Virus record (IMG/VR): IMGVR_UViG_3300033407_000049 | Span: 1-41,454 of that record | Direction: 5' to 3' (one strand) | Length of the DNA: 41,454 nucleotides | Source: a virus | Taxonomy: Duplodnaviria > Caudoviricetes | Shown here: in pieces, positions 1-41,454 of the stretch | How the letters are laid out: each line of letters begins with the position of its first letter | Numbering within the stretch: position 1 is the first letter of the stretch | The notes under the pieces: generated by a model | What the model was told of the DNA's origin: nothing | What the model saw: the letters and a program-made list of their open reading frames with translations, nothing else | Database searches by the model: none | Program-made: the position numbers and the translations under genes

Positions 1-213
1 CTGGGAGCCATCCGCCATGCTGGACGCTACGCCAAAGAAGGGGATACGCTCAGCAAATTCATAAAAGCTGCTGATGCCCTTCTTCAAGCCATCACCGCCG
101 AATACGGTCAGAAACTCTGTCCGATCTGCAAAACAAAGATTGATATTTTCTGTCGTGCTTGTAACAAGGAAGAATGTTGGGAAGCACTCTATACGTGTAA
201 AAACAAGGAGTAA
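1..213 (+). CDS. 3' end of a hypothetical protein (partial), Cys-rich C-terminus
   Basis: Frame 1 is open from base 1 to TAA 211-213 (…QKLCPICKTKIDIFCRACNKEECWEALYTCKNKE*); the stop abuts the RBS of the next gene. Read manually, not in the ORF track. Confidence 0.6.
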   Translation: MGAIRHAGRYAKEGDTLSKFIKAADALLQAITAEYGQKLCPICKTKIDIFCRACNKEECWEALYTCKNKE

Positions 214-459
214 CTGCTATGCAAAAACCCACCATACAGGAATTACTGGACATTATTGCGCACCAAGCCATTCAATTGGTAAAACTTCAGCAACAAAACC
301 ATGAATTGGCTGAAATTGCTCTAAAACACGAAAATTGGATATGGCAAGCAAAAGGTGATGCAAATTACCCCGACAACGTCAGTTTTGACGTCGTATGGGC
401 GGATGCTTTAAAAGCATTGAAACGGTCCAAATTGAAATAACAAGGAGTCACTGCTATGC
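202..459 (+). repeat. 21-nt direct repeat pair (RBS plus start codon) flanking ORF 219-440
   Basis: AACAAGGAGTaACTGCTATGC at 202-222 and AACAAGGAGTcACTGCTATGC at 439-459, one mismatch. Confidence 0.85.
219..440 (+). CDS. hypothetical protein, 73 aa
   Basis: AAGGAG RBS upstream of ATG; packed between neighbouring genes. Confidence 0.75.
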   Translation: MQKPTIQELLDIIAHQAIQLVKLQQQNHELAEIALKHENWIWQAKGDANYPDNVSFDVVWADALKALKRSKLK

Positions 460-1418
460 GTCATGCAATCTACGGTTCTACGGCCCTGGCTGCCTCGGTA
501 GCCATCTTGGTCAAGGAGGCGGCCTTTGATACGGACAAGATCAAGAAAGCCTACATCGACGAGCTGGGGGCCAATCCCGGGGCATTCATCGCCTACGATC
601 TCTGGTATGATGCCAACAACAAGTGTCCGGCCGAGCTGGCCAAGGTCCATCTGAAGAATGTGCTTTTTTCCGTCAAACAGATGGGCATCAAGACCATCCT
701 GATTGCCGATGCCAATTACTTCAAGTATCTGACCAAACAGACCAAACCGGCATCCAATTTCCTTGGTTACGCAGTGCCATCCAAGATCGAAGATTACGAG
801 GACGAGTTCACCGTCTTCTATGTGCCGAACTATCAAGCCGCCAAATACAATCCCAAGACCGCACAGGAAATGCAGCGTGCCTTGGACCACTTCCGGCCTT
901 ATCTGGCTGGTAACTACACCGAACCCGGTACCAACGTCATTAATTCTGCTAAGTATCCTAAAAGTTTGGAAGCAATTAAAGATGCTCTCGAATGGCTACA
1001 TACCAAGGATGTGCTAGCGGTGGATATCGAAACGCGCTCTTTGAAATTTTGGGAAGCCGGTCTGGAGACCATTGCTTTTGCTTGGGATAGGCACAACGGT
1101 ATCGCCTTCTGTATCGATAGGGATAACACAGAAAAAGCTTGTAAGGCTGTCCGTAAAATGCTAAAAGAGTTTTTTACGTTATATTCAGGCAAACTTATAT
1201 GGCACAATTTAGGCTATGACGGGAAGGTTTTAGTACACGAACTATGGATGAATGACTTACAGGATATTGTGGGGATGATCGAGGGAATAAAAATAATGAC
1301 TAAATCTTTTGATGACACAAAAATAATTGCTTACCTGGCAACTAACAATGCAGTTTCCAACGAACTTGGCTTAAAAAGTCTATCAGCAGAGTATATGGGA
1401 AATTACGGGGTATTATAA
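456..1418 (+). CDS. DNA polymerase (family A, N4 gp39-like), N-terminal part with ExoI/ExoII
   Basis: AAGGAG RBS; ExoI motif AVDIET, ExoII motif WHNLGYD, then DDTKIIAYLATN and LGLKSLSAEYMGNY typical of N4-like polymerases; ends before ExoIII. Confidence 0.9.
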   Translation: MRHAIYGSTALAASVAILVKEAAFDTDKIKKAYIDELGANPGAFIAYDLWYDANNKCPAELAKVHLKNVLFSVKQMGIKTILIADANYFKYLTKQTKPASNFLGYAVPSKIEDYEDEFTVFYVPNYQAAKYNPKTAQEMQRALDHFRPYLAGNYTEPGTNVINSAKYPKSLEAIKDALEWLHTKDVLAVDIETRSLKFWEAGLETIAFAWDRHNGIAFCIDRDNTEKACKAVRKMLKEFFTLYSGKLIWHNLGYDGKVLVHELWMNDLQDIVGMIEGIKIMTKSFDDTKIIAYLATNNAVSNELGLKSLSAEYMGNYGVL

Positions 1419-2080
1419 TGCCTAAAAAGTATGAAAGCCTGGTAGGACAGAATTTTGGATTATTATCGGTAATTGCGGATATTGCCTTAATTCCGAATAA
1501 ACCTCGTCGAGTATTTGTACGATGCGCCTGCGGTAAAGAGTTCGCCGTTAAACCAGCCAGTTTAAAAAATGCTACAAAATCTGTAAAAAGTTGTGGTTGT
1601 ACTCGAAATCACGGCAAACAAGGTAATAGGTTATATAGTATTTGGAGGAATATTAAACAACGATGCACCAATCCTAAATTAACACAATATAAATACTATG
1701 GTGGTAGAGGTATAAATTTATGTCCTGAATGGGAAAATTTTCTTAACTTTTACTCTTGGGCAGTAACTAATGGTTATGCCGATGATTTTACAATAGATCG
1801 TAAAAATAATGACGGAGATTATGAACCTACAAATTGCAGATGGGTATCAAGAACAATACAAAACAGAAATAAACGGACACTCCTCCAACGGAAGAATTTT
1901 ACTAAATTTATTGGTGTATGTTTTTATATAAATAATAATAAATGGGCCTCCTATATTAATGTGAATAAAAGGCGCTTACATTTGGGGTATTATGATACCG
2001 ATCTGGCGGCTGCTATAGCAAGAGATACCTATATAGTAGATAACCGACTAAGCGGTTTTATGATGAATGAGGTACTGTAA
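1418..2080 (+). mobile_element. free-standing HNH homing endonuclease with C-terminal AP2-like domain, inserted in the DNA polymerase gene
   Basis: CxCG and SCGC motifs; RLYSIWRNIKQRC, YGGRGI, TIDRKNNDGDYEPTNCRW (HNH-type); C-terminal FIGV…WASYI…LHLGYY…AAIARD (AP2-like); AT-rich; TAATG overlaps at both ends. Confidence 0.9.
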
Positions 2081-3678
2081 TGAATGTCACGGCTAAAATA
2101 GATACGCCAGCTCTCCTTGATTATAACTTACGCGATACCTTGGCGACCTGGTTCGTTCACGAGAAGTATTTCCCTAAGATGGTCGCCGACGATCAGTTGG
2201 CAATCTATGAGGAATTGTTCAAACCATCAGTGATCACTCTGCTGCAAACCGAACTGGTCGGGATGCCGATCCTGCCGCACAAGGTGGCCGAAGCCAAACG
2301 CACCCTGACTCGGCTGCAACAAGAGCATCTGACAATCCTGAATAAGTCTCAGTTACTCCAGGAATTCCAGCTTGATGTCAAAGCCCGCAAAGTGGTGGAG
2401 TTTACCGAAGCCGCTAAGAAAAAAGTCTTTACCCTGGATGACCCAAGAATCGAACGCCTGCAGTTCAATCCAGGCAGCAACCAGCAGGTCGCAGAGTTTC
2501 TCTTTGATTATCTCAAACTGCCGATCCTGGATTTGACCGATACCAATCAGCCGGCCGTTGGTATCAAGACGCTGAAGAAGCTCCTGAACCACACGACCAA
2601 ACCGGAGTACCTGGAGATCATCAATGCTCTGATTGATTTGTCCCAGGTAGAAAAGATTCTCTCTTCCTTTATCCCCGCTTTTGAAAACAATTCGGTACAA
2701 CTGCCGGACGGAAGCTGGCGCCTGTATGGCAATTTTAACCTGGGCGGAACGGTTTCAGGCCGTCTATCCAGTTCAGAACCGAACCTGACCAACATTCCAA
2801 GTAAATCCACTTGGGCCGATCTAATCAAGGAGTGTTTTGGCTGCACCATTGGCTGGCTGTTCGGCGGGGCCGACTTCAATTCCCTCGAAGACATGATCTC
2901 GGCGTTAACCACCCGGGATCCCAACAAGATGAAAGTTTACCTGGACGGATTTGATGGTCACTGTCTGCGGGCTTATTCCTATTTCAAGGATCAAATGCCC
3001 GATATCGTTGAAACCGTTACTTCCATTAACAGCATCGCCAAGCTCTACCCGAAACTGCGCCAGCGATCCAAGGAGCCTACTTTCCTGCTCACCTACCAGG
3101 GCACAAAACACGGCCTGATGAACAGTCTGGGTCTGGGCATGGAGGAGGCCGAAAAGATCGAAACCAATTATCACGAACTGTATAAAGTTTCGGATCAATG
3201 GGTGGCCGATCGGCTGCAGCAAGCCTGCGTCGATGGCTACGTCACTGGTGCCTTTGGCTTGCGGCTCAGAACGCCGCTGCTGAAAATGAATGGCCCAGGT
3301 AAGCTCCATTACAAAGCTGCCGCAGAAGGCCGTACAGCCGGCAATATGCTCGGCCAATCCTACGGGATGCTCAATTCCCGGGCGGCCAATGAATTCCGCG
3401 AAAGGGTCTGGGCTTCGCCCTATCGGTATGATATCTTGCTTTGCGGCCAGATCCACGATGCGATTTACGTTATCTGGCGCAACACTGTCGCCATCACCCA
3501 CTGGGTCAATGAGAATTTAATTGCTTGTATGGAATGGGACGGTTTAGTAGAGTTGCGCCATCCCACGGTGAAGGTTGGAGCCGAGCTGGATATTTATTAT
3601 CCCGACTGGGCACACGCAACTACGCTTAAGAACCGCATGACGAAAACTGCTATTTATTCTGTATGCAAACTGCCATAA
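2080..3678 (+). CDS. DNA polymerase (family A), C-terminal part: ExoIII plus polymerase domain
   Basis: GAGGT RBS; ExoIII YNLRD; TVSGRLSSSEPNL; motif A GADFNSLED, motif B RQRSKEPTFLLTYQG, motif C QIHDAIY. Confidence 0.92.
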   Translation: MNVTAKIDTPALLDYNLRDTLATWFVHEKYFPKMVADDQLAIYEELFKPSVITLLQTELVGMPILPHKVAEAKRTLTRLQQEHLTILNKSQLLQEFQLDVKARKVVEFTEAAKKKVFTLDDPRIERLQFNPGSNQQVAEFLFDYLKLPILDLTDTNQPAVGIKTLKKLLNHTTKPEYLEIINALIDLSQVEKILSSFIPAFENNSVQLPDGSWRLYGNFNLGGTVSGRLSSSEPNLTNIPSKSTWADLIKECFGCTIGWLFGGADFNSLEDMISALTTRDPNKMKVYLDGFDGHCLRAYSYFKDQMPDIVETVTSINSIAKLYPKLRQRSKEPTFLLTYQGTKHGLMNSLGLGMEEAEKIETNYHELYKVSDQWVADRLQQACVDGYVTGAFGLRLRTPLLKMNGPGKLHYKAAAEGRTAGNMLGQSYGMLNSRAANEFRERVWASPYRYDILLCGQIHDAIYVIWRNTVAITHWVNENLIACMEWDGLVELRHPTVKVGAELDIYYPDWAHATTLKNRMTKTAIYSVCKLP

Positions 3679-3687
3679 GGAGAGTGA

Positions 3688-4092
3688 ATGCAACTGGTTG
3701 CGAAACTCCATTCGCCCCTCACGGTGTATTTGCCGCGTAAAACCAAAACCGATAGGGCTTTCATCCTCAATCTGAACAACTACCGTAATACCAATTTTCA
3801 TATCCTGAATCAGGCTAAACAGCTTTACAAAGAGGCCATGACGCCGCAGATAATGCGACTTCCCGATTTGCATAAAGTAGCGGTACGGTTCGTCTTCTTC
3901 CCCGGTACCCGGCGAATCACTGATACGCCAAATGTCTGCTCGGTCCACGACAAATTCTTTATGGATGCCGTCGTGGAATGCGGCAAGATGCCCGGTGACG
4001 ACTACCGCTTTTACGTGGAAACGGGCTACAAATTCGGCGATATCGACCGGAGCAATCCCCGGGTAGAAATCGAAGTATACTCCAAACCCTAA
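3688..4092 (+). CDS. RusA-like Holliday junction resolvase/endonuclease
   Basis: DxxN…K…D…DD pattern (DTPNVCSVHDKFFMDAVVECGKMPGDD) and C-terminal NPRVEIEV; AAGGAG RBS. Confidence 0.75.
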   Translation: MQLVAKLHSPLTVYLPRKTKTDRAFILNLNNYRNTNFHILNQAKQLYKEAMTPQIMRLPDLHKVAVRFVFFPGTRRITDTPNVCSVHDKFFMDAVVECGKMPGDDYRFYVETGYKFGDIDRSNPRVEIEVYSKP

Positions 4093-4097
4093 GCAAC

Positions 4098-4112
4098 ATA
4101 GCCTCCGGCTAT
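4098..4112 (+). promoter_or_regulatory. hairpin with GGA triloop on the template strand (N4 vRNAP-promoter-like)
   Basis: ATAGCC-TCC-GGCTAT followed by TTTTG; template strand reads CAAAA-ATAGCC-GGA-GGCTAT; intergenic. Confidence 0.5.
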
Positions 4113-4123
4113 TTTTGTGAATC

Positions 4124-4154
4124 TCCCCGACTTGTTCTTCGAGTCGGGGATTTT
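4124..4154 (+). terminator. putative intrinsic terminator or RNA hairpin
   Basis: TCCCCGACTTG-TTCTT-CGAGTCGGGGA then TTTT; 11-bp stem with one G-T pair. Confidence 0.6.
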
Positions 4155-4195
4155 CGTCCCATGTATTTCCATAACGCGTTTCTTAAGGAGGAACT

Positions 4196-5227
4196 GTGAA
4201 ATTTACCAACAACAATAAAATCGGCCTGTCCACTGCTGTTTTCCTCGTTCACGACGACTACGATTACGATCCACGATCCAATGCCATATCCGCCACTGGA
4301 CTACTCAAATCGGCCCGTCAAGCTATCCTCTCCCAGCGGGCGGTAGTCAAGACCACGGTCATGGATATCAGCCAACTGGTGGCCTCCTCTTTCGGTACCG
4401 CCGTCCATGATGCGGTGGAGAAAGCCTGGTCCAACGGTAACCATATCAAAGCCCTGCGTAAACTGGGCTATCCTCAGCGAGTCATCGATCGGGTGATCAT
4501 CAACCCCGGCTATAGCGAAGTTGCCGGCAAACTGGTCAAGGACCCCAATGCCCAACCCCTGCCGCCGAAAGCGATCCCCGTCTACATGGAGATCCGTTCG
4601 GAAAAGGAAGTCGAAGGAATCATCATTACCGGCAAGTTTGACTTCGTCGGCGACGGCGAACTGGAAGACCACAAGACGACGGGCGTCTTCACCTACATGA
4701 AGAAATCCAACGACGAGAAGTACCGTCTGCAAGGTTCCATCTATCGCTGGCTTAATCCACAGATTATCACCAGTGACCGGATGCTGATCAACTATACCTT
4801 CACCGACTGGAACAAACTGAAGTCGATGATCGAGAAGCATCTGGGTTATCCTGAATTCCGTATGATGACCGTACCTTTCACCCTGATGCCGCTGGAAGAA
4901 ACCGAAGCCTGGGTGACCGCCAAGGTGAAGGAACTGAAAGCCAATCTAGGCAAAGATGAAGGTGCTCTGCCACTCTGTACCAAAGAAGAGCTGTGGCAGG
5001 ACGATACCGTCTACAAGTATTACAAAAATCCCAATGACAAGAAGCGGTCCACCCGCAACTACGACAACTTCGCCGAAGCTCAGGCCCACCTGATGAAGGA
5101 CGGCTCGGTCGGCGTGATCGACATCATTACCGGCAAGGTCAAAGCCTGCCTTTATTGCGCCGCTGCCGGCATCTGTTCTCAAGCCAAACAACTGGTCATT
5201 GACGGCCTGCTGGATATGGAGATTTGA
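4196..5227 (+). CDS. PD-(D/E)xK Cas4-like exonuclease (N4 gp42-like)
   Basis: GTG start with AAGGAGG RBS; ISATGLLK, GTAVHDAVE, GKFD…DHKTT, YRLQGSIY; C-terminal C…CLYC…C cluster; lies just before the primase as in N4. Confidence 0.85.
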   Translation: MKFTNNNKIGLSTAVFLVHDDYDYDPRSNAISATGLLKSARQAILSQRAVVKTTVMDISQLVASSFGTAVHDAVEKAWSNGNHIKALRKLGYPQRVIDRVIINPGYSEVAGKLVKDPNAQPLPPKAIPVYMEIRSEKEVEGIIITGKFDFVGDGELEDHKTTGVFTYMKKSNDEKYRLQGSIYRWLNPQIITSDRMLINYTFTDWNKLKSMIEKHLGYPEFRMMTVPFTLMPLEETEAWVTAKVKELKANLGKDEGALPLCTKEELWQDDTVYKYYKNPNDKKRSTRNYDNFAEAQAHLMKDGSVGVIDIITGKVKACLYCAAAGICSQAKQLVIDGLLDMEI

Positions 5228-5228
5228 T

Positions 5229-5429
5229 ATGAATTGTAAACTCAATCTGGAAATGCAAATTGGCGCCCGGTTTATTTCCAACCAAGAACTTCCACCAGAA
5301 GAGCAGGAATCCCTGGATGCGCTCAACCAGCATACCGAAGCCATCTGCGAAACCTTGCAACCGATCTTCCAACAACTGATTATTGAAATGCTTGAACTCA
5401 AGCGTCAGACCTTTACCCAAGGAGGGTAG
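5229..5429 (+). CDS. hypothetical protein, 66 aa
   Basis: ATG at 5229 with GGAG upstream (start shortened from the ORF track); fills the gap between exonuclease and primase. Confidence 0.6.
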   Translation: MNCKLNLEMQIGARFISNQELPPEEQESLDALNQHTEAICETLQPIFQQLIIEMLELKRQTFTQGG

Positions 5430-5431
5430 CC

Positions 5432-5653
5432 ATGCGGGACCTCGACCAGTTAAAATTCCATCCCATCGCTGAACAGATGGTGGAAATCCTTTGTGAACGG
5501 ACGCAGAACACCAATCCGCAATTCTTTCGCATGATGGTCTGCTATTATCTTTCGAAAATGGCGGCCACCATGCGCGTCCAGGTGAAGACCCTGGACCGGG
5601 GCAATATCCCGATCAACTTCTACGGCATCAATCTGGGTATCTCCGGGATCGGT
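5432..5653 (+). CDS. DNA primase (N4 gp43-like), exon 1
   Basis: GGAGG RBS; N4-like primase N-terminus (QNTNPQFFR…RGNIPINFYGINL); ends GISGIG, the first half of a Walker A motif. Confidence 0.9.
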
Positions 5654-5874
5654 TAATTTTAGCCGCCTATGCTTGCGAGAGCATAAGGAAAAGTTCTCTA
5701 ATTGCTGGAAACCCCTTAGAGCTAATTGAACTACAACGCAACTGGAAACGGTAAACGTGAATGTTTAAAAATCAATTAGATTGGGCAATCAGCAGCCAAG
5801 CACCGTGTAGGTGAAGGTTCAACGACTAGCCGAGAGGCGTAGAACTCAAGTGAGTTCGAAATGGGAACAGGGTA

Positions 5875-5926
5875 TTGTCCTTTACCATAAGATGTGCTAA
5901 GTTAGGCAAAATCTATGGTAAAGGAG
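5875..5926 (+). promoter_or_regulatory. RBS-sequestering hairpin with embedded sigma70-like promoter for the intron endonuclease
   Basis: TCCTTTACCATA (5878-5889) is the exact complement of TATGGTAAAGGA (5914-5925), which covers the AAGGAG RBS; TTGTCC (5875-5880), 17-nt spacer, TAAGTT (5898-5903) with extended -10 TG. Confidence 0.65.
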
Positions 5927-5931
5927 CACTT

Positions 5932-6528
5932 ATGTACAAAGACATCGAAGGGTACGAAGGATTTTATCAGGTAGGCAGTATGGGGGAAATTAAGGCACTA
6001 TCTCGCCGTGTTATTAACAAAAAAGGACGAGAGCAGTTTTACCCAGAAAAACAGTTAACACCTGATAAAGGCCCAAAAGGATATGCCAGGGTTACATTGA
6101 GCAAGAATCATAAAACGAAAAGATTTCTTGTTCACCGGTTGGTTGGTAAAGCATTTGTAAACAATCCAAACAACTGTCCCTGCATAAACCATAAAGATAA
6201 TGATCCATCCAACAATTGTGCTGATAATTTGGAATGGGTAACCCATTCCGAAAATATGATACACGCTCAAGAACAGGGCAGATTGTACACAGCACAATCA
6301 AATGGTGGACGAACAAGAGGTATTTCCGGCATACGGGCAGACGAAAAAATAGCTAAGTTGGTGGGATCTAAAATCAACAATTGGACTGTTCTTCGTTTTG
6401 CTGAATACCGGAAAAATAAAAAATACTTTCATGTTCGATGTTCTTGTGGGAACGAAGTCACAAGAGAACAGCATTATCTGGAAACGTATTCCCAAAATGG
6501 GTGCATTAAGTGCAAAACAAGACTCTAA
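5932..6528 (+). CDS. intron-encoded NUMOD4-HNH homing endonuclease
   Basis: ATG 5932 with AAGGAG RBS; NUMOD4 motif KDIEGYEGFYQVGSMGEIK; HNH motif VHRLVGKAF…INHKDNDPSNNCADNLEWVTHSENMIH; C-terminal CSCG…CIKC; stop overlaps intron element S. Confidence 0.9.
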   Translation: MYKDIEGYEGFYQVGSMGEIKALSRRVINKKGREQFYPEKQLTPDKGPKGYARVTLSKNHKTKRFLVHRLVGKAFVNNPNNCPCINHKDNDPSNNCADNLEWVTHSENMIHAQEQGRLYTAQSNGGRTRGISGIRADEKIAKLVGSKINNWTVLRFAEYRKNKKYFHVRCSCGNEVTREQHYLETYSQNGCIKCKTRL

Positions 6529-6609
6529 GATATAGTCTAGTCTGCAATGAGAGTTGCAGCAGCCGTGTTTACGGCGGGAGTGGATTAACGACCCACTTTG
6601 AATATAACG

Positions 6610-8568
6610 AAGGGCTTCAGCACTAATATCCTCGAAGACCAGATTATCGACAAATTCCGCAACGTGTTCTTCGAGCAGACTCTACCAAAGATCGCCGAAA
6701 ACAATCTGCGGGCGTTGTCGGTACGACGCACCAATATTTATAACTCCAACCCCAGCCTCTCCACCCCGATGATCGACTTCGACGCCATGTACGAAGACGT
6801 GAAGAAGGAATATGAAAGCCTCGGCAAGATGGCTTTCTCCTTCGACTCGGGTACGACGGCTGCAGTCAAGCAGATGCGCCACAAACTGCTTATGGCCGGC
6901 ATCGGCGCCATGAACCTGGAGATCGACGAGATCGGCTCCAATCTGCTCGGCAACGTGGATGTGCTCAGTACCTTCCTTGAACTGTTCGACGTCGGCAAGG
7001 TCAAACAGAAGCTGACCAAGAACACCAAGGAGAACACCCGCTCGGAAGAGATCGAAGGGAAAACGCCAACCAACCTGATGCTCTTCGGTACGCCGGCCAA
7101 ACTGTTTGACGGCGCCAAGACCGAAGACGAATTCTGGACCTTTATCAATACCGGCTATGGCCGTCGTTGCTTCTTTGGCTACGCCCAGGGAACCAGCCGC
7201 AACAAGACGCTGTCCGCCAAGGACGTCTTCGATCTGATGACCAGTACCCATTCGGCACAGCTCATCGAGTCGCTGTCCAATCGCTTTGCCATACTGGCCG
7301 GCGATGTCAACTACGGCAAGGAGATCCTCATCTCCAAAGACGTCAGTCTGTCTTTGATCGATTACAAGCTCTACTGCGAGAATCTGGCCGATACTCTGGG
7401 CGATCACGAAGAAATGCGTAAAGCAGAGATCTGCCACCGCTATTTCAAAGCCCTCAAATTGGCCGGCACTTTCGCTTTCATCGACGGACACGGCGAGATT
7501 ACTGAAGACAATCTTTACTACGCCATCGCCATGGCGGAAGAGTCGGGTAAAGCCTTCACCCGGATGATGAACCAGGACAAGAATTACGTGAAACTGGCGA
7601 AATATATTGCCAGCATTAACCGGGAAGTGACCCATGTCGATCTGAACGAAAGCCTGCCTTTCTACAAGGGAGCGGTCGCACAGAAACAGGACATGATGCA
7701 ACTGGCTATCGCCTGGGGCTATAAGAATTCGGTAATAATCAAACGGAAATTTGAAAGCAACATCGAATTCATTACCGGGGAAACCCTGCGGAAAAGCGAT
7801 CTGAACGAAATCTACCTGTCCCACAGCTCCGATATCGCGGTCGGCTACAAGAACGTCCAAGCCCCCTTCAGCAAGATTCCCGAACTGGTCAAGATGAAGG
7901 ACCACCATTGGTGCAGCCATCATTCGGCCAATGGACGCAGAGCCGAAGAGAACATGGTCGATGGCTTCAATCTGGTGGTGCTGGATGTGGATGGCGGGGT
8001 AAAGATCGATACGGTCAAAGCCCTGCTGAAAGACTACACGTACATTATGCACACCACCAAACGGCATACGCCGCAGGAACACCGTTTCCGAGTGCTCTTG
8101 CCGATCAACTACATTCTGAAATTGAACGAAATGGACTTCAAGGAGTTCATGCGGAATATCTACGAATGGCTGCCGTTCAACTGCGACACCGATACCGGCC
8201 AGCGTGCCCGGAAGTGGGCCACTACAGAAGGGACAGAGATCCATGTCAACGATGGCACAGTGTTGGATGCCCTACTTTTTATTCCCCGCACCAGCAAGAA
8301 TGATGAGCGACAAGCGAGACTCCAGCAATTCCAGGATATGGACGGTATCGAGCGTTGGTTTATGTCGAACTCAGGGGACGGTAATCGTAACAACCAATTG
8401 TTGCGCTATGCCCTGATGCTGGTCGATTCGGGCTACAACTTGGTGGATATCGATATGAAAGTCGAAGCCCTCAATCGGAAACTGGACAATCCCCTCAGTA
8501 ACGAGGAGATCGAACAGACCATCCGTAAAACGGTATCCAAGAAGTATTACCAGGCCGGAGGTACTTGA
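6610..8568 (+). CDS. DNA primase (N4 gp43-like), exon 2; spliced product 726 aa
   Basis: Begins KGFSTNILE; EIDEIGSNL; AEP-type motifs LDVDGG and HTTKRH…HRFRVLLP; PriCT-like GNRNNQLLRYA. Confidence 0.92.
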   Translation, partial: KGFSTNILEDQIIDKFRNVFFEQTLPKIAENNLRALSVRRTNIYNSNPSLSTPMIDFDAMYEDVKKEYESLGKMAFSFDSGTTAAVKQMRHKLLMAGIGAMNLEIDEIGSNLLGNVDVLSTFLELFDVGKVKQKLTKNTKENTRSEEIEGKTPTNLMLFGTPAKLFDGAKTEDEFWTFINTGYGRRCFFGYAQGTSRNKTLSAKDVFDLMTSTHSAQLIESLSNRFAILAGDVNYGKEILISKDVSLSLIDYKLYCENLADTLGDHEEMRKAEICHRYFKALKLAGTFAFIDGHGEITEDNLYYAIAMAEESGKAFTRMMNQDKNYVKLAKYIASINREVTHVDLNESLPFYKGAVAQKQDMMQLAIAWGYKNSVIIKRKFESNIEFITGETLRKSDLNEIYLSHSSDIAVGYKNVQAPFSKIPELVKMKDHHWCSHHSANGRRAEENMVDGFNLVVLDVDGGVKIDTVKALLKDYTYIMHTTKRHTPQEHRFRVLLPINYILKLNEMDFKEFMRNIYEWLPFNCDTDTGQRARKWATTEGTEIHVNDGTVLDALLFIPRTSKNDERQARLQQFQDMDGIERWFMSNSGDGNRNNQLLRYALMLVDSGYNLVDIDMKVEALNRKLDNPLSNEEIEQTIRKTVSKKYYQAGGT

Positions 8569-8572
8569 TCGG

Positions 8573-8587
8573 GCTGCCTCCGGCAGC
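8573..8587 (+). promoter_or_regulatory. second hairpin with GGA triloop on the template strand
   Basis: GCTGCC-TCC-GGCAGC, sharing the GCCTCCGGC core with 4098-4112; intergenic, followed by TTCTTTGG. Confidence 0.5.
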
Positions 8588-8625
8588 TTCTTTGGAAAGA
8601 AACCTTATCACCGAAAGGAGGACAC

Positions 8626-9366
8626 ATGAGTCCACCCCCTGTAACAACCAACGATCATCTGGTCCTGATTGGCGGCGTCAGTGGTGGCGGTAAATCCGCT
8701 TCGCTGCGCAATCTGAAAAATCCCGAAGGCGTCCTGTACTGCAATTGCGAAAGCGGGAAAAAGCTCCCCTTCCAGGACAAATTCAAAAAATGCGTCATCA
8801 CCGATCCGTACCAGATCTACGCTGCCTTTGACCAGGCGGAGAAGATGTCGGGTGCCCACACTATCGTCATCGATACCTTGACCTACCTGATGGATATGTT
8901 CGAGAGTGTCCACGTTCTGGGAGCCAAGGATACCATGGCGCAGTGGGGCGCCTACCAGCAGTTTATGAAAAACCTCATGCAACAGTACGTGGCTAAATCC
9001 ACGAAAAATGTTATCTTCACCGCCCATGTCATGGACATTCTGAACGAGAGTGCCCAGTGCATGGAAAGCAAGATCCCGATCAAAGGAGCGTTGAAGAACA
9101 ACGGCGTGGAGAGCTTCTTCAGTTGCGTGGTCACCGCCCGGAAGATGAGTCTGCGGGAACTGGAGCCTTACAAGAATCCGTTGCTGAACATCACCCCTGA
9201 AGAAGAAATGGTCGGCTACAAGCATGTTTTCCAAACCCGCATTACCGCGGACACCGTGAATTCGCGGATTCGCAGTTCCATGGGTCTCTGGACCGTGCAG
9301 GAAACTTTTATCGACAACGACGCGCAGCTCTTGATGGACAGGCTGCATCAATACTATCGAGCCTGA
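8626..9366 (+). CDS. AAA ATPase, Sak4-like (N4 gp44-like)
   Basis: Walker A GVSGGGKS, Walker B IVIDT, IFTAH; AAGGAGG RBS; lies between primase and SSB as in N4. Confidence 0.88.
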   Translation: MSPPPVTTNDHLVLIGGVSGGGKSASLRNLKNPEGVLYCNCESGKKLPFQDKFKKCVITDPYQIYAAFDQAEKMSGAHTIVIDTLTYLMDMFESVHVLGAKDTMAQWGAYQQFMKNLMQQYVAKSTKNVIFTAHVMDILNESAQCMESKIPIKGALKNNGVESFFSCVVTARKMSLRELEPYKNPLLNITPEEEMVGYKHVFQTRITADTVNSRIRSSMGLWTVQETFIDNDAQLLMDRLHQYYRA

Positions 9367-9395
9367 TAACCAGGCCCAACAAGGAGAGAACCACC

Positions 9396-10154
9396 ATGGG
9401 AGTATTTGATAATATCGACAGTTCGGCTACCACCGCACCGGAAAAAGACACCGTACGCGGCTCGCGTCAGGTACCTCTGCCTTCGGGCATCTATAACCTG
9501 ATCATTAAGCATGCCTTTGCCCAGAAAGCCAAGAGTGGTGCTCTGGGCGTCCATGTCCTGTTCCAGGTGGCTGATGGCGAACACAAGGAACGCGAATTTC
9601 GTATTACCGAATACGTTGCTTCCGGGGACGCCAAAGGCAACAAGACCTACTACGAAAAGAAGCAGGACAACGGTACCGTGGAACGCTTCGATCTGCCGGG
9701 TTTCTCGCTGATCAATTCTCTGGCGCAATTGGTAGCCAAGAAGGGTATTACCCAGTGCGCCAACGAGAAGCGCACCATCAAGCTCTACGACTATGACGCC
9801 AAGGCCGACAAGCCGACCGAAGTCGATATGTTCATCGAGCTGGTCAACAAGGGCGTTTGCGGATGCGTGTTGCACCGCATCGAAGACAAGAATTCCAAGA
9901 ACACCCAGACCGGTGAATACGAAGCCACCGGTCAAACCCGGGACAGCAACGTGGTGGACAAGTTCCTCAACGCTGCCGACCGTCGCACCGTCTCCGAACT
10001 GCAGAACAACATTCCGGCCGACTTTAAAGACAAGTGGCTGGAGAAGTGGAAAGATCAGGTCGATGACCAGTCTTCCGAAGTGAAGAACGCCGGTCTGAAA
10101 GGCGCACCGGCAGCTTCCGGAGCCGCTGCCGACAAAGCACCGTTGTTTGGTTAA
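9396..10154 (+). CDS. ssb: single-stranded DNA-binding protein (N4 gp45-like)
   Basis: LPSGIY…AKSGA…LPGF…NVVDKF pattern and C-terminal LFG tail; size and position match N4 SSB. Confidence 0.88.
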   Translation: MGVFDNIDSSATTAPEKDTVRGSRQVPLPSGIYNLIIKHAFAQKAKSGALGVHVLFQVADGEHKEREFRITEYVASGDAKGNKTYYEKKQDNGTVERFDLPGFSLINSLAQLVAKKGITQCANEKRTIKLYDYDAKADKPTEVDMFIELVNKGVCGCVLHRIEDKNSKNTQTGEYEATGQTRDSNVVDKFLNAADRRTVSELQNNIPADFKDKWLEKWKDQVDDQSSEVKNAGLKGAPAASGAAADKAPLFG

Positions 10155-10159
10155 TTTAT

Positions 10160-10239
10160 TGGTCAGGGTTCTTCCCTGGTTATTGTCCAAACGGGTATCC
10201 ACGGGGCTGACTGTATTGCAGTTGGCCTCGTGGATACCT
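10160..10239 (+). promoter_or_regulatory. two intergenic stem-loops downstream of ssb
   Basis: TGGTCAGGG-TTCTT-CCCTGGTTA (10160-10182) and a ~20-bp stem GGTATCCACGGGGCTGACTG-TATTG-CAGTTGGCCTCGTGGATACC (10194-10238) containing G-T pairs. Confidence 0.6.
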
Positions 10240-10281
10240 TCCATTCAACCAAACAACCGAACTAGAAAGGAAGTAACCACC

Positions 10282-10839
10282 GTGAAAATTACTCTGGATC
10301 AGAAAGAAATTGAACAGGCCCTGGTTGCCTTTGTCAGCGGCCAAGGGATCTGTATCGCCGACAAGAATATCGCGGTAACGCTGATTGCCGGCAAAGAATT
10401 GACCGCAGCCATCGACATCTCCGGAGGGGCTACCCAAGCCCTCGTTGCTGCCCCGGTAATGTCGCAAGAGGCTGCTCCTGTATTCGGTCAAATCGTGGAA
10501 GCTGCTTCCACAACTGCAGCGGGTACCGAGGACAACGATCCCGATCGTGAAGCCATCAAAGCGTCTTTGGATAAGATGGGCATTGTCTATCTTCCCAAGG
10601 CTCGTACCGCGACCCTGGTGGCTCTGTACGAGGACGCCAAGGCTGCTCGGGAGGTTATGCCTGCCCAACCCGTTACCGAAGCTCCTGCGCCTGCACAGGA
10701 AGTCGAGAACGTATTCGGCAATGTCTTCGGTGCTCCGGCTGCCGAGCCAGTAAAGGAAGAACCGCCCTTTGACGTAACTTCTCCGGTCATCAAAGAGGAA
10801 GAAGAACTGGACGACGATCGCCCCCTCTTCGGTAACTAA
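10282..10839 (+). CDS. N4-like hypothetical protein (MKITLDQKEIEQAL…), Ala/Pro/Glu-rich, PLFGN tail
   Basis: GTG 10282 with AAGGA RBS (start shortened from the ORF track); N-terminus resembles a protein commonly found after ssb in N4-like phages. Confidence 0.75.
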   Translation: MKITLDQKEIEQALVAFVSGQGICIADKNIAVTLIAGKELTAAIDISGGATQALVAAPVMSQEAAPVFGQIVEAASTTAAGTEDNDPDREAIKASLDKMGIVYLPKARTATLVALYEDAKAAREVMPAQPVTEAPAPAQEVENVFGNVFGAPAAEPVKEEPPFDVTSPVIKEEEELDDDRPLFGN

Positions 10840-10842
10840 TCC

Positions 10843-11058
10843 ATGCGTGTCGTATGGCACGTGATTATCACCCTGGTCGTGCTGCTGGGCATCTGCGGAT
10901 TCCTGGCAGCACTACCTTTTATTACTATCTTCTTTGTTATTGTTGCAGGAATTTTTGCCTTATTTGGCGTAGGCTACCTTATTTATGCTTTAATTCACGA
11001 CGCCAATTTGGTGAAGGAGGACCATGCCCAACACGACGATTCAGAAGGTGTTGAATGA
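10843..11058 (+). CDS. small membrane protein
   Basis: About 50 consecutive hydrophobic residues (two TM helices) and an acidic tail; starts 3 nt after the previous stop. Confidence 0.7.
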   Translation: MRVVWHVIITLVVLLGICGFLAALPFITIFFVIVAGIFALFGVGYLIYALIHDANLVKEDHAQHDDSEGVE

Positions 11059-11377
11059 GCTGATCGCTGCCGATCAGAAATACCCGCCGATGGCGGAAGC
11101 CGTCGAAGGACTGCATACCATCAAATGCGAACTGGCCGAACTGGAGCGTGAAATCATGCGCCGCAGTTTCGACCAAAAAGCCCTGAACAAGGAAGCCATT
11201 CAGGTGGCCGCTATGTCGCTCAAGTTTCTCCGCGACTGCTGCGGCATGGATATACCCGCTGCGTTAATAAGTATTTGTCCGGTGTGCCAAGACTCCCTGG
11301 TTCATAATAATCCAGGAGACGGCACGATTGATACGTATTGCGAAAATTGTGGTTGGCCTGATGAAGGCCGTATTTAA
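11024..11377 (+). CDS. MazG-like helical protein with C-terminal Zn ribbon
   Basis: AAGGAGG RBS; E-rich helices with ELAELERE and KEAIQVAAM; CPVC…CENC. Confidence 0.6.
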   Translation: MPNTTIQKVLNELIAADQKYPPMAEAVEGLHTIKCELAELEREIMRRSFDQKALNKEAIQVAAMSLKFLRDCCGMDIPAALISICPVCQDSLVHNNPGDGTIDTYCENCGWPDEGRI

Positions 11378-11388
11378 CCTTCCAAAAC

Positions 11389-11418
11389 AAAAGCCCCCTG
11401 GATAAGGGGGCTTCTTTT
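11389..11418. terminator. bidirectional intrinsic terminator between the convergent arms
   Basis: AAAAGCCCCCT-GGATA-AGGGGGCTTCTTTT; A-tract before and T-tract after the stem. Confidence 0.85.
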
Positions 11419-11435
11419 CTGCCAGTAATTCCCAT

Positions 11436-11900
11436 CTATTTTAATTTCAGTTTAAATCCTACCAACCAATAGTAATGCCGCTCCAGTCCGTGCCCTCCCC
11501 AGGATTTTCTATCCAAGGGCATGTAATATTCCGTAGTGAGGGCCGCGTAATCGGTCAACCATAACGACAGGTTCTGGGTGTGCGATACTCGCCATTTCTC
11601 GATCGAATAATCCGAGTTTTCCCAGGCATCTGAGCCGTTGCCTATATCCGCTGTAGATCTCCACTGATTAACACCCCAAGCAGTAAGTTTAGGTTCCCAT
11701 TGTAAACAACCCCACCGAACATCTGTAGTAAGTTCTGCTCGATACCGCGCAACCCTATCTCCGACAACAGGCTCATTATGTGGTGGAGCCATAGTTGCAG
11801 AGAGTTCTAGACTGTTTAGTGTTGGTCCTGCGTAGCATAGGGTGTGAAGCCCAAGAGCGGCCAATAGAAAAGCAATAGTAAACACAGTTTTCAACTTCAT
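11436..11900 (-). CDS. exported protein with signal peptide, possible small outer-membrane beta-barrel, 154 aa
   Basis: ATG 11900 with GGAGG RBS; signal peptide MKLKTVFTIAFLLAALGLHTLCYA; aromatic-rich alternating strands ending YYWLVGFKLKLK. Confidence 0.65.
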   Translation of the reverse strand: MKLKTVFTIAFLLAALGLHTLCYAGPTLNSLELSATMAPPHNEPVVGDRVARYRAELTTDVRWGCLQWEPKLTAWGVNQWRSTADIGNGSDAWENSDYSIEKWRVSHTQNLSLWLTDYAALTTEYYMPLDRKSWGGHGLERHYYWLVGFKLKLK

Positions 11901-11937
11901 ACTCAGATCCTCCCTAAATAAACCGGCTGAGTGCCCA

Positions 11938-12510
11938 TTACCTTTCCATGTTTTCTTTCCAGGACTCAAGGTGATGGGAGACAAGACGATTTCCAGTGTA
12001 GCCACACACCTGACACCGGTATCTACCAAAAGTCTTTACGCTCTTAGCCCAATCAATATAGTTTCTGTCCTTTCGTCTATCTGCCCTGTCATTATCAGTC
12101 AACTCGTTGTTGTATCTGGGGTTATTTACCCCGGAATTAAATAATTTACGGTGGCATCCTACGCAGTATTCTTTTCCATGGCTGACGTTTTTTCCACACG
12201 ATTTACACTTATACTTGTTTTGCCATCCACCAGACCACCTGGGATGATTTTCCTTTTTCATGTTTAGGTTCGGGCGTTTCTTGCCTTTCCTCGCGCACGA
12301 CGGGCAGTTGGGGCGGTAATCCCTGTAGTTAATTTCTCTCTCGATACCGCATAGGTCGCATCTTGCTATTACCCTAGCTCGACTTCCCGCTGGGAGTTCT
12401 GACGGAGGTACTCGAATAATTTCTCCAACTTTTATAGTGGATACTTTATTCCGCCAATAGTTGAGGGCAGATCCGTTTATTTGTACAGAAATATACTCGG
12501 TTAATATCAT
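11938..12510 (-). pseudogene. truncated HNH endonuclease with multiple CxxC motifs
   Basis: CDLC, CPSC, CKSC, CVGC; ends CQVCG…LVSHHLESWKENMER*, just after the first His of the HNH motif; ATGA overlap with the upstream fibre gene. Confidence 0.65.
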
Positions 12511-15500
12511 TCGGAATCCCCTATAAAATAGGGCAAGTCTATACGCTTCTGGCCAATCTTTATAGTGTTTCCGTTAAGATCGGTTGTTGCTCCTTCTTGG
12601 TCAATAACTGAAAATTTCGCATCATCTCCCCACGAAGTTCCGTTGTGTTTCATCTCCTTGTAGAGCAACTGAAGATAGGCTTTGCCGTTAGCGCGGGTGA
12701 GGTAGGGGAGGACTTTGGCTGCTGGAGTTGGTGCTACTGTTAAGTCTATGATGCCGTGTAGTACTGGATGCCCCGCTGCTGGGGATAGAACGCCCTCAAA
12801 CAAACTCATTCTAGTAAGGGGTACATTCATAATATGCAGATACGGGCTTATTGATGCCGTAGGAATTTTTCCAATAATATCGGAAATAAGCCCAACGCCT
12901 TGTACCCCTGACGCCGCATTCCCCGCCCACACATCCCCCAAGCTCACCACTTCGGCATTCGTTGCGAGGGTCATCGGGGAGGCTTCGGTGAGGTAGAAGG
13001 TCAACCTGATAACCCCAAGAGCGATAGCTCCAGGCCCTGCAATGTTATTTGTGGCATCCATAGTCTTGGCCGTAAGTACACTCCACGTTGCCCCGCTGTC
13101 GGCTGATTCGAGGATGAGCTTAGTGGTTGTCCCTAGAACCTTACGACTGGCCTTCCATGTCTTACTCGTCCCATCAGGAATCAGGTTCTCGCCATTCTCT
13201 CCCACCAGCAGAGGCGTTCCGGCGATACCATTGTCCTTCCAGGATTGAGGATAATTCGCTGGGTCGCCGATGATGTCGCAGTGGAGGAGGGTTTTGGATG
13301 AAAACGCAGAGTCGCTAGATCCAAGAACTCTTAATTCGTTATAGCTTCTGTAGTTCAGCCCGTCATCGTAAAAGGTGGTAAGAGCAAGTCTGCTCTCAAG
13401 CTGGCTACAAAAGCTTTCTGTGCCGGCGAACTCCGCCCCGTCGCTCAGCCAGTAGACCGATTTCAAAGATAGGCCATTAATGCCGTTATACAGCGGGACT
13501 ATAACAGCAACATCAGTCCCCAACGAGTCTGTTAAACATATTGGCCGTAGCGCACCTTTATATAAAGTAGAAGGCCATCCGGATACGTGATAATTCGTGG
13601 TAGAGTAAGTAAATGGCGCACTATACCTAAACCGCACCGAGAAGTCGTTGCCTAAGTTAACGATCCCGCTTTGATCCCGCTCCCAACCGCGCATCGTTCC
13701 CGCAACAGTCCGAGCGAACTCCTTCTCCAAGAGTCTCTTAAAGTCCTCTGCCCGATGCGCCGAGTTTCTGAGGTCGAGAACATCACGTTCGTTTATTTCA
13801 TCGTAAGATAAGGAATCAGGACGGCCCCTTGTAGTATCTCCAATAGCCCCCGAAGTCTTTCTTACAAGTCCTGCTGTACTTATGCTTTCACTCATGGTAG
13901 AGCTGAAGTCAAAACAATCGGCTACAGATGCCGGATGTGATTTCATGCCTCCACTTGCACCAGACACATGAACCGCGTCATAGAAGTTTGCGGAACCGTT
14001 GGTAATATCAGTAGAACCGAAACTCCAGAAACAGGCTGACCCATTCGGATTAAAAACGGGGTGATACGCACCTTGGTTTCTCCTCTGCACGAGAGCGATA
14101 GGGATAGCGAAGCAGAGTCCTTTGTGGGCTTTGTTTAGCTCCCTCGCATAGAAAACCGTAGGGTCTTGTACCCGGTTAACCACCGCAGTATTGTAAAGGT
14201 TGTAGTCAGTCCAATAGGCTTGATTCTCTTCTCCCAAATCGGCAGAAATACTTGTTGCCTTGCCTTTTGCCGCCGCCCATGCAGTTGGCACACTATAGGC
14301 AAGGCCATATTTATTTCTGTTATAGTGTTTAGCAGAAGCCGTAGTGTTCGACCAAGAACTCCCCAGCCCTTCCACCACTCTGACTCGATACCGCACCTGC
14401 ACAATCTTATTATCAGCCGTGTAATAGAGGTTATTCTCTGGGTCGGCAGCAAAGGCCCGCTTCTGTGCTTCGGTCATGGTTGACCATTTGATGCCCTTAC
14501 CGATCAAAGCAGAAGAGGCTTGCCAGTTACCGAAGAGACTATAGGTACCAAAACCAGTGAACGCCCCGTTAACGCAGGAGATGCCTGTGCCACCTGGGGG
14601 AGTGTAGGAAGTGGCTCCGAACTGTACGTTGCCGTACGGGTAGACAAAGTCCTTCTCGCTGATGTCTTCATGCCACACTTCGAGGAAGACCAGATCCTGA
14701 CGGTCAAGGAGGTCTGCGGTGGCAGGGGCGGGAGGCAGCCACGTCATAACCCGGTCAGCAAAAAATGCGCCGTCTTGTCTTTGTATCCCACTGAGTAAAG
14801 ATCTATACCCATTTGTGCAGATTCTAGGTTTGGTCCCCTCAAAGCCTAAATAAAATATATTTGCGTATAGTGAACCTCCTGCAGTACCTACAGCATTTAG
14901 ACCTTGGTTTACATTTTGATCAGCAGTGGGGGAATTACCTCCCCACTCCACAAACCCACTGCCCGCATACTGACTCCTGCGGTTGGCAGCCAGTGCTTCA
15001 AACGCGGCTTCGGTCATCAGGTTCAGTTTGGTGTCGAGGGTGTCTTTCGTGTAGTAGGTTGCGGCATGATCATGGCTACTGACGGTCCCGGTCAGTTTGG
15101 CCTCGATTTCGCTTTGGAGGATGTCAGAATTCTTCTGGGCATTAGCCGGAGCATGGGCCGAAGCAACGTGAGTCTGGATATTGCTGTTGGCTGCTTCGGC
15201 GCCGATGGCGGCGGGGGTTAGCGCGTCGCTCTGTCCGCTGGCGTGACTGGCCGCATGAGACAACGGTGTACGGCTGTTGGATAGACGGCTGTCGTTGTCG
15301 ACCACCAACGGATTATCCGCACTCGCAGTAACGGGGAACGCCGCCTTTTCGTCGTCAGTCGGCAGGTTATCGTGTTCGTAAGTCTCGGTGTGATTGACTG
15401 GTGTGTAGCGTTTATCCAGTTCTGCCTGCGAGACATTGCCGGTGGATCCACCCGGCTGTTCGACCAGGTACTCGGTTTCTGTGTCTGGTACGATATTGGG

Positions 15501-15521
15501 GTAATCTGAAACCGTTTTCAT
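12507..15521 (-). CDS. putative tail fibre / receptor-binding protein, ~1004 aa
   Basis: ATG 15521 with AAGGAG RBS; fibre-type N-terminal motifs (DSRLSNSRTPLSHAASH, LTPAAIGA, HDHAATYYTK); large beta-rich body. Confidence 0.75.
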   Translation of the reverse strand: MKTVSDYPNIVPDTETEYLVEQPGGSTGNVSQAELDKRYTPVNHTETYEHDNLPTDDEKAAFPVTASADNPLVVDNDSRLSNSRTPLSHAASHASGQSDALTPAAIGAEAANSNIQTHVASAHAPANAQKNSDILQSEIEAKLTGTVSSHDHAATYYTKDTLDTKLNLMTEAAFEALAANRRSQYAGSGFVEWGGNSPTADQNVNQGLNAVGTAGGSLYANIFYLGFEGTKPRICTNGYRSLLSGIQRQDGAFFADRVMTWLPPAPATADLLDRQDLVFLEVWHEDISEKDFVYPYGNVQFGATSYTPPGGTGISCVNGAFTGFGTYSLFGNWQASSALIGKGIKWSTMTEAQKRAFAADPENNLYYTADNKIVQVRYRVRVVEGLGSSWSNTTASAKHYNRNKYGLAYSVPTAWAAAKGKATSISADLGEENQAYWTDYNLYNTAVVNRVQDPTVFYARELNKAHKGLCFAIPIALVQRRNQGAYHPVFNPNGSACFWSFGSTDITNGSANFYDAVHVSGASGGMKSHPASVADCFDFSSTMSESISTAGLVRKTSGAIGDTTRGRPDSLSYDEINERDVLDLRNSAHRAEDFKRLLEKEFARTVAGTMRGWERDQSGIVNLGNDFSVRFRYSAPFTYSTTNYHVSGWPSTLYKGALRPICLTDSLGTDVAVIVPLYNGINGLSLKSVYWLSDGAEFAGTESFCSQLESRLALTTFYDDGLNYRSYNELRVLGSSDSAFSSKTLLHCDIIGDPANYPQSWKDNGIAGTPLLVGENGENLIPDGTSKTWKASRKVLGTTTKLILESADSGATWSVLTAKTMDATNNIAGPGAIALGVIRLTFYLTEASPMTLATNAEVVSLGDVWAGNAASGVQGVGLISDIIGKIPTASISPYLHIMNVPLTRMSLFEGVLSPAAGHPVLHGIIDLTVAPTPAAKVLPYLTRANGKAYLQLLYKEMKHNGTSWGDDAKFSVIDQEGATTDLNGNTIKIGQKRIDLPYFIGDSE

Positions 15522-15529
15522 AGAGCTCC

Positions 15530-15805
15530 TTACCAACGGGCGTAAATAGGATTGCCGTCGCTATCGTAGATTACAAATCCACCGGTATCTGCCAGAAAGG
15601 CGGCGTGCTGACTATCAGATAAATTCATTATCGGCATGAAGCGCCTCTTTATCCCCATTCCTTCCACCAATAGGAAACGGGAAAGAGCGCGCTCAGACCC
15701 TTTCAATATAAAGGGATACGCCTGTATTGCTTCCAATCTCAGCGCCGTAGAAGCAATCACACATGTAGCCAGGGGCTGCAGATGCAGGACTATGATTAGT
15801 CCCAC
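15530..15805 (-). CDS. hypothetical tail-module protein, 91 aa
   Basis: GTG start overlapping the upstream gene; fills the operon gap. Confidence 0.5.
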   Translation of the reverse strand: MGLIIVLHLQPLATCVIASTALRLEAIQAYPFILKGSERALSRFLLVEGMGIKRRFMPIMNLSDSQHAAFLADTGGFVIYDSDGNPIYARW

Positions 15806-16125
15806 AGAGCGCCGCCTTCGGTCTTCACTTCACCCGAATTCACCAGGGAGATAAAGCCGTCTGGATCCAGCGCCAGCAGGTACCAGGTTAGGCCGCTGTC
15901 CGGCAGATCCGCCAGGGTTGCCTGCAGCGAATTGAACCATACCCGATTAGTCAGTGTCAGATCTTGTACGCTAGCCACCGACAGATGCTCGGTACCCTCG
16001 GCATCCAGGACCTTGATCTTGAACTGCCAGGCCGAGACATCCAGCGGCAGCTTGTTCTGGGTGAAGTCCACGTACTCGTGGAAATCGGTGTGGGTGCGGA
16101 TCGTGGTGATATTTTTTAACGCCAT
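15796..16125 (-). CDS. small beta-sandwich structural protein (BppU-N-like, fibre-associated)
   Basis: GGAG RBS; PLDVSAWQFKIKV…TWYLL…NSGEV pattern; location in the tail module. Confidence 0.55.
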   Translation of the reverse strand: MALKNITTIRTHTDFHEYVDFTQNKLPLDVSAWQFKIKVLDAEGTEHLSVASVQDLTLTNRVWFNSLQATLADLPDSGLTWYLLALDPDGFISLVNSGEVKTEGGALWD

Positions 16126-16155
16126 AATAGTGTCTCCGTGAATTGTTGAAAGAAA

Positions 16156-16899
16156 CTATTCCGATAACGAGTATATATCTACTGTAAGCGTTTTTGTGCG
16201 ATTAGGAGAGTACCAATTCCACTGCCCCTCGAAGCACATAAGTCTTACAACATTATACTGTCCGGCATTATACCTAATACCATACATATTATAAATATAT
16301 GAGTAGTACACTGTGCCCCCTTCTAACATGAAAGGGTTTTCGTCATAATAAATATCACCGTGTGTTTTGCACACCCAATTAATCGGTATAATTACTGGCG
16401 GGGACACAAAATTTCTGTTTATTGTGACATCTCTTTTCGTGTGTTGTTCTAGTAATGCAGAATACCTATTGACATATTGGAGCTGTTCGCCATTACTTAC
16501 AAAAGACAGTTTGTTATTACTGCTATAAGTAATAAGCCCGTAATCATCTATTTTATCGGCGTTGTCGTTTCCTTGGCTCAAAACATAAATGTAAATGTGA
16601 CGACTGGTTTCTCCATTGGTGTGGCCATACAATAAAAATTTTACCTTTACCTCAGTGTAACCTACTCCTGGGGTGAACACGGATTCTGTTTGTGCTACTG
16701 CAACACAATTTACAGGAGTTACCGCAATAAGGGGTTTTTCGCTAAAAACTTTATTTAAAGAAAATGAAAGCGTTGTTGGGTGGTCAGTATCTGAAGCAAT
16801 ACTTCTTACATAAGTTTGATGAAGAATCAAACAACTCTTTTCAGAATCTATGAGTATTTCTCCCGACGGGTTCTTTATTTGTAAACCAAATGTTGCCAT
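16156..16899 (-). CDS. tail-tip-associated protein with two related domains
   Basis: FGLQIKNPSGEILIDS and YGLITYSSNNKLSFVS motifs, typical of proteins encoded after tail-tip fibres; AT-rich. Confidence 0.65.
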   Translation of the reverse strand: MATFGLQIKNPSGEILIDSEKSCLILHQTYVRSIASDTDHPTTLSFSLNKVFSEKPLIAVTPVNCVAVAQTESVFTPGVGYTEVKVKFLLYGHTNGETSRHIYIYVLSQGNDNADKIDDYGLITYSSNNKLSFVSNGEQLQYVNRYSALLEQHTKRDVTINRNFVSPPVIIPINWVCKTHGDIYYDENPFMLEGGTVYYSYIYNMYGIRYNAGQYNVVRLMCFEGQWNWYSPNRTKTLTVDIYSLSE

Positions 16900-16902
16900 A
16901 AA

Positions 16903-17511
16903 TTACCCGCAAGCCAGTATAGTAATGTCTGCCGAAGGATCAACTGAAGGGTAAGTATCTTTTGTTGAGTCAATCCATTCCTGCCATATCTCAAAATAGG
17001 TATATAAACCGTTTTCTAAAAATATTTCATAATTTGCGCCGGTAAATCGCGCATAATCGGTAGAGGTCAATGCACTAAATCGCATGTTAATTATAAGTTT
17101 CGGCTCTATTGTTAACGGTATCTGCAAATAATGTCGCTGTCTGTTGGACCATTGGTACACAACAATATTTTCTATTACTTCCGATACCCGGACATTTCGT
17201 GTAAATCCGTCACAAATAATGCCTCCACTGGTATTGTAAATAAGACAGCCGTATTCCAAATTTTTGATAGGAATTGCTGGTCCAGTAACCTGGTCCAGCA
17301 TTTTTACTGCACTCGCAGATGGTGGAGAAGACTCCCAATATTGTGGCCAGATTGCTTCTACGGGACAAGTGGGTTGACACGCACCGCACGAAACACAGAG
17401 TCCATCATCTATTACATAAGATGAGGAACCTTCTTCGATCGCATTATACGGACAATCACCAACACAAGCGCCGCAATTTATACAGTAATCTGGGGAAATA
17501 TAATAAGACAT
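16903..17511 (-). CDS. 2[4Fe-4S] ferredoxin domain fused to a tail-tip-associated domain
   Basis: Residues 1-56 carry CINCGACVGDCP and CVSCGACQPTCP; Ser/Pro linker; then YGCLIYNTSGGIICDG, resembling the motifs of the neighbouring gene. Confidence 0.85.
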   Translation of the reverse strand: MSYYISPDYCINCGACVGDCPYNAIEEGSSSYVIDDGLCVSCGACQPTCPVEAIWPQYWESSPPSASAVKMLDQVTGPAIPIKNLEYGCLIYNTSGGIICDGFTRNVRVSEVIENIVVYQWSNRQRHYLQIPLTIEPKLIINMRFSALTSTDYARFTGANYEIFLENGLYTYFEIWQEWIDSTKDTYPSVDPSADITILACG

Positions 17512-17520
17512 TGCCTGCCT

Positions 17521-19029
17521 TTACGTTAGTTTACCCATACGCACACGCAAATTACCACTGGCGTCATAAACACGAAAATCATTGGTTGCGCCGTCAATAA
17601 TGACTTTACCATTCGGCGTAAAATCGTCATCTGTTTGAAATTTGGCGCCTGTCAGTAAGGTCGTATTTATTTTTCCAGCACTGACAATATCTGTGCTAAG
17701 TGCATCCACTGCGACGGTGCCGTGTATAATCATATTTCCGTCAATAGCTTCAGTAATCAGCCCGCTGAAATGGGTAGCCAGTACCGTAATGTACTGCTCG
17801 GTAGCTGCTCCGAGATACACGCGAGTTCCGGCTAACTGCGCACTCACATCGGTTACCGTAATCTTGTCGTTGGGCCGTAAAGTGCTATCATTGGTCAGTC
17901 CAGATAGGATCATGTCACGGGCGACCGCCTGGGCTGCTTCATTGGTCAGCGTACCTGCCCAACTGGCGGCTACCGCAGGAGTGATATAGGTTGTCCCCGC
18001 GTCACTTTCTTCAAAGACGAAAGAATTACTGCCACGCGGACCTGACGCCCCATTGGCGCCGCGAATGGCGATAGCCAGGCCCCAGCCTATCCCGGTACCA
18101 TCATCGACCTTCTGGCTCATCCAGCCGGCTTCTGCGGTGGCGTTGGTATGCCAGCCGTTGCTGTCACCGGCGATGTTATCCGGAGGTACCGGAGCGATCC
18201 CTTGGGGATCAGCATCGTGATAGGTGATATAGACGGATAAGCCGTTTGCCCCTGCTGCCCCTGCGACGCCGTCATTGCCATCCAGAAGCATCACTTCCCA
18301 GGCATCCATAGCGGTGTAGATATAGACCACATGGTTGTCCGTATCCCGGTACGCCCAGTTGATTTGTGGATCAGCGGGAGGGGTGGCCAGATCGCCTTTC
18401 CAGACAATCGAGACACCTTCTTGCCCATCAATCCCATCAATCCCATCAATGGTCATCTGATACCAGACACCGTCCCAGAAGATATAGCTGCGTTTGTTCG
18501 CGGTATTCTTGTAAGAGAAACCGTCTTCGGCTCCCAAGGGATGGGCATCCGCTTCGCCCAGCCAAACGATCGAAGTGCCATTATTACCATTTACCCCATT
18601 GGATCCGTTCAGACCGGCAACGCCCGGTAAACCGGGTAAGCCGGGATCGCCTTTGTCGCCCTTTTCGCCGGTACTGCCGAGCGATCCATGCCGGACAAAC
18701 AATACCGGCGGACTCCAGACGTCCTGTTGCGGAGCTAGCCCGTCACTGGTAAAGAATCGCGATGACGCAAAGACCGGATCGGTCCCGGGCAAAATGGTAT
18801 GGGTCCAGGTGCCGCCATCCGGAATCGGAAAGGTCCAGCCACCGCCTACCGGGGTAACCGGCACCGTGGACGAACGACGATAAACCATGGACATGAACTG
18901 CCCCTGGCCGGCCGTACCATTTGTCCACTGCTCGATCTGCGCATCCGTGACAAAGCGATTGTTTGCATCCTGCGAAATGACTTCAGGAGGATGACTGCCT
19001 TCGGCACCGTAATTTTTGATATCCGCCAT
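17521..19029 (-). CDS. collagen-like tail fibre with gpJ-like C-terminus, 502 aa
   Basis: Gly-X-Y runs (GEKGDKGDPGLPGLPGVAGLNGSNG…) between repeated SIVW(L/K)G modules; C-terminal IDGNMIIHGTV…RVYDASGNLRVRMGKL. Confidence 0.8.
   Translation of the reverse strand: MADIKNYGAEGSHPPEVISQDANNRFVTDAQIEQWTNGTAGQGQFMSMVYRRSSTVPVTPVGGGWTFPIPDGGTWTHTILPGTDPVFASSRFFTSDGLAPQQDVWSPPVLFVRHGSLGSTGEKGDKGDPGLPGLPGVAGLNGSNGVNGNNGTSIVWLGEADAHPLGAEDGFSYKNTANKRSYIFWDGVWYQMTIDGIDGIDGQEGVSIVWKGDLATPPADPQINWAYRDTDNHVVYIYTAMDAWEVMLLDGNDGVAGAAGANGLSVYITYHDADPQGIAPVPPDNIAGDSNGWHTNATAEAGWMSQKVDDGTGIGWGLAIAIRGANGASGPRGSNSFVFEESDAGTTYITPAVAASWAGTLTNEAAQAVARDMILSGLTNDSTLRPNDKITVTDVSAQLAGTRVYLGAATEQYITVLATHFSGLITEAIDGNMIIHGTVAVDALSTDIVSAGKINTTLLTGAKFQTDDDFTPNGKVIIDGATNDFRVYDASGNLRVRMGKLT
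18424..18450. repeat. perfect 9-nt tandem repeat x3
   Basis: (CCCATCAAT)3, encoding IDG-IDG-IDG on the minus strand. Confidence 0.8.
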
Positions 19030-19040
19030 ACGCTCTCTTT

Positions 19041-22000
19041 CTATTCGCCCAAACCGGAACCGAGTTTGCTGAGCAGATCGATATACAGTACGCCCCCGAC
19101 ACTGGAAGCGGCTGCGGTTCCAGCCGTACCGATATTCTGGAAAAGGCCCTTGGTGACCCCGGGAATCGAGTTGATGATGTTATCACCCACTCCGGTTGCC
19201 GAACCCAGCAAAAAGACGGACAGTGCGGTAAAGGGTGCATCCAGCAAGACATTCTTGATATGCTTGAGGACCCGGAGCTGGTACTTCGAGAAGAAGACCA
19301 GACCAATCGAATTGGCGTATTCTATGGATTTGTGTGTCGGTAAGTCAAAGTTTATAAACTTGTCGACTACTGTCGCCACCGCATCCCGATGTTCCATGCC
19401 CTTCTTCTGGGTGAGGTGTTTGTACATGACGTAACGCCCGACGTAGTCAGTCATCTTCACCGCATTGTTCATCATACGAAAACCTTCGGTATCCTGGGTC
19501 ATGAAAAGGACCCGGATGGCTTTCTCCATCTTAGCCGGCATCTTCTTCAGCAGCGTATCCAGGCCCTTATCCAGCCCGTAAGTATAGGGCGACTCGTTCT
19601 GGACGGTATCCACGTCATCGACAATGGAGGGCAGCAGTCCTGCCTCGATCATTGCCTTGGAAGGATTCCTTGCCAATTCGTCTTCCAGCCGAGCAATATT
19701 CCGATCCAGCACTTTGAGCTGCTGGGCTTTATCCACTGCATTGATGCTTTCCTTGGCCGCCAGGATGTTTCGCTGGATGGTGGCGGAAGTAAACTTCTGG
19801 TGCAACGACTGGTAGAGCAGGGCGCTGTTGATCGCTTCCCGAGAACCTTTCAGGATCTCATGGATCGGAACCCCGTGCGAGAGCAACAAGGCGATGTTGC
19901 TCAGGTAGTTGCCGTGGATAACTTTCAAATTACGCACCACGATATTACTCTTGGCCAGGCTGGTTAACTGGGTAAGGAATTCTTCACCTCGTTTGGCTCG
20001 TACCACAGCTCGACCGACTTGTTTATCTTTGCGCATCTGCGCCGAGTCGGTCGCCAGGTCATTCAACGAACTCTTGTAGAAAGGATTATCCCAGCCTAAA
20101 GCGAAGGTCAGCACCTCTTTGACCGAGCGTCCGATCAACTTCTGCTCGGAACTGTTCTTGCTGAAGACTTCCGTAATGCTGTATTTATTCTGTCCGAAAG
20201 CCAGGGTGATCATATCCCGACTGACCATCATCCCGTCGCGTCCCCAGACCGATTTGATCTGGGCGCGCATCTTGTCTGGCAGCCGGAAGTAGATTTCTCG
20301 CAGATCCTTATCTGTCGAGGTCGGAGAAATATCGACGAAGTCGAGAGGATACTTCTCAAACTGCGCATCGTAGAAATCCTTCAAGGCGGAGACGACTTCC
20401 TTGTTCACTACAGGAGTCATCTTCTTGTCCACGATCTGGCTGGCCATGGCGCCAAGGACCGCATCCACTTCGGAGAACTGTTGCAGGACGGTATCCTTGG
20501 TATGCTCGTTCATCATGTAACGGGTACCCAGCATTCGACCTTTGTCGTCGTAGTGCGGAATGACATAATTTTTGGCCCCGGTCGGAACATAAGGCTTGCG
20601 GGGGGTACTCTTGTACATCTTCTCCAGCGTGGCCTGCACAGTAGCCATCAAATGCTTCTCGTTCTGTTCAGCCTTAGCCGGCGCCGTGATAAAATTACCG
20701 ATCTGTTCCTGGACACGAAGAGCATCCGAACCCTTCTTGGTATTGGTGGTCAGCGAGGTAATCCCCGACTGAAGCGGATTGATCGTTCCGGTCAGCGACT
20801 TGAACATATAGATATCTTCTTTAACCAGATCGTTTGGATCCCTCTGAATGGGCGATTGCTCCATGGTGTAACCCATGCGGGTAAAGCGGGCCTGATCATG
20901 AATCGTGCCCTGCTCGTACTGCACTCGATCATTGAGGATCTGTTTGATATAGCCCTTCTGCATCTTGCCCGGCTGGTTATGAAAGGTTTCCTTGAGGGCT
21001 TCGGCTTTGAGCAGATTGTGCTGCACCAGGATATTTTCAAAACCCTGCCAGTTGTCCTGCATCAGCTCCACCAGGATCTGTCGATCCCGGGTCGGTACAT
21101 AGCGCAGCGAAGAAAGGGTCGCCAATTCATCGATAATGGTGATTGCCTTGGTGAGATGTTCTCCCTTCAAAGTCCCTGCGGTTTTCAAGCCATCCATCAC
21201 CGCAATGTTGTGGGCATTCAGCAACGGTACACCGTCGGCACGACGGGCGCCGTGGATCATGTAATAACCCAGATCGTCAGCAGCCTTTTCGAAGAAATGA
21301 CGGTGAGGACGCAAGGCCGGGTCGTTGAGCAGTTGCAGCATCAGGGCCGCAATCCGGTCTTCCCGGACCTGCTCACTACCTACTAGATCGATCAGCACAT
21401 CCTTGCCGGTACTATCCAGTAAAGAACTCAGATCGGTCTTCAGGCCGACCCTGGTGTAGACCTCTTTCTGTTTGGCCGTGACACCGGGCTTCAACCAAGA
21501 ATTAACCTCTGCCCGGATACCATCGGCTACCTCCACCTTGGCGGTATCGAGCACCCGCTTACGCCAGCCCAGCATTTCATGGAAGGTCTGTAGCCGAGGC
21601 GTCAAACCGCGTACCTCACCCATTACACTGGCCATAAAGCCCTCAGTACCATCCTTGTCGTTCATCCAGTTAAGCGCACGGCGGGTCTGGTAGGAGAGGT
21701 AGTTATCCGCTTCGTGTAGATCGCTGACCTTGAGGACGAGCTGACCAACCTTGCGGCTCTTGATGATCTTGGTGGCTGTCTCCTTGACCTTGTCGTCAAC
21801 TTTAATACCGAGTGCAGCCACTTTGTCAGACCCCTTGACGAACGTGGCGTAGATGCCCGATTTGGCCCTTACGTCGATCTCGGACAAAGCACGAACCAGA
21901 TTCTCCAGCTCGACATCCGCTTGGGTGGCATGCTGCTGTTTGTAGAACTGGGTATGGATAAAATCCATGATCTTGTTGAATAGATTAACCACCGACTGCT

Positions 22001-25000
22001 GGATGTTCTTTTCAAAGACACCGAACAAAGCGGTGCTCTGTTTCTTCGGCGGAATCTCCAGGGTCGCCAAGGCCCGCTTGAAGTTCTCGTTGGTTAAACC
22101 AAAGGCAAGGAATTCCGCGACACCTCGGTTGCTACCATCTGTGTTACGATCAGGGGCGAAGATATACGCCCAGCGTTCTTTGGCGGCCAGCACTTCGAAG
22201 GAATTGTTCGGATCGGTAATATCCGCTTCGGGATCGTTCATGAACACGCGGAAGGCGTTGGCGCCGTAGGCTGTTTCAAAAGTATCCCGGGCCAGCTCGT
22301 ACAGATTGGTAGCTTGTCCGCGCAGATAGGGCGACAGCTTGTAGCCACTTTGGATAATATGGTGGACGATCTCGTGAGCGTAGACTTCCCCTGCCGACAT
22401 TCGGATGCCGTGTCCGAGCATTCCCGACTTGGGTGCCGTGGAGAGTTGCTGGGTCTGCAACCAGATCTTCTTCTCTTCGCCGACATAGAGACCGTGGGTT
22501 TCCTGGTCGATCTTGTGCGTGCCGATAAAGAGCTGTATCGGTGTCATGACCCGGGCCACGATGTCGTTCATCACCCGGACCAGATGATTTTTATGATCGG
22601 GCGATACCGCCACACTGCCGTAACCGGCCTGGGCATCTTGCTGCAGAACCGTCTCCAGAACTTCGGCCACGTTCAGAGCATCAACCTTGGTGGTATTTGG
22701 ATAATCCGCTTCCAGAGGTTTCCCCGGGCTTTGCTGACTGGATCCCTGGGTGTCCGAATTCTGTTGTGCGGCCTCACCGTCCTTGCGGTCTTTCAGCCAG
22801 GCAGCGGTTGCCATGACGTTGTCCGCATCCACTGCTGTCACCGTATCTCGGTTGACACCCAGGACCGTATCAGCGGTTATGTCCACGCCTTCCGGATCGT
22901 AGCCAAAACCAGAGTTGGAGTATTGAGCCATCCTGGTAACGTAGGGCATCAGGGCCTTCTTGTTGTCCGTTACCTGCTGGGCAATATCCTTGGCTTGCTC
23001 ACCAATTTTTATAAGGGCGTCTTTGACTGCCTGTTGATAGCCAATCTTGGATAGCGCACTCTTGATTGCTCCAGGTAAGCCGGTCTTGTAATTACCGGAA
23101 GCACTGGCTTCTTGGGTAATACTTTTGATCTGTTTATCAAGGAAAATGTCCCGAGTTTCCGGATCGGGATTCTTACCGATAAAATGCGCTTCGGTGATTA
23201 GGTCTGCTGCCAGTTCCTTTTCAATGGCGCGTTCCTTGATCAAGGAGTCCAAGACCTCTTCCGACTTGATTCCCATTTCCTGGGCCATTTTACGCGCTGC
23301 CGTCAGAGTGCTTTCGTGCATCTTGACGATCTCTTCACCCATGCTGTAGCTGTTCATGATGCGAAAGAATTCTTGATTGGCTTGTTTTCCCACGATTCCG
23401 CTGTCAGTAATTCGGTGACTGAAACCATCATGGTTATTGAGGATATCGATATCCAGTCCCATCAGATGATTGGCTATCATTGAATCCAGCATGTGAATAA
23501 TACGGATAATCGGTGCCACACCGGGAGGATCCAGAAAAGGAATCCCTTCAGGGGTACCCTTGTGTTTCACCACAGTACCATTTTGATAGTTCTGCTCTAC
23601 TGCTGATTTCTTGGCGAAGAGTTTATCTTTGCCGGAAGACACCAACTGCAGGTAACTCGGATTGTCCTCGCGGTTAATCGGAGTCGGAATCTTCGGCATC
23701 AGCGGCTCCAGTTCCTCCAGGATCTGGGCCAGTTCCTTTTTGGTAAGCTGTTGCAGCTTGGGAGACTTGCGAAGGATTGCTTCATCCTTTGGATGGAGTT
23801 CTCCCTTCTGTACGCGCAATGCAGCCAATGCAGCCCGCACCTTACTCTCCAGTTTGGCTTCGACTTTGGCTTTTAGCATAGTGTTGTACATCACCACGGA
23901 AACATTGATCGCATCCAGTAAAGTCTTGCGGGCTTCGATGACCGGCGCATAAACGATATTGACTGCTTCACTCATCGCCTTGCCGTAGGTAGCATTGGCT
24001 GCGGTTTCAATCGCGGCAATTTCAAGATCCTTGAACTTGAACTTCAGCAGTTCATCGATGTTGAGAGCGTTCTCGGGTGTCAGATACTTTTTGATATCGT
24101 GAACTTCCTTGCCCAATAGGACGTTGATATTTTTCAGCAGCTTGTCCAGCCGCTTCAGTATTTCGCTATTGGTTGGCCGATCGGCGGGGCTCTCTTCCAG
24201 CAGGTAATCCTGGGCGATCTTTTCGATCTTGGCGTAAATGCCATCGTTGATCAGATCGACATCGGCAAAGAGTTTCGACTGGCTGAAGAGTCCGGCACCG
24301 AAAGTCGTCTGCATGGTGCGTGGTTTGGAGAGATTGCGGACGATCTTATTGATCACCCCACTCTCGTCAGAGAAAGAACCAAGGATTTCACCGATAGCGT
24401 CGGTGACGTCCAGTTGGTAATCGAGCCGATCTTTGACAAAGGAATCCTTCAGCAGCTCGATCTGTTTCGCCCATTCCTGACCCATGCGCTGGTAGGCGTC
24501 ATTGAGGAACCGGTTATCCGGGCCGATCAGGGTATCCAGGTTGGGTGGATTGCGGGAGACGCTGACACCGGCCATGGCCAGTGCCGCCAGTTTCTCCTGC
24601 ATAGCCTGGGCAATTGTTTGTCCCGGCATAGAACCTTTGTTTGACAGCAGCATCATCAACAGCATGGTGGGGCCGTTGCTGACGCCGTCGATCTCTTTGT
24701 AGAGATCGGTGGTGAATGGCTGGGCACTATCCTGGGCGTGGTTCAGATAGCGAGCATACTCCTGCAGTCCCTTAAAACCATGCAGCTTCATGCCACTGGC
24801 TTCCACTCCGACCGCGATGGCCTGCATCAGTTCGGTGGTCATCTCTTTCGTGCGGTCGAATTCCTGCAATGCTTCGATAGCCGGCAGCAGGGCATAGTGT
24901 TTCTTCTGGTCCTTGGCGGAGAGATTCTCCGGATGGTTGAACAGGTTATTCAGGGCTTCTAGTTGGCCCTCTACGCTATTGTACTTGGCTGACTCGATAT

Positions 25001-26675
25001 CCAGGGCTTGCGCTACGGCTTCAAAGAAAGCGCGTTCTGTGCCCTGTTTATCCACGAAGGAGACGATATCGTGTTCCGGAGCAAACGATACTTTCCAGCT
25101 CGACGGTGCGAAGAGATTGCGGATCACTTTGGAGTTCTGTGGATTGATATAGCCACGCATCAGCATCCGCATATTGCTGATAAAGTCACTGAGGATAAAG
25201 AAGGTATTCTTGTCTGCAGCCTTGGCCTGTTTCAGAAACGTCCGGACATGCTTGATGGTCCGGTCCACATCCTTGTTAATACTCTGGACGCTCTTTTCCC
25301 GGGTGAGGAGTTTGCCTGCCATGGACTCCTTACCAAAGATTGTGCCAAAGGCTTCCAGAGCCAGCGGATCGGCGGTCGCTTCATCGGCCACCAAGGCATC
25401 CATCGCTTCGAAGGCGCTCATGCTCGGCGTCGCGGAGGTCCACTCCGTATCCACGTAATTCTGGATATTTTTGTGCTGCTGCGGACTGATCGCTCCGACG
25501 GTACGACCGGCGCGCATGGTCTTGGGCAAGGGAATCTTGCCGAAGGAGTAACGCAGGGTCTGCGGTTCGTTGTTAAACAGCTTTTCAAAGATATCCGGCG
25601 CCAGGTTCAGTCGTTCCTCGATCTCTTCTACCAACGACAAAGGTTTGGCGTTGTCATTGGGATTGCGGCGCAATACCGTGGACGTGATGTACCCACTACC
25701 TTCGCGGGTTTTATGCACCGCATCGCTGTAGAACAGATCGTTATGGGTGACTGGTAGATATTCTTGCAGCTTCTTGAATGCCCCAATAAACATATCCTGG
25801 CGCTCAACCACGCCCATCTGTTCCAGTCCGGCAATCGCCATCAGACCCAGTGACATCTCCAGCCGGGACTTGCCCAGAGCATCGGCATTTTCCGTGGGAG
25901 TAATCGCCAGCCGTTCTAGTACGGTGCGCCCCAAAGCTTTCGCTAGAGACTCAGTATTCGTTCCCAGTCCCTCCAATAGTTCCAGGGTAGCCTTGGGTAT
26001 ATCCGAATCCTTGGGCCAGCCCAGCAGCTCACGCAGCATGTCCTGGGACTGCTCACCCATGGCCGTACGGGTCGCATCATTGCCCAGCCATTCGTAGACG
26101 GTCGCCGAGATCGCTTCTTTAACGGCCGGATCCAGATAGGCCGAAAGAGCTTTGGCATCCGCGTCATGTTCAGCGAAGTATTGGATCATATCCTCATGTC
26201 GGAAAGCCTTGGAAGAGCCTTCCTTGACCCGGAAGATCGCATCCAGCGCCACCGACATATCGGCATCGAAGACTTCATCGAAGTGGTTGAGGACATTGCG
26301 TTCTGCCGGATTCAAAACCATGAACCGGGCCGCTGCCTGGTAGATGCTGCCGGCCCGCTGCACCAGATTCTGCATCAGGAGCTTCAGACCGCCGACGGGT
26401 TTGAATTCGTTCAGCTCGTTGGACGGATCTTCCGGCCTGGAGGTAAACCGGGTAGCCGGTACAGCCTCCAGCAAAACCTGACGGTTCTGTTTATGCTGCT
26501 CCTTGACACCAGTACGGATTGCCTTCAACTGGGCGATGTGCGCTTCCATGGCGACCCGGGCCAGATCCCCTCGGCCCGCTTCCACAGCAGTTTTGACACT
26601 GGCCGGAAGACGGTCTTCGGTTCTTCCTTTGCCGTGGATATTCACGCAGCTTTGCAGCGAGCCTTTGGTAGCCAT
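19041..26675 (-). CDS. virion RNA polymerase (N4 gp50-like): polymerase plus C-terminal domains, 2544 aa
   Basis: MRMLMRGYINPQNSKVIR; motif A EIDGVSNGP; motif B RNLSKPRTMQTTFG; motif C NNHDGF; HEIVH motif; vRNAP-type C-terminus (MIEAGL…DYVGRYVMYKHL…FINFD). Confidence 0.92.
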   Translation of the reverse strand: MATKGSLQSCVNIHGKGRTEDRLPASVKTAVEAGRGDLARVAMEAHIAQLKAIRTGVKEQHKQNRQVLLEAVPATRFTSRPEDPSNELNEFKPVGGLKLLMQNLVQRAGSIYQAAARFMVLNPAERNVLNHFDEVFDADMSVALDAIFRVKEGSSKAFRHEDMIQYFAEHDADAKALSAYLDPAVKEAISATVYEWLGNDATRTAMGEQSQDMLRELLGWPKDSDIPKATLELLEGLGTNTESLAKALGRTVLERLAITPTENADALGKSRLEMSLGLMAIAGLEQMGVVERQDMFIGAFKKLQEYLPVTHNDLFYSDAVHKTREGSGYITSTVLRRNPNDNAKPLSLVEEIEERLNLAPDIFEKLFNNEPQTLRYSFGKIPLPKTMRAGRTVGAISPQQHKNIQNYVDTEWTSATPSMSAFEAMDALVADEATADPLALEAFGTIFGKESMAGKLLTREKSVQSINKDVDRTIKHVRTFLKQAKAADKNTFFILSDFISNMRMLMRGYINPQNSKVIRNLFAPSSWKVSFAPEHDIVSFVDKQGTERAFFEAVAQALDIESAKYNSVEGQLEALNNLFNHPENLSAKDQKKHYALLPAIEALQEFDRTKEMTTELMQAIAVGVEASGMKLHGFKGLQEYARYLNHAQDSAQPFTTDLYKEIDGVSNGPTMLLMMLLSNKGSMPGQTIAQAMQEKLAALAMAGVSVSRNPPNLDTLIGPDNRFLNDAYQRMGQEWAKQIELLKDSFVKDRLDYQLDVTDAIGEILGSFSDESGVINKIVRNLSKPRTMQTTFGAGLFSQSKLFADVDLINDGIYAKIEKIAQDYLLEESPADRPTNSEILKRLDKLLKNINVLLGKEVHDIKKYLTPENALNIDELLKFKFKDLEIAAIETAANATYGKAMSEAVNIVYAPVIEARKTLLDAINVSVVMYNTMLKAKVEAKLESKVRAALAALRVQKGELHPKDEAILRKSPKLQQLTKKELAQILEELEPLMPKIPTPINREDNPSYLQLVSSGKDKLFAKKSAVEQNYQNGTVVKHKGTPEGIPFLDPPGVAPIIRIIHMLDSMIANHLMGLDIDILNNHDGFSHRITDSGIVGKQANQEFFRIMNSYSMGEEIVKMHESTLTAARKMAQEMGIKSEEVLDSLIKERAIEKELAADLITEAHFIGKNPDPETRDIFLDKQIKSITQEASASGNYKTGLPGAIKSALSKIGYQQAVKDALIKIGEQAKDIAQQVTDNKKALMPYVTRMAQYSNSGFGYDPEGVDITADTVLGVNRDTVTAVDADNVMATAAWLKDRKDGEAAQQNSDTQGSSQQSPGKPLEADYPNTTKVDALNVAEVLETVLQQDAQAGYGSVAVSPDHKNHLVRVMNDIVARVMTPIQLFIGTHKIDQETHGLYVGEEKKIWLQTQQLSTAPKSGMLGHGIRMSAGEVYAHEIVHHIIQSGYKLSPYLRGQATNLYELARDTFETAYGANAFRVFMNDPEADITDPNNSFEVLAAKERWAYIFAPDRNTDGSNRGVAEFLAFGLTNENFKRALATLEIPPKKQSTALFGVFEKNIQQSVVNLFNKIMDFIHTQFYKQQHATQADVELENLVRALSEIDVRAKSGIYATFVKGSDKVAALGIKVDDKVKETATKIIKSRKVGQLVLKVSDLHEADNYLSYQTRRALNWMNDKDGTEGFMASVMGEVRGLTPRLQTFHEMLGWRKRVLDTAKVEVADGIRAEVNSWLKPGVTAKQKEVYTRVGLKTDLSSLLDSTGKDVLIDLVGSEQVREDRIAALMLQLLNDPALRPHRHFFEKAADDLGYYMIHGARRADGVPLLNAHNIAVMDGLKTAGTLKGEHLTKAITIIDELATLSSLRYVPTRDRQILVELMQDNWQGFENILVQHNLLKAEALKETFHNQPGKMQKGYIKQILNDRVQYEQGTIHDQARFTRMGYTMEQSPIQRDPNDLVKEDIYMFKSLTGTINPLQSGITSLTTNTKKGSDALRVQEQIGNFITAPAKAEQNEKHLMATVQATLEKMYKSTPRKPYVPTGAKNYVIPHYDDKGRMLGTRYMMNEHTKDTVLQQFSEVDAVLGAMASQIVDKKMTPVVNKEVVSALKDFYDAQFEKYPLDFVDISPTSTDKDLREIYFRLPDKMRAQIKSVWGRDGMMVSRDMITLAFGQNKYSITEVFSKNSSEQKLIGRSVKEVLTFALGWDNPFYKSSLNDLATDSAQMRKDKQVGRAVVRAKRGEEFLTQLTSLAKSNIVVRNLKVIHGNYLSNIALLLSHGVPIHEILKGSREAINSALLYQSLHQKFTSATIQRNILAAKESINAVDKAQQLKVLDRNIARLEDELARNPSKAMIEAGLLPSIVDDVDTVQNESPYTYGLDKGLDTLLKKMPAKMEKAIRVLFMTQDTEGFRMMNNAVKMTDYVGRYVMYKHLTQKKGMEHRDAVATVVDKFINFDLPTHKSIEYANSIGLVFFSKYQLRVLKHIKNVLLDAPFTALSVFLLGSATGVGDNIINSIPGVTKGLFQNIGTAGTAAASSVGGVLYIDLLSKLGSGLGE

Positions 26676-26688
26676 AGAAACGCCTTAC

Positions 26689-26970
26689 TTATTTAGAGGA
26701 GTTCAGGTTGATAACTGCCGCTTCCAGCGCCGCATTGATCATCGAGGTACCGATCTCAATCCCCGAAGATTTCATGTCCATCAAGATGAGATCAAAGGCT
26801 GCCTGGCGTTTGTCTTTACCGTCCGCTGCGGTCATGGTCTGGGCCACAATGGTTACCGCTCTAATGGCCGAACGGGCCAGGATACGTCCACTGTCCGAGA
26901 GAAGCTGTTTAACAAACGGCTGCAGAAAGATCCAGATATCGGAGAGGAAGAACTTCATTTTGTCCCACAT
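26689..26970 (-). CDS. LL-H-type holin-like protein, 93 aa
   Basis: AAGGAG RBS; GKDKRQAAF…INAALEAAVINL signature; close to the endolysin. Confidence 0.6.
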   Translation of the reverse strand: MWDKMKFFLSDIWIFLQPFVKQLLSDSGRILARSAIRAVTIVAQTMTAADGKDKRQAAFDLILMDMKSSGIEIGTSMINAALEAAVINLNSSK

Positions 26971-27071
26971 GGCTTGCTCCTTTTGGTTCGTTTGAAGAGT
27001 CTGGCCAACCAGTCGTCCCAGTTCACCTTGAAGCTCTTTTTGATTATGAGTTTATCCAGGGGCAATTTCAC
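26955..27071 (-). CDS. possible small basic peptide, 38 aa
   Basis: GTG at 27071; overlaps both neighbours and fills the gap; weak RBS. Confidence 0.3.
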   Translation of the reverse strand: MKLPLDKLIIKKSFKVNWDDWLARLFKRTKRSKPCGTK

Positions 27072-27345
27072 TCTTGCCCGCCTTCTCGATCTTGTGGCCG
27101 ATACCGATGCCTTGCAGTCCCGAGCAGACGCCGTAGATGCCGCCCATGAAGGTGGCGTAGGCCGTTTCAATCGGCACTTCTGGAAGACCCTGATCAGGAA
27201 AGGAGACGCTGATAAAGCCGACGAGTCCCGCACCCACAGCAACCAATCCAGCGATAATCTTGCCGGCTGCTCCGGCGTAAGTCTTTTTACCATTAAGCTT
27301 CCTGCCGATGAAAGCCAGGAACTGTTTTAACATAAAGTTCTTCAT
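27052..27345 (-). CDS. holin candidate, two TM helices, 97 aa
   Basis: ATG 27345 with GGAG RBS; LNGKKTY followed by two hydrophobic helices; directly downstream of the endolysin. Confidence 0.65.
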   Translation of the reverse strand: MKNFMLKQFLAFIGRKLNGKKTYAGAAGKIIAGLVAVGAGLVGFISVSFPDQGLPEVPIETAYATFMGGIYGVCSGLQGIGIGHKIEKAGKSEIAPG

Positions 27346-27355
27346 AAGTGCTCCG

Positions 27356-27946
27356 TCAGAAAGAAGTATCGAGACGCACCAGCCAGCCGGGAATATATCC
27401 AGGATCGAGCTGCTTGTAGTGCATGTAGGCTTCGCCACGTAACGCAGCATGGAGAGCCAAGGGGTAAGGACAGGTCCGGATGACTTCGCCGGTCAGAGGA
27501 CCAATTTTGCCGTCTACCAGTAACGGTTTACCGTGCATCATCTGGACAATGGCCTGGCGCCACTTGGCTCGGCGCAGTGGCAGGACTTCACCCAGACAAA
27601 CGACGTTGACCGCCCGTTGCAACATCTTTGCAGCACCGCCCACTCCGCAGTTCACCGCCAGGTCGTAGAAACGACAGGCCAGTTCAGGCGCTTTATCGGA
27701 GAAGCGATTGGCTCCAGAGGGTAGCCAGTAATCCCGAAAATAAATGGCTCGCGCATCATTGATGGTCAGGCTCTGGATATCCAGTAGTGGGTAGGCTTTG
27801 GCCGAAACACCGTACTGGGTTCCTTTAAGGGTCCCCTTGCCCACCTTACCTCCGGTCCAGTTGCCCGGATCGTTGGGATCCATCGACGTCTTGCCCTCGT
27901 GCCGCAAGGTGAAGGAGAATGCTTCTTCAAATACACCGAATTTCAT
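27356..27946 (-). CDS. endolysin, glycoside hydrolase family 108
   Basis: HEG…DPNDPGNWTGG…GTQYGVS…AIYFRDYW…DLAVNCG…LQRAV…VDGKIGPLT…GWLVR. Confidence 0.9.
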   Translation of the reverse strand: MKFGVFEEAFSFTLRHEGKTSMDPNDPGNWTGGKVGKGTLKGTQYGVSAKAYPLLDIQSLTINDARAIYFRDYWLPSGANRFSDKAPELACRFYDLAVNCGVGGAAKMLQRAVNVVCLGEVLPLRRAKWRQAIVQMMHGKPLLVDGKIGPLTGEVIRTCPYPLALHAALRGEAYMHYKQLDPGYIPGWLVRLDTSF

Positions 27947-28431
27947 AAAGGAGTCCCCGAAGGAATAGATTGCACGAGTTTCACTAAACCATGCAATATG
28001 GACCAGACTTGATTAGCCAAGAAGTAGACCATTGCCAGAATTACTGCTACCTGAACTTTGTCAAATTTTCCGTCTACATTGGGGGAAAGTGACTTACGCA
28101 ATTTGCATGATTCTGGGGAAGGGTGACCTACAAGATGCGTTTGTACTTTCTGATCCAGTTCCCTCATAACATTTTCCAGATGAGCAGCTTCTTCTCGCTG
28201 TATCTTGTATAGAGTATCGATATCCCGCTGATTGTCCGCCGTGCGATCCGCTAAAGCCACCAACCGTTCTTGTTGTTTGGCGATGTCGATCAAAGCACCA
28301 ACCATTCGCTTTTGGTCATATCTGAACTCTTGGACACTTTCGAGTAATTGATTCAGTATTGGACCTTTGTCGCAAGCATCAGCAGTCATAGAAAACCCTG
28401 TCGTTGTGTAGGAGAAAAGGGTGATCGTCAT
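27943..28431 (-). CDS. coiled-coil protein with C-terminal TM helix (lysis-cassette protein)
   Basis: ATGA overlaps at both ends; heptad-rich N-terminus, TM segment VQVAVILAMVYFLANQVWSIL. Confidence 0.65.
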   Translation of the reverse strand: MTITLFSYTTTGFSMTADACDKGPILNQLLESVQEFRYDQKRMVGALIDIAKQQERLVALADRTADNQRDIDTLYKIQREEAAHLENVMRELDQKVQTHLVGHPSPESCKLRKSLSPNVDGKFDKVQVAVILAMVYFLANQVWSILHGLVKLVQSIPSGTPL

Positions 28432-31352
28432 TTGCCATTGAAACAGTTGAGAATACTCTCTGCTTCAAGTATTTCTTGGGTCAGGGCGATCATAGCTTCG
28501 TTGTAGGTTTTCTCTACTTGCTGCCCGTCTATATCCGTAAACTGTATTTTCAAATATCCAGGATCAATCGGTTCAGCAGATATATCGCCGGAAACAGTAG
28601 CAGTATTGTCTGCAACAGTCGATTCTTTTATTTCCTTTGTAGGGCTTTTTGCATCCTCGGTTTTCTCGACAACCGGTGAGGTCTTGTTGGATTCCTCAGT
28701 CTCACTTTGGGTTACCGGCGTTACATCTTCTATCGACGAAGGCTCTACCGGCAAGGCCGCCGCTTCTTCGGTTGCCAGAGCTAGCTCTTCCTGAAAGACC
28801 CGGACTGCCTCAGGGCCGTATTTGACATTCAGTTGCTTTTCTTTTTGCCGCAGAATGGCGGGTGTCGTCTTTCCCTCGGCCAGCGTTGCGACGGCATTCC
28901 GGGCATACTTCCGAGTTTTACTTTCCACCACGGGATCTAGCGCAACAGGTTGGCTCACAGCCGGCGTAGTTGGTGCGACCGAGGTGTTGGCCTGCACCGG
29001 AGTCGTGCGAGCGGTCAGCAGGCTCTCAGCGAAGGTTACTTCCTTCTGCAGCGCGTCCGCTTCATTAGCAACCAGAGCTACCAGCTTTCCAGAGAATTTA
29101 TGGATCTTGTAGTTTTTCCCCTGGATCTTCAGATGGATCGTGGGACGCGGTTCGGTCTTCGGATCGAAGACGATCTGGGAAACCTTGTCAAAGGCTTCGG
29201 TGATCTGCTTCATCTTGTCCTGATGGGCATCGTGGAACTTGGCGAGTTCTTGGATCTGTTTCTTAGCACCCTCGACGTTATTGACCGCAGGATTAAGGAA
29301 ATTGGCGATCGCCTGCCGGTACGAGTCGATACCACGGAAATCCTTGTCGCCACGGTAAACATCTTCGTGAACGGCTTCAGCCGTTTTACCGTCGGTCACA
29401 GGACGCTGCTTGATCGCCGACTCGATCACCTGACGGGCGGCAACCGTTTCCTTTTTGGCTTGCAACAGAGTCCGTTCGACTTCGGGCAGATCGGGCTTCG
29501 CCAGGCGCTGATCCAGTTGCTGAATACTCAAACTGGCTTTACTGGATCCGTAGGTTTCGGTGGTATGGTTGATGACCTCTTCGGTGGTAGCAGACGCCAC
29601 ATCGAGGGGAGTCGTTTCCTTCTCGGTACTGACCTTGTTGTTCAGTTCACGGATGACCAGCAATTGCCGGGACATCTGTACCGCAACCTCGCCCTTTATT
29701 TCATGCTGCTTGACCAGGGCCGCCATCTGCGCTTTTTCCTGCAGAGTCTTCTGGTCACCCTTGTCCCTCAAGGCGACAATTTTCTCTTCGGTCGCCAGCC
29801 AGTCGGCTTTGACCGATGCATAGAGTTCTTCGGCCTTCACCGCCGCTTCGGGATTGTCGGCAAACTTCGCCAGCGAGGTGATGGCTTTTACCGGACTGTA
29901 ATTCTCGTGCACGGGATCGGACCATTCTTCGATCCGGGCATCGCCAAGTGCAACTTCGGCAACTTCTTTCTTGAAGCCATGCTCATTACGCGCTTCCTTC
30001 TGCGCCGCTGCTTTCTCGGTATCGGTCTTGATCGCTTCGACGGCTGCCTTGGATTCAGGTGTAGCGGTCAACAGCTTCTTGGTGAACTCACCGGTCTTGT
30101 TGGCGGCCAGCTTGGAACCAAAGGCCGCCGTGTTGATGCCGGCACCGATCGGGCCGGCTCCTACGCCACCGAGAGTTTCATAGATGAGATCCTCGGCTTT
30201 GATTTCTTCACCGATACCGCCAGTAGCGGCGGCTTCGGACAGGGGTTCACTGGCGACTTCTCCGGCATAGCTGGTTACGGCACTGCCGAGTTTCTTTTTG
30301 AAACTGCGTTCCGCCAACAGCTTGCTGGCCCCGGCGTTGATGAAGTCTTCGGTCAGGGTTTTAAGAGGGATTCCTTTTTCCGCTGCCCGCGCCGCGAGCA
30401 TCGCCCTGCCGACGTCGTCCACGCTGCGCATGGCCGCCTGGCGGGCTGCTCGCGTCGGGAGTGTAGCCAGCTTGGAGAAGAAGCCGCCCATGGCCACATC
30501 GGCCGCTCCCAGAATCCCGCCGTACTTCAGCGCATCGGCCTGGTACTCTTTGATCAGACTTGGATTCTGATCCATGAACATCTTGACGTTGGCCGGCGTG
30601 TAAGCGATCCCTCTCTCGTCCAGACCGCCCCGGATCTTTTCAACCATCTTGGCCGAACCGGCATCGGCTGCCTCGGCCGTGAACATGCCGGCCGCGGTAA
30701 TGAAAGGAGCAGCCGGAGCCGCCCATCCACCGGTCGCCGCGGTAGCGCCGGCTGCCACCAGACTTCCGGCCTTGGCGCCAGCACCCATGGAAGCCATAGA
30801 GCCAATCGACTGCGCCGCGACATCCAGCACCCCGCCGGGATTCTTGACGATATCCCCGACCAACTGCGCGGATGCCTTCACGCCCCCCAGGAAACCGCTC
30901 GCATCGGTGCGCTCGCCCCAAACCTTCATGTCGTGGGCGAGCTGCTTCATTTCGCGGGTGAGGGGTGCGGCATCTTCCTTGTTCAGATAATTGGCGACCT
31001 GAGTCGGGTAGTCATTGTCTACCTGGCCCACCAGATCGTCCACCATTGGGATGCGACTGGCGGCAGACAGCAACGAACGCTTGAGCGTGTCTTTCAGATT
31101 TAAGGCGAAGCCCTGGTTATCGGTGGTGGCCTGATCGGCTTTTCTTTGCTGATTGAGGGGATTATCGGGACTCTTGAGTTCCCGCTCCTCGATCAGTTGT
31201 TTATGGGCAGTCCGATACAATTCCTGAGTAGCCGCGTCCGCTTTCAGGAAAGACTCGTGCTTACCCATCGTCTGTTCAAAGTCCGCAGCGATCGTGGCTT
31301 CCCGATCGGCAGCCGGCGCTTTCGGAGTGGGTGTTTCAGTCTCGACTGCCAT
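28428..31352 (-). CDS. separately encoded N-terminal (ejection) region of the virion RNA polymerase, 974 aa
   Basis: Occupies the gp50 position right after the gp51 homologue; Gly/Ala-rich hydrophobic segment; ELAKFHDAHQDK resembles an N4 vRNAP N-domain motif; 974+2544=3518 aa, close to the ~3500 aa of N4 vRNAP. Confidence 0.75.
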   Translation of the reverse strand: MAVETETPTPKAPAADREATIAADFEQTMGKHESFLKADAATQELYRTAHKQLIEERELKSPDNPLNQQRKADQATTDNQGFALNLKDTLKRSLLSAASRIPMVDDLVGQVDNDYPTQVANYLNKEDAAPLTREMKQLAHDMKVWGERTDASGFLGGVKASAQLVGDIVKNPGGVLDVAAQSIGSMASMGAGAKAGSLVAAGATAATGGWAAPAAPFITAAGMFTAEAADAGSAKMVEKIRGGLDERGIAYTPANVKMFMDQNPSLIKEYQADALKYGGILGAADVAMGGFFSKLATLPTRAARQAAMRSVDDVGRAMLAARAAEKGIPLKTLTEDFINAGASKLLAERSFKKKLGSAVTSYAGEVASEPLSEAAATGGIGEEIKAEDLIYETLGGVGAGPIGAGINTAAFGSKLAANKTGEFTKKLLTATPESKAAVEAIKTDTEKAAAQKEARNEHGFKKEVAEVALGDARIEEWSDPVHENYSPVKAITSLAKFADNPEAAVKAEELYASVKADWLATEEKIVALRDKGDQKTLQEKAQMAALVKQHEIKGEVAVQMSRQLLVIRELNNKVSTEKETTPLDVASATTEEVINHTTETYGSSKASLSIQQLDQRLAKPDLPEVERTLLQAKKETVAARQVIESAIKQRPVTDGKTAEAVHEDVYRGDKDFRGIDSYRQAIANFLNPAVNNVEGAKKQIQELAKFHDAHQDKMKQITEAFDKVSQIVFDPKTEPRPTIHLKIQGKNYKIHKFSGKLVALVANEADALQKEVTFAESLLTARTTPVQANTSVAPTTPAVSQPVALDPVVESKTRKYARNAVATLAEGKTTPAILRQKEKQLNVKYGPEAVRVFQEELALATEEAAALPVEPSSIEDVTPVTQSETEESNKTSPVVEKTEDAKSPTKEIKESTVADNTATVSGDISAEPIDPGYLKIQFTDIDGQQVEKTYNEAMIALTQEILEAESILNCFNGK

Positions 31353-31366
31353 CCATTACCTCTTAA

Positions 31367-33415
31367 TTATTTTCGCTGAAGGTTCATGGACTTTGGCAAC
31401 TTATTGTTCTCGCTTCCCCTGTTTATCGCGTTTTTACGTTTATACCAATCGCGGATGTTTCCTATTAATTCCGCGCCACCGTTATCGGTAGAATCTTTCC
31501 ATGGCTCCCTACTGCCGGCAAACGCTGCCTGTTCTGCGAGCTGTGCGCGGAGTTTTTCTGCTTTAGCTTTTTGCGCATCCAACCGGGCCTTTTCCTCTGT
31601 TGCAGCTTTATCCCGCTGCGCCTTTAATTCTGCGGCCCTCGCCACGATTTCATCGGGAGTTGTTTCGCTCGCAGGTGTACCGGGAGATTTCTCTCCAGGG
31701 GCTTCCTTGGCTACCCTATTCTTGGCCAGCCATTTTGCCTCGGCTTCAATGCCTTCTTCCCAGGAAGCAAAAGTGACCTCTTTGCCCGTATCATCGTTAC
31801 CGACATTCCCGGGGTTGCGGGTACGCGCGCCTTTACCGGTTGTTCCAAAAGAGGAATCCTGCTGCATCATAGCCATCAGCAACTTAGGCTCTACATCGTA
31901 CTGTTTGGCGTATTTGCTCACCATGGCGCCGGTTATCGGACTGTTCGGGGCGGTAGCTTGAATATACTGGTCAATCTGCGCAACCGACTGCACAGGCGGC
32001 ATAGTATCAAAGAGTTCCTGCACTTTGTTTTCGTGGTTGGGGTCGGTTGCATGGCGGCTGATGTCTACCCCGGCAATGACGCGCGGATTCGCCGATGTTG
32101 GCGCGTTATCCCCGTACACTGTCTTACCGCGACCCAATCCCACCCCGTCAATGCCAGGACCGGCGCCACCAAAGTTCTCTTGCGCTCCGGCGTCTCGCAG
32201 TTCTTTACTCAGCCGCAGCAGTGTTTCTTCGGCAGCCTGTTGCGCGGCAGTAGCCTCCTGACGCGCGGACATAAGCTCCCCGGAAGTAGCGAAGCGATTC
32301 TTGGCGTTCTCCCCGAGTTCTTTGGCGCGTGCTTCAATGGCACGCATGGCGTCTGCCGAAATGTCGTTGCCCCAGGCCCGATCGCCCGGGTAGTGTTCGG
32401 AAAACGCCTGGTATAGGGCAGCACCGGCGTCCTTCGCCTCCACCTTACTATCCAGCATCTCCTGATGAATCCGTGCGACCTCTTTCGCATCACTCTTGGG
32501 TGCCCAGCCCTCCACCCAGTTGGTGACCTTTTTCCCGATGGCTTGCGGCACTGAGGCACCAAAGTCGTTACCCAGAACGGTTTTCACCTGGGCGTACGCA
32601 TCATCGCTAATGCCGGTTCGCTGCAAGGCAATGTCCTGCTGTTCCAACTCGGCCACTCGATCCAGTTTTAGCTGAATCTTGCGCTTTTCCACGCCCTCCT
32701 GCAAAGCCACATAATGCTTGTGTTTCTCTTGCTGATCGGGGGTCAGCAGCAATTGTTCTTCCAATTCTTTGGTCAATTTACGAGTTTCGGCAACCCGCTC
32801 TTCTTCCGGCAGTTCAGCTACCAAGGCTTTGATCGCCATCCGGCCTACAGCCGGTCCATTGAGTTGCACCTCTTCAAAAAGACTGTTGGTGCGGGCAGAA
32901 GATTCCCGTGTTTTCTGGATTTCGTAATCCTGGAATCGTGTCGCATTGGTAGCGGCAAAAGACTGATTTGCCGCAGAAACGAGCGATTCCGGTGCTCCCT
33001 GCTCACGCAGACGCTGTTCAAAAAGCTGGCGCTGCTTTAACGGATCAGCGGCTTCGGTCAGTGCTTCGTTGGAAGCCAGGTTGATTGCGTTGGTTTCCAA
33101 CTGCTGCTTCGTACCGGCGTAGGTTTCCGTCAGTTTATCCATATTGATCGTGTTGCCAAACTGCCGAGTGACGGCCGTTTTGTCCAACGGATCGACACCC
33201 AGTCCCTCTTTTTTGAGCTTGTTCTGCAGATACTCCTGCATGTTGAGGGTATTGGTTTCCTTGTAGGACTCCTCGGTCTGTTTAAAGAGTTCCTCGACGC
33301 CCTTGAAAGCTTCACCGATACTCCTGCCTACCGCTTCTTGACCGGCAACCAGGGACTTCATATCCGGCGAATCAAAGCCGCCATACTTTTGGTAAAACGC
33401 ACCAGTGTTTGCCAT
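31367..33415 (-). CDS. internal virion/ejection protein (N4 gp51 position) with lysozyme-like domain
   Basis: Helical, no Cys seen; YAKQYDVEPKLLMAMMQQDSSFG…NPGNVG…FASWEEGI; gene order. Confidence 0.75.
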   Translation of the reverse strand: MANTGAFYQKYGGFDSPDMKSLVAGQEAVGRSIGEAFKGVEELFKQTEESYKETNTLNMQEYLQNKLKKEGLGVDPLDKTAVTRQFGNTINMDKLTETYAGTKQQLETNAINLASNEALTEAADPLKQRQLFEQRLREQGAPESLVSAANQSFAATNATRFQDYEIQKTRESSARTNSLFEEVQLNGPAVGRMAIKALVAELPEEERVAETRKLTKELEEQLLLTPDQQEKHKHYVALQEGVEKRKIQLKLDRVAELEQQDIALQRTGISDDAYAQVKTVLGNDFGASVPQAIGKKVTNWVEGWAPKSDAKEVARIHQEMLDSKVEAKDAGAALYQAFSEHYPGDRAWGNDISADAMRAIEARAKELGENAKNRFATSGELMSARQEATAAQQAAEETLLRLSKELRDAGAQENFGGAGPGIDGVGLGRGKTVYGDNAPTSANPRVIAGVDISRHATDPNHENKVQELFDTMPPVQSVAQIDQYIQATAPNSPITGAMVSKYAKQYDVEPKLLMAMMQQDSSFGTTGKGARTRNPGNVGNDDTGKEVTFASWEEGIEAEAKWLAKNRVAKEAPGEKSPGTPASETTPDEIVARAAELKAQRDKAATEEKARLDAQKAKAEKLRAQLAEQAAFAGSREPWKDSTDNGGAELIGNIRDWYKRKNAINRGSENNKLPKSMNLQRK

Positions 33416-33427
33416 GATGGCTACTCC

Positions 33428-33991
33428 TTAAAGGGTTTCTTTTGCGCCCCAGCGAGCCATGGTATTGGCCACACCCTGTTGCATACCTTCGCTGCCTATC
33501 GCGTATCCTTGCGCCGACAGCCGACGTTCCTCCCGACTGGATAAGGCTTCGTTGGCACCCTTGGCCGCGTTGGTAAAGTCGGTCTTCATCATGTCCATCT
33601 GGTCGCTGTAGTAGCTCTTCATGAACTTGTTCATCTTGGATTGTTCCATGGCGTTATAAACATCCAGGCCCACCTTGGCTACTCCAAGACCGAACTCAGC
33701 GTTCTTCATCCAACCACCTTCAGCACCAGGTAGTTTGTCTTCGCCTATTTTGAGCTTGTTGTCTCCTAAAGAGAAATTGCTGTAATTGAGGGTAGGGTTG
33801 CCGAAGTCAGTACCCGGATGCGTCTGCATTCCAGGCAAGGCCATATTGTTTGAGACTGCCGGAGACTGATAATTCGCCGCATTCCAGCCACGCATATCGC
33901 CTACACCGATAGAGTTTATGCCGGGTGCAGCAAAATCTTCCGTCATTAAAGAGAAGCGCTTCTTTGGTGCGAAACCATTCGGAATGGCCAT
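33428..33991 (-). CDS. small internal virion protein (N4 gp52-like)
   Basis: Gly-rich with an amphipathic segment then coiled coil; gene order. Confidence 0.7.
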   Translation of the reverse strand: MAIPNGFAPKKRFSLMTEDFAAPGINSIGVGDMRGWNAANYQSPAVSNNMALPGMQTHPGTDFGNPTLNYSNFSLGDNKLKIGEDKLPGAEGGWMKNAEFGLGVAKVGLDVYNAMEQSKMNKFMKSYYSDQMDMMKTDFTNAAKGANEALSSREERRLSAQGYAIGSEGMQQGVANTMARWGAKETL

Positions 33992-34002
33992 AATAAGATC
34001 CT

Positions 34003-36348
34003 TTAGCTATAAGAGTTTTGGCCGTACAAACTGGGTGAAATGTCCTTTGTATGACGTAATCTCATATCCATGAAATTGGGGATCTCGTCATGAATCGAAA
34101 ACATACTGTTGTCTACCAGACCAAGACATCGGTTGAAAAAGACAGTAGGCGTTTCATTAGGCAATATGCGGAGTTTTTCCGGCTTTGTAAAGACCAGAGG
34201 ATCAATATCAGCTTTCATTGCCAATAAGTCGGTGAGCTCCTCCAGCTCTTCCCATAAGCCGGTCATTTTCTCCGAGAAGATTTCAAAATCATTTTTGATT
34301 CCTTCAGCCTTCTCCAAGAGAAACTCATTGGCCGAAGAGATCAGTGCTGTTGCCGCCTGGAGCATATACTGCGCGGTGGTCATCATATATTCAGAAGCAA
34401 CCCCACCTATTCCTGCTCCCTTGGATGCAATGATGGCAGCAATCGTTAAAACGATTGCACCGACGATACCGAGCTTCTCTCCATAGGTTTTGACAATGTA
34501 ATCAATTATATAGCTAGCTGCTACAGCAATTAATACGTTTGTACCAACAAAGTACAGTGCAGCCATTATACCTATTTCCAGTGCCTTTAAATATCCTACG
34601 ATATAGTATTGGCCCGTCCAATAAGCAATAACCATAACAACGATCATCATGACTATTTTAAACCAGCCTTTCTGGTACCATTTTATTTTTATCTTATCAA
34701 TCGACTGCACGATCATCAACATCGTGTCCGAATAGAAAGCATTCCGTAATTGGATTTTCTCGCTATCAAATACTTGTTGAGATAATTGATACTGGATAGG
34801 AATGATCAAACCATTTTCGTCTGGGTCATCTATAATATCTAGCAATCCCGTTCCCACAAGATAATGACGATACACCCAGTTGAGCACTCGAAGGTTATGC
34901 ACTACTACAGTTCTTACTTGATAAGGATTGATCTGAGCTTTTAGTATAAGTTTGTACCTGTCCTGCTGATAAGTGAGTATAACGCCATTAAAACCAACAT
35001 TCTGTATAGTAACCTCATACTGCATAATCTGCTTGGTAGCATGACCTTCTGACCCAATAATACCCTCTTCAATTGTTATGTTGATATAATCATACACAAC
35101 ATCAAGGGCTAAACCATATTCTTCAAAAGTAGCCGGTACTTCTTTATCGGCTCTAGCCGCCAAATTATAAACATACACATTGGATGGCTCGTCCCTGACA
35201 TCCGGGTCGGCCAAAGCAGCCAGGAATTCCGATTCCGTTCCGCGCTGGTTCTGCGCAAGCTGATAGAAGTGGTGATTTAAATAAAAGAGAGAGGGCACAT
35301 AATCGGTCTGCAGATTGACGCCGAACAGAATATAAGCATGATCGATGTCGGCTATCCCAGGGTTCGCATTTAGCCGCTCACCCATCGTACCAAAGCTGCT
35401 GCCCAACAGGGTCATTAGTTTTTTACTGGTGGTATACAGTTCTGTCTCATTCGGTACCGTCAGATCTGTATTACTGTAACGGATCGGGATGACGGGCAGA
35501 TAGGTCGAGAGTTCCTGCGCCACGTCAGGATGTAGTTCGGGATAGCGATACTCGTTCAGATGATACACCCATAAATAGATCGTCGGCAGAACCGCTCCCA
35601 ATGCGTCTACCTCTTTATACAGAACTGCCAAGCAGTCGTCATTCCAGAGCATGCCAGATACCGCACCGGGAATTAGTACGTCTTCCGTTAGCGTGCCATC
35701 GGATACCTCTTGCTGCTCGATGGTCTTTAAATAAGGCTTTAACACCCCTTGAGACACATATACAACTACAGGGCGAGTGATATATTTCCGATACGTTATG
35801 CGGGCAGTGACCTCATCCGGCAAGACTTCTACTGCGTCAATACCTACCCTGCGAGGATAGTTGGCCGGGTTATCCGCCCAGTGCTGGGTGTACACCACTC
35901 CGGGTGGCCAGATACCTACGTGATCTTCAAAGGAATCGTAATTACGGGTATTGCGTAGAAAAGCAGAAATAGCAATGATTGGTGAGTACGGCGTGTATTC
36001 GTGATCGATAATTAAGACATCATAGGGATATTCAGTATCCAGTAACAAGTAGGGTTTGATCTCATCTGCCGTAACCAACGGCAAGGCCATCGTAGCGCCT
36101 GCTGGCAGTCCCAGTTTGTAGTGATCCCGGGCGTACTCATACGCCCGGTCCACCTTCAACGAATAGCCATTCAGATTGGATTGGATCAGCCGCCCGGGGA
36201 TATCCTGCATGGACGCAACCGGCACGCCACTAGTCAATACGGCCTCAATCACGGCGTCTCCAATGGGATTGCCGAGGTTATACACGTCCATGCAGTGCAA
36301 CGCTGCAGAGCCGGTTACGGTCTCTTTTGAACTACCAAACAAACCCAT
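34003..36348 (-). CDS. structural protein (N4 gp53-like)
   Basis: MGLFGSSK start; PVIPIR, IDHAYILFGV, KWYQKGWFK followed by hydrophobic helices; NETPTVFFNRCL. Confidence 0.85.
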   Translation of the reverse strand: MGLFGSSKETVTGSAALHCMDVYNLGNPIGDAVIEAVLTSGVPVASMQDIPGRLIQSNLNGYSLKVDRAYEYARDHYKLGLPAGATMALPLVTADEIKPYLLLDTEYPYDVLIIDHEYTPYSPIIAISAFLRNTRNYDSFEDHVGIWPPGVVYTQHWADNPANYPRRVGIDAVEVLPDEVTARITYRKYITRPVVVYVSQGVLKPYLKTIEQQEVSDGTLTEDVLIPGAVSGMLWNDDCLAVLYKEVDALGAVLPTIYLWVYHLNEYRYPELHPDVAQELSTYLPVIPIRYSNTDLTVPNETELYTTSKKLMTLLGSSFGTMGERLNANPGIADIDHAYILFGVNLQTDYVPSLFYLNHHFYQLAQNQRGTESEFLAALADPDVRDEPSNVYVYNLAARADKEVPATFEEYGLALDVVYDYINITIEEGIIGSEGHATKQIMQYEVTIQNVGFNGVILTYQQDRYKLILKAQINPYQVRTVVVHNLRVLNWVYRHYLVGTGLLDIIDDPDENGLIIPIQYQLSQQVFDSEKIQLRNAFYSDTMLMIVQSIDKIKIKWYQKGWFKIVMMIVVMVIAYWTGQYYIVGYLKALEIGIMAALYFVGTNVLIAVAASYIIDYIVKTYGEKLGIVGAIVLTIAAIIASKGAGIGGVASEYMMTTAQYMLQAATALISSANEFLLEKAEGIKNDFEIFSEKMTGLWEELEELTDLLAMKADIDPLVFTKPEKLRILPNETPTVFFNRCLGLVDNSMFSIHDEIPNFMDMRLRHTKDISPSLYGQNSYS

Positions 36349-36366
36349 GCAGCCATCCTTTAAAAC

Positions 36367-37083
36367 TTACGTGATGTTGATACCTTGTTTGGCTTTCGCC
36401 ATGACGGTAGCAATTGCCGCATCGTCAATCCCCGCGGGGTTGGCCAGAGCACCATCGGTTGTCTGCCGTACCGACCAGGTATCCACCATGATCTTGGCCA
36501 GTTTCTGTTCGGCATCCCGATCGAAGCCATCGGTCTGCTTCTGGAAAAGGTTCTTCTGTTTGCCGATAACACCGGCTACGGTACCGGTCGCTACCAGGTC
36601 GCTGACCTGGGCTAGCTCGGTTTCCCGCTTCTGGTTGAGCAATCCTACCTCGGCATCGGTCTTGCTGGACAAGGAAGCCAGTTCACCAATCGCCCGGTTG
36701 GTGTCATTGTTGGCCCGGGTGGTATCATTGACTGTACGGGTGTTGTCGTTGACGGTGGCTGCCTGCATGGCGACGATCTCGGCCGTGGTCTTGCTGGTTT
36801 CGTTACCGGTTCTTGCCAGTTGCGCGACAATCTCCGCGTCGATCTTGCGGGTATTATCCTCTGTTTGCGCCGTCGAGTTGGCAATGTCGGCGGTGATCTT
36901 GGCGTGGCTATCGATCTGGCCCAGATCCCGATTGATGATCTGGTTCAGTTCGTTGGCCGTAGCTGCCCGCAGACGGTCGATTTCAGCCCGGACGCTACCC
37001 AGTACCGGCAAACGCCCCACCGGTGGCGTGTAGGTCAAGGACGGGTCATAATGAGACGATGTGCTGAGTGGTTCGGTAGCCAT
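36367..37083 (-). CDS. structural protein, C-terminal part of N4 gp54-like
   Basis: GVIGKQKNLFQKQTDGFDRDAEQKLAKIMVDTWSVR motif; own AGGAG RBS. Confidence 0.75.
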   Translation of the reverse strand: MATEPLSTSSHYDPSLTYTPPVGRLPVLGSVRAEIDRLRAATANELNQIINRDLGQIDSHAKITADIANSTAQTEDNTRKIDAEIVAQLARTGNETSKTTAEIVAMQAATVNDNTRTVNDTTRANNDTNRAIGELASLSSKTDAEVGLLNQKRETELAQVSDLVATGTVAGVIGKQKNLFQKQTDGFDRDAEQKLAKIMVDTWSVRQTTDGALANPAGIDDAAIATVMAKAKQGINIT

Positions 37084-37097
37084 GGAAGCCTCTCCTA

Positions 37098-37556
37098 TTA
37101 ACCGATCGGCGGGATCGGGGTAATTTCCTGGGGAATGAAATTAAACCCAAGGCCAGCCGGAATACAGTCGTCCGTCTTGGTCAGCTCGGTCACCGTCTGC
37201 TGCCGAATCAACCCGATCTGGGCGTTGATCTGGTGAACCTGCTGCTCGTTCAGCAAAAACTGGGTCGCCGTTTGCAGGACAGCCGACAGCGCCCCCAGAT
37301 ACACCGTGCTGTACTCGTGCCCGGTAATCCGTTGGGACTGGAACTCTTCCTGGAGATGGAGTTTGACTGTCTTCATCAATTGATCAAAGACGCCAGAACC
37401 GTCCAACTCGGTGGTTGTTAGCGTCTTGAGAGGTGTAGCCAGGACTTTCTTGTCCGTGCTGCCTACGCCGTTCTCCTGATTGGTCAAATCCAGGGTGGTG
37501 GGTTTCCAGCCACTGGGACTGAGATCTACTGCCTGCAAACGTATCGACATAACCAT
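37098..37556 (-). CDS. structural protein, N-terminal part of N4 gp54-like
   Basis: LTT…GSGVFDQLMKTVKLHLQEEFQSQRITGHEYSTVY…QFLL motif. Confidence 0.75.
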   Translation of the reverse strand: MVMSIRLQAVDLSPSGWKPTTLDLTNQENGVGSTDKKVLATPLKTLTTTELDGSGVFDQLMKTVKLHLQEEFQSQRITGHEYSTVYLGALSAVLQTATQFLLNEQQVHQINAQIGLIRQQTVTELTKTDDCIPAGLGFNFIPQEITPIPPIG

Positions 37557-37573
37557 CCCTCTTTATGAAAGTA

Positions 37574-38221
37574 TTACTGGCCCTGGGCCATCAGTTGTCG
37601 CTGCTTCAGAGCATCCAGTTCTTCCGGAGTCAGTGGCGGCATGATCTCGATGGAATACTCGGGGACCAATTTGTGGCGCTTGATCCGTTTGTTGCCGATC
37701 TTCACTTCGTAGAAGGTCATGAACTTTTTATTCTGCAGCACCTTGAGCAGAATCTGGGGAATGTGCCAGCCATGCTCGGCATTAAAGGGAACAAACTTTT
37801 TGATCATACCCAGTTCGGAGTTACCGCTGGAAACCAGTTCACCCTTCAAATTGCTGCTGGTGGGGTTCATACTGACTACCCGGACCCGAACCAACTGCAG
37901 AGCTTTATCCCGGCGCGCCATCTTCTGTTGCAGCGGAGTCGGTGCTGCCTTGGGTGCAACCTGCTTGCCGGCTGCTGTTACCTCAGCGGCAATTATGGAA
38001 TCATACTCTTCTCCGGCATACTCGCTATTGGGATCTGCTTCAACCGGCGGGGAGAGTTTCTCGGTAATTTTAGCTTTCAATTTATCCAGGCCGATATTGG
38101 GGCTGTACTTGATGCCCATCAACGTGGCGCGCTCTTTCAGCAACGCAAACTCATCAGGCTTTTCTTCGTAGATCTCGTCGGTGTTCTCGTCGTCGTACAG
38201 ATCGGTGTCATTCATATTCAT
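37574..38221 (-). CDS. N4 gp55-like conserved protein
   Basis: LKERATLMGIKYSPNIGLDKLKAKI; LVRVRVVSMNP; PPLTPEELDALKQRQ. Confidence 0.85.
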   Translation of the reverse strand: MNMNDTDLYDDENTDEIYEEKPDEFALLKERATLMGIKYSPNIGLDKLKAKITEKLSPPVEADPNSEYAGEEYDSIIAAEVTAAGKQVAPKAAPTPLQQKMARRDKALQLVRVRVVSMNPTSSNLKGELVSSGNSELGMIKKFVPFNAEHGWHIPQILLKVLQNKKFMTFYEVKIGNKRIKRHKLVPEYSIEIMPPLTPEELDALKQRQLMAQGQ

Positions 38222-38263
38222 GATGGTGCTCCTTGTCCTTATAAGTGTCGGACGACAGTAGGG

Positions 38264-38301
38264 TTTAAAAGAACTCCCCTACAATTTACTGTAGGGGAGT
38301 T
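38264..38301 (-). terminator. intrinsic terminator after the major capsid gene
   Basis: Perfect 12-bp stem AACTCCCCTACA (38272-38283) / TGTAGGGGAGTT (38290-38301), followed by CTTTT on the minus strand. Confidence 0.8.
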
Positions 38302-38333
38302 ACTGGTTAATACAGACCCAAAGGCCAAGTTGG

Positions 38334-39764
38334 TTATACCCGGGCGACAGTCTTCACTACTGCGATACGCTCGCTGCGCAATTTCATAAAGCCGTAGTAC
38401 CACTTGATCGACATGAATCCGGTTTCGCCGTAAGGATCGTTGGCGTAGGATTCCGGTGATTCGGGCTTGGCGTGCTTGATGTTGAATTTGACCGAGTTGC
38501 CGCTGGTCTGGAAACCGATGGTGGTGAACGAAGCATCTCCAACCACCAGCATCGGAAAGACGTCGTACTTACCATTGGTCACGCGGTAACCGGCATTAGT
38601 GCCTTCCGCCGCACCAGCCCCGGCATAGTGCATCATCTCGGGGACCACGATCAAACGGAACTGGCCAACAGTACCAATCTCACCATTGATCGGCGAACCG
38701 GCATCCGCATAATGGGCTACCGAAATGAACGCCTGATTACCGAAATAATCTTCCATACGTTCCACGGTCTGGGTCAGTTCGGAACCAATGAACATTGCCC
38801 GCCCGGCGCGCAGTACCCGGGTATCCACCATACGGGAACCGGAAATAACCTTGGTGGTTTTCGGACAGCGGTTGTTGTCGAGTTCAACGGACAAACGAGC
38901 GAAGTCGCCGTAGGTGACTTCGGTAACCGCACCGGTGGCACCCGTCAGTTCCGCGTCTTCAGTGGCAGCACCGGAGAAATAGACGACGCCGGCTGCGTTC
39001 AACAGGTCGATCTGCAGCAGATCCTCGGTGATCTCGTTGGCGCCGAAGATCATCTCGCGGTTGATGTGCATTTCGAGTTCAGCATCAGAATCAAAGTCCA
39101 CAGATTCTTTGGTGTACTCGTCGAAGAAACCGTACTTCTCCAGGGTACCTTCCAGCTCGACGCGGGTAAAGCCCACCCGGTTAACCCGACCACCGGTTTC
39201 GGAGAGCACCGGCAGTTTACCAACGATGGTACCGACGTCCTTGCTGGAACCGTACAGGTTACCGTAACCAGGTAGCACAGTGGCACCCAGATTCAACGCC
39301 ACAGCGGTGTCTTTCTTGGTGGCATTGAGATACTTGGCAGTGAGCGGACCCACCAGGGTCAAGGTAGCAAAACCAGCACCGGCCGAATCATCAGCCCCGG
39401 CAGTCGCTACCAGGGTAGCACCGACGTTATCGTTGATTGCGGTGGCAGCAGCGGCCTTGGAAGCATTGGCCCGGGTCATGATACGAGCCGGCCAGGTGAT
39501 GAAGAACTCGGTGGTGGCGATGGTGATGCCGGAAGCATCAATACCCTGGTCATTGATGTTGGCCTCATCCAACATCGGAACATAGTGATAACGCTTGATT
39601 TTTTTCCCCATGTTCTTCGGCATGGCAGTGACGTCAGCCAGAGGACCGAAGTACATCTCTTTCTTGGCTTCGATCAGGGCCTGTTTAATAAAGTGGTCAA
39701 CAACAATCTGACCACCAATATCAGAGGGCGAACCTCCTGCGGGATCTGCATATTCTCTTGCCAT
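38334..39764 (-). CDS. major capsid protein (N4 gp56-like), 476 aa
   Basis: DQGIDASG, GNLYGSSKD, LSETGGRVNRVGFTR, DPYGETGFMSIKWYYG. Confidence 0.97.
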   Translation of the reverse strand: MAREYADPAGGSPSDIGGQIVVDHFIKQALIEAKKEMYFGPLADVTAMPKNMGKKIKRYHYVPMLDEANINDQGIDASGITIATTEFFITWPARIMTRANASKAAAATAINDNVGATLVATAGADDSAGAGFATLTLVGPLTAKYLNATKKDTAVALNLGATVLPGYGNLYGSSKDVGTIVGKLPVLSETGGRVNRVGFTRVELEGTLEKYGFFDEYTKESVDFDSDAELEMHINREMIFGANEITEDLLQIDLLNAAGVVYFSGAATEDAELTGATGAVTEVTYGDFARLSVELDNNRCPKTTKVISGSRMVDTRVLRAGRAMFIGSELTQTVERMEDYFGNQAFISVAHYADAGSPINGEIGTVGQFRLIVVPEMMHYAGAGAAEGTNAGYRVTNGKYDVFPMLVVGDASFTTIGFQTSGNSVKFNIKHAKPESPESYANDPYGETGFMSIKWYYGFMKLRSERIAVVKTVARV

Positions 39765-39789
39765 GGGTCGTATTCCTTATTTGTGGCCT

Positions 39790-40926
39790 TTACAGGCGCA
39801 GATTATTGAGTTTGGTAAACTCTTCATCCGACATATCCAGCGGATTATAATTCGTGTCTTTCTTCGACACCACCGGACCTTGCCGGGAAGGGCTGGCTGC
39901 TTTCTTCCGATTCTTACGGTCATCGTCCTGCGGCGTGCTTGGTGGGTTCTGGGGCTGTGGATCTTGGACGACTGGCGTTACCTGCTGTGGCGGCTTGACA
40001 GTGGCACCTTTGAACATATTGTTCTCGTGCATGTACGCGCCTACTCGCTGGTACGCTTCCAGTTCGCTGACTCCGACGAACTTACCCAAACTCCGTTCAT
40101 AAGCAACCGTGTTTACTACCTGATCGAAAATCCCGTTCTCCATGTGAGTGTTGATGACGCCGATGATCTGTGGATCATCGGATAGGGATTTACGACTGGC
40201 ATCGTCCCATTCATCACTCAGTACGCTAAGAGTACGTTCGTAGGAAGGTGAGCTACTGATTGTATTCAGTACTTCTTCCAGCATCATCTCTTTGTCGCTG
40301 ACTGAGCGTTTCGCAGGAACGTAATTCAGCTCTTCTTCCAGGTCAAGGGTCAGAGGATCTATCTTACTGTCTTTCAACAGTTGCTTGATCGCCTCGGGCT
40401 TCTTCTGACTCAGGTCGATAAGATAGTTCAATTTTTCGGGATCGAGTAGATCATTATTCTGCAATAACTTCAAGGTTTTTAAAGATGGCTTTAAACCCGT
40501 CATCTTCTTGTGGTAGTTGGCGCCCATCTGCATAAGCTGCAAAGCGTCATCCACCGACTTAACCTGCATGGTCGAACCATTGGCTTTAAACTCGGCCATA
40601 ACCTGCCGGCCGATATCCGCATACTGCGTATCGGTCAACCCTTCGGCCAGCTTAATTTCTTCCTCTTTTACTGGGGCCGGATCGGTAACCGTTTCCGGCG
40701 TTACCTCTTCAACAGATTTGTCTACTACCGGATCAACAACCGGAGAAACTTCTGCAACAACGGGATCAGAGGCGATCTCTTTATCCCCCGTATCACCTTC
40801 GTCGTCTTTTTCGTTATGATCGGTATCATCCACAGACGCAGGCGCATCAAAGAGCGGAAGCTGCTCTTTCATAAAGTCTTCGTCAGACATTTCCAGGGCA
40901 CTGGTATCCTTGATTGGATCAGCCAT
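39790..40926 (-). CDS. N4 gp57-like protein (often labelled tape measure; likely scaffold)
   Basis: MSDEDF at the N-terminus and PLDMSDEEF at the C-terminus; FKANG…LMQMGANYHKKM. Confidence 0.88.
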   Translation of the reverse strand: MADPIKDTSALEMSDEDFMKEQLPLFDAPASVDDTDHNEKDDEGDTGDKEIASDPVVAEVSPVVDPVVDKSVEEVTPETVTDPAPVKEEEIKLAEGLTDTQYADIGRQVMAEFKANGSTMQVKSVDDALQLMQMGANYHKKMTGLKPSLKTLKLLQNNDLLDPEKLNYLIDLSQKKPEAIKQLLKDSKIDPLTLDLEEELNYVPAKRSVSDKEMMLEEVLNTISSSPSYERTLSVLSDEWDDASRKSLSDDPQIIGVINTHMENGIFDQVVNTVAYERSLGKFVGVSELEAYQRVGAYMHENNMFKGATVKPPQQVTPVVQDPQPQNPPSTPQDDDRKNRKKAASPSRQGPVVSKKDTNYNPLDMSDEEFTKLNNLRL

Positions 40927-41269
40927 TAGAGAGATCCTCGCTCAACAGTTCTTCCCGGGTGGCTTCGTCCGCCTGCAGGGCTGCTTCAGCGTTGTGACCT
41001 TCGGCAATCACATTCACCAGGAACTGTTTAAAACCGCCGATCGCAATGATCTGCTGATCCAGCATCTTCTGCACATTCTCGGCCTGCATACCGGGATGGG
41101 CTTTCAACAGCACCTGACGGATGGCGTGCTGCTCCAGAAAGCCTTTCTCGATTAACTCCTTGAAGTCCGCATTCTGCTGCAGCCGGCGCATGGCGTCCTT
41201 GCGAGCCACCTTCTTCTTGGCGTCTTCGATCTGCAGGTCAATGGCTTCCAGGTCTTGGGCGTTGCTCAT
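40919..41269 (-). CDS. N4 gp58-like coiled-coil protein
   Basis: RLQQNADFKELIEKGFL; lies between portal and gp57. Confidence 0.82.
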   Translation of the reverse strand: MSNAQDLEAIDLQIEDAKKKVARKDAMRRLQQNADFKELIEKGFLEQHAIRQVLLKAHPGMQAENVQKMLDQQIIAIGGFKQFLVNVIAEGHNAEAALQADEATREELLSEDLSNG

Positions 41270-41315
41270 GGTGGTGCTCCTTTGTGTCCTCGTGCCCTAT
41301 TGTCGGGCAGAGCTA

Positions 41316-41454
41316 TTACAGGGCAGAATTGCCACTTTGTTTTTGCGCAGATTTAATACTTTCCAGTACCACCGCATTGGCATCCTTACGATCCTGGGCT
41401 TCCAAAGATCGTTGATGTTTCGTGCCGTCGGTTTCCTGGAGATAATCGAGATCT
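41316..41454 (-). CDS. portal protein (N4 gp59-like), C-terminal 45 aa (partial)
   Basis: Manual translation DLDYLQETDGTKHQRSLEAQDRK…NSAL* resembles the N4 portal C-terminal DLD..Q..GTKH.R motif; gene order. Confidence 0.75.
   Translation of the reverse strand, partial: DLDYLQETDGTKHQRSLEAQDRKDANAVVLESIKSAQKQSGNSAL

Follow-up and report, generated by a model that had tools for sequence, protein, structure and literature searches.

Why would a tailed phage carry a complete bacterial ferredoxin in one reading frame with what resembles a component of its own tail tip? The question is raised by a gene in a linear virus genome of 41,454 nt that is 55% complete (IMG/VR record IMGVR_UViG_3300033407_000049), the whole of which we analysed and refer to here as the window. 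The original prediction, made from the letters alone, held that the virion tip might display Fe-S clusters to bind redox proteins or iron receptors on the host surface or to gate adsorption by oxygen state, and took the fusion to suggest an anaerobic host.

The fusion gene and its assembly

The gene lies directly after the collagen-repeat fibre gene, as originally noted, starting 9 nt past its stop and ending 3 nt ahead of the gene for a 247-residue protein (Table 1). Its second domain starts at residue 85 with LEYGCLIYNTSGGIICDG. When considering the three candidate starts, Shine-Dalgarno energies are -3.7 kcal/mol for M1, -2.5 for M71 and +2.2 for the TTG codon at L85. The start of the second domain thus lacks a usable Shine-Dalgarno sequence, which makes M1 the likeliest start, and as M1 has the best of the three, about as strong as those of the two neighbouring genes (fibre and gp54-type), full-length protein is likely made. 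No RNA dataset is listed as carrying the region, and a search for promoters and terminators gave no excess. A perfect 14 nt inverted repeat (15745-15758 and 17350-17363) suggested an inversion switch, which we rejected after finding a comparable repeat in 358 of 1500 shuffles.

Since the fusion is found in one sample only, it might be a chimera or frameshift that joins a bacterial ferredoxin to a phage gene. However, a second assembly (a Logan contig of 4,435 nt at depth 43, unbranched) agrees with positions 16052-20486 throughout (0 differences, 0 gaps), at a depth that stays flat over the junction. It has no stop or frameshift between the domains, which bears out the in-frame fusion proposed originally, and the codon composition of the gene is continuous with that of its neighbours, making an artefact of this kind extremely improbable. 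The region is present in one run only, a soil metagenome (here X1) that is possibly the source sample, so that the contig, while it counts against a chimera or frameshift, is no second, independent find.

Composition also says something of the history of the region. Core genes have a GC3 of 0.55-0.74, and this falls to 0.29-0.36 over the stretch that takes in the final 60 fibre codons, the ferredoxin, the linker, the second domain and the 247-residue gene. The drop suggests that the tip cassette is a swapped module, with a ferredoxin (0.30) that matches the composition of the rest of the cassette (0.33-0.36). This match, together with the lack of any contig at least 80% identical to the ferredoxin domain among those from run X1, argues against a fresh capture. 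The same run has contigs at 4-13x of related, diverged phage DNA (13170-16081), which align to the flanks and not to the tip cassette (16100-18400); these co-occurring relatives may carry another cassette.

Table 1. Features of the window discussed in the text
Feature	Position	Strand	Remarks
Fusion ORF	16903..17511	-	ATG start, 202 aa, no internal stop
2[4Fe-4S] short-chain (clostridial-type) ferredoxin domain	17344..17511	-	Residues 1-56; Pfam Fer4 x2, PDB 1fca/1fdn
Linker, 28 residues, Ser/Pro/Ala-rich	17260..17343	-	Residues 57-84; contains in-frame ATG (M71)
Likely gp55-type adaptor domain, 118 residues	16903..17259	-	Residues 85-202; cassette position and motif
Collagen-repeat fibre, 502 aa	17521..19029	-	Pfam Collagen, PHROG tail fibre; gp56/gpJ-type straight-fibre end motif at C-terminus
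Two-repeat gp54-type protein, 247 aa	16156..16899	-	phrog_4062, phrog_3370
109-aa gene after cassette	15796..16125	-	No family (Pfam, PHROG); GC3 0.74, core-genome level again
1009-aa virion-type protein	12507..15536	-	phrog_14489, phrog_2824, phrog_2012; Vibrio phage relatives; DEV long fibre gp53 slot by position
Virion RNA polymerase-family gene	19041..26675	-	phrog_2206; marks phage as N4-like
Major capsid protein	38334-39764		Schitoviridae-type phage matches, e.g. LUZ7, VBP47

An N4-like phage

A PHROG search of the window finds a virion RNA polymerase-family gene, an N4-type capsid, a primase and a polymerase. The giant virion RNA polymerase and N4-type capsid that define the Schitoviridae are both present (phrog_2206, phrog_1357), the capsid protein being 52-63% identical to N4-like phages among the matches listed (e.g. 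VBP47 and LUZ7), and we assign the window to a Schitoviridae (N4-like) phage.

Several genes of this phage are interrupted or divided. Two genes match phrog_2206 (28428-31352 and 19041-26675, minus strand), the first, of 974 residues, its N-terminal part and the second, of 2544 residues, its C-terminal part, and endolysin and holin genes lie between them. The related contig L215 has a polymerase form of ~2577 residues too, and L216 the usual 3470-residue form; the giant N4 polymerase appears to be split in this clade. Adjacent ORFs of 152 and 238 residues (36367-37556, minus strand) cover successive parts of phrog_2050, and we read the pair as one virion structural gene in two pieces. A low-GC HNH endonuclease gene (1418-2080) splits DNA polymerase A between its exonuclease and polymerase parts (456-3678, plus strand), and a second HNH gene (5875-6528) lies ahead of the primase.

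A DEV-like receptor-binding cassette

The neighbourhood of the fusion closely follows a module of Pseudomonas phage DEV (Schitoviridae, Litunavirus; PDB ID: 9ZE4), which is of the same virus family type. According to the available text of the DEV study (PMC12892993), gp56, gp55 and gp54 are co-transcribed and essential, and the model places one gp55 and one gp54 on the tip of the gp56 trimer, near the receptor LptD. There gp55 is described as an adaptor near LptD loops 9 and 11, disordered in the map and taken from AlphaFold3. DEV and the window have in common the order fibre-small-large followed by a gene of ~1000 residues, the fibre-end motif, the gp54 family (phrog_3370, to which gp54 of DEV belongs as well) and the N-terminal motif of the small gene. 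They differ in the fibre body, which is collagen-like in the window and gpJ-like in DEV, and in the small gene itself: gp55 of DEV has 99 residues with no extension, whereas that of the window has an 84-residue extension of ferredoxin and linker ahead of a divergent domain of 118 residues. Similar small genes are described after gpJ in siphophages (in the available part of PMC13035648).

Both neighbours can be placed by homology. A profile of the fibre end matches the C-terminus of DEV gp56 in the PDB (9ze4_N, E 0.0038) and 9l9p_S (E 0.017), and the 502-residue fibre is likely a trimeric scaffold. The 247-residue protein matches phrog_3370 (E 3.3e-4) and an 18-row gp54-type profile from which it had been excluded (E 2e-9), and is likely the main receptor-binding subunit. 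The pattern recurs among relatives. A close relative (L002) with a fibre 59% identical has the same gene order, the fibre being followed by a 92-residue and then a 226-residue gene, and nothing on its contig matches Fer4; in L215 the fibre end differs and the small-large gene pair is absent. The three-gene pattern is also seen in L219, L220, L214 and most of the 29 loci found with the fibre-end profile, none of which has a ferredoxin motif (three of the 29 had no ORF called downstream). Single genes with several repeats of the hairpin motif follow the fibre end in two loci (L241:3069-4454, 462 residues, and L244:3273-4358, 362 residues), and are apparently fused gp55- and gp54-type modules. 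Ahead of the 1009-residue gene of the window lies a short frame (15530-15640, minus strand) whose end resembles the gp55/gp54 hairpin motif and which matches both profiles weakly; it may represent a remnant or else a small gene connected with the fibre.

The fusion gene occupies the position of gp55, between a fibre with a gp56-type end motif and a gp54-type gene, and as no other gp55-type gene lies between the two the slot is filled by the fusion. Residues 86-110 contain the N-terminal hairpin motif YG-x-x-I/V-x-N/D-x-x-G-x-x-I/L-x-D with which DEV gp55 also begins. An hhalign comparison to a 17-row gp55-type profile aligns these 25 residues only, with p 0.0012 and a probability of 19.6% (95.6% for DEV gp55 with the same small-gene profile), and with two profiles lacking the window sequence its score is reached by 5 and 11 of 2000 shuffles. 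The match falls at the very start of the profile, which is the expected place. Among the 515 frames of the window, the gp55-type profile gives the fusion ORF an E of 1.1, which is not significant, and a profile of 18 gp54-type proteins ranks it second (E 0.12). The parallel with the adjacent 247-residue protein that had been claimed originally thus holds at the level of the motif, while a BLASTP comparison of the two gives no match.

Beyond the motif there is little to be recognised. Residues 85-202 match no Pfam or PHROG family, and an alignment-based model of the domain has a pLDDT of 56, reaching ~90 across the first 20 residues (the first hairpin only), compared to 32 for a single-sequence AlphaFold model. 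Foldseek with the alignment-based model gives no match at E 0.001 or lower; the viral rows at the top of its list, none significant, are mostly phage proteins of 93-128 residues. The gp55- and gp54-type profiles match no solved structure, and an Atlas feature search with the whole protein or the C-terminal domain gives no usable match. At 202 residues with an 84-residue extension, the protein also departs from the single domain of ~90-135 residues usual for gp55-type proteins. Position in the cassette and motif lead us to file the C-terminal domain as likely gp55-type, and thus as the likely adaptor of a DEV-like receptor-binding fibre; the tail-tip identity first proposed for it is therefore retained in this form, with no significant fold or family match to the domain as a whole.

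The low hhalign probability and the want of a significant fold match could also mean that the domain is not a gp55 adaptor, or that it never enters the virion and the gene encodes a late non-structural product, and the proteins matched by Atlas features, at just 0.90-0.91, are small viral ones, a minority of them labelled Gp53-like/H-lectin. We consider this decidedly improbable, given that the motif falls where expected, at the beginning of the gp55 profile, that the neighbours are gp56- and gp54-like, and that gp55 is essential in DEV according to the available text (PMC12892993). The domain (16906-17259, minus strand) has cysteines at two motif positions where relatives have hydrophobic residues (Cys89 and Cys100) and a third near the C-terminus (Cys201), and a disulfide or metal site at these three is possible.

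The ferredoxin domain

The identification of residues 1-56 as a complete 2[4Fe-4S] ferredoxin is confirmed. The two CxxCxxCxxxCP motifs, at C10/13/16/20 and C39/42/45/49, are complete and have all eight cysteines, and the spacing (C10-P21 and C39-P50, with 17 residues between) is that usual in short-chain bacterial ferredoxins. Pfam Fer4 matches the segment twice (E 1.6e-14), and the best small-protein matches in the PDB are 55-residue ferredoxins (PDB IDs: 1fca; 1fdn; 1clf). Of the columns conserved in 11 bacterial ferredoxins 23 of 24 are retained, compared to 8 of 32 variable columns, and in a tree the domain sits on an end branch of 0.98 against a median of 0.21, with no supported donor clade.

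Where the domain differs most is in its surface residues. Ferredoxins dock on redox partners via an acidic surface, and exposed Tyr or Trp are typical of binding surfaces. Over the compared span the fusion ferredoxin has 7 acidic residues, against 12-16 in 28 of its 30 best Desulfobacterota matches, and 7 aromatic residues, against 0-3 in all 30. The contrast in acidic residues is smaller in the 11-row bacterial set, where counts are 7-13 and the fusion lies at the low edge. With 7 acidic residues it lacks the strongly acidic surface of a soluble carrier, and with roughly half of that surface lost it is less likely to be at work as a normal electron carrier. Low GC3 does not work against Asp and Glu codons, and the lost acids are therefore not accounted for by base bias. 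The pattern fits a retained scaffold with a new surface, though an unsampled, atypical donor could yield the same divergence.

The closest ferredoxins are 54-59% identical in a genome scan and 60-61% identical in a sample of 401 Desulfobacterota genomes (best 61 bits). Overall, the best matches (54-61%) are short ferredoxins of Desulfobacterota, Bacillota and a spirochaete, and the best in a sample of 401 Pseudomonadota genomes scores only 43.6 bits, which points to an anaerobic donor. The anaerobic host of the original prediction is thus partly supported as regards the donor of the ferredoxin; the 401 Desulfobacterota genomes yielded no CRISPR spacer, seven short DNA matches in them lying outside repeat arrays. 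The gp54-type family phrog_4062 is absent from the same 401 genomes and occurs in 2 of 301 genomes sampled from Burkholderiales, and endolysin matches are uninformative on the host.

A single example

We sought the same architecture elsewhere, as had been suggested for viral metagenomes, and no search returned a second fusion. Homologue searches with the whole protein or the C-terminal domain retrieved only the protein itself (1 of 27 candidates), no homologue of either was found among viral contigs, and 1.84 billion cluster representatives again gave only the protein itself; a further match, to the adenylate-kinase repeat P0003, proved spurious. A metagenome scan found the same contig only (L217), a further match (L218) being an unrelated ferredoxin-alcohol-dehydrogenase-like gene. 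Among 113 other matches to the gp55 profile (50-235 residues only), none has a Pfam domain and 112 start at most 18 residues from the motif. The match of the fusion itself was left out of this count as circular, a row of the profile being from the window. These searches rely on short exact words, and distant fusions can escape them.

Approached from the other side, ferredoxins on viral contigs are plentiful. We considered 142 loci (62 plus the best 80 of 302; L071-L132 and L251-L330), which contain 103 distinct motif-bearing ORFs, all of at most 120 residues, and no gp56-end, gp55- or gp54-type match. Stand-alone phage ferredoxins (phrog_16249, phrog_8732) resemble the window in having a phage-borne Fer4 domain, but within these 62 plus best 80 of 302 loci they are free, acidic proteins. 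The first 62 loci hold a large family of stand-alone ferredoxins of ~102 residues that have a loop inserted, and the viral contigs on which they lie reach ~300 kb. The ferredoxin-adaptor fusion is at present a singleton, known from one genome, and there is accordingly no cross-lineage sign of selection; nor did the limited literature that we searched contain a description of a ferredoxin extension of a gp55-type subunit.

Such a distribution might be expected of a tolerated passenger. A host ferredoxin gene would have entered the variable tail cassette, lost its stop and come to ride on the adaptor, serving at most as a late cytoplasmic electron carrier in the manner of stand-alone phage ferredoxins. 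Stand-alone ferredoxins are common on viral contigs, as the 103 ORFs above attest, and the cassette, in which L002 and L215 differ, has the marks of a swapped module. We nevertheless hold this to be unlikely, as all eight cysteines and 23 of 24 conserved columns are retained while acidic residues are halved and aromatics more than doubled, the low GC3 does not account for the lost acids, and the composition of the ferredoxin has been homogenised with that of the cassette.

Possible display and roles of the ferredoxin

If the C-terminal domain is the likely gp55-type adaptor, display of the ferredoxin at the fibre tip becomes plausible. The protein would be made in full from M1 and its clusters loaded in the cytoplasm. 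Present as a single copy, the gp55-type domain would clamp the receptor-binding subunit onto the trimeric fibre end via its hairpin; the ferredoxin would then sit next to that subunit at the end of a 28-residue tether. On the host, which would be Gram-negative and probably anaerobic, the partner of the ferredoxin might be a protein of the outer surface, e.g. a protein-importing TonB-dependent transporter or a surface cytochrome. We think it probable that the full-length fusion is incorporated into the virion, and, given display, a binding role for the ferredoxin would be slightly better than an even chance. The complete proposal, in which the ferredoxin is an accessory binding domain whose clusters act as a folding scaffold rather than an electron relay, is our tentative choice and falls somewhat short of even. 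In this form the host-surface binding first proposed is favoured by the altered ferredoxin surface, and nothing was found for the redox sensing or oxygen gating proposed with it.

A precedent for binding comes from the pectocins M1 and M2, which, according to the available text, bind their receptor FusA by a plant-like ferredoxin domain (PMC5095587), and FusA-related import systems are described as widespread (in the available part of PMC6793856). As in the pectocins, an N-terminal ferredoxin is fused to a domain of a bacterial killer. The likeness is an analogy only: pectocins are soluble bacteriocins that join a plant-like ferredoxin to a cytotoxic domain, while the window has a bacterial Fer4 dicluster fold on a tail-type domain of a putative phage structural protein. 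We know of no receptor for a 2[4Fe-4S] ferredoxin, and FusA takes the plant-type protein, a different fold. That the domesticated ferredoxin is a bait, bound by host surface proteins for iron scavenging or extracellular electron transfer in a phage counterpart of the pectocin trick, is a bolder extension that we consider unlikely. If true, it would imply that anaerobic Gram-negative bacteria have a receptor for 2[4Fe-4S] proteins, with oxygen-sensitive infectivity as a side effect.

Two further points count against the accessory binding role. Initiation at M71 could yield an adaptor free of ferredoxin, and the DEV suppressors that restore growth on an lptD mutant, as reported in the available text, are in gp54 and not in gp55 (PMC12892993).

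A structural or assembly role would make equal use of the surface aromatics, placed in an interface within the virion: a compact, metal-stabilised domain might pack on the fibre tip or help the adaptor to fold, perhaps being cleaved later. Fe-S clusters are known in the tail-tip proteins lambda gpL and RcGTA gp13, where their function is unsettled according to the available part of the report (PMC10721106), and the window phage would resemble these in having such clusters at the tip, its proposed location. As described there, however, gpL and gp13 have one cluster held by four cysteines in a siphophage hub protein, and neither a ferredoxin fold nor a receptor-binding adaptor (PMC10721106); the fusion has no match in Pfam or PHROGs to a gpL family, the type with that hub fold and four C-terminal cysteines. 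The unusual divergence of the gp55-like domain might suit a partner of this kind, but 112 of the 113 other gp55-profile matches, starting so close to the motif, need no such domain, and a 28-residue Ser/Pro linker seems better suited to a tether than to a packed core. We regard a structural role as quite unlikely.

Dicluster ferredoxins are oxygen-labile, and with the closest matches coming from anaerobes one can imagine a gate, in which oxidation or loss of the clusters alters the tip and switches adsorption or tail unplugging. The DEV module couples receptor binding to tail unplugging in the available account (PMC12892993), and so could offer the means. Against this, it is hard to see how a domain on a tether would pass a change on. 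The fusion is also known just once, and the searches produced nothing in support of gating, which we consider very unlikely.

Implications

Though the cassette is known from DEV, the ferredoxin extension appears to be new, with one example in one genome to date. For N4-like phages, a description of the gp56-gp55-gp54 module as the device coupling receptor binding to tail unplugging dates only from 2026. A gp55-type subunit joined to a metalloprotein domain suggests that this site is likely able to bear cargo, and it may have a part in recognising the host. The three small genes could be co-expressed, making the question directly testable with neither phage nor host. If the ferredoxin does bind the host, it would represent a new phage route to anaerobic hosts, and would point to a surface receptor that has so far gone unrecognised.

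What the first reader, a model, noticed from the sequence alone, without database searches (positions are those of the whole stretch)
19041..31352. Virion RNA polymerase split in two with the lysis cassette in the break
Seen: after the gp51 homologue come a 974-aa gene, ~1.75 kb of lysis genes, then a 2544-aa gene whose polymerase domain starts near its N-terminus. Established: N4 vRNAP is one ~3500-aa chain with an ~1000-aa N-terminal injection domain, a central mini-vRNAP and a C-terminal domain. The break matches that first domain boundary and the lengths sum to 3518. Inference: gene fission by cassette insertion, or a pre-fusion ancestral state. Homology of the 974-aa protein rests on position, size and one motif.
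Basis: partly seen in the sequence, partly recalled or inferred. Interest (0 to 1): 0.85.

Follow-up and report, generated by a model that had tools for sequence, protein, structure and literature searches.

The report
Split virion polymerase with cysteine clasp
This uncultured N4-like phage encodes its giant injected RNA polymerase as two separate genes whose only two cysteines sit at the facing ends, a pattern shared by dozens of relatives and one cultured phage, so the halves are likely tied back together by a disulfide bond for injection; the lysis genes between them likely moved in after the split.

Summary
The split is real. The 974-aa gene is the N-terminal domain of an N4-type virion RNA polymerase (PHROG E 1e-17), and the 2544-aa gene carries the polymerase motifs and C-terminal domain. 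Five other contigs show it with both halves in view, so it is no chimera. The lysis cassette is unlikely to be the cause: gap content varies from 1.75 to 7.2 kb, and one split relative keeps its endolysin at the N4 site. The notable feature is at the new ends. The only cysteines in 3518 residues are Cys970 of 974 and Cys10. The same holds in 49 of 54 stand-alone N-domains and 23 of 24 polymerase halves; 0 of 64 fused proteins end in cysteine. Cultured Alteromonas phage AD45-P1, published as split, obeys the rule (Cys2493/2495, Cys4). Cyanophage A4 has a solved disulfide in this geometry. Best reading: helix docking locked by an interchain disulfide rebuilds one injectable thread; this is inferred, and the complex prediction gave only weak support. 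Trees favour repeated fission. This scan reported the cysteine clasp before on other DNA; my searches did not find it in print for this enzyme.

The parts
28428..31352 (-). vRNAP N-terminal (injection/membrane-anchor) domain as a stand-alone 974-aa gene; helical domains, a disordered linker, then a terminal hairpin-helix module
   Evidence: PHROG 2206 E 9.8e-18; profile hits to fused vRNAPs; AlphaFold2 model mean pLDDT 79.7, pTM 0.48; Foldseek hits to first fragments of named vRNAPs, E 8e-5 to 9e-4, low TM-scores
28569..28751 (-). Low-complexity linker (residues about 868-928), remnant of the N-domain/polymerase linker
   Evidence: pLDDT below 50; unalignable and length-variable among homologues
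28431..28550 (-). C-terminal module of the N-domain protein (residues 935-974): beta-hairpin plus amphipathic helix ending in Cys970 (codon 28445-28443), the protein's only cysteine
   Evidence: C970 invariant in 19 of 19; no match in 40 fused proteins
27943..28431 (-). 162-aa protein with one C-terminal hydrophobic segment; possible holin or antiholin (inferred)
   Evidence: No family hit above cut-off; hydropathy peak 128-146; 46% identical homologue in L001
27356..27946 (-). Endolysin, glycosyl hydrolase family 108
   Evidence: PF05838 E 1.7e-14; PHROG 315 E 7.8e-27
27052..27345 (-). 97-aa membrane protein with two hydrophobic segments; holin-like by anatomy only
   Evidence: 58% identical homologue in L001; no family hit
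26955..27293 (-). 112-aa overlapping ORF, uncertain gene (its last 36 codons may be the real one)
   Evidence: 37% to an ORF in L001; Rz1 match E 0.03 is below cut-off
26689..26970 (-). Holin of the LLH family, 93 aa
   Evidence: PF09682 E 3.1e-8; three PHROG holin families
19041..26675 (-). vRNAP polymerase plus C-terminal domain, 2544 aa; R503, D663, R780, K784, F792, D1083 and an HEXXH motif at 1434-1438
   Evidence: PHROG 2206 1081.7 bits; PDB N4 vRNAP E 5.6e-28; motif mapping to N4 and LUZ7
26466..26675 (-). Clade-specific N-terminal extension (residues 1-70) with Cys10 (codon 26648-26646), the protein's only cysteine
   Evidence: C10 invariant in 20 of 20; only chance-level matches in fused proteins
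31367..33415 (-). 682-aa cysteine-free gene in the gp51 (periplasmic tunnel) position, with a weak glucosaminidase-like match
   Evidence: Position; PF01832 E 4.1e-6, below cut-off; no profile match to N4 gp51
33428..33991 (-). 187-aa cysteine-free gp52-like outer-membrane ejection protein
   Evidence: Profile of 7 homologues matches N4 gp52, E 8.6e-8
17521..19029 (-). Tail-fibre gene directly after the polymerase gene, a clade feature not seen in N4, LUZ7 or pVco-5

Best explanation
The phage encodes its N4-type virion RNA polymerase as two genes cut at the linker after the N-terminal domain, each half with a single cysteine at the facing end, and the halves likely dock by their terminal helices and are likely locked by a Cys970-Cys10 disulfide, which would rebuild one thread for packaging and ejection. 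Steps: (1) two genes, intact polymerase motifs, paired terminal cysteines: shown by sequence. (2) Both proteins enter the capsid: inferred from N4 and from AD45, where both chains were reported on gels. (3) The C-terminal helix of the N-domain protein binds the N-terminal helices of the polymerase protein during assembly in the reducing cytoplasm: predicted, weak support. (4) The bond oxidises after lysis or in the periplasm, so the N-domain, pulled behind the gp51-like tunnel, tows the unfolded polymerase through the roughly 35-angstrom channel: inferred by analogy with phage A4. (5) The N-domain stays in the inner membrane and the polymerase transcribes early genes, still tethered or released by reduction: inferred. 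The gap between the genes is a new intergenic site in the late operon, into which tail-fibre and lysis modules likely moved later; here it holds a GH108 endolysin and holin-type genes.
For: Only cysteines in 3518 residues are C970 and C10; if one cysteine per chain fell at random, both lying within 11 residues of the facing ends has probability 5e-5. Of the 150 hits listed, 54 are stand-alone N-domains reaching profile position 750: 49 of 54 have a cysteine in the last 12 residues and none outside the last 15; 0 of 64 full-length fused proteins end in cysteine, and 53 of 64 have none. Of 24 distinct polymerase halves, 23 have exactly one cysteine, within the first 11 residues; the exception is N-terminally truncated (P0028 counted through its longer start in L004). 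Cultured AD45-P1, split at the other linker, has only C2493 of 2495 and C4 of 1409; its split was PCR-verified and both chains were seen on gels (PMC3821669). The three pSb-1 pieces, 59-71% identical to N4 and probably sequence errors, have no cysteine. Precedent: in cyanophage A4 the C-terminal helix of gp27 inserts into gp26 with a Cys1715-Cys5 disulfide (PMC12002296); gp27 is 1717 aa, and these are the only cysteines in the two proteins. Schitoviridae ejection proteins otherwise suppress cysteine (PMC11445570). Complex prediction of the two ends: weak support, score 0.49 against best control 0.00, runs agreeing in at least 85% of contacts, partner pLDDT 71; the mark was reached by 116 of 157 solved complexes and 2 of 215 mismatched pairs, but at 0.60 or under by only 18 of the 157 and by both mismatches. 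Gap is secondary.
Against: No experiment shows binding or a disulfide in any split vRNAP. One search gave no contacts, so Cys-Cys proximity is not even predicted. Assembly takes place in a reducing cytoplasm, and weak hints point to an anaerobic deltaproteobacterial host (names of P0011 and P0234; a ferredoxin-domain gene), where oxidation after lysis is less obvious. The AD45 chains ran separately at 270 and 175 kDa; the passages I saw do not say whether the gel was reducing. That paper gives two cysteines for ORF127, whereas I count one in each ORF of the RefSeq record. 5 of 54 stand-alone N-domains lack the terminal cysteine; I did not check whether they are truncated. The search profile included the terminal module, which favours hits that carry it. 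The terminal profiles do not match A4 or AD45 ends by sequence, so the likeness is one of geometry only.
Confidence: 0.65

Rival explanations
1. The ends dock, but the cysteines bind a metal or form another linkage rather than a disulfide.
For: His46 of the polymerase extension is present in 18 of 23 aligned N-termini (counted); a metal site would work in a reducing or anaerobic setting.
Against: His46 is not invariant; no second conserved ligand at the N-domain end; AD45 and A4 ends share only the cysteines; A4 shows a real disulfide.
Confidence: 0.12
2. The halves are packaged and ejected separately; the N-domain binds the gp51-like tunnel, the polymerase goes in by its C-terminal domain, and the terminal cysteines serve other partners or homo-dimers.
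For: The N4 model has the N-domain binding gp51 (PMC13434306), and an unpublished result cited in PMC4496689 assigns encapsidation to the C-terminal domain; AD45 chains were seen as two bands.
Against: The gp51- and gp52-like proteins have no cysteine in 7 of 7 genomes; cysteines appear only at ends created by a split, one on each side, at two different break points.
Confidence: 0.13
3. The lysis cassette inserted into an intact vRNAP gene and so caused the fission.
For: A cell-wall enzyme lies in the gap in the window and in L001/L016, L002, L006, L007, and just upstream of the polymerase gene in L005; in complete genome G002 the N4 site for lysis and tail genes, between gp67 and portal, is empty.
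Against: G001 belongs to the same split clade, has no lysis gene in its fully visible gap and keeps its endolysin upstream of the portal; gap enzymes are GH108, CHAP, Amidase_2 or PHROG 465 type; AD45 is split with no insert; both new ends carry conserved modules that an insertion alone would not supply.
Confidence: 0.04
4. The two-gene state is ancestral to N4-like phages and single-chain vRNAPs arose by fusion, more than once.
For: Split and fused forms interleave: at least 6 changes forced by well-supported branches in a 119-row N-domain tree; L009 sits apart from the main split clade; A4 shows clasped separate ejection proteins outside the family.
Against: N4, LUZ7, pVco-5 and all deeper rows of the polymerase tree are fused; single split proteins are nested in fused clades, for example P0184 beside P0189; fused linkers hold no trace of the terminal modules. 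This concerns polarity only and is compatible with the clasp.
Confidence: 0.12
5. The split is an assembly chimera, or the halves are rejoined by RNA splicing or a split intein.
For: A cysteine near a protein end is also seen in inteins (recalled); the window holds a group I intron elsewhere.
Against: Same layout on independent contigs; no joint or variant in run X1; Rfam finds no intron in the gap; no intein family hit in Pfam and no His-Asn/Cys junction in the aligned ends; the gap holds intact same-strand genes.
Confidence: 0.02

Closest known systems
Coliphage N4 gp50 and Schitoviridae virion RNA polymerases (LUZ7 gp73, DEV gp71, Vibrio phage pVco-5)
   Same: Domain order N-domain, single-subunit polymerase, C-terminal domain; catalytic motifs; place after gp52- and gp51-like genes; near absence of cysteine.
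   Different: Two genes instead of one; break in the first linker; new terminal modules with one cysteine each; lysis genes between the halves; only about 25% identity to the best cultured match.
Alteromonas phage AltAD45-P1 two-chain vRNAP (PMC3821669)
   Same: Published, PCR-verified split N4-like vRNAP, read by its authors as a fission; by my count one cysteine at each facing end.
   Different: Break lies between polymerase and C-terminal domain; genes are 7 nt apart; no sequence match between its ends and the window's; the authors took cysteines as a sign the protein is not injected.
Cyanopodophage A4 (Anabaena phage A-4L) ejection proteins gp27 and gp26 (PMC12002296)
   Same: Consecutive ejection proteins; C-terminal helix of the first docks on the second; disulfide Cys1715 (of 1717) to Cys5; only cysteines in each chain.
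   Different: Not an N4-like phage and not an RNA polymerase; no sequence match to the window's proteins.
Shigella phage pSb-1 three-piece vRNAP annotation
   Same: vRNAP annotated as several ORFs (PMC10654107).
   Different: Pieces are 59-71% identical to N4 with no terminal modules and no cysteine; probably sequence errors (inferred).

Membership tests
N4-type virion RNA polymerase (Schitoviridae gp50) | Single-subunit polymerase motifs (DxxGR arginine, motif A Asp, motif B Arg/Lys/aromatic, motif C Asp) | tested here: met
   R503, D663, R780, K784, F792 align to N4 R1421, D1556, R1663, K1667, Y1675; D1083 aligns to LUZ7 D1749, while N4 misaligned at that column. Motif names are recalled.
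N4-type virion RNA polymerase (Schitoviridae gp50) | N-terminal domain homologous to the vRNAP N-domain | tested here: met
   PHROG 2206 E 9.8e-18; LUZ7, pVco-5 and 9 other fused proteins matched, N4 itself not.
N4-type virion RNA polymerase (Schitoviridae gp50) | C-terminal domain | tested here: met
   Residues 1737-2494 match N4 2756-3455 in the PDB; PHROG 2253-3376.
N4-type virion RNA polymerase (Schitoviridae gp50) | One polypeptide of about 3500 aa | tested here: not met
   Two genes of 974 and 2544 aa, 1752 nt apart.
N4-type virion RNA polymerase (Schitoviridae gp50) | No cysteine | tested here: not met
   One cysteine per chain, at the facing ends; family-wide suppression reported in PMC11445570.
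N4-type virion RNA polymerase (Schitoviridae gp50) | Packaged in virions, injected, active on hairpin promoters | not testable with these tools
   No culture or proteome; the early region is outside this 55%-complete record.
Schitoviridae | N4 hallmark genes in N4 order (gp58, 57, capsid, 55, 54, 53, 52; DNA polymerase, primase, gp44, SSB) | tested here: met
   PHROG matches across the window against N4's map; gp52 by profile.
Schitoviridae | Second phage RNA polymerase (RNAP II), portal, terminase, 59-80 kb genome, podovirus shape | not testable with these tools
   Record is partial; split relatives G001 and G002 are 72 and 76 kb with N4-type portal and terminase. RNAP II was not sought in them.
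A4-type disulfide-linked ejection protein pair | Sole cysteines at the C-terminus of the first and N-terminus of the second ejection protein | tested here: met
A4-type disulfide-linked ejection protein pair | Terminal helix docks on the partner | tested here: inconclusive
   Weak support, 0.49 against 0.00, no contacts given.
A4-type disulfide-linked ejection protein pair | Interchain disulfide in the virion | not testable with these tools
   Needs virions.
Split intein or intron-joined gene | Intein domain and junction residues, or intron RNA, at the break | tested here: not met
   No Pfam intein hit, no Rfam match in the gap, aligned ends lack the junction residues.

The most novel reading that the evidence does not exclude
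Podophages use a general terminal cysteine clasp to string separately encoded ejection proteins into one covalent thread. It has been re-acquired each time the N4-type polymerase gene broke, at either linker, and it may double as a redox switch that frees the polymerase from its membrane anchor once it reaches the cytoplasm.
Probability: 0.35. Interest if true: 0.88.

Novelty: new variant of a known kind. Interest (0 to 1): 0.72.

Why it matters
How a 380-kDa enzyme passes a roughly 35-angstrom tail channel, and why it is one chain, is stated as open in the 2026 N4 structure paper (PMC13434306). Natural splits that carry one cysteine on each side suggest that chain continuity, not single-gene encoding, is what ejection needs. 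They also recast the rule that these proteins avoid cysteine: stray cysteines would mis-pair, while two placed ones would be used. The cultured phage AD45-P1 follows the rule, so a non-reducing gel can test it now. Practically, surveys that require a full-length vRNAP or concatenate split ORFs as errors (PMC10654107, PMC11445570 methods) can miss or mis-describe these phages.

Tried and rejected
Single-protein scans of viral contigs found nothing; alignments were needed. A scan with the 49-sequence alignment had no usable pattern. Foldseek of the N-domain model against the PDB gave no match at E 0.001 or better, as expected since the N4 N-domain is unresolved. The ESM Atlas search with the last 60 residues gave no usable hit. 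Promoter-like sites were at chance level (11 against 10.3); terminator-like sites were above chance (31 against 18.2) but none lay on the coding strand inside the gap. GC content and third-position GC of gap genes resemble the flanks except the 162-aa gene, so composition does not date the insertion. No RNA holder listed. The Tyr-to-Phe change in motif B looked notable but occurs in 5 of 23 split and 7 of 39 fused proteins, LUZ7 among them. The crassvirus structure passages shown mention disulfides only in the tail. Covariation between the two ends was not attempted: only five genomes show both ends. Host not determined. Literature searches for a split vRNAP or a cysteine link found the AD45 and A4 papers and the remark in PMC10654107; none of the passages read proposes a cysteine link between vRNAP pieces. 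The library lacks most subscription journals, and I read no supplements; the AD45 gel conditions may be given there.
Full report
Observation. The window is a 41-kb, 55%-complete virus record with N4-like replication genes on the + strand and N4-like structural genes on the - strand. After the gp52- and gp51-position genes come a 974-aa ORF (31352-28428), a 1752-nt gap and a 2544-aa ORF (26675-19041). The gap holds a 162-aa protein with one hydrophobic segment, a GH108 endolysin, a 97-aa protein with two hydrophobic segments, one uncertain overlapping ORF and an LLH-family holin. No spanin passed a family cut-off.

Identity of the halves. The 974-aa protein matches PHROG 2206 (virion RNA polymerase) at profile positions 198-893, E 9.8e-18. 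A profile of its stand-alone homologues matches the N-terminal part of 11 of 40 fused vRNAPs, including LUZ7 and pVco-5 but not N4. Its model is mostly helical, with a disordered stretch at about 868-928 followed by a hairpin (935-949) and a helix (950-972). The model finds first fragments of named vRNAPs among predicted viral structures and nothing in the PDB. The 2544-aa protein matches the same PHROG at 1081.7 bits and N4 vRNAP in the PDB. Its catalytic residues align with N4 and LUZ7. In the nearest fused relatives its start maps to residue 810 of P0036 and 1103 of P0038, which is the linker region; N4's linker is residues 907-1006 (PMC13434306).

Not an artefact. Fourteen other proteins of 937-1280 aa match the N-domain at 35-55% identity. 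Of 54 hits for the polymerase half, 18 others of 2411-2990 aa match at 35-58% over 87-100% of its length. Both halves are visible as separate genes in L002/L008, L004, L006 and L007; L001/L013/L016, L003 and L014 show the N-domain gene followed by other genes; L005 and L009 show the polymerase gene starting on its own; L010, L011 and L015 are fused. L012 is the window's own contig. One contig of run X1 spans both junctions without differences, though X1 may be the source.

The gap is a later insertion site. Complete gaps measure 1752, 2848, 2924, 6657 and 7165 nt. They hold tail-fibre genes, lysis genes or both; the wall enzymes are GH108, CHAP, Amidase_2 or PHROG 465 type. In N4 the lysis and tail genes lie between portal and gp67. 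In complete genome G002 (L006) that site is empty and the gap holds fibre and amidase genes. In G001 (L004) the gap has fibre genes and one unknown ORF, and the endolysin is still upstream of the portal. G001 belongs to the same split clade (P0028). So the split exists without lysis genes in it.

The ends. The two chains hold two cysteines in 3518 residues: C970, fifth from the end of the first, and C10 of the second. I had noted the conserved terminal cysteines before reading this scan's earlier notes; those notes prompted the total count, the word 'clasp' and the A4 lead. Among the 150 hits listed (499 at E 0.001), 54 are stand-alone N-domains reaching profile position 750, of which 49 have a cysteine in the last 12 residues and none outside the last 15. 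None of 64 full-length fused proteins ends in cysteine; they hold 15 cysteines in 222,060 residues. The other 32 rows are 3 partial fused proteins, 26 that match only the first half of the domain (6 with a terminal cysteine) and 3 others (2 with). These distant proteins are called stand-alone from length alone; I saw no genomic context, and the profile included the terminal module. Of 24 distinct polymerase halves, 23 have one cysteine, within the first 11 residues. Profiles of the last 52 and first 70 residues find no credible match in 40 fused proteins, so both modules came with the split.

Precedent and outside tests. PMC3821669 (passages) describes a PCR-verified two-ORF vRNAP in Alteromonas phages AltAD45, with both chains on gels. 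In the RefSeq record the ORFs are 2495 and 1409 aa, 7 nt apart, broken between polymerase and C-terminal domain, with only C2493 and C4. The paper gives two cysteines for ORF127, which differs from my count. The three pSb-1 pieces have none. PMC12002296 (three passages) shows the C-terminal helix of A4 gp27 inserted in gp26 with a Cys1715-Cys5 disulfide; gp27 is 1717 aa and these are the only cysteines in the two chains. PMC11445570 (passages) reports strong cysteine suppression in 191 Schitoviridae vRNAPs and discarded genomes without a full-length gene. PMC10654107 (passages) treated split vRNAPs as gene-calling errors or read-through and concatenated them.

Complex prediction. Polymerase residues 1-80 with N-domain residues 922-974 gave weak support: score 0.49, best of 3 controls 0.00, runs agreeing in at least 85% of contacts, partner pLDDT 71. 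The mark was reached by 116 of 157 solved complexes and 2 of 215 mismatches, but at 0.60 or under by only 18 of 157 and by both mismatches; the counts hold only roughly with my alignments. No contacts were given. The ends have no sequence match to the solved A4 pair, so a pass from memory is less likely but not excluded.

Polarity. In a FastTree of 62 polymerase halves (23 split, 39 fused, 1688 columns; duplicates, one truncated protein and one partial fused protein left out), 22 split proteins with the window form one clade (support 100) nested among fused lineages, while L009 groups with fused L011. IQ-TREE on 28 of these rows agrees, and an AU test rejects one clade for all 12 split rows, p 4e-7 (run after seeing the first tree). 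A FastTree of 119 N-domains (4 gappy rows dropped; long branches flagged; the split label was given to stand-alone proteins with a terminal cysteine) needs 12 changes of state, 6 forced by well-supported branches. Close split-fused pairs exist: P0102 with P0095 at 48% and P0184 with P0189 at 43%. Fission is the better reading for the window's clade; repeated fission across the family is likely, and some re-fusion cannot be excluded.

Mechanism. In N4 the N-domain binds membranes and is proposed to follow gp51 out of the capsid, towing the polymerase by its linker (PMC13434306: abstract, sections 6, 8, 13 and passages). A review cites unpublished data that the N-domain is needed for injection and the C-terminal domain for encapsidation (PMC4496689, passages). 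Cutting the linker would separate these two functions. A docking helix locked by a disulfide would restore the tow line in a form that survives unfolding. Where the bond forms is open: after lysis, or in the periplasm. Hints of an anaerobic deltaproteobacterial host are weak but count against simple air oxidation. I put the disulfide clasp at 0.65.

Verdict. A real, clade-wide two-gene variant of the N4-type virion polymerase. A split vRNAP is in print (AD45) and a clasp of this geometry is in print (A4), but my searches found no paper joining the two ideas. PMC7650795, PMC10747016 and PMC10172136 were seen as passages only and add nothing on this.

Noticed in passing
window 16903-17511 (-): 202-aa gene in the tail-fibre region begins with a two-cluster 4Fe-4S ferredoxin domain (Pfam Fer4 E 1.6e-14) and lies in a low-GC patch; odd for a tail module and a possible hint of an anaerobic host.
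   Followed up: no
window 36367-37556 (-): The N4 gp54 equivalent is also two genes (152 and 238 aa, both matching PHROG 2050), and so in L001, L002, L003 and L014; N4, LUZ7 and pVco-5 have one gene.
   Followed up: partly
window 31367-33415 (-), residues 498-567: The gp51-position protein carries a weak glucosaminidase-like match (PF01832 E 4.1e-6, below cut-off); PMC13434306 says N4's ejection proteins appear to lack a wall hydrolase.
   Followed up: no
window 5644-5947 (+) and 5875-6528 (+): Group I intron match (Rfam RF00028) with an HNH endonuclease gene, just before the primase ORF that lacks the first 73 profile positions.
   Followed up: no
window 456-3678 (+): DNA polymerase is in two ORFs with an HNH endonuclease gene between them; no Rfam intron match at the gathering score there.
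   Followed up: no
P0011 (L014:8461-12039) and P0013: The variable linker of some stand-alone N-domains carries a PF00990 (GGDEF, name recalled) domain; P0005 and P0009 share another insert.
   Followed up: no
window 24300-24302 (-), F792: Motif B aromatic is Phe rather than Tyr; also in 4 other split and 7 fused proteins including LUZ7.
   Followed up: yes
L016: A close split relative sits in a genome bin labelled uncultured Sphaerochaeta; host or mis-binning not resolved.
   Followed up: no
P0156 and P0193: Proteins that match only the first half of the N-domain also end in a helix with a single cysteine, hinting that the terminal motif extends to other phage ejection proteins.
   Followed up: no
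L028:10323-12950: Terminase large subunit of G002 is 875 aa against 530 aa in G001, with extra matches to helicase-loader and primase profiles; possible insert.
   Followed up: no

Follow-up and report, generated by a model that had tools for sequence, protein, structure and literature searches.

A split N4-type vRNAP with single cysteines at the facing ends of its two polypeptides and a motif B phenylalanine coupled to a histidine

The window analysed here is the whole of a 41,454-nt linear fragment, 55% complete, from an uncultured virus. By PHROG profile matches, its replication genes are N4-like and occupy the plus strand, and its structural genes lie on the minus strand. Compared with N4, these matches reveal Schitoviridae-type core genes in an N4-like order (DNA polymerase, gp42, primase, Sak4, SSB, capsid and gp53/54/55/57/58-like genes), the gp labels of which were assigned from gene order. 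The scan of 35 proteins from this 41.5-kb fragment did not reveal RNAP II genes, a portal, a terminase or a 59–80 kb genome with terminal repeats, and none of the genes of the incomplete record could be assigned to an early region. A hairpin-promoter-like pattern occurred three times in the record against nine times in its reversed control, and sigma-70-like sites numbered 11 against 10.3 expected by chance. The features with which we are concerned are the following (coordinates of the motif A and motif C aspartates are calculated from the ORF start).

19041..26675, minus strand: gene for the polymerase and C-terminal domains of a vRNAP, 2544 aa, without an N-terminal domain and with one cysteine, Cys10 (phrog_2206, 1082 bits)
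23427..23429, minus strand: motif C catalytic Asp1083 (N4 D951)
23493..23495, minus strand: His1061 (CAC) in an H-x-x-D motif, the likely position of T7 H784 and N4 mini-vRNAP G926; covaries with Phe792
24291..24338, minus strand: motif B (O-helix), R780-x3-K784-x7-F792-G793, with the TTC codon at 24300-24302
24687..24689, minus strand: motif A catalytic Asp663 (N4 D559)
26646..26648, minus strand: Cys10, the sole cysteine of the polymerase–CTD protein, present without exception in the 20 split relatives that were aligned
26689..28431, minus strand: endolysin–holin cassette between the vRNAP genes (162-aa ORF, endolysin, 132-aa ORF, holin), in a gap of 1752 nt
26689-26970, minus strand: holin (phrog_6918, E 8e-8)
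27356-27946, minus strand: endolysin (phrog_315, E 8e-27)
28428..31352, minus strand: gene for the detached vRNAP N-terminal domain (NTD), 974 aa, one cysteine, Cys970 (phrog_2206 positions 198-893, E 1e-17)
28443..28445, minus strand: Cys970, the sole cysteine of the NTD protein, four residues from its C-terminus, where a likely amphipathic helix ends
31367..33991, minus strand: ORFs of 682 and 187 aa, both lacking cysteine, where N4 has its ejection proteins gp51 and gp52

Within the cassette, the 132-aa ORF had no match and the 162-aa ORF only a weak one (E 0.04). Of the two ORFs beyond the NTD gene, the 187-aa ORF matched phrog_2646 weakly (E 0.011) and the 682-aa ORF had no match; from gene order, we infer that they encode gp51/gp52-like ejection proteins.

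The 2544-aa protein is an N4-type (Schitoviridae) vRNAP, in a split variant and not a canonical member. The first-pass annotation had called it a vRNAP, and this identity is borne out by its phrog_2206 match, by matches to N4 gp50 among PDB sequences (best E 1e-28) and by its fold. An AF2 model of residues 401–1130 (pLDDT 83.6) retrieved N4 vRNAP structures as its ten best Foldseek matches (TMq 0.68–0.70, best E 4e-18), followed by T7 and mitochondrial RNAPs. The protein is thus like coliphage N4 gp50 (PDB 2PO4, 3C2P, 9PNQ, 9PNT, 11FW) in fold (TMq 0.70), catalytic residues and gene neighbourhood, and also in the homology of its CTD and in a HExxH-like motif, here HEIVH; identity over the polymerase is ∼18%. 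A single-protein search of viral contigs found no relative.

Profile alignment places the N4 mini-vRNAP residues R424, D559, R666, K670, Y678 and D951, the catalytic and motif residues named in PMC2784036, on R503, D663, R780, K784, F792 and D1083. The catalytic R503, D663, R780, K784 and D1083 are all intact, as had been noted earlier for the motif A and C aspartates. In the vRNAP profile, T7 R627, K631 and Y639 fall on the same motif B, which reads R780-N-L-S-K784-P-R-T-M-Q-T-T-F792-G793-A-G on the minus strand, and Met788 corresponds to T7 M635 by motif register. The reported phenylalanine at the Y639/Y678 position (TTC, 24300-24302) is therefore confirmed by alignments to both N4 and T7, and no competing tyrosine was found at the site.

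Motif A lies at residue 663 here and at residue 1556 in N4, so that about 900 residues are missing from the polymerase gene. The enzyme is encoded by two genes, for proteins of 974 and 2544 aa, that lie 1752 nt apart. The absence of the N-terminal domain from the polymerase gene had not been remarked upon in the first-pass annotation. Whereas N4 gp50 is a single cysteine-free chain of 3500 aa, the enzyme studied here comes from two genes with one terminal cysteine each. Direct BLASTP of the 974-aa protein against N4 gp50 fell short of significance (best E 0.011), and its homology to the N-terminal region of vRNAPs rests on profiles: one built from the protein and 14 homologs matched many fused vRNAPs in their N-terminal part (best E 5e-80; LUZ7, 1e-21), with no match of N4 to this 15-sequence profile. 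The NTD alignment offered no conserved stretch that could be used as a search query. Weakly hydrophobic helices lie near residues 183–292 of the 974-aa protein. In N4, the NTD inserts into the membrane; after ejection it is proposed to serve, via a linker, as the anchor of the polymerase (PMC13434306, PMC13492108).

The two proteins carry one cysteine each, at facing ends: Cys970 of 974 residues and Cys10 of 2544. This arrangement recurs among relatives. In intact split polymerase genes, exactly one cysteine was present, at residue 3–12, in 18 of 18 distinct contigs (four of them near-identical), and the NTD gene at the junction encoded a cysteine within its last 10 residues in all 12 contigs that show the gene (L096 included); in seven split contigs the NTD gene was not within the fetched DNA. 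Among the NTD homologs, the query included, 14 of 15 have a cysteine 2–6 residues from the C-terminus. By comparison, none of 76 fused genes encodes a cysteine in the first 15 residues and 66 of the 76 encode no cysteine at all, while in 191 isolate vRNAPs the cysteine frequency is 0.00075% (PMC11445570). Three contigs (L045, L061 and L103) have a break inside the polymerase without the cysteine pair; they were treated as probable frameshifts and kept outside the split count, as was L096 on account of its short core; L096 has Cys4, a cysteine-ended NTD and two more cysteines. A cysteine in the first 15 residues was also found in 30 of 40 short-N-terminus representatives; partial sequences may account for the remaining 10, among which is L006 with a later start. 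On a tree, split and fused states have changed at least 11 times, eight of these forced, a partly circular count, because it was the cysteine that served to label 24 of the 40 split rows as split.

Split vRNAPs have been described before, and a survey ascribed those of phages AD45-P1 and pSb-1 to gene calling or read-through (PMC10654107). In cultured Alteromonas phage vB_AmaP_AD45-P1, the stop that splits the enzyme was verified by PCR and two protein bands were seen (PMC3821669). Its two-polypeptide vRNAP is like ours in having one cysteine per half at facing ends, Cys2479 in a protein of 2481 residues and Cys4 in one of 1409. The cysteine tally in PMC3821669 differs from our own, in that two are put in one ORF there whereas we count one per ORF; its authors took the cysteines as a sign of a protein that is not injected. 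The two enzymes also differ in the place of the break, which in AD45-P1 falls between polymerase and CTD, in adjacent genes of a Tyr+His enzyme, and here falls after the NTD, with a cassette in between, in a Phe+His enzyme. A second parallel is provided by cyanopodophage A4, in which cryo-EM shows the C-terminal helix of gp27 inserted into gp26 and a Cys1715–Cys5 disulfide (PMC12002296). As with gp27–gp26, the enzyme studied here has a cysteine at a C-terminal helix and a partner cysteine near the next N-terminus (Cys970 and Cys10), the disulfide being predicted in our case. The A4 pre-ejectosome pair, which PMC12002296 in its accessible text does not describe as a vRNAP, is likened to ours by geometry and not by homology.

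We consider it likely that the NTD protein docks, through its C-terminal helix, against the helices at the N-terminus of the polymerase protein, and that an intermolecular Cys970–Cys10 disulfide would restore one continuous chain for packaging and injection. A disulfide is the simplest reading because a single cysteine is kept at both cut ends in proteins that are otherwise nearly cysteine-free. It is possible that the two residues instead form a shared metal site, or that each end is modified separately. A split intein was rejected by eye, as the terminal segments look helical, carry no intein end motif, and neither protein has a Pfam match. When fused vRNAPs were searched with profiles of the terminal modules, nothing matched convincingly (best E 0.05), and the modules therefore show no sign of being fusion remnants. 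With the disulfide taken as the link, it also seems probable that several N4-like lineages encode their vRNAP in pieces, even where lysis or tail genes lie between them, and rebuild one injectable chain by a single disulfide from the last helix of one piece to the first residues of the next. Paired terminal cysteines in split vRNAPs were not mentioned in the literature that we searched, from which most subscription papers are absent. The split with its paired cysteines is a more surprising feature of this enzyme than the phenylalanine.

The phenylalanine itself proved to be a common state. In the first-pass annotation tyrosine was regarded as the conserved residue of the motif, a view that does not hold. 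At a cutoff of E 0.001, a search of cluster representatives gave 290 proteins, and among the best 150 of these the motif B site is Tyr in 84 and Phe in 62 (62 of the 146 that cover it), with the site uncovered in four; Phe is also present in the cultured lytic Pseudomonas phages LUZ7 and LIT1. A FastTree phylogeny of 146 rows in which all three motifs could be located, with the query, N4, LUZ7 and LIT1 included and the site column left out, contained 64 Phe and 82 Tyr rows and no other residue. At least 20 Tyr/Phe changes are required on this tree, 13 of them forced by well-supported branches, compared with 48 expected after shuffling, and the query is a Phe tip with Tyr in its closest relatives. 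The proteins from the loci comprised 18 Phe and 96 Tyr (n=114), numbers that are biased because these loci were drawn with alignments from mostly-Tyr clades. Among the eight cultured phages compared, two (LUZ7 and LIT1) have Phe and six have Tyr. A natural Y678F state had already been noted in the legend to Figure S2 of Ceyssens et al. (2010), where Y678 is ‘possibly’ tied to dNTP discrimination (PMC3715699). We conclude that Phe792 is real yet an ordinary, recurring state in N4-type vRNAPs, known since 2010. The migulaviral enzymes (LUZ7 and LIT1, Migulavirinae) resemble the query in combining Phe at Y678 with the partner His described below. Their branch, however, is distant and mostly Phe, while the query is a Phe tip with Tyr+Gln relatives around it, and they are single chains with no cysteine and 22–24% identity to it.

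We also examined the association of this residue with His1061. Representatives and loci were merged into 240 rows, from which 23 near-duplicates and 13 short proteins of unjudged completeness were removed to leave 204. In this set His1061 accompanies Phe in 71 of 71 rows, while the partners of Tyr are Gln (54), His (51), Gly (19), other residues (7) and gaps (2). The full 240 rows contain 76 Phe+His and a single Phe+Gln, P0150, which is a 1131-aa fragment with 11 cysteines. A separate HMM alignment of the 62 Phe rows from the best 150 of the 290 representatives gave Phe+His in 60, Phe+Gln in one and Phe with a gap in one. The association can be followed at close range as well: the 22 top-scoring proteins, the query among them, are Phe+His (5), Tyr+Gln (14), Tyr+His (1), Tyr+Leu (1) and Tyr with a gap (1), and the sister protein P0002/L016 has Tyr (TAT) and Gln (CAG) where the query has Phe (TTC) and His (CAC). 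N4 itself combines Tyr678 with Gly926.

In an independent-pairs test, for which both regions were excluded from the tree, 9.2 of 14 pairs were concordant and none opposite (median sign-test p 0.004). The His1061 column ranks top of 571 columns (mean over columns 1.25, SD 1.08), with the runner-up, which adjoins R503, at 7.9. The His column was chosen post hoc, and its p value alone would fail correction over 571 columns; the weight of the coupling therefore lies in its rank and in the near-strict rule and not in the p value. The runner-up column covaries too, so that the His signal is the first but not the sole one, and thirteen other columns with a large raw Phe/Tyr difference failed the independent-pairs test. 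No mention of a Phe–His coupling was found in the literature searched, which did not extend to key primary papers.

His1061 likely corresponds to T7 H784 and would lie next to the incoming nucleotide. Its context, G-V-A-P...H-x-x-D, lies 22 residues upstream of the motif C Asp, and the T7 counterpart, G-I-A-P...H784-x-x-D787, 28 residues upstream of D812. A local profile aligns T7 H784 with the His1061 column, at a weak score (−3.2 bits) but in the right place and order; hhalign of the whole vRNAP alignment against T7 RNAP gave no convincing alignment (probability 0.1). The query would thus resemble T7 Y639F in having Phe at the O-helix Tyr, His at the likely 784 site and Met at the M635 register. 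The two differ in that Y639F is an engineered mutant, at ∼10% identity, with a measured relaxation of selectivity that in the enzyme described here is hypothetical.

Our preferred reading, to which we give a probability of about 0.55, is that Phe792 is compensated by His1061 and that sugar selection is at most modestly relaxed. The histidine would likely make up for the missing tyrosine hydroxyl, preserving the positioning of the ribonucleotide or of the nascent base pair, and the enzyme would likely still produce ordinary early RNA. Because Tyr+His is common and Phe+Gln nearly absent, we infer that His probably arises first and then permits Phe. The first-pass annotation had allowed for ‘another sugar-selection mechanism’, and the near-strict Phe–His1061 coupling is a concrete candidate for it. 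T7 H784 mutants retain ribose discrimination. The combination of Phe and His is not automatically selective, since T7 Y639F keeps H784, and His may preserve activity and not sugar selection. H784 has been linked to nucleotide selectivity in a review of the T7 enzyme, and Y639F incorporates dNTPs as efficiently as rNTPs (PMC6535458). On the biochemistry of Y678F or of any Phe-type vRNAP, the literature search gave the 2010 legend only, key primary papers being outside that search.

A tentative alternative, which we regard as possible but doubtful, is that this is, as the first-pass annotation proposed, a natural Y639F-type polymerase, and one strongly relaxed towards dNTPs and 2′-F NTPs; His1061 would then only keep the Phe enzyme active, and the cellular excess of rNTPs would mask the defect. 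The identical Phe+His state of T7 Y639F, itself relaxed (PMC6535458), speaks for such a view, as do the alignment of Phe792 with T7 Y639, the placing of Met788 in the M635 register and the association of Y678 with dNTP discrimination in the 2010 legend, worded there as ‘possibly’ (PMC3715699). A strong defect would, however, affect ∼40% of the family (62 of 146, from the best 150 of 290) across at least 20 exchanges; lytic members of this family are thought to rely on the vRNAP for early RNA. Moreover, the rules of T7 may not transfer to N4-type enzymes, which share ∼10% identity with it and of which N4 has Gly at the His site. We are just as hesitant about the proposal that the roughly 40% of the family with Phe+His may be a natural reservoir of Y639F-like polymerases.

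It is unlikely that the position is no sugar gate in N4-type enzymes, with Tyr and Phe nearly neutral and the link to His a matter of packing unrelated to nucleotide choice. Tyr and Phe do exchange often on the tree, and part of motif B in N4 is on a mobile loop that is also used in autoinhibition (PMC4496689, PMC13492108), but a site restricted to Tyr or Phe in 146 of 146 rows, with Phe lacking His in only one of 77, does not behave neutrally. A sequencing or assembly error in the TTC codon or in the gene split, which a metagenomic fragment of 55% completeness might invite, is highly improbable, given a separately assembled Logan contig (10,099 nt, depth 46.9) with 0 differences over 23533-31400, another that covers the His1061 codon, the accompanying change to His, and a split that spans the 1752-nt endolysin/holin cassette and recurs in 18 other contigs. 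The Logan run, X1, is possibly the source sample, so that its agreement checks the assembly and is not a second isolate; run X2, which has only short pieces, was set aside.

The Phe–His pair provides a two-residue test of ribose/deoxyribose discrimination in N4-type polymerases; the same two residues are a handle for making 2′-modified RNA in vitro. Phe alone does not distinguish the enzyme studied here, and cultured LIT1 and LUZ7, which share Phe+His, could be assayed instead. The split bears on how a 3500-residue enzyme threads a 30–35 Å tail yet remains attached to the membrane through its NTD, a question that is open in the structural papers of 2024–2026, and AD45-P1 is a cultured test case for it. 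If split forms always rebuild the covalent link, then chain continuity would be required for ejection, and the no-cysteine rule of these proteins would have a functional exception.

In the column scan, the second-strongest covariation with the Tyr/Phe site of motif B fell on alignment column 228, which corresponds to query residue 501, two residues before R503. Asn occupies this column in 66 Tyr rows, but in only 6 Phe rows.

The polymerase-containing ORFs of three related contig loci end in Cys (residue 1143 of 1143 in L054, 2549 of 2549 in L055, and residues 729 and 732 of 733 in L096), which suggests additional break points in split virion RNA polymerases with the same pattern of terminal Cys. 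In two split-type polymerases, P0009 and P0014, motif A is separated from the N-terminal Cys by an additional 200–500 residues.

Virion genes in the window include the following.

31367-33415, minus strand: gp51-position protein, 0 Cys
36367-37556, minus strand: virion structural gene in the place of N4 gp54, as two consecutive ORFs
36367-37083, minus strand: gp54-position ORF, phrog_2050 positions 130-299
37098-37556, minus strand: gp54-position ORF, phrog_2050 positions 49-142
38334-39764, minus strand: major capsid protein, 476 aa

Residues 498-567 of the gp51-position protein are glucosaminidase-like in Pfam (PF01832; the match, at E 4e-6, does not reach the curated cut-off), and this stretch is a candidate domain for wall degradation by the ejection tunnel. 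The major capsid protein suggests an insertion, because its 476 aa compare with ~400 in N4; a Pfam search of it gave no match.

By PHROG profile matches, two ORFs make up the DNA polymerase gene (456-3678, plus strand), with an HNH endonuclease ORF separating them, possibly an intron or homing element.

456-1418, plus strand: DNA polymerase part 1, phrog_17 match
1418-2080, plus strand: HNH endonuclease ORF, between both DNA polymerase ORFs
2080-3678, plus strand: DNA polymerase part 2, phrog_17 match
5875-6528, plus strand: second HNH endonuclease, immediately ahead of primase

The listed primase ORF aligns to its PHROG profile from position 74 onward only.

Contigs of depth 3-4 in the matching sequencing run X1, ~85% alike to the window at 20457-20772, 20940-21272 and 26539-26975, show that the same sample holds a related phage. 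Two homologs of the N-terminal polymerase protein, P0162 and P0164, have a precomputed PF00990 match; the source label of P0162, a Deltaproteobacteria bin, hints weakly at the host.

Follow-up and report, generated by a model that had tools for sequence, protein, structure and literature searches.

The locus described here raises the question of how a phage could package and eject a virion RNA polymerase (vRNAP) of some 3,500 residues when its genes specify that polymerase in two separate pieces. Even for the one-piece enzyme of N4, the accessible text of PMC13434306 presents as open in which manner and sequence a polymerase of 380 kDa gets through a 35-angstrom tail. The window analysed, meaning the whole stretch of 41,454 nt, is a single metagenomic contig (IMGVR_UViG_3300033407_000049, Caudoviricetes) whose record is 55% complete. 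It carries an N4-like gene set in N4-like order (phrogs 1357, 2120, 2130, 2050, 2220, 2346, 2135, 2139 and 743), in which two proteins, separated by a break at a flexible linker, make up the N4-type vRNAP. The genes concerned are the following.

19041..26675, minus strand: polymerase and CTD half of the vRNAP, 2544 aa (phrog_2206, N4 gp50 PDB chains, invariant residues).
26689..26970, minus strand: LLH-type holin (PF09682, E 3e-8; phrog_6918).
27052..27345, minus strand: hydrophobic protein of about 97 aa in the lysis block, matching no family, its start set by 98-aa homologs in loci L012 and L041.
27356..27946, minus strand: GH108 endolysin (PF05838, E 2e-14; phrog_315).
27943..28431, minus strand: 162-aa gene with a hydrophobic C-terminus, lying between the halves and matching no family, likely lysis-related from its position.
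28428..31352, minus strand: N-half of the vRNAP, 974 aa, mostly helical, counterpart of the N4 gp50 NTD (phrog_2206, matches to fused vRNAPs, AlphaFold model).
31367..33991, minus strand: two Cys-free genes of 682 and 187 aa upstream of the N-half, by position the counterparts of the N4 ejection proteins gp51 and gp52.

Both proteins align with successive parts of the virion RNAP family profile phrog_2206, the 974-aa protein over profile positions 198-893 (E 1e-17) and the 2544-aa protein at E 0 with its best stretch at 2253-3376. By blastp and HMM the N-half matches the N-terminal region of fused vRNAPs, that of L010 for example (E 7e-38), and the polymerase half retrieves the N4 gp50 chains from the PDB (E 1e-28). 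Its catalytic residues D663, R780, K784 and D1083 are invariant (21/21 aligned) and RNAP motifs A, B and C are intact, the motif-B Tyr being replaced by Phe in the window polymerase and in 4 of the 21 aligned proteins. A Foldseek search with the model of polymerase-half residues 1-300 returned N4 RNAP in its top rows, yet at E values of 0.16 and 0.26. The gp51 and gp52 counterparts, which gave a weak glucosaminidase match under the cut-off, we infer from the N4 gene order. Homology and gene position likewise suggest that the split vRNAP would be packed in the virion, ejected and used for transcription of the early genes.

The halves are not adjacent, 1752 nt and four genes lying between them, and a gene similar to the 162-aa one occupies the equivalent place in L012 and L041. 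Promoter and terminator matches between the halves stayed at chance level. Viral contig scans with single-protein queries gave nothing; those with alignment queries did find relatives. Four other contigs carry both halves (L003, where the N-half lies only partly within the locus, L004, L005/L013 and L006), separated by 7165, 2924, 6657 and 2848 nt, respectively, with different genes of tail or lysis type in the gap. Readthrough or frameshifting that would join the halves is therefore ruled out, the gaps of 1.75-7.2 kb being filled with other genes. A single metagenomic contig does invite the suspicion of chance, or of an assembly or gene-calling artefact, a reading that is vanishingly improbable given the intact lysis genes in the gap, the intact catalytic residues and the equivalent layout, with different intervening genes, in the four other contigs; on the strength of these independent contigs we take it as excluded.

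What gives the break its interest is the distribution of cysteines in the two proteins.

28443..28445, minus strand: TGT codon of Cys970, the sole Cys of the N-half (970 of 974).
26646..26648, minus strand: TGC codon of Cys10, the sole Cys of the polymerase half (10 of 2544).

A sequence-only reading of this DNA had proposed one Cys per half, at the facing ends of the vRNAP break, and a count on the ORF translations returned exactly Cys970 and Cys10, with no further internal Cys in either half. About 41 would be expected in these 3518 residues, judging from seven replication-side genes of the window (29 Cys in 2483 aa). With one Cys per protein, the odds of finding it among the final 5 residues of the one and the initial 10 of the other are about 2e-5 (5/974 x 10/2544). 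The same reading had pointed out that N4 vRNAP lacks cysteine, and N4 gp50 indeed has none. Among the loci, TGT as well as TGC is found at each of the two Cys sites.

The terminal Cys are conserved in split homologs. All nine N-half homologs (35-55% identity) carry a Cys 2-6 residues before their C-terminus; in eight it is the only one, and in the ninth another precedes it by 6 residues, both lying in its last 13 residues. In a first set of 36 polymerase homologs, 17 of the 18 of split length have exactly one Cys, at positions 5-11, and the eighteenth (P0028) gains a Cys5 when its start is moved to an in-frame ATG further upstream (L004). Of the 18 longer homologs, 13 are without Cys and 5 have a single internal one. 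The pooled collection of 171 polymerase proteins comprises 118 with at least 600 residues before the polymerase, taken as fused, and 53 with fewer. A Cys at the junction occurs in 0 of the 118 fused proteins, 95 of which are entirely Cys-free, the fused forms overall holding 31 Cys in 402,810 residues. By comparison, 37 of the 53 short-offset proteins have a Cys in their first 13 residues, 35 of these without any Cys beyond. The remaining 16, with no Cys in that stretch, include the P0028 start miscall, nine proteins that begin inside the polymerase profile and six that begin 16-369 residues upstream of it; these six look truncated but could be real exceptions. Both halves, each with its single facing Cys, occur in the four contigs named above and also on two contigs of assembly G006; L012, L041 and P0005 are near-copies and are not counted as independent. 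Loci with a fused protein, five in number (L007-L011), were the controls. Thus, the terminal Cys that had been singled out in the window is a conserved property of split homologs and is absent from the junction of fused ones.

It could be argued that each Cys bonds other copies of its own protein or another virion protein instead of the other half. Several vRNAP copies are present per virion, about 4 in N4 according to the accessible part of PMC11445570, and the gp53-like and capsid proteins of the window offer 3 and 1 Cys, respectively. Such bonds are nonetheless quite improbable, because the two Cys come and go together with the split, the gp51- and gp52-like proteins have no Cys, and the disulfide seen in cyanopodophage A4 (see below) joins two different proteins.

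A rejoining of the halves by a peptide bond, through protein splicing or Cys thioester ligation, would also make sense of two conserved Cys at the junction and would restore a one-piece protein. Protein splicing needs fixed terminal residues. The positions of both Cys float, at residues 4-12 in the heads of the polymerase halves and 2-10 residues from the end in the tails of the N-halves, and neither half matched any Pfam family, intein included, nor contains a Hint domain, all of which leaves this reading extremely doubtful.

The break falls at the counterpart of a domain boundary of N4 vRNAP, where, as described in the available portion of PMC13434306, a low-complexity linker (residues 907-1006) sits between the lipid-binding NTD and the polymerase. 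Three elements flank it in the window.

28563..28754, minus strand: likely disordered linker rich in P, T and E, N-half residues 867-930 (pLDDT <50), counterpart of the N4 linker 907-1006.
28431..28565, minus strand: tail module, N-half residues 930-974, a predicted beta-hairpin plus an amphipathic helix (AlphaFold model, alignment).
26460..26675, minus strand: head module, polymerase-half residues 1-72, three predicted amphipathic helices (model, alignment).

In the predicted tail, strands 935-939 and 945-949 precede a 24-residue helix (950-973) bearing Cys970; in the predicted head (model of residues 1-300), helices span residues 4-13, 25-32 and 36-70, Cys10 lying on the first and the polymerase following. 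The Cys is invariant in 15/15 aligned tails and in 24/24 alignment rows of the head, and both modules display conserved hydrophobic helix faces that include it. Tails have a net acidic character in 13 of 15 cases and heads a net basic one in 16 of 24. The two modules likely dock together. Fused relatives match both halves and their linker passes straight into the polymerase; head and tail profiles run against the junction of the 118 fused proteins detected no relic of either module, the best hits (E 0.12 and 0.026) both lying off the junction. Therefore, the break is placed at the linker and the two modules are extra in the split forms. The tail profile matched just 9 members of the window clade among longer proteins, in a word-based search that missed several known members, and it found nothing significant in the PDB and no usable match in the Atlas.

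In our view, the two ends probably form a helical clasp, fastened by a disulfide between Cys970 and Cys10, that does the work of the missing peptide link while the protein is packaged and ejected. Virions assemble in the reducing cytoplasm. The halves would be made separately and would pair there via their helix faces. The Cys970-Cys10 bond would close at a later stage, in the periplasm or once the cell has lysed, and would take the place of the lost peptide link as the proteins pass through the tail, so that both parts would enter as a single thread; with all other Cys excluded, no other bond could form. Once in the host cytoplasm it would probably be reduced. The sequence-only reading had the halves separate at that point, yet the conserved hydrophobic faces could hold them together after the reduction.

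The main rival to this proposal dispenses with the covalent bond: the modules would form a non-covalent helix bundle in which the Cys would serve for packing in the interior or hold a metal ion between them, any disulfide being an effect of lysis or purification. Both Cys do lie on hydrophobic faces, the head has a potential metal ligand in His46 (kept in 18/21), and no oxidase was found. Searches for glutaredoxin or thioredoxin found none in 5 records, and a search for Erv1 was silent, as were its controls. Furthermore, a relative with 55% identity sits in an assembly titled as a Sphaerochaeta MAG, the binning of which is unchecked. Sphaerochaeta is an anaerobic genus, so that the host may be an anaerobe and air oxidation may be scarce. 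On the other hand, the Cys is strictly kept, with no Ala, Ser or Val ever in its place, in proteins from which this residue is otherwise excluded, no second ligand is conserved in the tail, and the same pattern recurs in phage groups without detectable sequence likeness. We therefore regard a purely non-covalent or metal-bridged clasp as unlikely. A further point against the proposed clasp comes from related phages: in DEV, the tunnel protein gp72 was accompanied in migration by gp71-C only and not by gp71-N (PMC11445570, in the part available), and in a model figure for N4 it is, by contrast, the NTD that binds the tunnel protein (PMC13434306, in the part available). The behaviour of gp71-C alone with gp72 implies that a polymerase half may reach the tunnel without its N-half.

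Another reading takes the Cys pair as a redox switch. Two genes downstream of the polymerase gene, a 202-aa gene encodes a 2x[4Fe-4S] ferredoxin domain, from which the sequence-only reading had derived a redox-controlled entry involving this tail ferredoxin; the Cys pair would then gate entry or turn the polymerase on. This part of the reading did not hold up. PF00037 was found in 0/5 records of split relatives, three of them at least 90% complete, with controls positive in 14/14, and among the N4-like loci scanned the ferredoxin motif occurs only in the window's own DNA. Moreover, autoinhibition in N4 acts via the CTD, as stated in the accessible text of PMC13434306, and this domain is still fused to the polymerase half in the window. 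We consider such a switch very improbable.

Concerning the history of the split, a FastTree phylogeny of 94 rows, computed on polymerase plus CTD without the head columns, grouped 24 split proteins, the window's included, in one clade and placed other split proteins among the fused ones. On a quick tree of a 36-row subset the split or fused state changes 6 times, at least 4 of the changes being forced by starred branches. A single clade is rejected both for the full set of 16 split rows (p-AU 6e-34) and for the 12 nearer ones (p-AU 9e-5), a group that was named after the tree had been seen. The heads of six split proteins outside the window clade are homologous to those of the clade (hhalign 94%), so that repeated splits and an ancient split with later re-fusions account for the data equally well. 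In one further protein, P0090, the NTD is joined to the polymerase and the chain stops shortly after a Cys-Cys, which suggests a split at another site bearing an equivalent mark.

We found no split N4-type vRNAP, and no mention of its junction Cys, in a literature search that covered mainly openly accessible papers. The split form is absent from the available parts of PMC4819975, PMC10172136, PMC10747016, PMC5746245, PMC4496689, PMC10654107 and PMC10136315; the accessible portion of PMC13434306 gave 0 matches to cysteine or disulfide, and that of PMC11445570 gave 0 matches to split. The window adds a clade with vRNAP halves kilobases apart, at distances that leave no room for readthrough or frameshifting between the genes. 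Surveys that require a vRNAP gene of 3,500 aa can miss this clade. The fact that the Cys pair always accompanies the split suggests that continuity of the chain between the membrane-anchoring NTD and the polymerase is required, and the locus makes this requirement testable by two point changes. In addition, a pair of about 45 and 72 residues would constitute a compact, reducible protein clasp.

Among the closest known systems are the Schitoviridae vRNAPs, N4 gp50 and DEV gp71, with which the split protein is homologous along NTD, polymerase and CTD, sharing the N4-like gene order, the catalytic motifs and the near-total exclusion of Cys, at a best identity of about 25% to cultured phages. This exclusion amounts to 0.00075% in gp71 homologs, and Cys suppression is reported in 191 cultured genomes (PMC11445570, in the part available). 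Unlike these single chains of about 3,500 aa, the window encodes 974 + 2544 aa from genes 1.75 kb apart, and each half adds a module and one conserved Cys. No facing Cys pair was found in N4 gp50-52, T7 gp15/16, RIO-1 gp36-38, BPP-1 bbp10-12 or F116 gp59/60. As a side observation, F116 gp59 does have C-terminal cysteines, its partner gp60 being without a head Cys.

The facing-Cys pattern did appear in 3 of the 8 reference phages first examined. In cyanopodophage A4 (A-4L), gp27 has its sole Cys at 1715 of 1717 and gp26 its sole Cys at position 5, and the cryo-EM structure shows the C-terminal helix of gp27 in a cleft of gp26 with a Cys1715-Cys5 disulfide, which the accessible text of PMC12002296 presents as a feature that stabilises this one structure, without generalising from it. 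It is the only precedent for a tail-to-head Cys link that we found in the literature. The window shares with A4 the sole Cys at facing ends and a C-terminal helix bearing it (predicted at 950-973); it differs in that the A4 pair is not a polymerase, is encoded by adjacent genes and has modules without an HMM match to those described here. The precedent is thus one of analogy, the modules having no sequence likeness to the A4 pair, and on this analogy the window clasp would work as the A4 link does, with no relatedness of sequence detected by HMM. In 5/5 epsilon15-like phages (epsilon15, phiV10, Tyrion, BUCT711 and RpY1, chosen from 22 records, three of the five being close relatives), the only Cys of gp16 lies 4-5 residues before its C-terminus and that of gp17 is Cys5. 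Their genes are adjacent and encode no polymerase, and theirs is the only tail with some, weak resemblance to that of the window clade (hhalign 32%, E 5e-4); the heads are not alike (0.2%). The third case, crAss001, displays the pattern around a virion RNAP, gp47 having Cys2339 of 2341, gp50 Cys5 and Cys2404 of 2412, and gp49 Cys5; here three proteins are involved, gp50 has one internal Cys, the modules show no likeness, and the polymerase is of an unrelated multisubunit-type fold, as the available text of PMC13434306 agrees.

Hence the suspicion of the sequence-only reading that terminal Cys pairs also mark the ejection proteins of other podoviruses was well founded, as epsilon15 with four relatives, crAss001 and A4, the last with its disulfide seen by cryo-EM, attest. 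It is tempting to go further and to speculate, as a tentative idea that we hold possible at best, that podoviruses at large send their internal proteins out as a single, covalently joined thread. A portable clasp of helix and Cys would replace the peptide bond wherever a cargo gene is split, in the window clade even where as much as 7 kb separates the genes; the exclusion of Cys would ensure that no other such bond forms, and the polymerase would come off its membrane anchor once the host cytoplasm had reduced the link. If this is true, the lone disulfide of A4 would become a general rule for N4-like, epsilon15-like and crAss-like phages.

The break in the virion RNA polymerase (vRNAP) is not the only one in the window, as the counterpart of N4 gp54 is also encoded by two genes, an arrangement found likewise in the N4-like relatives L012-L014:
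36367-37083 and 37098-37556, minus strand, the two genes of the gp54 counterpart (family match to phrog_2050)
The facing Cys pair that marks the vRNAP halves was not found on these two genes, either in the window or in L012-L014, and this break is thus a split without the Cys mark. The polymerase homolog P0090 (1707 aa) carries the NTD and the polymerase domain in one protein, with Cys-Cys at 1704-1705, being likely a vRNAP broken at the polymerase/CTD boundary instead.

The motif-B tyrosine of the polymerase half is replaced by Phe. The same residue stands there in 4 of 21 close homologs, and 35 of the 139 matches to the pattern have it as well:
24300-24302, minus strand, Phe codon at the Tyr position (residue 792)
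In T7 RNA polymerase the Y639F substitution relaxes sugar discrimination. On the N-half side, the homolog P0011 harbours a GGDEF domain (PF00990) within the linker region, where several further homologs have inserts of 100-300 aa.

A possible group I intron and likely endonuclease ORFs accompany the replication genes:
5432-8568, region of the intron match, a Cys-rich ORF and the primase match
5644-5947, plus strand, group I intron match (RF00028), scoring at the gathering threshold
5875-6528, Cys-rich ORF after the intron match
456-3678, plus strand, DNA polymerase, matching phrog_17 in at least two pieces
1418-2080, Cys-rich 220-aa ORF between the phrog_17 pieces
The Cys-rich ORF lying directly upstream of the primase match is likely an HNH protein, and that within the DNA polymerase a likely endonuclease insertion.

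Among the tail genes, a ferredoxin domain is joined to an unclassified stretch of some 145 residues:
16903-17511, minus strand, 2x[4Fe-4S] ferredoxin-domain gene (domain at residues 1-56)
The domain was not found in the records of five relatives, and the gene was possibly acquired recently from an anaerobic host. A 55%-identical relative occupies two contigs (L034 and L041) of G006, an assembly titled as a Sphaerochaeta MAG, a placement that either hints at the host or reflects mis-binning. In the DEV survey (PMC11445570), the hosts given for cultured schitoviruses are all alpha-, beta- or gamma-proteobacteria.

The major capsid protein differs in length from that of N4:
38334-39764, minus strand, major capsid protein
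Its product has 476 aa, and those of L012 and L014 475-476 aa, whereas the N4 major capsid protein has 401 aa.
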